The notes under the pieces were generated by a model that was given only the letters and a program-made list of their open reading frames with translations, had not been told where the DNA came from and did not search any database. A stretch of DNA of 61,580 bases, the filler included, from Streblomastix strix (Eukaryota), in assembly GCA_008636045.1 (NCBI GenBank). It is 2 parts of 2 records of this genome, joined end to end, with 100 filler letters (N's around TTAATTAATTAA, not from the genome) between each part and the next. Parts side by side here need not be neighbours in the genome. Positions count along the whole stretch, not along the records: positions 30,859 to 61,580 come from SNRW01000090.1; 1 more part is not named here. One strand, written 5' to 3'. Positions 1-61,580 of the stretch are shown here, one piece after another; the stretch's first letter is position 1, and the number at the start of each line of letters is the position of its first letter. Made by a program: the position numbers and the translations under genes.

Positions 1-1
1 T

Positions 2-3000
2 GAATTAGAAAATGCAAAGAAAATGAACAAGAAATTAAATAATGAAAATACATAGCTCTTAGATAAGATAGAGAAAATGAAAGAGATTAATGATTTATTA
101 GAAGGTGAAAGAAGGTAATTAGAAGAGAATGTTAAGACTCTTGAAAAAGAAATTAAAAAATATAAAGATATATTGAACGAAAAAGATAAAGAAATTGACA
201 AACAAATAGAAATAATAAAATAATTAGAAATAGAGAAAGATCAGATGAAAAATGAATTCAGTTAGTAAAAGAGTGATAGTGAAGAAGATAAAATGAGAAT
301 ATAATAAGAAAAAGATTAAATATAGGCTAAATTTGATGAATTATAGAAATAATTGGAAGAACAAAAGAAAAAAGAATAAATTAAAGAGGAAGAAATAAGG
401 AATGAAAAATAGAAATTAGTTGGAAGAGAAGAAGAAAAGATATAATTAATATAGGAATATAAATAGAAGGAAGAATAATTGAAAAAAGACATGGATGATG
501 TAAAAAAGAAGAAAGAAGATGAACTTAATCAATAAATTTAATAATTATAATCTCAAATATAGCTGTTGTAAGAATAATTATCATAATAAGAATAATAATT
601 AAATAATTCACAGTCATAATTAGATTAGAAAGAATAAGAATGTATCAAATACAGAGTTCGAATTGGTGAAGTTTTGGTTTAAATTGCATTACTCAGATAG
701 AACCATTAGAAAGAAATGAATGAAATTAAATAATTAAATAAAGATAATGAACAATAATTATAAATAATGAAGTAGAGAATTGAATAACTTGAAAAGGAAA
801 GAAATGAAATAAGTTAGAAATTAAAACAAACTGAAAATAATCTTAAAAATGAAAAAGAATAAAAAGAATAATAATAAATTCGTTAATCATAAATTGAATA
901 ATAATTTAGTAAAGATCTTAGTATAATGAAGTAAGGAATATAAGAAATGTAAAATTAACTTGAATAAGTCTAATAATAGTAATAAGAATGGAGAAGAATT
1001 GCAGAATAAGCTTAAGAGAGAGAAAGAGAAAGAGATGAGGAATAATTGAGATATGAATAAGAATAAGAGAGATTAAGAGATTTGTAAAGAGAAATGATGA
1101 ATAAAGATGTTTAATCTGAAGAAAATGAAAAGATAAATGATGAAAATATGGAGAATGAAAGGAAATCAAATGAAGACAAAGTTTCAAATAATAAGATTGA
1201 TATAGATGAACTTGATTATATTTTATAAGATAATTAATCTACAATTAATTCATAAGTTTCATAATTATCTCATATCAATAATAACAGATAATTCTAATCA
1301 TTTGTAGATACACCATCTTTGATAATCCCCCTATAACTATTTGATAAAGAAACTTCTACTTCTGATATCAAATTATAATGGACAGCAGTATAATCAAATA
1401 ATTCGCCTAAACAATTAGCACTTTCATCACCAATGACACTATTCAGAATTAGTAATTAATATTTATAAGTTAATAATAATTCATTATCAATATATCATTC
1501 TCCTTCTTCTTCTCCTCTATAGGCAGCATAAGTTATATCTAATGTTAAAGGTGTGCCTGGTATTATTGCTTTATTCTCTATGTTGAAATGCGGAGAACTA
1601 GCAAATTAGACTGATTAACCTTCTCAATCTACAACATTTACATAAATTCAAAAGAAAGAAGAAGATGAAGATACAAAAGTATAAGAATAAGTTTCTGATA
1701 CAAAATAATAAATTAACTCAGACTCTAATCCAAATGAATAATAACTTGTTGTTCTTTTGCTAATGTTAAGATGGTTAATTAAGGAAGCAGTTTTATCAGT
1801 GGTTAATACTGGAAAGAATATGAAATAAAACGAGAATTCAATTTCAATACCATCATAAGCACCTTTGCCTTAATTACCTTCTTTATTATAATAATCATCA
1901 TCATTAGTTACTCCAGATGCATCTCGTTAAAACAATATAAAATAATCTTAAGCTGATATTGCATTAGAAATAAATTCAAAAGTCTAATCAGAATCAACTT
2001 CAGAAATAGCTAAAATATCAACATAAACATCTGATTCTCCTTCTACAGCAATATTTAAATCGTCTCCAAAGCCAGAAATCAATAAATATTCATCATTCAA
2101 ATCGTCATAAGAGTTTCTTGATATGTGTTTAGCATTCTTGTATCCTGTTTTAGCTAAGAATAAGAATTTAGCATTGAGATTCTTGAATATGATCACTGCT
2201 GAATTAAAATTAGAATAAAGAAGAGAAAGACAGAGAGATAAATTAAAGTAAAAAGAAAAAGAAAATTAAAAGTTAGAAAATAGGAACATGGAGATTGTAA
2301 AAAATGATAAAATGGATATAATTGAAAAACTTCTCGGTGAATAGAATGTATTTAGTGATTCAATTGTTCCCAGGTCTCATTTAATTACTTGGGTTATTAC
2401 ATATTCTCTGCTTGTTTATACTGATAATTCAAATTCATCAACATCGTCATTCACTTATAATGAAGATGATGAAGAATAATAATAAGATGAATGTGACAAT
2501 ACATTCATTCCATCACCTCTTCCGCTTATTAGATCTTAACTTACTTCTCAATAATCCTCTTCTTCTTCTTCATCATCATCCTTATAATAATAATAATAAT
2601 CTAATTCTGAACTTAATGGTATATCTCCATTATACTTTACTTCTTCATAATCTTTTCCTTAATCTCCGTCTCCTTTATTTGTATTTGGAGTATGCTTCTC
2701 TGCTGCTTTTAAATGCATTAGTACATAAGGAAGTAAATTATTAAAGAGAATATTATTGAAAGGAAAATAAGAATGTGATATAAATAAGGAAAAGAAATAA
2801 AAAATTGAGAAAATTGAAAATAAAGACAAATAAGATAAATCAGACAGTAAAGAAAATAATGAAAAGAAAGATGAGAAGGAGAATAATAAATAAATAATAA
2901 ATAAAACTGATAAATACGATGAAGCTCAGTAAGAAAGAGATTCATTTGCATATGAAATCCTCATTTCAAATTTGTATTCATTTTCATAATAACTATTTTA

Positions 3001-6000
3001 TGTATTCATTAACACTTCATCCTTCCATTCATTTGTTATGTTAGATACTTATTCTATTATTATTCGTGTCTTGAGTAGTTTATGCACAATTCTTCCATAA
3101 TCACCATCTACATCATATTCAAAACTCAATTCAATTCTATCTCCATCTTCATTCATGAGATTAATGATGATATCTGCTAAACTGCCAAGAAGATTAACAG
3201 CATTAATGAGATCTTTATTGTCAGAAATTGAGCAGATAGGGACAATGATACAAAAAGATGGTAATTAAATTAAAGAAAACAATATGAATACTTAAATTAT
3301 TTCAACATAAAATCAAAATTCAAAATCAATTTCTAACTTCAGTGTCATTTCTAATCAGATGAGTGCAAATGAAATTGAAAGATTGATGATAACACCTGTT
3401 AATAACATTCATTAATATATAATAAAATAATTATTAAATAATGAAAAGAAATAAAACACGGACTCATCTTCAAACTTTGATCTTTCATCTCCCTCAATCT
3501 AATATTAACTTATTAAATCATATTTCTCTTCTTTATTTTCATTATTCATCTCTATTTTCTCTCTTTTACGAAAATTACTCATTCCACCAAATGAATAAAT
3601 AGATTCACTTTCATTTTGGATCAAGAAAGTAATTGATGACAAAGAAAGAGAAGAAGAAGAGGAAAGAGAAATTGAAAGAGAGAGAGAAAGAGAGAAAGAT
3701 AAAGATTTAGATGAGAAGAAGAGGAAATATAAAGAAAAGCATCGTTTAATGAAGGAGAAATTAGAATTAGCATAAAAGAATTTAGATTAATAATAGTTAT
3801 TAACTTAAGATTTACTGCTATCAACATACTAATCATGTAGATCATTTCTTCATATTAAATTCAGTGAATAAGTATTATAAGAAGAAAAGAAGAAAGAAGA
3901 AATGGATTAAAATAGTCTTACCTCTGCTCCATTCTTATTCAGTAATGGATTTGCTTTCCCAACTGTTATTAGATTATTATCTTGTATTTAGATTGAAGAC
4001 TAAATAGAATAAATGTTTATAAATAATAAATAATTATAACAATACAATAGTAAGAATAATAATTTTAACTTGATGACAGAAACATTCTCATTTATATCTG
4101 CAATATCAACATTTCTATAAACTAAATTAAAATCATCTCATAATACATAATAATTATTATTACCAACTTTGGGTAATAAAATTAGCAGTGGAACAATGAC
4201 ACTTAATAGAAAATATATAATTCCTCATTTATAAGCAACTATGCAAATGACATTGTTTAAGAAACCAACAGAATAAACAATAATAAAAGGAGGAGAAGGA
4301 TGTGGATTACTCAGAGTGTTACTTCATGAATATTTTATCAGAATTGTTGGTTCTTCGTGTTCTAAATGTGTACTAGGAAAGCATAACAAACCTCATAAGC
4401 ATATTATTTATTCAAGTGTTTGGAAAGATAATAGTTAAGATTGGAAAGAAATGAATGAATAATAAAAGTAATAAAAAATGAAGAATAAAGAACAAAAGAA
4501 AGAAATGGAAGAAGCGAATAAAGAATGGCTTGAATCATTCATTAAAATAATATCATGGAGAGGTTGGGGAAATGAAAGAGTAAATAAAGAGAAGGAAAAT
4601 AATAACAATGAAGAAAATTAATTAAAGATTAAAAAAGAAAGAAAACCATCAAGGAATATAATTTCTCTTTATGATAATATAAGACAATGTTTTCTTAATA
4701 AAATTATTTTATTCTTCATTGATCCAGAAAATACTTTGTTCCCATAAAATCAAACAGAAGAAGAAAGAGAAGAAGAAATATAGGAATAATAAGAATATGA
4801 TGAATCAGAATAGAATAATAAAAATGAGTAAAAATTAGACTTATTCAATAGAATAACATAAATTAGACAACATAAATAATAGTCACTATTATTACTGTTC
4901 AATTTAATTAATAATGCTATAGATAAAGAAAATGAATCATTTATTCATTTCTATTAACAAAAATAAGAAGAAATAATGAAAGAAGAAGATAAATATTGGA
5001 AAGAAGAATAGAAAAACAAACAAATTAAAGATGATGAAAAAGAAAGGAAATAAAAAGAAAAAGAAAAAAGGAGAAGTAAAGAAGAATAGAATATAAATAA
5101 TGAAGTAAAAAGTGAATAAAATGAGAATTTATAATCTTATGATTTGGGAAAGGAATAAAAATTGAAAAATGTTATAATATCCAAGGTTAATAAAACTCCT
5201 AAATCTCTTTCTCAGATCAATAATAATCTTCCTTCATCTAATGAGCTTTTCCTATCAAATATCTCAGAACGTGGAAATCAGTTATTTTGTCTGGGAATAT
5301 CCCGACTATTATCATCTCCTTCAATACTATCATTATTAATTAATTTAATTATTTTACATCATTCAACTGTTGTAAGAGAATAAGTTATAATATTAATATT
5401 TAGATTAATAAAAGTTGATTCTAAATTGAATTAAATAATGAATGGATAAATAATGATCATGACATTAAGTTAGCATTTTAATGTAAAGACGGAGTAAAAA
5501 CTAATGTGTTTAAATAGTGTAAAAACCTAGGAAATATTATAGTCAGTTAAATAACTATACTCTACTCATTCACTACTCAATGCATCATATATTCAATCAT
5601 GTTGGAGGCAGAAATCATAATTATTAGGAATTCAAATATCAGACTTTAATATTGTTAATAATGAAAAAAAAGAAAAAGAAAATGCTAATTTTAAAGAATA
5701 AATAAAATAATAAAAGGACTTATAATAACCATAAATTTAATTATCAAAATCAAAAACTCTTACTTCTTCTTAATTCTAATAAATGGTAAGTACACATAAA
5801 AATATTAGCTAAACCAGCAATAATGAGAATAATTCTGACTAAAATGTAAATAATAACAGTAATTCAACTTAAAATAATTTCCTTTAATTAAAATAATTAA
5901 TTTAGAATAAATATAAAGAATAATAGGACTCTACAACTTAACCATTAAATAAACAAATTCCTGATTTAACAAATGAGACTTTAACTACTTCTTCTTCAAA

Positions 6001-9000
6001 ATTACAATCACTGACGAATAAAAAATCCTCAACTCTATAACATCCTCTTCATAGTTGTCCTTAAGAGATATTCAATAATTCATCTTCTTCATAATCTTCA
6101 AAGTAATAAATATAAGATTTATAAAAAGAACAATAGTAATCTATATAAAATTCAAAATCATAAAATAATGAAACGAATCTTCCTTCTAAGATCAACTTGC
6201 TATCTTTAAGAAATCCAACTGTAGATTATTCATCTTCATAATTGAAATTGCAATAATCAAAAGAAATTATTATTTCATCAACAGAAGCACTTCTTGTTCA
6301 ACCAATATATTCATAATCTTCAATAACCAATCAATTTTCTCAACAAATAGAATAAAATAAATATAAAGAAGAATAATTTTTAAATAATGACTATTTATAA
6401 TTTGATGAAGAGAAAAGAGTGAATATGTTAATGCTATGTTTTGAGCATATAAAGATCTTAATTGAAGGAGAGAAAGATGGAGAAATGGAAAAGAATGAAT
6501 AAAATGAACGATAAGGTGACATTGATGAGAAAGATGATATTAAGTAGAAGAACTAAATAAAGAAGAGAAATATTGGAAATGAAGAAATTGAAAGTGATGG
6601 CGATTCAGAAGAAGAATTTAACATACTTAACAAATCATGTGCAAGTTTAAAAGATATTAATGATGATGAAGAAAGAAATATACCCGAGAATAATATTAAT
6701 ATTTTCTCATAAAATATTAAAAGAAAAAATAATAATGTTAACAATAATAAAAAGAAGAAGAAAGAATATGAAAAACATTTAAGTGAATTATTTGATCTAA
6801 TAAATTCATTACTTATTGATTAAAAAAAAGAATAAGAATATGTTGATTAAATGAACATGATTATTAATAAGTAGAAGAATGGTGAATAAATAGAATAACT
6901 CCCACATAATCCAATTTCATTCTATTATCCATTATTTATACGTCATTAACATGTTCATCTCCTTCTCAAAGTTTATAGGTCTTCTATTTTTTAGTCAATA
7001 ATATAATCATCTTCTTAATTACCAACTTCACAATTCAACATACTTTCACAAAATCATTAACAATCATCTTTGTTAAACACAATATCTTCATAATCATCAT
7101 AATCACTATCATAGCCTAAATATTATCTTTATCCAATTGCAACAGATATATATTCTATTAATTCTTTATTTAAACTTCTTGATAATATATCTGGATAGCA
7201 TCAATAAGGATTATAATCATTGATTGAAGTATCATATGATATGTATTATAATAATAATTTGAATGCTTTGAATTGTGAATAAAATGAACTAAATATTACA
7301 TAAACCAGTATTATTAATAACAATAGTAATAAAATGAACAAAATTGGATCTATGCATAATGATAAAATAACTTAAGAAGCAATCTATGCAACAATTTGTG
7401 TCTTAACATCAAATATAGTAGAATTCATTATAGATTAAGTAGAGAGACTAGAAGATGAAATATAGAATGAAAAAGAGAAAGAATAAATGAAATTAAAAGA
7501 AGAAAATAAAAACTCAATAAAAATAAAGCAATCAATTGAAGTAATTGATTAAATATTTGCATCACTATTATCAATATTATCATCTCTTACACAAATTGAT
7601 CCTGAATTTACTTTACCTATTATATTACATAAAATGATTAATAAAGAGTAAGAGATAACTAATTAAATGGAAACAGATAAAAATGTCATTATTAATGATC
7701 CATTAGCATAAACAAAAACATCAAATAAATCTATAGCAATATCTGTATCTACTTATCAATAATCACAATTACAATAATAATTATCAACTGCATCATCATA
7801 AACCTCGTTTCTTTTCTTCAATCATTCATCAGATATTTGTAAATTGATCCTTTCAAATCCAAAATCATTTTCAAAATCATTGCCAATATTACTTTAATAG
7901 TTTATTTTGCCTTCAATTAAATTAGGAATTATGATTAAAGCATCAGGAAAGAACTAAGAAAAAGTGAAAGGAAAAGATAAGAAATAAAAATAATAAGATG
8001 AAATTCCACTTTGTTTATCTCTGATTCTTTTGAAGAACGAATAATCGCAATAACTTTCATATAATGACTCATCAATTACATCTCTCAATATTAATATTAA
8101 TAATAATGAATATGATCCTTGTTTGAAATAATTGATTCTTTATTCTATTCTTGCTCTATTCCCAAGAGATAAAGAATAATAAAATGTGAAAGAACAAGAG
8201 ATCCTTCATACTCATTTAATATAATATCTTAAATTATTTATGTCTTCGTATAATTTAGATCCTATGTGGCTTTTATTCATTGGTAATATAATTTAATCAA
8301 ATAAATCGAATAAGAAAAATGAAAATGATATTTAAAATGTTAATATTAATTCTCAGCAATAATAATAGTTAATTAATCACTCGATCATTAGTATTAATAA
8401 TAAACTTGAATCATATTAATATGATATTGGAAATAAGACACAATAGAAAATAAGAGAATAAAGAACTTGTTTAAGTGCTTTGAATTTAAGGAAGAAAGTA
8501 TCTATTTAATAATTATCATTATATTATCCTTCTTCATCCTCTTTACCAACTTAAAATTATTTCAAAATAAATTAATTTATTCCATCAACAAAAAAGAGAA
8601 ATCTTTCACATTAATTCTTTTCTTCATCTATTATATTTTCATTATTAAATAAATAAATTATTTCTATTTGCTAATAAGTCATTGAATAAGACTATGATTC
8701 ATCCTATAATGAAAATGAGAAATAAGTTGATGAAGATTGGATTTGGGGATGGAATTAGTTAGGAATTTAATAAGAAAAAGATAATGAAATTAAAGATGAA
8801 CATGAAAATGTTAATAATTCTGAACACCTATTCACTTAATCATCGCTTTCATTATAACTAAAATTGATAATTAATTCATTAGTATTCTTTATTAATATGA
8901 GAAAAGAGAATAAACAATAAGAAGATAAATAAGATAAGAAGAAAGACAGTTCTAAACAATCCAATTTATTATCAATAAATAATCTTTTCACTTTTGTACC

Positions 9001-10987
9001 TTCAAAATACAGATAATCAATTCTTCGTCATTTATTTGCATTATTTATTCTTCTCTCGTCTCCTCAATTCCCATTAAATCTGAGAGCACATTCTCTTTCT
9101 CTATTATCTCACATTTATCCATAAGTTTTGGATGATGCTGATAAAGATTATGAAGATAAAGAAAAGGAGAAAGATAAATAATAAGAAAAAGAAAGAAAGA
9201 AGGACAAAGAAAAGGATCATTAAAAATTAAAAAATAATGTGAATGCAACAAATAATAATGATAGCGAGAATGTAAATGGTGATGAAATCAATGAAAATAT
9301 ACTCTATCTTTCACTTGCGTCATTATCATAATAATATTCATCACTTCATAATATAAATGAAACTTAATAAGTAAAAGATTCAGATTATTATCTCTCTAAA
9401 TTACTATAAACATGTGGAATGAAAGTTGATTAAGAGCAAATAAAATAAAAATGGTCTGATTATTCACATACAAACACAACCACAAAATCAATTTCACATC
9501 AAACATAATCAGATCATTTTATTCAAACACAAAATAATAATGAAGGAAAAATATCATGTCATTATGATGAGCATTTAGAGGGATTTATTTTCTAAATCAT
9601 TGAAAGGCAATTATAAAGAAAAAGAGATTAGGTAAAACAAATCAATGACTCAATTATAACATAGTAAAATAATATTGTTCAAACTCATGTAGATTAAGTT
9701 GCTGTTACTATTGCTATTCTTCTTGCTTATTCATCAACTAATAAACTTCAGATGTATCCTCACCTAAGTAAAGAAAACAATGAAATAATTAATATAAAGA
9801 ACTCGCTTCCATTATAATAATTATTACCAAATTAATATAAATATTCATCTGAATTAAGAAATATTAATCATATCATCTCATAAGATCACCCCCTTGGATA
9901 TTTATTTGTTAGAATATTGAATGTATCATTTATACCACAATCAACTAATAAAAATAATTCTCTTAATATTAATTCTCCTCAAAATTCATACCCATTTAAT
10001 ATATTCTCTTATCTTCTTAATACATCTGAGTTAATATAAAGATTGATATTAAGTATTATTAATAACATAATCAGCTTTCATCCATTTCTTCTTTCAATTC
10101 AAATTAATACACATAATTTAATTTAATATAATAATAGAAATATTATTAATAATAATTAACATGATAAGGAATAATCATCTATATAATTAACAAATAACAT
10201 GTTAATTCTTGATTACTTTTGTAATATGATTGAATTTATTAATCATACATCAAAAGAAAATGGAGATTAAACAATTAATCACAACCTTCAACAAACAATT
10301 TAATAAATAGCATATAGCATTAAATTGAGAATTTCTGAAATTATATAGATTGTTGATAATATGAAGAAAGAAACAAATAAAATAATGAGAATTGACTAAA
10401 AAAATTCATTGTCTAAAAAAGAAATTGAAACAAAAGAATATGATATAATAAGAAAAATTAAAAAGGATATACCCAATCATTTAGTTAATAATTGTTCAGA
10501 ACAGAAAGAAATTCTATCTCCACTCATTCTCTCACTCTTGATTCTATAGAAAAGTCCTCAAATACTAATTGAAATGAATGAAAATGAAGAAGAAGATGAA
10601 TTTGAAGAACCAGAATAAGACGATGAAATAGGAAATATGAATTAAATGAATGAAGATGAAGATATATTAGGATTGGATGAATTGAATGAATAGAAAAGAA
10701 TAATGATGAAGCAGTTAAGTGTGAAAGTGAGATTATAAAAGAAAAGAAGTAGTGATGAAATAATAAAGAATCTTATTCTGAATAAACCACAGCAAGTATC
10801 GGTTGAAATCAGTTTGAGATTCCTTGTTAAATATCTGACAACAGTTGAGAACCAACTCAAATGTAAAGCACTAGATATCATGGAGAAGGATTTGAAATTC
10901 TCGAAAGAGAACTGTTCAAAATTGTTGAAACTCCTAGAAATGCAAAGGGGGCGCATGCTAGTACAATAGGATCTATAAAAGATCTGA
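2..10987 (+). CDS. Very large hypothetical protein (>3600 aa, 5' truncated): N-terminal coiled coil, then Q/S/N/E/K-rich low-complexity tracts
   Basis: With TAR=Gln, frame +2 reads ELENAKKMNKKLNNENTQLLDKIEK... It is the same open frame at 2.9 kb and 10.6 kb and ends ...RMLVQQDLQKI-TGA at 10985-10987. No family motif recognised. Confidence 0.75.
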
Positions 10988-11262
10988 AACAATTATTTAG
11001 GATCATTTTTTGCCTTTGAACAATAAATTAATATTTTTCACAAATTATTTAATCTAAATTGTAATTATTTATTTTAATTAAAACCTAGATAAGTACAGAA
11101 TTATTAAAATTTCTTCTTTTTTCCAAGAAATATTTTTGGTATTAAACTTTATTAAATATATTTTAAAAATTATTATATATTTCAATTAATAACTTTTCAT
11201 ATAAATTATTCAGCTTGTGCCGAGAGTTTTTTTCTCGATACAAAAATCAGACATATCTCCCA

Positions 11263-14200
11263 ATGGAAGTATTATAAAGTGTACGCCATTCTTTGTTTGA
11301 GATTGCAGCACATTTTCAGCTTGAATCTTTGCTTGAATAGCTTGTTTCTATTTGTGGGTTACCTTTAGAATGGACAGGAGTAATCAAAAACTTAGTATTC
11401 ACTGCAATTTCTAGGGAACACAACCCTATAAATGAGTCAAATGGATCATCAAGTTGTGGATGTTATGTGCAGCCACTATTCTCCCATTATGCTCCTTAAT
11501 CATTACCTCCAAAACGCGAAATTCTCTTTCGATGCATATCAGGTGGATTTTCTCCAATGCTTGATTCTATTCTTGTGAATGGATTAGTTATTAGTGGATC
11601 AGTTGCACTTAAATCAATGGATAAGAAGAAAAAGAATGCTCGTGTTCTATTTATTTCATTTGCATTATTCCCTGAAGAGGCTGAAATCTAGGAAAAGAAA
11701 TTGAAACTATAATAGCAGCTCATTTTAAAACGATAACATTCAACTTTATACTCATCTCAGGTACATACAGATACTCCATCTCTATTCCAACCAACACAAA
11801 AGATCAAATAAGAAAATATTTAAAATGAAATACAAACACAGCAATTTGATCAGGGTCAATAATATTAATACAAATCTCGAATATTTACTTTCTAGCATAC
11901 ATCATCACCTGAACGACAATCTACAGTCTATGTTCCAATTCCTTCAGAATAGACTATTCTTTCAGGTCTTTACTCATTTTCTGCTTCTGTTGATCTTGAG
12001 TCATTGATTAACAGCGAATAATAAGCACTTGATACATTAATGAATAAAATAATGACATTACGACCAACTGTAATTATTTCGACAAAGAGTGTCGCATTGC
12101 CACTTCTACAAAGGATGTCTAAGCTGAAAATATCAACTGTTATCAATATGCCTAAATTGCGTGTTGAACTTATAGCTCATTCTCTTAATGCGAGAATTGC
12201 ATATGCATCCAATGAATTAAGTGAATAATGCATTGGTATTTGTGATTCTTGGCAATGCATAGACATTTCAGGACCTAAATATGCCGAAGAGAGAAAGAGA
12301 ATGTATATTCAACAGCACTTATCTGTTAATGATATCATTCTTGATGAAGAATTGGATGAGCTGCATCTTTAAAATAGAATGATGTAAATGGATCATATTT
12401 TTGGAGACTATTCATCGAGTGGGAAAATCGCTGAAACTGTGGAAGCTCTGATGGAAATAATTGAATCATAGAAACCTGAAAAAGAAAAGAAGAAAGAAAG
12501 AGAGAAAGAGAAATAAAAAGAGAAAGAAAAAATTAAAGAAAAAGAAAAAGAGAAAAAAATGGAGAAGAAAAAAGAGTCAGAAAGAAAAAAACTTGAAATG
12601 AAGAATAAATATTTAGTTGAAAAAGAATTTATTAGACAAGAAACGGAAAAATAATTAAATATAAAGGTTGAAAGAAAAACAAATAATATTTCTGACATTA
12701 ATAAAGAATAGAAAGAAAGAATATCAGAAAAATTAGATATGAACATTGAAACAATACAAAAATCTGTCAATACAAAACATTAAAATAAAATTAATCATCT
12801 TTCAAACGTTAAAATCTTAAATAAGTCAAGTGAAGATAATTCATACATTAATGATTCTGAGAATTCATATTATTCCACTTCATCATCCACTTCATACAAT
12901 GAAACTAATAGCGTAAATTCTGTTGAAGAAAATGATGATAGAGAAACTAAAAATAAAAATGAAATTGATGATTAAATTGGTGATATTTAAGAGTAAAATA
13001 CAGATATTTCTTAATAACTGGTTCTATATCCACTAATAAATAAAGAAATAGAGAAATAGCGTTAAGGACCAAATACATTCATCAACATTTAAAAGCAAAA
13101 TATTTCAGGTATTATTTCTACATCTTTATCTCCATCTATATTAATTTTTGAGACTCATTCGATTCCTGTTGTCTAAACAATTGCATTTCGTGGAGCTCCT
13201 TTGGATGTCTTGAATCTTGCAGCCAACATTGGAAGAGTTTTTCTTTCTTTAACAAGAGCTGCACTTCGCACAATTGAGTTTTGGGAAGCGACGCATATTA
13301 ACCCCGAAACCCTCTTTTATTATGAATAAAATGATATGGATACTCTTCATACAGAAGTACCAAATAGTTCAGAACAAAAGAATAGTATTGACTAAATTAT
13401 TAATTATAATGAAAATTAAATAAATTAATCATTTTCAGCATAATATAAGTCTACATTAATACGAATTTCTATGAGGAATTAAGTTAACAAATAAATTGCT
13501 TATTACAAGAAAATTTATTAACTCGTATAATTATTAGCACTTTTAATATCCTTAATTGAGAATAGTTAGAAAGGAAATAATGAATTATCTGAATTTAATT
13601 TAGATAGAAAGATAAGATAATCTGAAGTTCCAGAAGTATTCTCCTCAAATATTTTAAATAAGAATTAAAATGGCAATTCATAAGAAAAATCGAGTCTTTA
13701 AAAATCATATTCCAAATAATTGTCATAAACTCAATCTAGGTCTAAAATAAATGTAAAATAATCTCACGATGAAGATTTTCTTTAGCTTTGATGGAATCTT
13801 TATAACTTAATTAATGATGGGAACCAAAAATAACATTCATCTCATAAATAGATATATGCATTTCACACAAAAATTATAGATCTTATATCTCCCATTCTAA
13901 TGCACAAATTATTCTAATTGTAAAATTATTCTTATTCTTTTTCAGAATCTTTTAATATTGAATAAATTCCTGATAATTTTCGTAATATAATACACATAGT
14001 CATGAAAAAACTTAATAATATTATCAATGATCTAATAATTATTAGTTAGGAATAATTGTAAAACTAATAAAACTATTAAAATATTCTTCTGCCTGTGATG
14101 ATTGATTCATAAACTTCTTATCAATCATCTACTTTTTCCCAAATCACATCTTTGCCTAATTAAAATAATACAACAATATCAACAATTAGTGAGTATTATC

Positions 14201-17200
14201 TTAATAACACACTTCCTCCATCTTCATTACGAGATTAGAAAGAAATATTGAACGATTAAATATAGTTATTTAAGTTAATTAATTCTAAAACTGAATATTC
14301 TACATCATCAACTTCATAAAAAACTATTAAAACGAAGTTTAATCCAGAAGTAATTTTAGACATGTTTGATCCAACTTTTTCATCTCCAAATTATTCTTTG
14401 CATTAAAATCTCTAAATATTTGCTCATTAATACATCGAATCACAATAAATAGAGAAGAAAAAGATGGGTAAAAAAGAATATTAAGTGAAAATAATACCTA
14501 AAAATGGTACTGAATAGTATGTACCTATTAAATTACTTCTTCCACTTGTATAGAATCTGAATTTAGTTGTTTCATAAAAAACGATAAATTTAATAAAAAA
14601 TATAAATGATGAACAATAATTTCACTAAAATTGCTAAATAAATATTATAGGTTCTTTATTTGTAGTTAATCCATCATCAAAAGTTATTCAATTAAACTCA
14701 AATAAACCTAAGAAAAAATTTAAAGGAAAAAAATTATCAGTGAAAAAATAAGTAAGTGAAGATTATGATTAATAAAATTAGATTGACTTAAATAACGAAA
14801 AATTAAATCAGAAATCCAATGAAAATGTGCAAGAAACCACTTCAGTAAGGCATACTGTTGAATTTGATGTCAATAATGATATTATTTTGAATTTAAAATA
14901 AGAATAAACGTCAGATTTTTTACCACCAAAACAGAAAAATTTCAAATTATTGAATTCAACTTAATTATCACCATCTAAATAAACATAATCCTTATCAAAT
15001 TTTATCCCAATTAAGTTTGATATTCAATCAGCATAAACAGTTACATTAGTATTTTCTTCTCGAATTGTATCTGAGCAGTAATTCTGTGTCTGAGGGCAAC
15101 GTTTGAGTCTCGAATTACTCCACGCAGAACCTGTTCATTCATTGGGGCATTATTTGATAACGAGGTTACATCCACTCTCTTCATGTGCCAGATGTGGACT
15201 GAGCAAAAATGACCATACAGACACATTTGAAGTTGCTGGAGTGCGTGTGGATGTCATGATGTATAAACTAGATCTTATTACTCCTCAGAAAAAGAAGTAA
15301 ATACTGAAATAAAGTACAAAAGAATAAGATAAAAATAATACTGAAATAAACAAATAAGATAAAAAAGATTAGAATATTACACTTAATAATGCGGATTAAA
15401 AGAATTCTGTTGAAGCAAAAATTCAAAGTGATGCAGATGATTCATCATCATCAACAACATCATCTTCTTCAACTTCTCAATAATAACAGGGATTATAATG
15501 TAATGATAAAGATTAAATAAAGTTGCAAGATTCTTATTTTGGATATAAAGAATAAATATTTCTGAAGAATTTAAAGCTTTTTTCTTCTCATCAACTTCCC
15601 TTAACGGAGATTACACAGTGGACTGCATGTGCGCATTGCTACAAATAACTCTCTCCTCCAGAAACTATGTCTGAAACTCTTCTGAAGATTCCACTCGCTC
15701 ATTTTATTGATTTATTGATGAATTCTGGTTCTTTATTTGCTAGAAAATTTGCAAGGTGGCCAACAGATGATGAAATTCTATAAAACTAATAGAAAATATT
15801 GAGAATTGATAAAGAAAAAAATGAGAAGTAGAATTCATCAAGATTAGTGATTGGAAATATGAAAGATAAATAAAAGTAAGATTCTCGTTAATTAATTCCT
15901 CCAACACTGTCTACTGTTTAGCTCTCACCAAGAAACAATTAATCCTCCAACTTTTCTTCTTCAAACAAAACTCTCATCTTTTCATAAAATTCGAATCAAT
16001 CAATGATATCCGCACCTTTGCTTGTTCCTATTTTTACATCAGGAAATTAATAAACTAATAATTTATCAGTTTTTTCATAACCTTCAACTTCATTATCTCC
16101 TTCATTATCTCATTCATTATCTCCTTCATCATCTTCGTCTTCATCACATTCTAACTCCAACTCTCCTTTTCATCTGTCTCCTAAATCAAAAGAATAATAA
16201 CAGACATTATAATCTAATGGATCGCAATCATAACTTGGCATTTCTGAGACAAATTAGAAGGAATTAGAATAATCTCATTCTCCATTTCATACTCCAATGG
16301 ATTAAAATTGTCAATCTCGTTCATTGTCGGTATCTTCATCGTCTTAATCTCCTCCTAATGCGATATTTTCATTTCCAATTACGTAATCTGAATATTAATA
16401 ATAGTCTCAAATCATTTCATCAAAAAGTACATAACTCATGTCATAATTAACTGATGCAAGAAATGATAATATGTTTTTGAAGAAGATTGCATCTAAAAAT
16501 AATTTGGTAAAATTTATGAAAAATAAAAAATTAAATAATGATGAGTTGCAATGGGTAGAAATTCCTAATATTAATGAATTGGAGGAAGAATTTAATCAGA
16601 TTTTTTCTTACAATCACGTCTGCCACTGTAAACGTAGAAGGAAATGGTTAAAATCCATTTAAAGTACAAAAATAAACAATAACAATAATTATGATATTTT
16701 ATCTGATTATGATCAAAACGCCTTCCTTCACACATCGCAATGTTTTGCTTTAGGTGAATAAGTCATTTCATTTACTCCTTCTGTTTCAATACCTTCAAAG
16801 TTAGAGCTTCCAAATTATCTTTCACCTCATATCATATTAAAAGAGGAACTTCATTTCAATTATAGTCTGGCATCACTGAGAAAATCATCTTAGAAATTGT
16901 ATGAAAAGATTAAAAATTAATTACAGAATTCTATTGAATGTGGAAAGTATATTCTTGCCGATATTTAAATAGAAATTGAGATTCTATATATGGAGAGTTT
17001 AATTGATAAAGACATACTTGAATTTGAAAAAGAAATGAAACAGAGAGAAAAAGAGAAAGAGAAAGAAAATCAACAAATACAAATTGTTGAGAAGGACAAA
17101 GATATTGAAGGAGATATTAAAATCATTACTTTAATTAATTAATCGCCAGGGTTACCAAAACAATTGAATGAATCTTAACAGCCAGTGCCAATAAATGATT

Positions 17201-20200
17201 CTGAATAATAAATATATAAATCTAATAATAGTAATGAAATTTCAAATATTGCGAACAAATCCATATTTTATGAGTCCCAGGTAAACTTTAGTAAATTTAA
17301 AGAAAAAATAGATTTATACGAAAAATAAAAATAAAAATAATTGCTAAAAAAGCTCGAATTATAAAAATTAAGATAATAAGAAGCTGAGAAAGAAATAAAT
17401 AAATTCAAAATTATTGTTTAACAAGTGATAACATTGGTTGATAGCGCCTTTAAAGACTTAAATTTTCTTGATTTAGAATAAGGAAAACTAAATAAAGAAT
17501 TAGAATTTGCAAAATTTGATAAAAGATTGTATGAAAAAGAAGAAAATGATAAAGAATAAAAATTAATTTTGGATAACAATAAAAAAATAATTGAAAATGT
17601 TGAATAAGATGAAATATAATCTGAATAAAACTAAAACAGAAGTATAAGTAATCAAGAAGAGGCACAGTTATAATAAATTACATAAACAAATATTCATCCA
17701 TCAATATCACACTTTTCTTCGCCATTTTTTTCATTTCCATCTTCTTAGTTATCCATTTCATAATCTTCTTTGCCATCCTCGCAATCATCTGATCCAAAAC
17801 CTATTTGTAATATGTTCTTACTCAATTCATTTCAAATATATATACAAACAGGATTTCATACCTGGACGGATATTTTATTTTCTTTTTATTAAAACCTGTT
17901 CCATTATTAGAAATAAAATAATATAAACTAAAGAGGATTAATTAAGCTAAGAGATAATTGGGAAAAGTAGATGGAAAAAGAGAATAAATTACTGAATAAG
18001 ATCAAAAAGAAGATCAAATAAGCTCATAATGAAGAAGAAAAAGATATAAGTGGAAGAATAGAAAGATTAGAGAAGAAAGAAAATGATAATGATAATGGAG
18101 AGAAAGAGGATTCAGAAAGAAAGAGTAATGATTCAGAAATAGAGCCCTCTAGAAAATCATCTCCATACAATCCTCTTTCAAAAATTATAAAAAACGATTA
18201 ATTCTAAGTTGCACTGCCGCTTCCATTAGATTCATAGTAAAAGTTTGGTAATGTCATTTCACCAAAAATTATTGATAATGAGAAATTGGAAATACGAGAT
18301 ATGGAAAAAGAAACGTATACTTAAAGAGAAAATGATGGAGAAGAAAGTGAAATATTAAGTGAAGAAGAAAGTGAGGATTAAAAATCAACATAATCATTAC
18401 AAAGTTCAAATATATCATCAACAAATATTTAATTTTAATCATAATCTTCAATATCTTAAACTTCGATGTCTTCATCTTCTACTACTATACAATCTTCCTC
18501 TTCATTATTATTGTCGTAAAATAAATAAAATTAAATAAACATCAATGAATCATAGCTAAAAATTAATCCTTCATAGTTTAATAGATAATAGAAAATTAGT
18601 GAAAATAAATAAGAGATATAAAATAATAAATTGTAAAATACACAGAAAAGTCCTTTAATTATGACAATTGTTGATAATAAAAGCAAATTGAAAATAAATG
18701 AAAGTGAAATTGATAAAGATGAAGAAGACATTTTGAGTGAATTAGAAGATGAAAATAATGAAGAAAATGACACAAGTGAAAATAATGATTCATTATAACC
18801 AGAGAATATTTAATAATTTGGGGAGACACTTACCCCGTTAATAGAAAGTGATGAAGAAGAAATAAATGAATAACAGGCACTTATTACACATTTACATTCA
18901 CAGTCAAATTAATTTCAAACTCCATTAAAAGGTCACCTTAACAAAAGATATTTAAATGCAAGTTATGTCAGTGACTACTTCATTCCAACTCCACGCATTT
19001 CTCCAATTTTCTCATAGATAAATGAATAATAAGATAAAGATAAGGATTAAATAAATTAAAACTCAAATGAATAGTAAAAATAAGATTAAAAATAAGATTA
19101 ACTTTAATAAATAAACAAGAATGTATAAAACGAAGGAAACCAGGAGCATTAATCAAATTAGTAATAATAATAAATTTAATAAATATAACCTAAATAATTT
19201 TCTGCCTTTTTAGATACAATTGAAGAAAAAGAGAGAGGAATATAGATCATGAAAAATCATTAGTTTTAACAATTGAAATAAGAATAACAAAAATATTTAT
19301 TATTGATACAAAATTTATTCAAATTGCTCGTCAATTCACTTGACTTTAGTCTTATAGATTTCCGCACATTTGAAAAAGAAATGAAAATCTAGGTGAGAAA
19401 TTAATTAATCGATGAATAAAATCAGCATAAATCATCAAAAAAGAAAGACAAAGATCCAATTTAAATTGAAATTGATATTCTATTGGAATTGATGAAGCAT
19501 ACAATAAAAATGAACAACGCTAATTAAGATACATTATAATTATCTTAATAAATTAAAATTAATTCTTAATCTTCATTTATATTTTCTGATCCAAGTGCAA
19601 CTCTTGGGAGCCCATTCCAACAAAATCAAGAATTGAGAATCACACCATACCAATCATTATCATAATAATAATCATTAACTTCTTTCTCATCATTTTCTCC
19701 TTCATCATCCAATATTCTTTCTATATCATAATCGCCTTCATTATCACCTTCATTATCACCTTCATTATCACCATTATCTAATTAGTAACTCAAATCTCAT
19801 GATGGAATATTTATATCACCTTTTGCTAATATTCATACCCTAGATCATCCAAATAATTAATCATAGAATTTATCTCCTTCTTCACAAATTATTCCATATT
19901 AATAATCTTAATCATAAAACTCAATGCTTTAACCTTTTTCAAATATTCCCACTACATTAATATCATAGAATAATATAAGCTAATATCCTTCTTCATAATT
20001 ATTTTAGTAATAATCTACATCTTCATTATTATTGCCATCATAACAGTCCTAAATTCAATAAAAACTTCCTCCTCAACATCTCATTCCAGTCATAACGTCT
20101 CCATTAACAGTAACTGATCCAAAATAATAATCGCCTTCTTAATCTATTCTTTCCAGCTTTAGCATATTTAAATCCAAGTAAGACGATATTCCGAATAAAT

Positions 20201-22453
20201 AATCATTCGCTTCAAAAGACATTCCAGTTATATAAATACCAGTTGTTAATGATCCTTACTCATTCTTAACTCAATCGTCAAATGCATCACAGTCTCCATC
20301 TTAGATAATTTCAGGTTCATCATAGAGTCAATACTTATTTTAAAATTCTGCAATATAATTCACTCCATTATAGGAATCATAATTGTTGGTTAATATATCA
20401 CCAAGATATTCCGATCAAAAGAAAAATGCAAACAATGAATCAAAACTAAAAAGTATGTAATCCTTATAGTAACAAAATTTACCCATATAATTATAATCCT
20501 CATTTAATACAAACTAAACACTTTCTCCTTCAAGGTAGTATTTATAGCCAATTCACATATAAAATGAATTAAATAACTAAACTGATTAAATATAAAGAAC
20601 AAAAAGAAGCCGAGCTGGATCAATAAAAGAGGATTATCATCAAAATGAACATATACAACTTCCCAGAGGTCGTTTAGGTGAAGCTGTTATTGTTGATTCT
20701 AGTTGTTGTGTTTCCAGTATAATATCATATTGCTTAATGTCTGATGAATATCATAAATCAATTTAGTAGACGATTGAAGAATTAGAAAGAATAGAAAATA
20801 TCAAAGATCCTTACGCACTACTTCACAAACCTCTCATTCAGAATTCATCTCTTGAACCATCTAATTAAATAAACATCAAAGAAGAAAATACATTTAAAAA
20901 TTAAGATGATCCAATATTAAATGAGTCGTCACAACAACAAAAATTCTTACTCAGCTCTTATAGATCAGACTTTACTCATATTATTACAGATGATTAAAAT
21001 CTCAATTTAACATGCACACTTTATTATAGCTTACAATTTCATGCTCTCCGCGCAATGACTGTTGGACACAGAAGATTCGCACATTCACTTTTAAAATGCC
21101 GTCCAATTGACGCACTTGGTGGGAAATCGAGCGCAAAATTCTTTAGATCTTCTGATGAGAGGTTTATTTTGAAGTCAATCGGAAACGCGGAGATGAAATA
21201 ACTGCTTTAAACTGTACCAAACTTCCTCTCTCATTATGCACCATCTATTTTTAACAATAAAAAAGATAAAACTGAAACATTTCTAGAACCAACACTTCTC
21301 CTCTAAATTTATGCAGTTGTGTAAGTTGAGCAACGAGTGGTGATGCCATCAAGTATTGTCAACCGTCATGCAACACAGCGTTGGAATCTGGTTGTAATGG
21401 AGAATCTTTTCTATGGCAAGGATATTGTACGAACACTTGATTTGAAAGGTTCACTCCGTAATAGATATATGAAAGACATTCGTTCTCCTTCACCTGATCG
21501 ATCATAAGGACGGGAAGAAGCTAAATCTGATGGGAAAGAATCAGCAGCTAAAAATAATAAAAATAAGGAAAAAAGATACTCAATATCATTGGCAAAGAAA
21601 GAATCTAATTCTGGTTTAATACAAAAGAAAAAATAGATTGATTTTAGTGGTGATGAAGAAAAAGTTGGTAATTAAAACTGGTAATATGACAATGATAAAA
21701 ATTTGGGTTCTGAAAGCGGAGAAGGAAAAATAAATGCAATTTGGGGAAGAAACATTGATTCTGAAAAATAGATTCATATTCGCAGAAAGAAAAGAAAAGG
21801 TCTTCAAGCTAGTTAAAAGAAGAAATAACCTGCAGTGCTGCTTGATCTCAATTACTTAGAGCTGATGTTCCGACGAAGACTCATTCTGGAAGATAGAGAA
21901 TGGACTCATCTCATGCAAGCTGCTGAGAGAGATTCAAGATTCCTGCGCAGTATGTCTATTGTAGATTACTCACTTCTTGTGGGTGTTGATGAGAAAAACA
22001 ACAAGATTATATGCGGCATCATAGACTATATACGGCAATACACTTGGGACAAGAGGCTGGAGGTTTGGAATATTTTATATTTTTCATTATAATTATTTTT
22101 TATATACAATGATACAGTCAAAGATTAAAAAAAGTGGCATTCTTGGATAAGGGTCCGTCCTTCCTACAATTATAGAGCCAAGAGAGTACTGCAAACGCTT
22201 TCTTGATGCTATGCGAAGCTATTTTACAGCTATTCCCTCTAGATACTAAAAAATATCTCTTCTAGCTCCGGTTAAAGAATAACAGCAAACTTTCAATTCC
22301 TCTCCAACATACATTTCCCTCCTCGGTTCAATACGTCAAATGAACTTGAAATCGCTTGATAATCATCATATTAATTAAAATAACAAGATGGAATAAGATA
22401 AAAATAAAGTTCTCTTTCGTGGTGAGATTGAAAATTCAAACATCATTCAATGA
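11263..22453 (+). CDS. PIKFYVE: Fab1/PIKfyve-type phosphatidylinositol-3-phosphate 5-kinase (~3700 aa; intron 22063-22117)
   Basis: CCT/TCP1-like segment ISGGFSPMLDSILVNGLVISGSVALKSM (~11.55 kb) and Cys-rich SLGHYL...CARC...H (~15.2 kb). PIPK domain motifs GGKSSAKFFRSSDERFILK, VMENLFYG..DLKGSLRNR, IVDYSLLVG..GIIDYIRQYTWDKRLE; after a GT-AG intron, KKSG..PTIIEPREYCKRF. Start codon inferred. Confidence 0.9.
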
Positions 22454-22743
22454 AATTATTCAAGTTTATACCTATTAAATGATAAATATATATTAATAAT
22501 AAAATTACAGTGTATCCAACAAAAGTTATGGATAATTCCACTAATAAAAAATTAATGATACAGTTAATACTGATGAAATGAAGATAAAGTGGATTTTCTC
22601 TATAACTGTATGATAAGTAGAGTTAAAATAATTAAACTTAGTTAATAAATAAAATGATTAATATTATAAATATTTCGGATATTTCTATTTCAAAAAAATT
22701 AAACTTATTAATGAGTGTATATTTCAATAAGACTTAATCCAAC

Positions 22744-25700
22744 TCACGTTTTGTTATTTTTCCCCTTGGCATCTTTTCCTTCTATATTTTTTCCACTCGC
22801 TTATTCTTAAGAACCTCTCTCTTTACTTTTATCTTTTATGTCCTGTCCTTTATCATTGTCATTCTGCTCTGTGTCACTCGAATGTAATCCTTATTTTGCA
22901 CGAACAACCTATTTTATCTTCTCCTACTTTGCTGCAGTGGCTTCTTCTAGTGTGAAATGTTTGAATGGACATTTGTCACCGCGTCTGCATCCTGAGCGAG
23001 TAACAGGGTCATAGAATGCACAAGGACAATTCTCACGTTCATCTGGGGTAATACGACCAGCAGGAATGATACGTGGATCTTCAGCAGCAAAATAAGACTA
23101 AGGAAGAAAGTTGACTCGAATAGCAAACTCCACATGAACTCCAGCATCAACCATCATAGCTTAGGATTAGTGCATTCGACGAAGATCACAGAATAGATTG
23201 TCCGGAAACTGATGCAAAAATAAATATATACTAATAAAAAAAAAGAAATGAAAATATTTTGATTCAAACATCTGTACACGTTATCCAAGCCGTTCCACGC
23301 TCTGTTGAAAGCGTTGTTTTGAATACCCCTTTGTAACGACGTGAACTTATCATAGAACTTATAGAAGGACCTTTAAGTTGTAATTCTTTCAGCTTTTCCT
23401 TATCTTTTTCGTCCTCCTACTTTCCATTTTTTTCATTTTCGGATAATTTGACTTTAGTTTTCTATTCTTCTGAATCTGAATATTCGTCTTCATCAGTACT
23501 AGATTTCTGTTAAACAGGATTTGACTCAGAATTTGAGTCCTGTTGTTTGTGCGTTTTCTTCAACTTTGCTTCAGCAGCACTCAACATCTCATGTAATGTT
23601 GGAAGATAGAATAAAAGATACCTCAAATCCTTACGTCTAATAACCTTTCTGAGTTAACGCGGTAGAGATTAGAGCGCTTCTGAAATTGATTCATCCTCTT
23701 CAGTTACTCCAACTCTTGATATCATAGCGAGAGATGTCTGTTAATTTGGATTAAGTGAAGTAACAGATTATGATCCCATTGGTGAAGTGAATGATGACTA
23801 ACTCTGTGTAGGTGTACTGATGAATAGAGGTGCATGGATATTATCTTCTACTTAACTTGAAGGTGTAAATGATGAAGCAAAAGGAGATTAATAAGTTTGC
23901 ATTCCTTAAGATGATGAAGATGAAGATTAAGATGGTGAAGATTATGAGTAATATGACATTGGCGATGGAGGCTGAGTGGAATTTAATGATGACAAATAGG
24001 AATTAGAAGTAAAGGTCTATTAAGAAGAAGGTGATGATATTCCTGGTGACATACCACTAGTAAATTGTTACTGAGGTGAAGTGGTTTATGGTAAAATACC
24101 TCTAACTTAAGGAGCGAAGTTATTTCTTGCTTATAAAAACTAGTAAGGTTGAGTAGTAATTGTTTTGTTTGGTTGATTAGCATCACTATTATATGTTCCA
24201 TTGGCTGAAGGATATGATTTTACACCATGCACAGACATATATTGTTGTCTCTGCCATTCTAACTGAGAGTTTTATGGATTATATGACTATGATTGTTAAA
24301 TTGGAAGTTGATTGATATTATTCGATTAAATCATGAAATTTGTAGAATTATTGTTTGCATTTGCTAATGGTAATGGAGGTGTTTCAGGCAGCATTATCAT
24401 TTCCCATGGCAATGAAGATCCAAGCTGTTACTAATTTTACATTTTATCGAATTAATTTTATTCAAAGTTTTATTCTTTTGTTGAGAATATTTATTAATCC
24501 TATACATAAACTTTTTCAGCTTAAGATTGATTATTATCAACATTTGTTTATGATTGTATGATATCAACTATTGTTTAAGATTGGTTATCATCTAATGTTT
24601 TTTTAATTTACTCTGATTTCTTTTCATTTTCCTGTTGTTAACTTGGATTATTAACACCTTATAATTAATCTTTGATTAATTAATTTTAATTCTCTTTATT
24701 TAGATTTAATGAATTATTGATTTCTTTTTTCTAATCTTTGTCTTTTTCTAATTATTTTATTTGTTTTTATTTCTCAGGAGTACTTTATAAGCCAGAAGAA
24801 GGTGCGGGTGTAGATTATTAAGATTATGAATCTGTTTCTAAACTTTAGACGTAAATGAGCGAATTCTGTTTGTTTTTAATTGAATGTTGGGCAGCATCAC
24901 CTGTAAGTGTTTATGCAGCTTTATACACTTTCTTTTTCTTTCCTTTCTTTATTGAGCTCTGGTCAGATTCTTTTCCTACACTGTTCAAACTCTACTAATA
25001 GCCTTCATCATTGATACTTTAATCTGTTTATATTCTATCTTCTTTAGTGTCCGTATTTCTTTATGATTTATCAAATAAAATATCTGAATTAGTTCGGAGT
25101 ATCTTTCTTGATTATTAAACTGAAGTATCAAAAGATGTAGTATTAGTTTTTAGTGATGAAATAGCAGATGATTGTTCTACACTTTCAATACTATGCATTG
25201 AAGCATAATCACTTTCTTTCTATTTTTCTTTCTCTTTTCCATCATGAGTCTTTTCAACTACTCATTCATTATCTGAATCAGGTCCACTATCTGATTTCAA
25301 TGTTGATACTTTAGATCTATCAGAAAGATTCAACACTCCCTTTTTAACATTTCTAAGCATCTCTAATTCAGAATTTGCTTCCATCTATCTGCGAAATTCA
25401 TATATCTACTCCCTCTTTTCTTATGATAATTTTATTTCGCCTCTTCTTTATCTTATAAATTTAAGTTGCATCATTCTCATTTATGTTAATTTCTTGTGAT
25501 TAGTAACCCAATCTTTAAAGTAATTAATAAGAACATCATCAAATAAAGGAGATTTATTGCTTTCTTATATTTCTCCTTCTTTAGTTGCAATTTAATTTCT
25601 CCCTCCCTAACCTGCATTTTCACTGCTAATTTCAACATTTGACATCATACCCATAACTTCTGCTAATTTGGCCTATTCAATGTCAATAAGAAGTTTATTC

Positions 25701-26887
25701 ATAAGAGCTTCTTACTACAAAACTATTTTCTCTTCTGCGCTTATATCTGATATATCTTCTTGTTCTCTTTCTTCACTATTCCTCTTCCAATCTTAATTCT
25801 CTTATTCAACTGGGGGTACTACTTCTTATTTATTTGTTGATTAATCATCTTCTTATTGTGTTTCCTACTTACTTGTATCATTAATAGGAATATCTTATAT
25901 TTTAATCTGTATATCTTAGTTGTGTCTTTTATGATGATGAGATTTATGATGTGTATTTGAGTGGTGAGATATGTTCCCATGACTCACTCTGGATGATGCA
26001 TGCGAATGAGGAAGACGTATTTCATTTGTCTTGTTTTGCTTCTTTTCCGGTTTTATGATTTTATTTTCTTATAAGACTTATTGATGATCATCTATTATTT
26101 TAATTTAAGGTCTTTATTGTTGTAATTCTTTAAGTACAGTGATTGGTTCTTAGTTTTCTCCAATATTCCCATCTTTTGAACCAATACCAACACTATGTTC
26201 ACCTTCCACTTTATCTTCAGCATCTTTCTTGGCCAATTTTGGACCAACATCCAACTTAGGCCAGGCAGTAAGACTTCTCTCCCCACTCCAAACTGCGCTA
26301 TTCTGAGTCTCTGCTGATTCTACTTGTATCTCAACACACCAATTTGCATCTGTTGGGTCCTTTGGTGGCTGTTTGGGAGAACGAACCTTCTTTGGCTGCT
26401 GTTCATTCTTGCTCTTTTCAAGACGGCGTAGTTCATCAAGCAAATTAAATCCTTATTATTGGTATGTGGCACCAGATAAGAATTACTATAATTCTGATCC
26501 CAATGATGTTGCTGCCTATGAAGCCGTTGCATGGGATGCCCCTGCTTATGAATTGGATCCTTATGACTCGTTTCCTTTTGATGATGATCCTAAAGAAACA
26601 GATTTAACGGATTCTGAGTTTCCAGATGAAAATGATTTTTCTGACGAAACTATCGAAGATTCACTTGTATATGTCGATACTGTGAACGAACTTGAGTCTG
26701 AGATCGATTTTGCACTGACTGGTGACGTAATAGCTCTTTTAGATGAGCTATTGGGTATAATCTTTGGTTATGCAGTTACTTCAGGTGATTTGGACGCAAA
26801 AACACTTGGAAGAATATTGATGTTGCTTAGGTGATGGTCGGGGCTTAACGTTTCATCCGACCCATCAACTTATTTCTCACCACTCAT
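22744..26887 (-). CDS. Large low-complexity protein with a C-terminal cold-shock/OB-like domain and CCCH zinc finger (putative RNA-binding protein; intron 23209-23269)
   Basis: ATG at 26887 (MSGEKQVDGS...). C-terminus reads RYKGVFKTTLSTERGTAWITCTD|FPDNLFCDLRR..GVHVEFAI, then CAFYDPVTRSGCRRGDKCPFKH (C-x10-C-x5-C-x3-H). TGA at 22744-22746. Confidence 0.7.
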
Positions 26888-27309
26888 TCTATGATAAATA
26901 AAATAAAAAATAGATAAATAAATAAGTATAAATGTGATAAACAAATAGGAAAATTTTAATTTTTTTAGAACATTTTTTCTGCATATTGATTCCTAGTCAT
27001 TTCAGTTAATACTGAAAACTAAAATATTTGCATCATTTAGTCCATCACCATGATCAATGTTAAATGTGAAATCCTGTTCCATGTGTGAGTATTTTTTAGT
27101 TTTTAGCAAAAAATCTTGGTTAAGAGTAATAAAGATTGGTCTGGTCTAAATAAGTATAGAAACTATAATAAAAATATGATTGTTAAATGAATTGATGGTT
27201 GTATTTAACTATAAGTTCGTACTTAATGAATATGCGTTAATTGGTATTTTAAAGTATTTTCAAGGAAGTTTCTGAAATTTATTTAAAGAAAAATTATTAA
27301 ATAAATAAT

Positions 27310-30300
27310 TCAATAATCAAAATCAATGACTGCTTTCTTGCATTCCGAAGCTTTTACTCTAAAACGCTATTATTCCAAATTTAATTCACTCTCTTCGCTA
27401 ATTTTGGGTGTTGGTTGTTCGGTAATCGTCCAAGGCAAAAGCTTCTTCCACTCAGCTATCCCTTCACGACATTGAATAATAGATGCATCCACTTACTTAA
27501 CCAAATTTAGGACAATGGCATAGTGCTTCTTCACAGTTTGCACTTGTTTCTTATGTAACTGTGCAACTTGATCGTAATTTATCACTTTCATTCCACGAGG
27601 TGACAATGATATTGAAGCATCAGCAGCTGTTATTGTGTCGAAGATAAGTTTTGCTTTGTGATTGAAATGAGCAAGAAGAGTTCTACGAACATATAACTGA
27701 GAATCGAGGATCATTCGAGCATCAAAAGCTGTGCTAAGTTATTGTGCTTCATAATATAATTTTCTATATCCTTCAATTGTTGGGGGTTATTTCTCAATTT
27801 CTGAAATTGCTGGTTGATTTGAACTTGTTTAATCTTGTGGAGTTGGTGTAGTGAGAAAATTCTATAATGAAATGTGTTGTGAAATGATTGTTTGAGAATT
27901 TGAGGGAAGTTAATCAGTTTAAGTTTATTGTTATTATTGAACTGATTACTAGTTTATTTATTATGATAAATATTTATTATTAATAAGGGGAATGAATTCA
28001 TTCATATGTGATTATGGAGCATTAAGTGAGTTCCAAAGTGAAGTGATCTTCTGACTCGCTAAATCTATCGCATCATTTAGAACATTTTGATATTTTTTAC
28101 TGTTTGGTCTGAATTATTCTTATTTTGTAGTTACTTCTTCTGGAGATAAAAGTGTTAAATTATTAATATTTGTATTATCTGGATCTTATTTATTATTTTC
28201 ATTGTATTCATCATCCCCATTTCTTTATTAAGAATTTGAAGTGAATGATCTTCTGTTGACTAAGTTTGATTATAAGCGAGTATCTCCTTGTTGCGATTAA
28301 GGTCTACTAATTGTTGGAAGTTCAATATTTCCATTGTCTTTTTATGCCTATGATTCAATTATTTCTTGTTATTCTTTTATTCGTTTCTTAGTTTACTTTC
28401 TTCTTTATTCTGGAAGTGGTGGAAGATATGAAGTGGTTATTTAGTTTTATGTTTAATCTGGTTTATATTATTAATCAATTTGTGTGTTAATGAAAGGTTA
28501 TCTTCCAAGTCCTTAATCTTCTGATCTGCTTCTTTTCTTTTTCTTTTTTCTGATTGGAATTATTTCTATATTTTGTTATTCACGATTTGGACTGTTTCTT
28601 GATTATAATAAATATCATTCGTCTCGATTCCTATTTCGTGAATTTAAGACTTATTAACTTCTATTATATTCTGGTCCGGTATTATCAAATTATTTGTCAT
28701 ACATCAAATCATTATTATATTATTGTTGATTTCCTTAATAATAATCAAGATTTCTTTATAATTATTCATCTCCAAATTCATTTGAGTAATTATAATACCC
28801 ACTTGATGGTATTTTCCTCTTTTGTTCTCCATCTTAACTTATTCCTCTTTATCTGCTCTTCCTTCCTGGAGATACCCAAGGCCATGTTCCTTGTGAAGAA
28901 GCTGTTTTTGTTCTCATTGTATTTTCTAATGTTTTTTACTTCATTCTTTCTTCTTCATCTGGTGAGAATGATATAATCCTTGGTTGTCTTTTAGGTGGTT
29001 TAGATGGAGGAACAATGCCAAATCCAAGAAGATGAACATTTCTAATATTTCTCTCATAAAATGGTGAACTCTTATTCTCAATAGATGCTGGAAGTTCTCC
29101 ATTCATTGTTGCTTCAAATGCAATCATATTCTTCTCCAAGATTTTACCCTCTGTTGGTTTTTCTTCATTTATTAATTCCAGACGTTATTTACGTAGTTTT
29201 GCCCTCATTTTAAGTATCTTTCTTTCAGCATCATTAATCTTCTCTCCCATTGTTTACTCAAGTGTTGAATGAACCTTCTTTAATTCCATATATGTACAAT
29301 TAGGATCAATTAATGCATTATATGGTTTGAGTGCTTCAACTCCCTTTGGAATTGATCTTCCATTCCAACCTTCTTCTCTTCTTCTTTTTCTTTCTTCATC
29401 TGCTTCTATTTATTCAGCTGTCTTTTTAGCATCTCCTCCAATTCCAGGTCTAATTGCTGTTTATTTCTTTAATCTATCCTGTTAAATCTTCGATTGGTAC
29501 TTACCATCAATGTATTCATTATTTTAGTTAATTTTACCATTTAACTCACATAACTTTGTATTATCTCTTCCTAATTCATCCTTTTCAAGTTATTCTGACC
29601 TAATTTCCTCGATTAGCCCATAAAGCTTAATTTATGATTCTAAAACTTATTATTGTAACTAAAGAGATTTCTTACTCAGACCCCCACCAGACATAATCAA
29701 AGCAATTTTCTTTGGTTCAGAATCAGGAATAATCATTGTTTATTTAAATGGACTTTCTCTTCCTCCATTTAGCTTCTTCATTTTCTTCTTTTCTTATTAT
29801 TCTTTTTCTTATTATTCTTTTTCATTCAAATTCTTTTCATCTTTATTTTGCTTTGTGGTTTAATCCATATTTTATTGTTCTTCTTTTCTTTTTTATTATT
29901 CAATATTTTATTATTTAATTTTTTTCTTCTTCTTTATCTTCTTTTTCTTTCCATTTTAAGTTTATTATTCATCTTTATCTGCTTCTTATGTTTCGTTTTT
30001 CATTTTAAGTAATTATTTTCATTTCTCTTTTTATTTATTTTATTCTTCTTATTTTTATTCAACTATTGGGACTTTGTTTTATTTATTTTTATCTTCTTCA
30101 ATTTATTTTATGACAAATTCTTTATCTTTAACTACCCCGTTTTATTGTTATTCATTAATCTAACTTTCTTCATTTTAATCATTAACAGAAGATTGTTCTT
30201 TTTAAATTTATATTTCTCTATCTTTTGAAGCTAATTATTCTTATTCTTTATTATGAATACCTTATTAATCCAATTTAAGTTATTCATTTTATTTTTCTTT

Positions 30301-30721
30301 TTATATAATTTCTTTTTAATCTTCATATTTAATATTCATCTTGTCCTTCAATTTATTAATTTTTGTTTCACTATACTCTCTTACTGGAGCAGATGAAGAA
30401 ATAGTCATGTTTAGTTCTTATAATTCTGATTCATTCAATGGCTAATTGGCTTAGATATCTAATTTTAATTATTCTTTCTTTTTTCTTAACTATTCTTATT
30501 AATATTTAATTAAAATGTTTATATTTTTTTCATCGAGATAAGAAAATATTAATTAAATAATAGCAATGCCTTTAAGTCCTTTTAATTCATTTTCTTATTG
30601 TTCTTCAATAATTGATGTTTAATCTTCTTATTTATAAAGTTCAATATCTTATCCTTTTAGTTAATTTACTCCCCAAAGTCCAACTTTTATCGATTTTTAT
30701 ATATTTAAATATGGTTTAATC
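27310..30721 (-). CDS. Hypothetical protein, 3' part (5' end lost in assembly gap)
   Basis: Long minus-strand frame open under TAR=Gln that includes the track ORFs 28936-29139 and 27493-27714 and ends ...KKAVIDFDY-TGA. A probable intron acceptor lies next to the gap. Confidence 0.65.
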
Positions 30722-30758
30722 TATTATATTAAGATAAATAATAAAATATAATATAATA

Positions 30759-30858
30759 NNNNNNNNNNNNNNNNNNNNNNNNNNNNNNNNNNNNNNNNNN
30801 NNTTAATTAATTAANNNNNNNNNNNNNNNNNNNNNNNNNNNNNNNNNNNNNNNNNNNN
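30759..30858. other. Assembly gap containing an artificial TTAATTAATTAA linker
   Basis: Runs of N flank ttaattaattaa, a stop-in-all-frames spacer used when joining contigs. Confidence 0.9.
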
Positions 30859-30859
30859 T

Positions 30860-31704
30860 GATATCTTTTAATTTTTCTATTATTATTTTTAATTTAATTT
30901 CTTTATATGTTTTTCTTATTTAGGTAAGGAGGATGTGCGTAATAGTAAAGTGTTGTGTTGTGATGGAGAAGATTGTTCAATAGATTGCAGAAGGTATTCA
31001 TCGTGATTGACGAGGTTGTTTAAGGCATGAAGAGCTGCAACAATAACAGTGTTATTATTTGAGTCAAGTCCTGATCGTAAAATAAGAATGCCATCAAGTG
31101 ATAAAAATTCAACAATTGGCGATTCATATTTATAGAAGAGTTTGTTACAAGCAGGCGTAAATTATATTTGATGTTCATTTCCACCACTACTGACAAATTT
31201 CACCCACTCTGAGTATTAATGAAATATATTAGAAAGGATATCAAGTGCAGATGCACGTTGAGGCTGATATGCACTCATTGACAATCTTAGCAATTCATCT
31301 ATACAATAACCAGCTATATTTTCTTCATCTCCATGATGAAACAATCCGCTCTACACAGGAATATCATCTGATGTAGATGGATCTATTGGAAGGCCATCAA
31401 AATCAAATCTAAGTGAGGACTATGATACTTTCTTAACGGGTTTCATCGGCTTAGTCCACTCGAGTTTTGCTTCTTCGCTTACTGGCTCGACTGCTAGTTT
31501 CTTCTTGATTTATTTCTTTTCCAAAGTAGACACATCGAGACTTTTGCTTCCTTTGAGAGGATTATTAGGATCAGATCTATGGGTGACAGGAGGAAAGCCA
31601 AACTTCAAAAATGGTGGATCTTCAGGTTTTTCATCTTCGTCATCCGATTCTATTTCGTGCTCTACTATATCTTTAATAGGAGCAAACGGCTTATTTGGTA
31701 ACAT
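30860..31704 (-). CDS. RPAP1: RNA polymerase II-associated protein 1 (RPAP1/Rba50/MINIYO family), N-terminal part, truncated by gap
   Basis: MLPNKPFAPIKDIVEHE..GFP, then LRFDFDGLPI..IPVQSGLFHHGDEENIAGYCIDELLRLSMSAYQPQRASALDILSNI. This matches the RPAP1 signature RFDF.G..GLHHHG..AGY...EL..L.RS...QR..AL..L. Confidence 0.85.
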
Positions 31705-32007
31705 TATGAAGAAATATTGTTGTTCTATAAATCTGAATACACAAAATTAAAACAAAAATAGAAATAAAAATTTGTGTTTCGTTATTTTTGGTGCTTGTCT
31801 TTAAAAAACCCTATTAGGTTTTATTTAACTATGAACATGTTTTTACGTTGATTTTTTTAAATTGTATGTAAATATTTATCCTAGACACAAAGATAAAGTT
31901 AAATTACTTTTTTTTTAATTTATATTTTAAAAAAATGTGAATAAACCAATAAATGCAGAAATAAATTATAAAAGCAACTTTTCAAAATTAAATTGGTTTT
32001 ATTTTAA

Positions 32008-33615
32008 TCAATCCTTTGTCATTTCCTTTTTTGATTCAGTTTTACCTTCATTATCTAAATCAACCTGCGCGCCTTTTAGTAATCCTACAACAATTTCATC
32101 ATTATTATTGTCTTTATCAATAGCTGTTAGTGGTCTAAATATTCCAGCCTATACAGCAATAGCTGCTACCTTCATCGTTGATACACGGCATTCTTACAAA
32201 GCGGCAACCAGTGCCACAAACTATACTCTCTCATCACTCCCAACTCCCTTTGTTGCATTATAGGCAATCTATGCCAATCTGTCCAATAAAACACATTTCA
32301 CAGGTATTGGTAGATCCAAACGAACAACACGATCGTGGACACCAACAACAAGATCACTTAATGAGAGCATTCCTGCCTGTTTTTATCTCCAACAAGCTGA
32401 GATAAAGTAGAACAGTCAAAATAAAAGAAATGAGTATAATATTCATACTATCAACGGCTTCTTCATATGGTTTATTGAGAGAAACTTCAAGAAATTGTTG
32501 CATTTCTCGAGGGTGTGGTTTTCCTAATGTTGCATAAACAGCATCAACAGTAATTGTTTCATATGCCATATGAACAGACTATGAAATGTGTTGATATAAA
32601 ATAAAGAAACAATAATAATAATAAATTCAACTATTATTCAAATATTGTTATTATACCTCGAGTGTATTCAGTGCTTTTCTCATATCACCACCACTTAAAT
32701 TTACAATAGATTTGCATGCTTCTTCATTACATCTTATTCTAACAAATAAAACATTAAAATGGGAAGTTACAAATCAAAAAATAATAATTGAAAATTAAAA
32801 GGTATTAAAAACTTTTCAGCATGAACAACATTCATAATTCGGCCAAAAACAGCTTCAGGATCCAAAGGAGTGAATCTCATCTTTGAATTTAATATAATAA
32901 AACAAATACAAATATTATCATATTAAATATATATCAATTGATTATAATTACCTTTGTACAACGTGACTATAAAGCTGGAATGATTCTACTTACATAATTA
33001 CAAATAAGACAAAAACGTGCGTTTGACGAATACATTTCCACAACTAGAATTCATTATAATCAGTGAGAAGTTACAAATAATAATTATTTACATTAAACAA
33101 ACAAACAAAAAGATAAACCTCTTCTCAGTGCAAATTAAGCTTCCTTAATCATTGCATCACATTCATCCAAAATAATAAGTTTTGGAAGTTAAGATTAAAT
33201 ACTGCGAGTTTCTGCAAAAGTTTTAATTTGCGTTCGTACAGTGTCTATTCCACGATCATCTGAAGCATTAAGCTAATCATATTTCAGAAAATAAAATGAA
33301 ATTTCTGAATAAGAATAATGAGAAAGTATGCCTCCAATGTCATTTGAGGAAACATTTTTCCATATAGCTCGCGCGCACATGCTAGAATAGTTGTTGTTTT
33401 TCCTGTTCCTGGAGGACCGTGGAAAAGAAGGTGAGGAAGCTAATCAAATAATAAAAAAATATTAAAAATATGTGCAGAAGAATAAAACAAACATTTCCAT
33501 TTTCAACAAATTTTTTCATTAGTTTAATTGTACTTTCCTATGAGACTATCTCAACTAGTGCCTTTGGCCTGTATTTTTCTACCCATGGGATCTGCTAGTC
33601 TGTCTTATCAGCCAT
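32008..33615 (-). CDS. RFC5: Replication factor C small subunit (human RFC5 / yeast Rfc3 type), multi-intron
   Basis: [86 protein letters not shown]. Confidence 0.92.
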
Positions 33616-34174
33616 AATAGAGCAAAGTGAAGCTGAAGAATATAATAAAATCGCAATCTAATTGTATATTTATTTTGTGTATTATTTTATAATTTCTTAT
33701 TCATTAATTATTTGGAAGTTGCTTATACTATTCAATCTTTCGATTTAAACATGAATTTTTTAAAGGCTAGTTCTCGCTCGTTGCTGAGTATATTATTAAT
33801 TAGAATTGTTAATTATCATATTTTGAATTTTACTCACATTCTTCTTCAACATAATCTTCATATTCAATTTCTTCGCTCAAAATTATCACATCAAAATATT
33901 AATCCATTTTTGTGAGAATTTCTTCTAACTTTCGAGCTTTCCTAATTTATTCCTCATTTCACTTCCAATATATATTGCAGCCTTCATAAAATCATCAGAA
34001 TTTAACCATAATAAAACTCCTCTTTAGAATTATATCTTTTTCTTTATTATCAGTTCATTTTCTTTCTTAATTTCCACACAATCACAATTTAATTATTTAA
34101 TTTTATCTTATATTTTGGCAAATAAGTCATTTTTTAATTTATTTCTATATTTAATATTCTCACTTAGCTTTACA

Positions 34175-37100
34175 ATGTCATACATTGATAGGCTTTAACT
34201 TTGTGGAATTCGTAGTTTCTCACCAATTACGAATGGTACTCGCGGGCTTGTATTTTTTCGACCTCTGACAATCTTTTGTGGAGCAAATGGATCAGGCAAA
34301 ACAACAATTGTTGAAGCACTGAAATACGCTCTTACTGGTGAGCTTCCACCATCATCGCTTAAAGGATAAGGATTTGTCACAGATCCAAAGGTTTGATATA
34401 AGTAATTCATTGAATATTATCTATATTTTTTTATTATTATTTAGTTAGTTAAAGAGTCAGTTGTTAAAGCCCAGGTGAAGTTGAGATTTGTAAATGTAAG
34501 AGGAGAGCCTATGATGGTTGTGAGAAGTATGCAACTCACTCAAAAATAGAAGAAAGCAGAATTTAAGGTCCTTGATACTGCATTAGTTGTTAAAGATGCT
34601 GAAACAGGGAGAGTTTGAATATTATTATATGATGATGTATATGACGAGTATTTATTCATTATTTTGTAGAACACGAGTATCAGTTAAAGATGCACAGATA
34701 TGGATAAACAGATACCTGAATTCCTTGGTGTCTCAAAAGCTATTCTTGAGCATGTAGTATTTTGTCATTAAGAAGATTCAGACTGGCCATTATAGAAGGA
34801 TCAAGTTTTAAAGCAAAGATTTGATGAAATATTTGCATCAACTAAATTCACGAAAGCTTTGGAAATGATTGTGAAACAGAGAAAGGATTTAGATGAGAGA
34901 ATAAAGAAGATGGCAGCTGATTAGCGCGTAATGGGAGAAAGACTTTCTAATTTCACCAGAATAGAAAAGGATAGAAACGACCACGCAATGAAGGTTAAAA
35001 TAATGCAAAGAGATGGAGATGCAATAAAAGCAAATATGAAGAAAGTTGAGGAGGATTATCAGATGGAAGATGAAGCTTGTAAGAGACTGGAAGAATTGGA
35101 AATAGAAAAGAGGGAATGTGAAACAAGATATACTTTATTAGATTAAGAGAAATAGAAAACTTATTCAAAACTTGAAGTGGAGCTTGTCGGTAATATAATA
35201 ATATCTTTGATAATAATAATAATAATTAATTATTATTTTTATATTTCACTATAAGAAACCGATGATGAATTAGAAGCTTACATGTCAACTATGCATGAAT
35301 CGCGTGATCAAATAGAGGCTGAATTGAAAAGAGTTTAGGAACAAAGAGAAAATGATTAGATTCAAGTTGCTGTTAAATAATAAATGAGAGAAACACTTAC
35401 TAGGAATAATCTGAAGAGAATGGTGGAAGAAGAGGTTAATGTAAAATTGAGAATATTAAAATTGAATTATTATTATATGATTTTATTAATCCAAAATCTT
35501 TTATTATTTATTTTTTATTTCAGACTCTCAAGAAAACCCACTATGAATTACGTTCTCTTACACAAATGATAATATAGAAATACAAATGGGATGATAGAGT
35601 TGGATCATTATCTGCAGGTCAAGGACAGGATGATTAAAGAAATAATAAGAATAAGAAAGGTGATAATTCATCTTAATTTGATGCCAATGAAGATTTAACT
35701 GTTGCTGAAGAGATTCTTTCTTTATTAAAAGAAACAAAAGCTGACTTAAGAAAAGAGTTGGATATATTTATGAGAAGAAAGAATGAAGAAGGAGAACAGT
35801 TAAGAAAATCCTTGAATGAAACTTCAGCAACACTGAAAATGAATGAGAAAATGGATTAAATGTAGAAAGATGAGGAATAAAAAATATAAGATGAAATTGA
35901 CAGGGCAAATAAGAGTATTAATAAAATGGTACAAGCTCAAACAGAAGAAAGAAAGAAAAGACTTCAATTGGTGATGAAGTAATAAAAATAAGGTAATATT
36001 AATAAAAATTTGAATTCTTCATCCATTTCTTTTCCATCTCCTTAAATTTCAGGATCATCATCTCATCTTTCCAGTGATAAATTAGATTAGACCCAAGTTG
36101 ATCCTGACGATGACTTGAAAGAAATATAATAATTATTGGATAATGAAGGAAGCACAACTATTTTAGAGAGAGAATTGAATTAATTAAAACAAAGTAGAGA
36201 AATAAATGTGAAGTTGTTGAATGAATTTAAGAGTTAGATGAAGGATAGAGCAGTTAATGCTCAATCACGCGCATAGATAAAGAATCGCTCAACCGATCTT
36301 TCGAGGATTGAAAAATAATTGGAAATGAAAGAGAAGCCAAATAATAAAGCTGCCTTATATTCATTATTCATAAATAAGAAAGAATAATTTGAACAGGATG
36401 ATGATTTTGATGAGGACAGCAGATCATACAATTTTTCATCTTAAAAATCTCTGTCTTAAATTTACCCACTTACTGATTTAGAAAAATAAGTGAAGATTTT
36501 ATTAGAAACTAATAAACAAGAAGCGAAACAAGTTGAGATTGAGACATCAAAGTAAGAAAGGAGTGTAGCAGAATTAACAGGACAAATTAATGCAAAATAA
36601 ACTAATTTAAACAAAAAAGAAACCAGCAAAAGTTAGATTTAGGAAAAAATTAAGGAAATTAAATTGTAGATTAAAGATTTTAATGATATTAATGAGATTG
36701 AAAAAAGTTTAAAAGATAAAATTCAACAAACATAAGCAAAAATTTAGTCAAAAAAAGAGTATGAAATTGATTATAAAAATATTAATTGATAAAGAAGTAA
36801 TATTTAAAAAAGAGAATAGTTTTTCCTATATAAATTTTATTCTACTTTCATATTTTTTCAGTGATAAGTAGAAAAAAGATCTCGCTGTTGATTTTATACG
36901 TAATTTCCTAACACTTGCTCAGGTTCATATATAATTATTATTATTTTAATTAATTATAAAATATTAATTGTTATTATGTAGGAAACTAGTTAATGCCCTC
37001 TTTGCAAACGAGGATTTGATGCAATATAACTCCAAAATTTTGTTAAAATGGTTAGAATTTATTTTATTTATAAACCCTTCAATAATTCATATGTTCAATT

Positions 37101-40100
37101 GTAGGCTCAAGAAACAATGTAAAGAGGTAATCCTGCTCAAGATAAGAAGGATGAAGGAGAAATAAAAAATTTGAACAAAGAATTAGAAAGACTTGTTTCA
37201 TTTGAACCTATAGTTAACGAAATAAAAGATGTATGAAATTAATATTTTAGATAAAAGAATAGTTTCTAAATTTTATTATTTTGCTTTTTTTATTTCCATT
37301 TAAATCATTTATTTAGATATCAACATAACTTCCTGTTCTTTCACACGAACTTCAACAAATTTAAGAACAAAAAGAAGAAAAATAAGGAAAATTGTCTGAA
37401 ATCAAATCAAAATATGCAAAAATAAAATAGAAATAAGAATTAATTGAGCAGGGATTGATTGAAGCAAAAGAAATTTCGAGGTTTGACTTGAATGATTTTC
37501 AAAATATTTCTTTTTATTTGTTAATCTATTTATTTATTTGTTATTAATTTTAGTCTTATTCAACAAAAGAATACTATTTCCCGTGAAATAGAGACAGAAA
37601 AAAAGAAAATTAAAGGAAAAGAAGGTAAAATTATATTTATTATTCATACTTTATTATTTTATTTTTGTTTCTATTTAAATTTTAGATGATTAAGTTGAAT
37701 CGATGCAAGAAGAGCAATTAGAAAAAGAAATTAGTGAAAGATAAGCAAAAGAAGAAGAAATGACAACACGAATTATGGAATTACAATAAGAAATTAACAG
37801 TAAGGTTTTTGCGAATATTTTCTATCTTCTTATTTATTAATTTTTTTTAATTTTAGAATATTCTTCTCTCTTCATTGAAACATAACCTTGAAAATGCAAA
37901 ATAGAGGTGCATTGAAAAGAAAAATCAATAGCAAGTTTGTAAATTCATTTTTTTATTGAAATAAATAATTTATTTATTATTATTATTTAAACTCAGACTA
38001 TTTTAGCAAAAGAAACACAACTGGAAAAGATAAATGAAGACAGTGAGGTAAATTAATTAATTAATATTTTTGTATCCTTTTTTCATATTCTTTTTAATAA
38101 TAGGCTCGATCCGTGTAACAATTTCAACTCAATTAACGTGAAAGCAAAGTCAAAGGTCAGATCAAAATACTAGATGACGAGAAAGATAAATATGAAAAAC
38201 AGATAAAAGGACAAATTGATGTACTTGTAAATGAAGATGGAAAAATGGAAGGAATAATCGAGAAGATGAGGAAGTGTGACTTAATTTACTTATTAACTAA
38301 TTAATAAAATTTAAATTGAATTCAATATTTTTTTAACAGACAACTGTAAATCTGCAGTAGTGCTAATCCATCTGCATTAGGTTATTATTATTAATAGTCG
38401 AAATAGATCAAATTAATATATATTTGGTTTTTATATTTAATATCATAATTTCCTATTTTTTACAGATGCTAAAGCTCTCTAGAAACAACTCTAACAGTTG
38501 GATGCAGAAATTCAAGAGCTGATGGATTAAGAAAAGGCAGGAAGTGAAGAAATGGAGAACGTATGAAATTATAATATTGATAAATGAGAATAAATTATAA
38601 TATTTTATTTTTTATTTATTTTTAAATTAATGAGCAGAACATAAAAGCCTAGTAAAAACATAAGGACATTGAAAGAAATATCATTGATAACTTGGAATAC
38701 AGAAAGAAAGTTTGTGAAATTGTTTAACTTTTATTCATTGTTCATTTTAATGTTTGTTTTTTTTAAGGTAAAAGCATCTGAAGTTGCTAAACGCAGATTG
38801 CAAGTTTGAATTTATATGTAAGAAACCAATAATTATGCCTTTTAACATTTTATTTTATATTATCAACCAATAAGGATGCAATTGATGCGATGCAGAGAAA
38901 CCCATAATTCGAAACTTGCAGGTTGATAAATAATTTTTAACAATATTAAAAAGAATTGCCTAATAATTTGTATTAACACTTAACTATTTTATATGTTCTA
39001 AAAATAGAAGAGAAAGAGAATCACTTCAAAAGAAGAAGAGAGAGATAGGTATAAAAAAACAATTAATGAAAATAATAATAAAATCAATTTTATTTTCACA
39101 TCATTAATTGATTTCATTTTCTTTCTATATTAATGCTTTTGATTAGAGCGTTAAATAACAGTAAATGAAACTTCAATAGGCAATTTAACAGATTAAATAT
39201 AAAAGAATGAGAAATAAATGAGTGGAATGGAGGTAATAAAAATATTTATAAAAAATTATTTTATTATTATACCAAATAATTATAATCATAATTTCATGTA
39301 TTTTTCATGTACTAATTATATTTAATTTTAGACTCTTGAAATGAATTTTCGCATGTGTTCACTCAAATTAAGAGTATGATAGAATAAAGAATGTTTCATT
39401 ATTTACTAATTTTTTTGATTATTTAATACATAGACCACTCAAATGGCTCGTGCTGACTTAGTTAAACTACACACTGCATTGGACAAGTTTGCATTTTAAT
39501 TTTAAATTAAAATTTCTTGTCTATTAATTTTCATACATTATTAACTCATTATTGGCATTATTATTAACTTGAATTGCAGAGCACTTATGAAATATCACAG
39601 TGTACGAATGGCTTCTGTAAATCATTCCATCAGAGAGAAATGGTAGGAGATTTATAGAGGCTTGTTTATATCTTTATTATTATTTATTATGAATTATTAA
39701 TTTTTGTAATATTTCGTATTTAATATTATTTAGGAAATGATATTGATTATATTGAGATCAAGAGTGATATTGAAGATGAAAAGGACAAACCAGCTGGTTT
39801 GTGTTTAGAAAACAATTCATTTTAATTAAAATGAAACTATTTTACATATATCACATAATGATTATATATCAGCTCCCCCAACTGGAACTTACTCAACCAG
39901 TACGCGCACTCGATCATTCACATATCGAGTAGTAATGGTGAAAGGAGATGTGGAATTGGATATGAGAGGACGATGCAGTGCTGGATAAAAAGTTTTCTTT
40001 TTAAAATATTTTTATTTTTTTATTTAATTATTTCTTTTCTTATATTTTTGTTATTTATTACAAATTATAGGGACTCGCTTGCCTTGTAATACGCTTAGCT

Positions 40101-40452
40101 TTAGCAGAAACTTTCTGTCTTCATTGTGGACTTGTTGCATTAGATGAACCTACTACAAATTTGGATAAAACAAATGTTATTTCATTTGCTGATGCATTGC
40201 TCAGGTTGATTAACGCTTTTCATTCTTAAGGAAACTTTTAATTGATAATTATCACACATGATGAAGAGTTTGTAAGACATTTGGCATAGGGAAACGCAGG
40301 TGATTATTACTGGAGAGTATCAAAAGATGCTTAGTATGTATTTTAGAAATAATTTTGTACTTATTCCTATTACTTTTTCCAATTCTTTCAAAAAATACTT
40401 AAATAGGGGGATGAGCTAGGTGGAAAAGAATGCACTGAATGATCTTATTTGA
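34175..40452 (+). CDS. RAD50: DNA repair protein RAD50 (roughly 25 short introns)
   Basis: GIRSF, Walker [30 protein letters not shown], zinc hook CPLCKRGF (~36995), signature [36 protein letters not shown]. Confidence 0.96.
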
Positions 40453-40603
40453 TAATAATCATTCTTTTTATATTACTTATTCTGTTAAATACACAAAATA
40501 CAAAATAAATAGTGGTTATGACATTAATTCGATATCCAACTTTCGACCGTAAATTTCTAGGAAATTACTCATTTATTCGCTGATTTTATTTTATTACATT
40601 TAG

Positions 40604-41433
40604 ATGAGACTTACGGTTGAACTTTTATAATAACTTGAATCTTTTTTTAATCCGTGTGGTGAACACTAAGTCAATATTAGAGGTTTGATTTTTTTGTTCG
40701 ACCATTTGCGACACCATCTCATATAATTTTATTTTAAAAATTGAAAATATCAATCTTAAGGTTTAAATATACCAGCTATTGAAAACTTTGGCACTCTTAA
40801 AGATGCTTACGATGCGGTGGACTTGACAGACAATGCTATATAGATTCTTGGCGGATTTCCTTGCTCACACCGGTTAAAAACGTTGCTCTTAGCAAACAAT
40901 CGAATTTCATAGATATAACCAACTCTTTCTGAATAACTTCCTAGGTTGGAGACACTCATTTTAACGAAGAACAACATAGACAACTTAAATGAACTTTCAC
41001 ATTTGGCTGGAATTCCAATTTTACGATTAGATGTAACAGAGAACAGGGTTTCTTAACTACCTGATTACAGACTCTTTGTTATTCATATGCTTCCAACTTT
41101 AAAAATACTTGATTTCTAAAAAGTAACTCAAAAAGTATTTTTTATTTATTATTTGTTTTTCATTTTTCTTCAATTTTTTGCTTATTTTTATTTAATTTTT
41201 TGCTTATTTTTATTTAATTTTGTTAAACTGATATATGCATTTAAATTAATTCTTTTATTCTATAGGAAAAAGAAGAGTCTGTTAAACGTTTTGGAGTTAT
41301 TGCATAAGAAAGCTCATAAAGTTCTGATGTTAAACAATCCGAAACTCGAGTAATAGATGCAACAAATAAGCTAGAAACAACTTTTTCACCTGGAGAGGTG
41401 CCACCAGCAGCATTTCATCCGTCAAAGAAATGA
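40604..41433 (+). CDS. SNRPA1: U2 snRNP protein A' (LRR protein; 2 introns)
   Basis: MRLTVELL..FNP..IRGLNIPAIENFG..DAVDLTDNAI..GFP..RLKTLLLANNRI..YRLFVIHMLPTLKILDFQKVTQKE. Confidence 0.92.
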
Positions 41434-41526
41434 ATACCAAATAATAAATTTAAGATATAATTTACATTTTTTTAATTGTATTTATTTTTTTCAAAAAAAA
41501 ATTTTTTTCCTTATAAAATTTTATTA

Positions 41527-41605
41527 GGTAGCCGGGGTAGGCCGGGTCAATAAAAATCAAAACCCGGCTTTTCCGGGCATGACAAGGATTTTTTGCCAGC
41601 CCTAG
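41527..41605 (-). mobile_element. Possible solo terminal fragment of a DNA transposon (hAT-like end)
   Basis: GC-rich island in AT-rich intergenic DNA. The minus strand begins TAGGGCTGGCAAAA and contains repeated and inverted GCCGGG/CCCGGC motifs. Confidence 0.3.
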
Positions 41606-41814
41606 AATTTATTTATATTTAATAATTATATTAATTATTTTCTATCCATTTTTTTTGTTATTCATCGAAAAATATTTTCTTTTGAAAAATTCTACATTAT
41701 AGTTCTGATCGTTTTGGTTGTGCAAATAATCAAGAATTCAGTTAATGTATGAGTCAAATTATATATGAAATATCTAAACAATTACTTCATTAAAATCAAA
41801 TTGATTTTGATGGA

Positions 41815-43976
41815 ATGGATAATGAATAAACAACTTTTTTATCTTTTTCCTTTTTTTCGCGGCTATTCAGGGCATTTAAAGCATTTTTCGTTCTTTTTAC
41901 GCTTGCCTTGTTCGTTGATTTGATGGGTACAAATAAGTGCAATACCGATACTTGCATTCCGAGGTGCAAAACTGATACTTTTCCTGAAGGTGGCTGCAGA
42001 TGCACCTAGAAATTCCACCCAACTGGTTGCACTTGCCCCGAAGATAAGCTTGGATTCTACACAAAAGAGCAATGTGAAGCTGACCAAGCATATTAAAAGA
42101 TGACAGATTGCACCATCAGCAGCACTTTACCGGGGATTGATTGTATATGTACTACTTCATTTCATCCAATTGATTGCACATGTCCTAAAGAACCTGTAAA
42201 ATTGGGAGGCATTCCAAATAATACATGTTCTTGTCGATCGTCTGGTGACCCAAGAAATGGCACAGATTGTCCAGAATATTGTACTGGACCAGATATTCCA
42301 AGTCAAGATTGTGTGTGCGACTCAGATCCATTAGCAACATTTACGCTTGATGATTGTTAACCAACTAAGACATGCACAGGTGATAACATTCCAGAAGGTT
42401 GCACACCAAATTGTACAGAAGGATCTACAGATACTGTTTATTCAAAATCTTGCAAATGTATTTCCACAAGTCACCCAGCAGGTTGCATGTGCCCTATAGC
42501 CACTTCAGAATTAACAGGAATACCTAATGCAAGATGTGAATGTCTCACTACAAATGATCCACGAGCAGGACAAGGAGAATGTCCTCCATATTGCACGAAA
42601 ACAATCCATCCATCTGAATGCATCTGTGACACAGGATCAACAGGAACTGAATGGAATTTAGAAAAATGTCAAACTACGAAGATCTGCTCAGAAGATGATA
42701 TTGAAAAAGGATCTTGCACATGTGGAGAAACTTAAAACCGTCCAACTGGTTGTCTTTGTAGAAATAATATTGATACAGATTGTATTTGTTCAATAGATGG
42801 CTAAGCATCTGGATGTACTTATCTTAAATGTTCAAAACAAACAGAAGATGATTTGCCTTGTGAATGTACATAAACTAATCACCCTACTGGTTGTATGTGC
42901 CCTATAGCCATTTCAGAATTAACAGGAATACCAACTGATCAATGTCCATGCCTTACAACAGGTGATCCACGAGCAGGAAGCACATGCCCTCCTTACTGTA
43001 CAGATAATGAATATTCCGAAGGATGTGCATGCAATAGTGGTTTAAATGGATACTAGGAATGTGAATATGCAGCTCTTGTCGCNNNNNNNNNNCAACAGGT
43101 GATCCACGAGCAGGAAGCACATGCCCTCCTTACTGTACAGATAATGAATATTCCGAAGGATGTGCATGCAATAGTGGTTTAAATGGATACTAGGAATGTG
43201 AATATGCAGCTCTTGTCGCATGTGAAGATACCACAGGATCTGTAGTCTCTGAAGGAAGTTGCAAGTGCAAATCTGGCAAATCACCAGTAGGTTGTACGTG
43301 CCCTTTGGATGATGTAGATGAATCATATACTAAAGAGCAATGCGAAGATGAGAAGTACAATGCATTATCAGATTGTTCAAGTGGAAGTATTCTCCCCAGC
43401 GAAGGTTGTTTATGCAATACTGAATACATACCTAATGGATGTACATGTCCCAGGATTATTACAGATGATACAAATAAAGTTGAAGAATGCACAGATATAA
43501 CTAAGAAATGTAATGAATTAAGTAAATAATAATTAGAAGAAGTTGATACTACTCTTTGTAAATGTTATAAAGCTGGAGATCCTCGAAATGGATGTACTGG
43601 TTAAACAATAGAATGTGATGATTCCTAAGCTGATTTATCATAAGTTCCAATTTCTCTTTGTCCATGCCTTGCAACAGGTGATCCACGAGCAGGAAGCACA
43701 TGCCCTCCTTACTGTACAGATAATGAATATTCCGAAGGATGTGCATGCAATAGTGGTTTAAATGGATACTAGGAATGTGAATATGCAGCTCTTGTCGCAT
43801 GTGAAGATACCACAGGATCTGTAGTCTCTGAAGGAAGTTGCAAGTGCAAATCTGGCAAATCACCAGTAGGTTGTACGTGCCCTTTGGATGATGTAGATGA
43901 ATCATATACAAGGACAGCATGCGAAGATGAAAAATAACAAACATCAAACTATCAACAAACTGATTCTTCTTCTTGA
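41815..43976 (+). CDS. Cysteine-rich repeat protein, probably secreted or surface-exposed (spans a 10-N gap)
   Basis: Hydrophobic N-terminus (AFFVLFTLALFV) followed by repeated HPxGCxCP, CxC and GDPRxG-CPxYC units. Ends with TGA at 43974-43976. Confidence 0.8.
43093..43909 (+). repeat. 238-bp direct repeat (43093-43330 = 43672-43909), with a partial third copy at 42956-43082
   Basis: Identical sequence caacaggtgatccacgagcaggaagc...atcatatac read at each locus. Confidence 0.9.
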
Positions 43977-44820
43977 ATAGCGATTTCGCTGAGTGAAATC
44001 TGTTCTTAATGGGAATGAATTCATTTCAAACACGTTCATATTAAGAATCTCCCACTAACTTCTCTTCTATATTCTATTCTCATTTCATTCCATATGTTGA
44101 TTAACAATGAGTATAATAAAATAGTGTTATAGGTTTAATTAAATATTTGTGTTGTTTATTTTTTAAAATTATGTAGTTATTTAAATGTAAGAGAATTATT
44201 TATTCAATTTTAATAGTTATTTTGATTGAAAAACACCTTGAGACTTGGGATGTTATCTTAACAAAACGCAGTGACATTTTGACAAAAATGCGTAACATGC
44301 CTGACATCGAAGATAAATCGATGTAAGACACCAAAATAAACTATTCTAAACTCCACGATATGCGGGGCAGGACCTCCTACTTGGGGGCGTGGCTCCATCA
44401 ATGAAAACGCATTAAAAATTGATTATCCAATGACGCATTTTTTCCATCTCAATTTTTAGTTATTTTTGAAATATATATGGTTATTTTCTATCAAATTGAA
44501 TTGATCATCATATGAAATATTATCTAAATGCTACAATAATATAAAACGCGATTTAAACTCTTATTAATCAATAATTGTATTTTTATAATAATATAATTAT
44601 GTTGAAATTGACATATATATACTAATAACTGAAATTTACATCATGATACTTAATACTAGTCCAATAAATGCATTTTAATTTTTCCAAAAAGAAATTCTTT
44701 CGTTGAACGTTTATTAATCATTTAATTTATTACTTTTTATTTTCATGAATCAATCTAATTGTTGGACTATATGTAACAATAAAAAAATACACTACAAAAG
44801 TAGTATAGTATGAAAAAGTT

Positions 44821-44923
44821 TGCCGTATGTTAAAAAGCATTCATTTTCAGATCAATCTGCCCACGCTAATTGAATAGGTGTAGCAAATTGAGTTATTTGT
44901 CAATGATTTTTTAACATACGGCA
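44821..44923. repeat. 16-bp perfect inverted repeat (hairpin) near the putative element end
   Basis: tgccgtatgttaaaaa (44821-44836) and tttttaacatacggca (44908-44923). Confidence 0.85.
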
Positions 44924-45218
44924 GCCAATCTTCCTCCAAACAATCAAATAGGCATATCAGAAAGCATTAATCGTCCACTCTGATGTTAGTAATGAATAAA
45001 TAATATTAATTGTTCACACTAATCAATATAACAAACCATACACATTAATAAAGTGTTTGTAGCGCAGCAAAAACACATTATATGTCATGAATTTACGATT
45101 ACAGCAATTGGTTACAGTAAATGTGTATTATTAATTGTATCGTTAATCCTTATGATTTTCTAGTGTTACTATTTAATAAATAAAAAGTAAATTTAAGTGG
45201 GTTAATGAGAAAAGTTAA

Positions 45219-45530
45219 TCAAAGATCATTATCAACTTTATATTATAGATATCTAGATTCTTCAGCTTCTCTTGCTACTCTAGTATTATGTATCTTACAT
45301 TAATCATTACTAAGTTATTTCATTTGTTTAATATACTTATTTTTGTCACTTCCTTCAGAAAGCCAGCTTTGCTGACTGACTATTTTAATATTAGCTTTGT
45401 AATCTGTGATTTGTTAATCTGTTAAGAATAAACAATTACTTATCTCAACTATATTATAATTATCATATGGGATATTACTTGTCAAAACTATTTCATCTTA
45501 ATCATTTGTATTTACTATTTTATAATCCAT
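45219..45530 (-). CDS. Viral hypothetical protein (103 aa)
   Basis: ATG-to-TGA ORF under TAR=Gln: MDYKIVNTNDQDEIVLTSNIPYDNY... Confidence 0.6.
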
Positions 45531-45560
45531 TTTTAAAATTGGAACAAAAAAAATAATTGA

Positions 45561-46229
45561 TCAATATAAATCAAAATTAATATCTTTTTCCTATTATTCA
45601 AACTAAACAGATTCTTCTTATTATTCTTATGGCTCTTCCTTTTCAATAACTTATTTAGCATAGCTCAAACCTTCGGTTTCTTTTTCAATTGTCTATTTTG
45701 GTTATTTATATCTTTTAACTTTTTATTTATATTTCTTTATTTGTTTAACAGCATCTTAATATTATTGTTTAATAAATTAATTTTCTGTTCTCAACCTGAT
45801 TAGTTCTTCCAAATCAAGTTGAGGATTAGTATAATTAATTTATGGAGTTTTTGATGTTTTTATGACTCTTTTTCTACCTTCAGTGGAAACGTAGTTTCTA
45901 ACTTATTTCTTTAAAGGTTTTTCCCTAACTTCACTTATTGATGTTTCATCGCTTTCATTTTATTCTTCTTATAGCTCATAAGATATAAAATCTTCATCAT
46001 CAATTTATTTTTAAGGTTGCTTTTAAACTTTTTTCTTGGACTCAAGACCTCCATCTCTTGCTTATAACAATAACTTATTCTATTATGTTTATGTTAATCT
46101 TTTAAGTGTCTTCTTTGATTCTTCGAATACTTTAAAATCTTTATTAATTTGTATTACATGTCCATTGTCAAAGTATTCAATATTTGTTCCATTCTCTATC
46201 AAATTCTTCAATGCATGTTGTAAGTCCAT
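45561..46229 (-). CDS. Viral hypothetical protein (222 aa, charged)
   Basis: MDLQHALKNLIENGTNIEYFDNGH...DINFDLY-TGA. Confidence 0.7.
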
Positions 46230-46306
46230 TTGAATATTTTTAAATAAAGAAAATGATAAAGGGCATAGAAAGAAACTCAATTCGCATGTCAAAAACCAAA
46301 AAATAA

Positions 46307-46975
46307 ATGTCTGAGATTAAACATAAAGAACTGACGGATGAAGATAAAATAAGATTGCAATTGATCGATGATGCAATTAGTCGCATTAAGACAATGCCTA
46401 CTATTGACGATACATTTTAACCAAAAGAAAATATAATTTAAACTGGGAATGAAATTATTCAAGTAACACCTGAATAATTGATTCTTACAGAATAAAAAAT
46501 TACTAAGTATAAGAGCAAATATAATAAAGATAAATATAAACAAATCGATAGAACAACTGCATAAGTTGATCCTGAGGAAGTCGTTAAAAATACTTATCTT
46601 TCTCATCCTAATTTGTCTGTAATGAAATTTATTATCGATTGCCTATGGAAGACGGTAACTACAAGAAAAAGAGGAGATGATTTTATACTTTCATCAGATA
46701 ATTTTATAAAACTTTGGTCACTAATTACTTAAGAGAATGAAGATGATATTGAAATAGTATTAGAAGAACCATTGATGCGATCCCATTCATGCATAGGTAA
46801 ATCATATAAAAGGAAAGATTTAATCAGAGTAATGGATGTACTAATTAAAAATGTTAGCATATCAGTTATAGATAATGTATTATTCAATTCGATTGAGAAA
46901 CTATGTCGAATTAACAAAAATTTTGTTAGGTTGTCTGATGCACCTACATCTGAGATATCAAAAGAAGATTTTTGA
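46307..46975 (+). CDS. Viral hypothetical protein (222 aa)
   Basis: MSEIKHKELTDEDKIRLQLID...SEISKEDF-TGA. Confidence 0.7.
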
Positions 46976-47010
46976 TTGTGGAATGAATGGCAATTATTTT
47001 TAGAATAAAA

Positions 47011-47766
47011 ATGGAATAATAATTAAGCGATTTAGATATGATTGATGAAGATGAATAGATTAATTAGTAAGAATAGGTTAGTAAAATAGTAAAATAATAA
47101 GAAGAGTAATAAAAATAAATTAAAGAACGTAACACATTATTATAAGTTATTGATAATGAGATTATTTAGTACTTTAATTATTTGAGTTAATTTTTTAGGT
47201 ATTCTATCGATTTCGTTAATTTACATACTGACTAAATTATTCGTGGAGTAAAGACGTTTCTATAACCAATCATTGTTGGTAAAATTATTAAATAAGGTGG
47301 AACAAGTAACTAAATACTATTAGCTAATGGAGATACTATTGAAAAAGATTAATTAGATTATGAACCAATTGAGAATGCACGTTATTCATCAATTGCATAT
47401 GGAAGGTATGAATCACGAATATGGGGTACAGTTACAACATAAAATAGTAGAGTGTATATTTCTCTGTAAATAACTCACCATAACTCAGATTCATTATCGT
47501 AATCAGGATATACTTTATTTTCAATCGTTGATAATGCTATAAAACCAAAATTCAGTGGAACACCACATAATATTCCCTTAAATGCAGTTATGTTTGTGGT
47601 AAAAGTTATTGCTTATCTGATAGATTGGAATGGAGTAATTCCTATAGATTGTTTTATTAATCCTAATGGTAATGTTATAATTAATACAATGTGTTAGCTT
47701 CTTTTACCTAATGATTATTGTGTATAAGTTTGTGATTCATATGCTATTCATAATTAATCAGCTTGA
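47011..47766 (+). CDS. Short fibre/spike-like protein (251 aa)
   Basis: N-terminal coiled coil, tail-fibre-like FVNLHTDQIIRGVKTF and KIIKQGGTSNQILLANG, beta-rich C-terminus. Confidence 0.6.
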
Positions 47767-47784
47767 TATTTTAAAAATAAACAA

Positions 47785-47910
47785 ATGGAAGGATTCAATG
47801 AGACAATCATCTATTCTCTTGAATAATTGAACATCAATTAGCATGCTATCTTTAAGACAATTTGGGAAGCAGCTATCAAATATGCCTGCGAATCAAAGAT
47901 ATGCCGTTGA
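47785..47910 (+). CDS. Small viral ORF (41 aa)
   Basis: MEGFNETIIYSLEQLNINQHAIFKTIWEAAIKYACESKICR-TGA, with the AAATG start context seen in neighbouring genes. Confidence 0.4.
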
Positions 47911-47932
47911 AAAATAATTTATTTTTGTAAAT

Positions 47933-49903
47933 TCACTGAGGCTTAATAGCTCCACCAGCAAGCTCACCAATAACATCAATATTTAGTACTTATGGCATTG
48001 AGCTATCATCAAATATGATTCTAACAAACGCATCACATAAATAATGCATCATTTGTGTAATGGATGCTTTAGTAGGATCAGGATATGCTCTAGTTCCAAT
48101 GAATTATTTGAAATCATTTTAGTTCTATGATGGATTTATATTAGTTGTATCAATAATACCTTTAGTCAAATTTCCTTACAAAATCACTTATATATTAGTT
48201 CTAGAACCTATCTTTGAAGAGTTATATCCTCGCATAAATGAATCATCAGTAGCCAATTTCCATGGAAGCATATATTTATTGGGATAAAGTGTTCTAACAG
48301 CTTTACTTCCGCTAAACAATGTTGTTAAATAGAATATATTAGCTGTTTGAAGTGGATTGTTAGGATTTAACCATCCATAGTAATTTGTCTTATCATCAAG
48401 GTTTCTGTTCTCAAAGGTAAGTGAATCATATAGATCTGATGGAGCATTAACAACATCTTAATCAACGAAGCAGTCAAACATTTATCCATTAGTTGCTTAA
48501 TTCAATGATTTATATGGTTATGGAATAACATTATTTTAATCAATAATTAGATTAAGTCCTGTGAATAACACTGGGAAAAACCATGTTGGATATTAGGGCA
48601 TAGCAAATGTCATAAATAATGCTTTTATATTAGAGAATGACATAATGCTTTACATAGATCCACTATCTTTATCAAATCCACTAAATGGAAAATTCGATGA
48701 TTATGTTCTAAATACTTATGTAGGAAAGTTGATTATTTTTTGAAATTGAATCATACTAATTATAGCTTCTTCATTTTCAATATTGAAGCATACGTTCTAT
48801 ATTTCCAGTACATCGAATTTAGCTGTCCCAATCTAACTAATTGAATTTTATGGATTCTAAACATCAACAGCTACATTTTACATATTTACAATTCTTACAT
48901 TATATCTTTAATACGATAGAGCATCAACAGTATCTCCTGCCAAAAGATAAACTATATCAGGTTTCTCAGGAGGAATCATGTGATAAGCTAAATGATTATT
49001 TTATACTGTATCATTTTTGTTAAGCCAAATAACTTTCAAATCTTATAGGAAATCTTATATCCATAATTGTAGATGTAATGTTCCGTCATTACGTGTAAGA
49101 ACAGGGTATGAATTAAATATAGGATTTAGTTGGTTAAGATCAAGTACTCCACTAAATGTAATATCTTTATCAATTTTGTAATAGAATGGTGTTGTAGCAG
49201 CTTATCTATCAATTTCACTAAGTGGGACATCAATAAATACTCCACAATGACGTTTTCCTTCAATTATACTTTCTAGTGGTGATACGCTAACACTATTTTT
49301 AGTACACAAATCACTAAGAGAATTCCCACTAATTACAGCTTATTCTCTTGCATAAATTGCAGATCCCCATAGCGCTGTTGCATCTTTCATTAGTTAGAAT
49401 TGGTAGAATGGTCCGCACGCGGTAGAGAAACCGATCCAAAATTATAGATGTTCCGATTTTTCAATTCCTTCAGCTGATTTGCCGTAATATCCTTATACCG
49501 CTTATGTCATATCATCAGTCCATGCAGCTAATGCATCTTCTTTACCATTGAAATTAGTTCGTTAGATTAATTTACCTGTAGTATTAACTCCTTCATATGT
49601 TTTATTTAATTATATCGCTAATGTATTTGCTGGTATTGTAACTGTCCAATTTACCTAGCAAGTTTATACCATTGAACATGCAGATTTACCTCTTGCTCCT
49701 AATGGTGCTCTAGTATATTTAACTCCACTAGATGTAAGTTCAGTTATAGGTGAATCGAAGAAATTTTGCTTTGATATTTCAAATGATTGAGGATGGATCG
49801 ATAATGATTTTAAAACTTCTCCAAGTTACATGTACCCACTAACGTAATCAGAATGTTACATTTTTGCTAATCGTCCAAGATAATCTCTAGATTTGAATGA
49901 CAT
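47933..49903 (-). CDS. Putative major capsid protein (double jelly-roll; 656 aa)
   Basis: Long beta-rich ORF MSFKSRDYLGRLAKM...PNKYMLPWKLATDDSFMRGYNS...VLNIDVIGELAGGAIKPQ. Size, composition and context (PolB, ATPase, penton) fit an MCP; the fold is inferred. Confidence 0.65.
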
Positions 49904-49969
49904 TTCATTGAAACAAAAATTAATGAAACGGAATGGATGTTTATATTAAAAGATTTTATATTAAATTAA

Positions 49970-50176
49970 ATGGGTTTCTTCTCTGGAATAGCAAATTTTG
50001 GGTCAATATTATTAGGTGGCGTTAAGAAAGCAGCATAATGGGTTGCACCAGCACTACATAAAGTTTTGTCAACAATATCAGGTCCTGTTGGAATGATTCA
50101 CCCAGGAATTGGAGGTGCGCTAGGTACAGGAGCTAATCTCGCAGGTGCTGTTGACAGATTAGTTAATAAACGATGA
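49970..50176 (+). CDS. Small Gly/Ala-rich amphipathic protein (68 aa), candidate myristoylated membrane-penetration peptide
   Basis: MGFFSGIANFGSILLGGVKKAAQWVAPALHKVLSTISGPVGMIHPGIGGALGTGANLAGAVDRLVNKR-TGA. Confidence 0.7.
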
Positions 50177-50231
50177 GCATTTATGCCCGCCAACAAAGTT
50201 GGTGATCTTGTCATAATTTATTTTTGAAGAA

Positions 50232-52259
50232 ATGAATGCTTCATTATCCCAACAATAAATCCGTACAGTTAGATAACTCATCACTAACGATATAGCTTAC
50301 TACATTCAATATTAGAAACGAGGTAATTCTAGTGGTGGAATGATGTCTAATGAAGAGTATTAATTATTCATAGATAATAACAATGCATTAGTTTATGCTG
50401 CTAATAATTAAATCGTTGATGGAATGGCATCAGATTATGCACTAAAAATAGAACCAAATGGGCTATTAACTATAAAGAATTTGAAGGTAATTAATTTTGA
50501 TTTTGTCGCTTAGATTAATTAGTTGATTAATTAAGTGAATTTACTATAACAATCAATTGGAACAACTGAATAGGATATCACTGATATAAGGAATGATATT
50601 GATACCATTAATCAAGAACTGTCACGATAAACACATTTCCGAGGATATTATTTATTGAATTCTGACATATAAAATTTACCCGATTCCGCTAATGGCGGTT
50701 TTTCATTTAGTGCTGAAAGTGGGACAGTATGGATGTATGACTAAAATTGGTATAATAATGGAAATATAGTACCTGATCAAGTAACTCCTGCAAGTGATGC
50801 AACACCGTTATCTGACGGTACTGCAACTGCAGGAATTAGCACAGAATACTCACGTGGTGATCATACTCATCCACTAAATATAACAACTACTATTCCACCT
50901 AGTGATTCCGTTAGTGGATCAGTTGGTACAGCTAATTATTATGCAAGAAACAATCATTCACATCCTCTCAATATAACAACTTCAATACTTCCACAAGATA
51001 GTGCTAGTGGATCAGTTGGTACAGCTAATTATTATGCTAGAAACGATCATTTACATCCAATTAATGTAGAAACTAATCCTTCGAATATTCCAATCGTTAA
51101 TGGTGTTGGTGCTAATGGATCATCATCCTTTTACGCTAGACAAGATCATGTTCATCCCTAATAATTAACATATGATGGAAATGTAACTGCTACTAAATTC
51201 ATTAAAGCAGGTGGCACTGCAAATGAAATTTTATTAGCGGATGGATCAACTAAATAAAACATTATAGCAGGTAGATCCTTTTCAGTAATTGACCCAGAAT
51301 AATATGTTAAATTATATACGATTTTAGCTGTAAATGCCACTATCGATAATTCTATTAAATTTGAAGTAACTACAAGAACAGGCTTTGGATTGCTATAGTT
51401 AAATCAACATTGGACTAATGGATAAGGTGCAAGTGAATATTAGTATCTATTTATTCCAACATTAGCCTCAGGTGTTAGAAGCGCATGGGTTTTATTATTT
51501 AATGATAGTGTCGATAGATATGGAGAACTATGGTGTAAAATTGATTATTATAGTTATAATACATATATATATGCAACAGAAGTGAGTGCCTTTTAGGGAA
51601 ACATCACGAATATATTAACAACTGATGGACAAACATAATTACCTGATGATTATAGTGTCATTTAATAGTTATTCCCTAATTAATATAGTACTGCTCTGTA
51701 AATTAACCCTATAGTTAATGGTACATTTAATGAAGGTATTAGAATAAGCAGAAACCCAGCAAACTTATGGAGTAATATATAATTTGGAGCTGATCCTAAT
51801 TCTGATATTGGATACATTGATAATTAATGGCTAATTGGCTCAACAGGTAATAATACAGTTAATCCTCTTGGATTTATTATCGTTAAAGCAGGATAAGAGG
51901 GAACGAGTAGTGGATTATAAATTAATTAATATGGTAATGTATTAAATTTTTATGGCTAAATGAATTCAGGAAATATTTAAATAAATCCCACGGCAATATT
52001 GGGCTTTGATGATGGTTTGAGAATTGCTAGAACAATAGAAAACACAGGTAGTGCATCGATTGAATTAGGCTGTAGTAGAACATCAAACGGTGGTGCAATT
52101 TAAGGATAATGGGTAATATATACACCATCAATTAATGCATAATAAGCCCCTTAAAGTTTTATAATAGCGGTGGCATCTTAAGCTGCTGAAGATGTTACTA
52201 GAGGATTATAGATCAGTGCTGATGGAAACACATTAACGTTCAATGGACGGGTTCTTTGA
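50232..52259 (+). CDS. Long phage-tail-fibre-like protein (675 aa)
   Basis: Coiled coil, four RxxHxHP repeats (SRGDHTHP, ARNNHSHP, ARNDHLHP, ARQDHVHP), KFIKAGGTANEILLADG, and a duplicated beta-rich C-terminal module. Confidence 0.8.
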
Positions 52260-52281
52260 TGTAAATTTATTTTTGAAATAA

Positions 52282-52740
52282 ATGGAAAAAGCTGTAACAC
52301 AACCGATTAAACAATTGTTCAATGAATTAGTCAAATCACACTTTCAAGATAACGATACAATTAAAGTTACAATTGAAGCATTATAAAATTTGTTAAAGAA
52401 TGATGTAACAGAATCAATCCATCCATTACTCTAGGAATTAATGAGAATCAATAAAACGTTCAATAATCAATAGCAATAATTATAAAATATAAAGAAGATG
52501 GTTGATGAAGAGGATTACAAAAATAAGCTATTTAATGAATAGAGTAAGTACTTCAAAAATAAATATCTATTAATCAAAAAGTCATTAGATCTAAACAATT
52601 AACCATAGCAAATAAAGAAGTACATCATCTCTGAAGCTAGCGAAGAAGAAAAATAGATTTACAATTAATTTGTGAATGATGAGTAATACAGTAACTTCGT
52701 CAATTATTATCAGCTTAATTTAAAATAATAAGATTGTTGA
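52282..52740 (+). CDS. Viral hypothetical protein (152 aa, helical)
   Basis: MEKAVTQPIKQLFNELVKSHF...KQQDC-TGA. Confidence 0.65.
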
Positions 52741-52948
52741 TATATTATATGTATTTGATTATCTCTTCAATTTAATCTTGGTTTGGTTCAATGAAAGTAT
52801 AATGTTATTTGAATTATTAATACAATTATTTTTCCTAATAATCTAAATCATTTGTCTCGATTAACGCTTCAAATATTTTGAAAATCTCATAATCTGTGGC
52901 ACAATACTTTAAACCAATATTTATAACTAACTAATATAGTTATTCCAT
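52700..52948 (-). CDS. Viral hypothetical protein (82 aa)
   Basis: MEQLYQLVINIGLKYCATDYEIFKIFEAL...-TGA. Confidence 0.45.
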
Positions 52949-52958
52949 TTTATTTAAC

Positions 52959-53342
52959 TCAAACAATTTATTTGTTTGGTTAATTTAACATTTTAAGGAA
53001 CAAGATATATCTCCAATGAGTAGCTAATTCCAAATCTTTATTGGCTATTGCTTCATTCAGAAACGTTTCAATTTATTCTACGGATAGCTATGACCAATGG
53101 ATTCTTGGCTAATTCTTGTCCATTTTTCTTTTGTAAAAGAATTATATGATGTAAATTGTAATATTTAGTGGGACCAATACTATATCAAAATAACTCCATA
53201 ATGTTTTTACTACATTAACTGTATCCATTAATTTATCAGGAATTGATACCGATATAATTGATGTAACAAAATTAACACCATAGAACAAGTAATTCATTAC
53301 ATTAATGATTATCGCTAGAATGTTACATTAACACGGATTCAT
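52959..53342 (-). CDS. Small viral membrane protein (127 aa, two hydrophobic segments)
   Basis: MNPCQCNILAIIINVMNYLFYGVNFVTSIISV...LWSYFDIVLVPLNITIYIIQFFYKRK... Confidence 0.55.
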
Positions 53343-53358
53343 TTTAATATTTTTGAAA

Positions 53359-54535
53359 ATGACTTTATAAGAATTATAAGATATAACGTTTACTAATCAA
53401 GATCTATTGAACGAATATAAAACTACGCCATTAACGAAGAATTCATTGTTCCTTATTAATGGAAATCATTATATTGTTGGAGCTGTTGGAAGTGGTAAAA
53501 TAACATTAATGTGTAAACTAATTGTGATCTATAAGAAAATCATTAATCCATTCATATTATATTTCTCGAATTATGGAGCAGATGAAACTATGGTATTAAA
53601 CCTTAATAGTAAGAACATTTAACTAACGAATGTGACTTATGGAGAAGCAATGATATTTCTACCTGGATTTGATGAGATAAAATATTCAACTAAAGAGATG
53701 TACACTTGGTACAAAATGAATGAGTAAAAATAATCTTATACTAGTGATTTTATTAAGCGAATGGAAGAATAAATAATATAAGCTAACGAGATTAAAAAGA
53801 ATGAAAAACCTAATGATTATCTTAATAGAATTGCTGAACTATTCAAGTAAAAGGTAATCGAGACCATTAATACATATTGTTAACCAACCAAGATATTGAG
53901 ATTCGATTTTCCAGCACTAATTCAAAACGTTACTTATTAAAAGAAATTCAAAATAGTCGATTAGGATTAGGTTGACATAAAAATAATGAAAATACCTATA
54001 TTGGAAAAAGCTTAATTACTCCATACATTAATGTTATTCGATGATATTGGATCTAATGCCGGCATTTAACGATTCAGTTCATAACTATCTAAAACAATAA
54101 CCCATCTCGTTAGCTTATATTATTTATTCTTCCATTCGCTTAATAAAATCACTAGTATAAGATTATTTTTACTCATTCATTTTTTACCAAGTGTACATCT
54201 CTTTAGTTGAATATTTTATCTCATCAAATCCAGGTAGAAATATCATTGCTTCTCCATAAGTCACATTCGTTAGTGATTCAAGGCATAGTAAAAACACTAT
54301 CTTTTTTATAGCTTAACGACCAACTTATATGTTTAAGACAGCTAGGATATTAACACATGTGATCTATTTAGGCGTCAATCTTGGTGAAACTGACCTAAGA
54401 CAAGTGTATGATGAAAATACCATAAAAAATTTAGATTTTGATGAATTCCAATTACTATACAACACATTAAAGAAATATGAATTTATCATATTAAACAAAT
54501 GGATGGGAAAATTTGAAATTCTCAAAAATATATGA
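53359..54535 (+). pseudogene. Genome-packaging ATPase (A32/FtsK-HerA type), interrupted by a 160-nt inverted insertion
   Basis: Walker A YIVGAVGSGKIT, Walker B LMLFDD, then DSRH..TIFFIAQRP..FKTAR. Removing 54114-54273 restores the reading frame (THLVSDSRH). Confidence 0.85.
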
Positions 54536-57500
54536 AAAATAATTATTTTTGATCACACGTATGAGTGTCTTTCGCTGTGAGCCCGAAAATAAATGGACAG
54601 CATGATTGATTCTCTAATACTATCATTTTTGTATGAATTCCTGTGATTCCATTTTTCTCAATAGATAATTGACTCATCTGATGATTCTTCTAGCCTAAAC
54701 GATTATTAGTGCATTTCGTTATCTTACCTTCATTAATGCAATCGACAATCTGGTCTTTAGTGATTTTGTTAGTCTTCTAATTAACTCCTTTCAATTTTAT
54801 TTTTGAATCATCACAATAATTTTTGAATATGATATAATTTTTGGGAGCTAATGCAATCATTGATGGTCCTTGTCTTTCGATTGCTAATCCAAGGATTTCC
54901 TTCTCATCATAAACGTCTCTTTTAATCGTGGGAAAGAAATATTTAGCATTCTCGTTATAGAAATCTCGATCATTAATTACAGCATTAAATTACTATGTAA
55001 AATCTTCATTAGGATTTCCGCTAATTGCCCAATAAGCTGAATCAGTATCTCCTTCAATAAAATGTATCCTATTCATATCTAAGCATTTGTACATGAAATT
55101 ATATATAAAGTTTAGATACCAATATTTAGCATTATCTAATACAAAGAATGCTACTTATAAAGGAGTTTTACAACTACAATGTTCAGGATTCATTTATACA
55201 ATATAATTGTCTTCAGATATCTTTTACTCGTCCATGAACGCATTAGATCTAATAGCTCTTTCTGTTTACTTCCTATTCATTATTTTAACTTTATGTTATT
55301 TCTCTGTATTCATTCCATCACTTCCATATGAGCTATTCATAACAATCTTAAAGAATTATTCTTATCCCTTATTCTCATCTAATTTTGCTTCAATTCTGTT
55401 TTTAGTAAATTCCTTAATAAATGAATTGAATTAATCATGCTTATTAAACAACACTATCTACTTTACATCATCTATAATAAAATGACAATCATCAATTAAG
55501 AACCATAAATAGTATGAGCTAAATGCCATATATTCTCCAATTGTTGATGTAAGATTAGTTAGCTTTCTTTATTTTTGATCAGTCTTAATCGTACTCTATT
55601 TCATGTGACTATACATATAACTACCGATAGTTCTTTCATCAGTAGTGAATTCATAATTCCTTAGAATAGGTGGGAAGTTAATGAAATCGTTAAGGTAATT
55701 CTCATCAATATGACCTTTGACTTCTGCAATGAATAATCTTCCTTCTTATGTATATCTCTTATTGCTATTAATTATTCGTAGTATAGTTTATTTTGAATGG
55801 TCATCTTCTCCCATAATCTTACCTGTTTATGATCCGCACATATACATTTTACCTCCAGTATATTTTATAAATTTATGAGGCTCTAATGACATAACACTAG
55901 GATATAAGGAATTAAAATCAACACCAACTACATGAGTATTTCGATGATCAGTTGTTAAAACAGTAACTTTCTTGGCTTGCTTGTTAAAATATAATCGTTT
56001 AATGAAGTCAATTCCTGATCTATTAACTCGATGCATTACATTTGATAATCCACCTTTGATCCATTTCCTGATTAAATGATTTACATCAATATCTGTTAGA
56101 TTAGTTGGTAAACATCTTATCATGCAATATTTACGTAATTATATGAACAATTTACTTATATTTTTATCTTTATCCGAACAGAAACAATTGCAATATAAAC
56201 AACAGGGTTGAACATTATCTTTTGAATGACCTTTTAAATTGTCGATTCGGTCAAGAGTTGGCTTATTAGCAAAAGTGAATTTACAATCACAAATGCTGCA
56301 ATTAGAAACTTTGAATAATTGTTTGAAATAATCGAAGTCATTATCTTATACGTTATTTGTTGTGTCTCTTTTTTTATGTTTATCTTGCTGTAGATATCCC
56401 TACACTTTACTCTACCAATAGTTCTCAGTTAAGTAAAATTTCTATGATAAATCTTCAAAATTAGGATATACTCCATTAATATCAAAATCCTCATAGGCTT
56501 TAGCATATTTGATAGCATTAGAGCATGCAGCCATACTCATGAAACTAAACATATCAATCTTATATTTAAATTGTAAGCTAATTAGAGTCATTAGTGGCTT
56601 GATCATTATATAAGTATCTTATTCATTATAGAACTATAAATAGTCCCATCTATTTTTAAATCGTTTTGCATCTTCTAGATAAATCTAATAATCCTTCTAA
56701 CTAATTTTTGTCTTCTTTAATGATGAATTGAAATCTTCCATCGTAAATGGCTCTGATTTACTTAGTACATCATTAACGTTATCAGTATTGAAAGCTTCAT
56801 AAGGAAATATCCATTTCTTATCATCGTATCCATCACCAAAATCTTTAGCTGCTTATCTTAACTCCATCGGTTAAAGATTCGTTAACATATCAACAAATTT
56901 CACTTTCAAATTCAATTTCTTATGATGTACAATTACTTATTTTGCTATTGTAGGGCTACCAATATAATTACTGATTGTCCAATCTTTACATTACATTTAT
57001 GATATGATTAATGATATATCAAATCTTGAGCTATTGAATCCTACTATTGGTACTTCCATTGAATAAGGAATTGATTCATCAATGGTGTAAGCTTCAGTGA
57101 TATATTAGTTGTCAGCATTAACTTACTCGGCTTCTTTAAACAATTAATTTAACCATTAGACTATAAAATCATCTCCATCTTATTAGCTAAAGAAGATTTT
57201 CTTAATTCCTTATTTGTTACGAATAGTTGATGCAACTGATAAAGGAAATAGTTCATACATTTAATAGCTTGACTTACCGAACTTTTTATTAACGATTTTA
57301 GGAACTGTTTCTAGATCGTATGTGATGAAGTATTATGTAGGTTTAAACTCATGTTATCTTCCATTTGCTAATAGATATTGATAAGTTTTATTCTACATAA
57401 TGTGTGGAACAAATGGCTTTTATATGTAATCTAGTTTAACTTTCTTAACTATTTTTCCTTCATTATTTTCACATTTTATAATGTGTTTCTCATAGTCTCT

Positions 57501-59140
57501 TGAGTAATTTTTATCTTTAGGATCAAATGCTTTTGAATTACAATGTGGGCAAAATTTCAATCCAGTTAATGCTTATTTATTAGCAATTGCGAAGGCATGT
57601 GATATCTTATTCCCTTCATAAATAGATTTAACAACTAATATATCGATAGTCTTGATGCTTTCCTATTTTTCGTTTAATAATCCTATTAATACATAACTTA
57701 TAATCCTCTATAATAATTCTTATGTTCATTATCGTAATAGTAAATGTCTTAGTTAATTTTTAACTTTTATGATACGATATTAGCGTATTTAGTTATATCT
57801 AATCCTTCAAATGTCTTCAATAAATCAGTCATTTTTCTACTCTTTGAATCAAATGATAGTTCTAATACCTAAACTAAATATTCTCTACTAATGATTATAA
57901 TTGATTCACTTTTATAACATTTCTTTTTTGAATCAGGATGTAATGCCTTTGCTACTGCTTCCATATAACAGTTGTTATTATTTCCTGTATTTTTATATAT
58001 AACATTTTTGCGACCATTACAATGAATATCGATTAATTCTTTCATACTTGCTCAAACAATTTGAGGTTAAAGATTAAATGTTTTGATTAGCATTGAATAG
58101 ATAGCTAAGAATCGTTACTTTGTGCTATCAATTATATAACTCTACATATTTATTATTGCAGATTTAATGTATTGTTTATACTCTTCAATATCTTCATCAA
58201 ATTATATAACTTTTGGAGCATGTTCCTATATTTGTGTATCTCTTGGTAATATATATCCATAATCAACTTAAACCTAATCATTCTAATTAGACTTATATTC
58301 TTCATAAATGACTCCAAAATTGAATTGAATCTTGAATGCTTAATGGTGCTATTCCTCATAAACTTTATCAACAAACTCTTCAATATCTAATAATGATTAA
58401 ATAATATTGTTATAGTGTAATTCGCTTAGTTAACCATTTTCTTCTGTTTATTCTACTGATCGTTCACGTTCAAATCCTTGTCTTGCTTTATAAACTGTAA
58501 CAACAAATTGTTCCATATTCTCAGGAAGAAAATATAATAGAGTGCCCGCATAATTATTTATTTCTCTAACATTTTTTCCACCAAACTATTTAATTAGATC
58601 CTTAATCTCTTTATTTTGATTGACTGTTATTTAATATTGAAGATTCGCCTCTTATTCTTCTTCCATAATTCTTTAAGCTAACTCTTGTTCTTTGGTGATA
58701 TAATCAGTCCAATAATCATCAGCTTATTGTTATTCTTATTCTCTACGATATTCTTATAAATCTTATTCATATTAATTTGAGTGATAATGAGTTAAATCTT
58801 AATGTAATTATCGATTCTATTCTTATATCTCATCATAGTAAATATCCGCTTATTGTTACTATTATTCTCTACGATACTCTTATAAATCTTAATCATATTG
58901 ATTCTATTTGAAATGTTAAACCAAATCTTTCGCTTTGATAATTTACTGATTATAATTATAAACTTATTTTAAATGAGTTTTCAAATCATTGTAGTTATTT
59001 CTTCCTCGTTTCTTATAATTAATTTTTTCTAAATATTTATTGAGTTATTCTTTAAGTTGAATTACTTTTAATTAATCATTTATGTTTTTGTTATTGATTT
59101 TAAGTAATTTTATTAGCTCTGCTTTCTTTAGATACGACAA
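54522..59140 (-). pseudogene. polB: Protein-primed family B DNA polymerase (~1530 codons), disrupted
   Basis: Exonuclease motifs ITYDLET, VGFNSSRFD, FPYE, YNEQD. Polymerase motifs GVDFNSLYPS, KIVMNSSYG, EGDTDS, LAPKNY, KLKGV. Lesions: in-frame TGA at 58052-58054, frameshift near 57675, and TTG at the expected start. Confidence 0.93.
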
Positions 59141-59174
59141 TTTGTTTAAAATAAAAATAATTTATTTAGACAGC

Positions 59175-60650
59175 TCATTAAAATTATATCTCTAGAAGTA
59201 AATTATTATACATATCCATATATTACATTGGTATCTTTCTTCCAAAGTTATCATATAATGTAAAGACTAACGATTTGTTTTATCCTACAAGGCAATACTG
59301 ACTCATCATATTCTATCCCCATAATACTGGAGCATCAACCAAATTCTATTTAAAGCATACGTTCGAGAATCCATTACCTCCTGTTGATTATAGAGTTATT
59401 CCTTATAATTAATTAGATACACAAATTATCAACATTTATGGATACTCTAGAAAATTACCAATGTATGGACAGAATATTGGAAGATCAACTTCTAAACTTT
59501 CATTATTATGTTTAGTTTAATAGAACCATACTTCGAGATCAATATATTTAATAGCTGATGATAAATTAACTAATTAGTTGGCTCCATTTTCGTTCTATCC
59601 ATCATATAGATCTTATCCACCAACTAGTTGGACGTATAGATTTGGAGATAAAAGTATACGATTAGAAAACCAATAAACATTATTTTATTAACAATATTCA
59701 GTTACAACTTATGGGATAAATTATCCATAATAATTAGTTCTTCCAACAGCTGTATAAATATTTTACCATTCAACAATACTAAAAGCGGGTAATGAATTGA
59801 TAATTCTAACTGGAAATGTGTTAATATTATTAATGATTTATTACATTGTTAATTGTTATACATTAATTGGTTAAGCATCAGATGTAGTAAATGTTCCATT
59901 AGCATTTATATCAACTTACTTACCGAATAGGTACCTTATTGATAATCCATTACCTTATGAAAAATGTTTTGGTTCGATTGATGTTATGTAGTAATTTGAT
60001 GTTGGACAATATAATCGTATTAATCCAATCATTCGATATAACTCATTAACTGTAGTATCTAATATCCAGTAATGATAGAGAAATGCATCGATTCTAAGGT
60101 TAATGTAATTGATAGCGGAATTCACTAAATCTTATCCATAATTCTAGTTTAATGAGAACATATAATTCTATAATTTTTATACATGCTCGTTAATTGCATT
60201 ATTAAAGCATATAGCTCCACTATTTAAAGTTGATTATGTCCTAAAATATTTCTCAATTATATCTGTAAAATTATCATATTATGTCAGTGTTAGGAATAGT
60301 AATTATGGAGTATATTTATAACCCTGTATCGTTTGATCACTATTATAAGCATTATTTATTGCAGTATTCAAACTAATACGTATTGGAGGTAATCTATCCA
60401 ACAATTAGCAATGAAACTGATCCTCTCCAATTTACTATTTGAAATAGATTTTCCTTGAATCAGTAGATACTATATTATGCTATATTTCTATATAATCGTT
60501 ATTCAAAAAATATGTTAAATTAATTGGAATGTTATTGATACTATTAACTTGAAAGCTTTAACTACCACTAGGGATAGTCGTTTACCATGTTACATAATCC
60601 TTATGTGAATCCGAGTTGATAATTTGTAAACCGATGTTAGTTATTTTCAT
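59175..60650 (-). CDS. Putative minor capsid protein (penton; 491 aa)
   Basis: Beta-rich ORF ending SLVFTLYDNFGRKIPMQYMDMYNNLLLEIQFQ, which resembles the L.D..GR.I......L.. C-terminal strand pattern of Polinton/PLV pentons. Confidence 0.65.
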
Positions 60651-60668
60651 TGAAACAAAAATAAAACC

Positions 60669-60893
60669 TCAAGATCTTTCATTTAGATATTATATCAGTT
60701 TCATTACTGCAGATTGACTATTCTCAGATGCTATTTATACAATTTCTTTTAACTGTTCCATCTTAAGACGTTTATTATATTGTCTTAATATAAATCTCAA
60801 TTCTATCTCAGGATCATTCTTTGTTGCTCGTGATATAAGTTAGCTCAAAAATGCTGAGTAAGTCATAAATTCTTCACAATTTATTTTTGCCAT
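60669..60893 (-). CDS. Viral hypothetical protein (74 aa)
   Basis: MAKINCEEFMTYSAFLSQLISRATKNDPEIELRFIL...-TGA. Confidence 0.6.
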
Positions 60894-61014
60894 ACTTTTC
60901 ATTAGAAAAATAATATCTTTTTAATGAAGTTATTATAAGTAAAATGCTTGAAATGATAATTAGTATGTCCCAGCCGATTGGATTATATTTATTGAGCTGC
61001 TGTTTTGTTTCCAT
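60874..61014 (-). CDS. Small single-pass membrane ORF (46 aa)
   Basis: METKQQLNKYNPIGWDILIIISSILLIITSLKRYYFSNEKYGKNKL-TGA. Confidence 0.45.
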   Translation of the reverse strand: METKQQLNKYNPIGWDILIIISSILLIITSLKRYYFSNEKYGKNKL

Positions 61015-61051
61015 TTATTTATTACTAAAATACAAATTATATACAATTAAA

Positions 61052-61580
61052 ATGTAAAGAGAAGTTAAACGATCTAAATCATCTGGTCCAAAGTCAAGTG
61101 CAAAAAGAGTAGGAAGATTAAGTAATTAACCAAAAGCATAAAATGTAAAGGAATATATGCAGCAAAAATAAAAGTATATACATAAATCAAAGTATATTGA
61201 TCCAACATCAGTAGCTAAAGTTCCTTAGATTTTACACGATATCGGATAGCTATAAACTGTTTAAGGAAGATTAAATAAAGGTTAATATGAATAAATAATT
61301 CATTAAATTATTGAAGCTGATCCCACTATTACGATAGAAGAAGCTGATGCAGCAATATAAGGATTTAAAGGTAAAGTTAGATAACAACGAATATATGGAG
61401 GATATGATCCTAATGACCTAATAGAAAGTAATAGAGAAGCTTAATAGTTGATTAACGATTTACTAATTCCATAATCTAAACAACAAACGTAATAAGCGGA
61501 TGCTGATACTGATTAAAATATTAATGATCGTTTTAATGAACCATCACATGATGTTAGTTCAAAGAGATAGCCATCAGCAC
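61052..61580 (+). CDS. Viral protein with a basic N-terminus (possible core protein), 3' truncated
   Basis: MQREVKRSKSSGPKSSAKRVGR...RIYGGYDPN...; the frame is open to the window edge. Confidence 0.6.

What the first reader, a model, noticed from the sequence alone, without database searches (positions are those of the whole stretch)
44799..61580. Endogenous Polinton-like virus with a full virion module, written in the host's TAA/TAG=Gln code
Seen: an abrupt switch from intron-rich host genes to about 18 tightly packed intronless ORFs, including pPolB and a packaging ATPase with clear motifs. The long ORFs are full of in-frame TAA/TAG and end in TGA; for example, the conserved Gln of ATPase FIAQR is TAA. 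Known: pPolB + A32 ATPase + MCP + penton defines Polintons/PLVs. Inference: this is a virus lineage long adapted to a recoded protist, whose host range would be limited by the genetic code. Most of its genes are invisible to standard-code annotation, and many have no family I recognise.
Basis: partly seen in the sequence, partly recalled or inferred. Interest (0 to 1): 0.9.

Follow-up and report, generated by a model that had tools for sequence, protein, structure and literature searches.

The report
Recoded Polinton-type virus in termite-gut protist
This is a broken copy of a many-copy DNA virus integrated in the genome of a termite-gut protist, with its genes written in the host's unusual code (TAA/TAG = glutamine); that code-sharing is already published for this host, but this capsid family is likely a second, uncatalogued one.

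Summary
From 44799 the window holds a densely coding element that opens only under table 6. The 656-aa ORF folds as a double jelly-roll capsid (pLDDT 87; Z 15–18 against PBCV-1, mavirus and Sputnik). There is a pPolB with vOTU catalytic residues and an endonuclease VII insert, a packaging-type ATPase, and a probable (unproven) penton and fibre. The host is Streblomastix strix (99.5% identity to a named protein). Bellas et al. 2023 already reported S. strix endogenous viruses using the host code. This copy is defective: pPolB has a stop and a frameshift, and the ATPase is split by an inverted duplication; sister copies are open there. The left end (AGTAGT) joins varied flanks in 10 contigs, so the family is integrated at several sites. 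The right end, any integrase, protease or TIR lie outside the window. Probably new: this capsid family looks distinct from the published Trichomonas-like cluster, forms one S. strix clade, and has standard-code relatives in metagenomes that share a small amphipathic peptide gene beside the capsid.

The parts
44799..44820 (+). Left terminus of the element, starting AGTAGT (probable TIR arm; partner not in the window)
   Evidence: 10 contigs of X1 and 2 of X2 have loose, disagreeing sequence just before 44798-44799, and depth jumps there; no inverted partner in the window
45219..45530 (-). 103-aa ORF, no family
45561..46214 (-). ~200-aa charged/coiled-coil ORF, no family, start uncertain
46253..46975 (+). 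240-aa ORF, no family
46987..47766 (+). 259-aa ORF sharing a 28-aa motif with the fibre-like ORF; possibly a second fibre or tip protein (inferred)
   Evidence: BLASTP 14/28 identities, E 5e-5
47933..49903 (-). Double jelly-roll major capsid protein, 656 aa, open frame
   Evidence: AlphaFold pLDDT 86.7, pTM 0.88; Foldseek E 8e-13 to PBCV-1 capsid; Z 17.9 rmsd 4.3 over 350 aa to PBCV-1, Z 15.6 mavirus, Z 15.2 Sputnik; wide search agrees
49970..50176 (+). 68-aa MG-starting amphipathic peptide beside the capsid gene; candidate membrane-entry peptide (inferred)
   Evidence: 29% identical to small ORFs next to the capsid gene in L001 and L002; non-significant profile hits to adenovirus pre-protein VI, E 2.3-2.5
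50232..52259 (+). 675-aa fibre-like ORF (N-terminal coiled coil, four HxH repeats, beta-rich C-terminus); fibre role inferred
   Evidence: sequence; 93-nt repeat; no hit in Pfam, PHROGs, PDB or phages
52282..52740 (+). 152-aa ORF, no significant family
52700..53122 (-). Two small overlapping ORFs (118 aa and ~50 aa), no family
53362..54535 (+). Packaging-type P-loop ATPase, broken by an inverted duplication
   Evidence: both halves match the intact L002 ATPase (E 2e-16 and 6e-14); the L002 ATPase hits a PHROG packaging family at E 1e-5
54104..54274 (-). 171-nt inverted copy of 53622-53792 inside the ATPase gene
   Evidence: 99% complementary; contigs of X1, X2 and X4 skip 54106-54267
54522..59128 (-). 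Protein-primed DNA polymerase B gene: N-terminal (probable terminal-protein) region, vOTU, exonuclease, endonuclease VII insert, polymerase. Broken by an in-frame TGA at 58052-58054 and a frameshift near 57665; start codon uncertain
   Evidence: Pfam DNA_pol_B_2 E 1e-10; maps onto single 1450-1550-aa homologs; vOTU Cys and His align with homologs; PHROG endonuclease VII E 7e-12; sister P0390 is open across both breaks
59175..60650 (-). 491-aa probable penton (minor capsid); fold not shown
   Evidence: homolog next to capsid and ATPase in L002 (E 1e-11); atlas feature hits of that homolog to viral clusters incl. V18-19 at 0.91 on 10% of members, structure TM below 0.5
60669..60953 (-). ~90-aa ORF, no significant family
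61052..61580 (+). ORF running off the window end; the element continues beyond the contig
   Evidence: 7 contigs of X1 run over the ends of the laid stretch

Best explanation
This is the left 16.8 kb of a defective copy of a multi-copy endogenous Polinton-type DNA virus of the oxymonad Streblomastix strix, whose intact sister copies likely replicate by protein priming, likely integrate through a retrovirus-like integrase encoded beyond the window, and are predicted to build double jelly-roll particles using the host's TAA/TAG=Gln translation. Shown: capsid fold, pPolB architecture, code, integration at several sites, and the breaks in this copy. Inferred from the family (PMC11161782): the vOTU domain would cut off the terminal protein, the ATPase would package the DNA, and the fibre and the amphipathic peptide would mediate entry. 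The lineage most likely entered oxymonads from a standard-code ancestor, shifted its stops to TGA, drifted to host Gln codon use and then radiated. With 36 TAA/TAG in the capsid gene alone it could not be translated in a standard-code host (inferred).
For: Fold. pPolB. Code is functional, not decay: TAA/TAG make up 78.7% of Gln codons in 12 viral frames and 74.8% in 6 host frames; Gln is 8.3% and 9.6% of codons, against 3.5% in L002. Gln is the commonest residue opposite TAA/TAG in 26 unnamed pPolB homologs (13% of cells; 2 of the 5 conserved-Gln columns are TAA/TAG) and in 19 distant capsids (15.7% against 4.2% elsewhere). L002 and L001 use TAA/TAG as stops (7 of 11 and 4 of 6 ORFs). Long residence: all 21 S. 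strix capsids form one clade (SH-aLRT 100, stem 1.33) beside 11 unnamed relatives; 19 of 20 S. strix pPolBs form one clade; 27 of 120 listed capsid homologs are 600-700 aa, at identities down to 50%. Host: P0387, named S. strix, is 99.5% identical over 1041 aa; all 120 listed of 186 capsid hits are S. strix. Integration: varied flanks at 44799, and host-side contigs identical to the window in the same run. Integrase lead: an rve domain (E 0.002, below cut-off) follows pPolB in the distant S. strix gene model P0370.
Against: No integrase, recombinase or protease was detected in the window. The rve hit is weak and belongs to another pPolB sub-clade. The right end, TIR and target-site duplication could not be seen. 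The penton fold is not shown. No listed contig bridges 44799 with 31 letters on both sides, so this particular junction rests on the assembly. One S. strix pPolB (P0362) falls outside the clade, on a long branch (FastTree only). There is no evidence of particles.
Confidence: 0.85

Rival explanations
1. The family now spreads only as an intracellular transposon; capsid, penton and fibre are relics and no particles are made.
For: This copy is broken in two core genes, and most listed capsid homologs are shorter than full length (93 of 120 outside 600-700 aa).
Against: The capsid frame is open here and in copies that have diverged to about 55% identity, which is hard to keep without selection. 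Short homologs partly reflect fragmented contigs.
Confidence: 0.25
2. The breaks are assembly artefacts from collapsing many near-identical copies, and the true insertion is intact. Bellas et al. describe such false stops in other protists.
For: Most laid contigs are only 90-99% alike, and three runs skip the ATPase insert; PMC10120064 section 7.
Against: A separately deposited S. strix gene model (P0387) is 99.5% identical and maps onto the same inverted ATPase piece; it may derive from the same reads. Window-private alleles occur at low, single-locus-like depth at some sites.
Confidence: 0.2
3. A standard-code virus integrated and decayed, and the TAA/TAG codons are nonsense mutations in an AT-rich genome.
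For: This copy carries real lesions, and several of its TAA/TAG positions are not Gln in close homologs.
Against: Frames stay free of TGA far beyond chance; the TAA/TAG share equals the host's; many TAA/TAG columns are Gln in 90-100% of the S. strix gene models; ORF ends match homolog ends at TGA.
Confidence: 0.02
4. A free, non-integrated virus or contaminant contig was mis-joined to host DNA.
For: Summed contig depth is two to three orders of magnitude higher in the element than in the flank (the tool warns this is not a copy number). No listed contig bridges the junction.
Against: Ten contigs join the same terminus to different flanks; homologs lie on many separate S. strix contigs of up to 41 kb; the code matches the host's.
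Confidence: 0.05

Closest known systems
S. strix endogenous viruses of the 'Metamonada group' (MCP cluster MMPC_40; Bellas et al. 2023, PMC10120064; I read passages, section 9 and parts of the supplements)
   Same: Same host, integrated, double jelly-roll capsid, same TAA/TAG=Gln code; the paper already infers a long-term association and counts 820 hits.
   Different: Their S. strix representative is 562 aa and about 32% identical to Trichomonas capsids. None of the 8 S. strix locus tags I saw in their tables is among my 120 listed hits, and none of 6 of my hit accessions is in the held, truncated supplement. By eye the two capsids look like distant homologs; no alignment was computed.
Polintons/Mavericks (class Polintoviricetes; PMC11161782, abstract, introduction start and section 8 read)
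   Same: TP-vOTU-exonuclease-polymerase pPolB with catalytic Cys and His, packaging ATPase, double jelly-roll capsid, probable minor capsid.
   Different: RVE integrase and Ulp1 protease were not found in the 16.8 kb seen. The capsid is 656 aa with no Pfam or PDB sequence match.
pPolB2 Polintons with an HNH insert (nematodes and oomycetes; bioRxiv 10.1101/2023.08.22.554363, passages read)
   Same: An HNH/endonuclease VII-type domain inside pPolB; the paper finds pPolB2 abundant in Metamonada.
   Different: The paper calls the HNH insert unique to oomycete and nematode elements. Whether this insert is the same one was not tested.
Unnamed standard-code elements in metagenome contigs L001-L003
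   Same: Capsid 25-30% identical, ATPase, penton-like gene, and the small amphipathic peptide next to the capsid.
   Different: Standard code with TAA/TAG stops, different gene orientation, no pPolB in the 13.4 kb held, host unknown.

Membership tests
Polinton/Maverick (Polintoviricetes) | Protein-primed PolB with N-terminal vOTU domain | tested here: met
   Pfam hit, motifs and Cys/His alignment; the gene is broken in this copy and open in P0390
Polinton/Maverick (Polintoviricetes) | PRD1-like terminal-protein domain at the pPolB N-terminus | tested here: inconclusive
   N-terminal region aligns with full-length homologs at about 22%; fold not modelled
Polinton/Maverick (Polintoviricetes) | Double jelly-roll major capsid protein | tested here: met
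Polinton/Maverick (Polintoviricetes) | Single jelly-roll minor capsid (penton) | tested here: inconclusive
   synteny and weak atlas hits on the L002 homolog; no PDB or Pfam hit; not folded
Polinton/Maverick (Polintoviricetes) | A32-like packaging ATPase | tested here: met
   Walker A/B and FIAQR motifs; homology to the intact L002 ATPase; broken in this copy; subfamily name from recalled motifs
Polinton/Maverick (Polintoviricetes) | RVE integrase | tested here: inconclusive
   absent from the window, right end missing; weak rve hit beside pPolB in distant S. strix model P0370
Polinton/Maverick (Polintoviricetes) | Ulp1-like maturation protease | tested here: inconclusive
   no hit among window ORFs; element incomplete
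Polinton/Maverick (Polintoviricetes) | Terminal inverted repeats and 5-8 bp target-site duplication | not testable with these tools
   only the left end is held; no genome is held
Polinton-like viruses with tyrosine recombinase or helicase-polymerase | YR integrase or S1H-type replication gene | tested here: inconclusive
   neither detected in the window; a full pPolB is present instead
Metamonada group MMPC_40 (Bellas 2023) | Capsid clusters with the T. vaginalis capsid at 25% identity over 30% of length | tested here: inconclusive
   no overlap of locus tags or accessions, but the supplement is cut before the S. strix rows; the L002 capsid's best atlas feature hit is a Parabasalia cluster (0.98); direct alignment not run
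Virophages (Maveriviricetes) | Virophage-type capsid plus conserved protease | tested here: inconclusive
   Z to mavirus and Sputnik (15-16) is no better than to PBCV-1 or faustovirus (17-18); no protease seen

The most novel reading that the evidence does not exclude
S. strix carries a second, uncatalogued family of Polinton-type viruses that switched genetic code once, radiated inside the recoded host, still has particle-forming copies and is locked out of standard-code hosts. Its standard-code sister viruses survive in other environments, and both keep a small adenovirus protein VI-like entry peptide next to the capsid gene.
Probability: 0.3. Interest if true: 0.62.

Novelty: new member of a known kind. 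Interest (0 to 1): 0.38.

Why it matters
The recoded S. strix clade and its standard-code relatives form a natural before/after pair for asking how a eukaryotic DNA virus crosses a genetic-code barrier. One can ask whether stops move to TGA first, how fast Gln codons drift to TAA/TAG, and whether Gln content rises (3.5% of codons in L002, 8.3% here). If the capsid family was missed by the 2023 survey, the viral load of this genome is under-counted. The basic claim, endogenous viruses using S. strix's code, is not new, and this copy is defective.

Tried and rejected
No whole genome is held, so genome-wide counting and extension to the right were impossible. The first capsid model, from 50 close homologs, was poor (pLDDT 48) and gave no fold match; adding distant homologs fixed it. 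Sequence searches of the PDB for capsid, penton and fibre found nothing significant. Five scans of viral contigs for capsid relatives found none. A terminus pattern scan gave one hit in a 332-kb contig, treated as chance and not followed. No tRNA genes were found in the window. No RNA holder was listed. The exact look-up of the window capsid lacked the start Met, so its blank means nothing. An IQ-TREE run for pPolB timed out; FastTree was used instead, with 16 of the 66 hits left out. Four short motifs of the published capsid were absent from all stored proteins; this is weak evidence. The similarity of the 675-aa ORF to the L002 fibre-like ORF is marginal (E 0.012). The S. strix genome paper is not held. 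Literature searches: 'Streblomastix + Polinton' gave only Bellas 2023; searches listed no further paper on these elements (listings only); two searches listed none that names a protein VI-like gene in Polintons, although Starrett 2021 (PMC8502044, passages read) describes other small membrane-active genes. PMC13524828 (passages) reports giant viruses with alternative codes. Look-ups of earlier scan findings by place and by sequence were empty.
Full report
Observation. The stretch 44799-61580 is almost free of ORFs under table 11 (5 ORFs of 71-105 aa) and densely coding under table 6 (about 95% by my 17-segment map). Its longest TGA-free frame is 1067 codons, against a maximum of 481 in 200 simulations. 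The four long ORFs carry 36-44 in-frame TAA/TAG and end in TGA. GC content does not step at the boundary, and the host side also has very long uninterrupted frames.

Host. All 120 listed of 186 capsid homologs and all 10 penton-candidate homologs are named Streblomastix strix. One S. strix gene model is 99.5% identical to the window's polymerase over 1041 aa. The best-holding runs are termite-gut metagenomes, and run X1 has contigs identical to the host flank.

Boundary and copy status. Ten contigs of X1 carry disagreeing sequence immediately before 44799, where the element starts AGTAGT. An AG start is what I recall for Polinton termini; no call confirmed that. The family is therefore integrated at several sites. 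Summed contig depth is two to three orders of magnitude above the flank, and 29-30 of 30 bins are covered in four runs from three studies; the tool warns that this is not a copy number. No listed contig bridges this junction with 31 letters on each side. The right end is outside the window and no genome is held.

Capsid. A first model was poor. With distant homologs from the representative search the model reached pLDDT 86.7. It matches double jelly-roll capsids: Foldseek E 8e-13, viral library E 2e-14, Z 17.9 over 350 residues to PBCV-1 and about 15 to mavirus and Sputnik. An independent wide search ranks such capsids in its first 15 rows.

Polymerase. The 400-, 162- and 958-aa ORFs map onto single 1450-1550-aa homologs. 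They form one gene with an in-frame TGA at 58052-58054 and a frameshift near 57665; the sister model P0390 is open across both. A Cys and a His align with those of full-length homologs, matching the vOTU domain described in PMC11161782. An endonuclease VII domain lies between exonuclease and polymerase. Such inserts are known in Polinton polymerases.

Other genes. The ATPase is interrupted by a 171-nt inverted copy of its own upstream part. Both halves match the intact ATPase of L002, and contigs of three runs skip the insert. The 491-aa ORF has a homolog near capsid and ATPase in L002. Atlas hits for that homolog are viral but weak, so 'penton' stays inferred. The 675-aa ORF looks fibre-like but has no database match. 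A 68-aa MG-starting amphipathic peptide next to the capsid gene is conserved in L001 and L002. Its profile touches adenovirus pre-protein VI only at E 2.3-2.5, below several unrelated hits: a lead, not a finding. No integrase, recombinase or protease was detected. A weak rve domain follows pPolB in a distant S. strix gene model.

Is the code real? TAA/TAG supply 78.7% of Gln codons in the element and 74.8% in host frames. Opposite these codons, Gln is the commonest residue in unnamed polymerase homologs and in distant capsids. L001 and L002 use TAA/TAG as stops. Overall codon-usage correlation does not separate host from L002 (0.94 against 0.94), so only the Gln and stop codons are informative.

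History. All 21 S. strix capsids form one clade on a long stem beside 11 unnamed relatives (quick tree, midpoint root, long branches flagged). Nineteen of 20 S. strix polymerases form one clade; the exception is on a long branch (FastTree; 50 rows, 16 of 66 hits left out). This fits one code switch followed by radiation, but does not prove it. The code of most unnamed proteins is assumed from their lower Gln content; only L001 and L002 were checked on DNA (L003's capsid frame is open under table 11).

Mechanism. Shown: architecture, fold, code, multi-site integration and lesions. Inferred from the family: protein-primed replication with vOTU cleavage of the terminal protein, ATPase packaging into an icosahedral shell, entry through fibre and amphipathic peptide, and integration by an RVE integrase. 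No tRNA was found in the window, so decoding would rely on host tRNAs. The barrier should be asymmetric (inference): a standard-code virus entering this host would only read through its stops, whereas the recoded virus would be truncated dozens of times per gene elsewhere.

Novelty. Bellas et al. 2023 state that S. strix endogenous viruses use the host's table and infer a long association, with 820 capsid hits in one Trichomonas-like cluster. The headline is therefore known. My capsid family shares no locus tag or accession with what I could see of their tables and is about 90 residues longer than their representative. Their file is cut before the S. strix rows, so a second family is probable (about 0.65) but not shown. 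One earlier scan note also cites the S. strix elements as known; it is not independent support.

Verdict. Real, well-supported, a new member of a known kind, and defective in this copy. Interest 0.38.

Noticed in passing
window 44248-44700: A separate moderately repeated element lies directly left of the virus terminus. Depth rises at ~44248, and contigs join it there to other flanks. It contains the short inverted repeat ACATCG-N9-CGATGT. Possibly a remnant of another transposon.
   Followed up: partly
window 41749-43992: Cysteine-rich repeat surface-type host protein with a predicted N-terminal hydrophobic segment. It has a 10-N gap at 43083-43092 and an identical 238-nt duplication (43093/43672), which suggests local mis-assembly.
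   Followed up: no
window 2-10987 and 15094-22206: Very long TGA-free host frames (3661 and 2370 codons); the second looks like the C-terminal part of a Fab1/PIKfyve-type lipid kinase (recalled motifs).
   Followed up: no
window 34619-36789 and 40745-41100: Rad50-like and U2A'-like host exons in table 6 (recognised from recalled motifs, not searched).
   Followed up: no
window 30734-30883: An 81-nt palindrome built around two runs of 44 N; probably a scaffolding artefact.
   Followed up: no
L002 5380-7293: Three tandem paralog-like ORFs of ~200-220 aa between the ATPase and the penton-like gene of the standard-code relative; no Pfam family for the one scanned.
   Followed up: partly
protein P0118 (S. 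strix gene model): A capsid homolog joined in the gene model to an HNH_3 endonuclease and to a pPolB N-terminal-like region, suggesting a homing endonuclease gene beside the capsid in some copies.
   Followed up: partly
penton-candidate alignment A4: Sister copies read Gln at positions where the window has Tyr, as expected if TAT/TAC mutate to TAA/TAG without truncation in this code.
   Followed up: no
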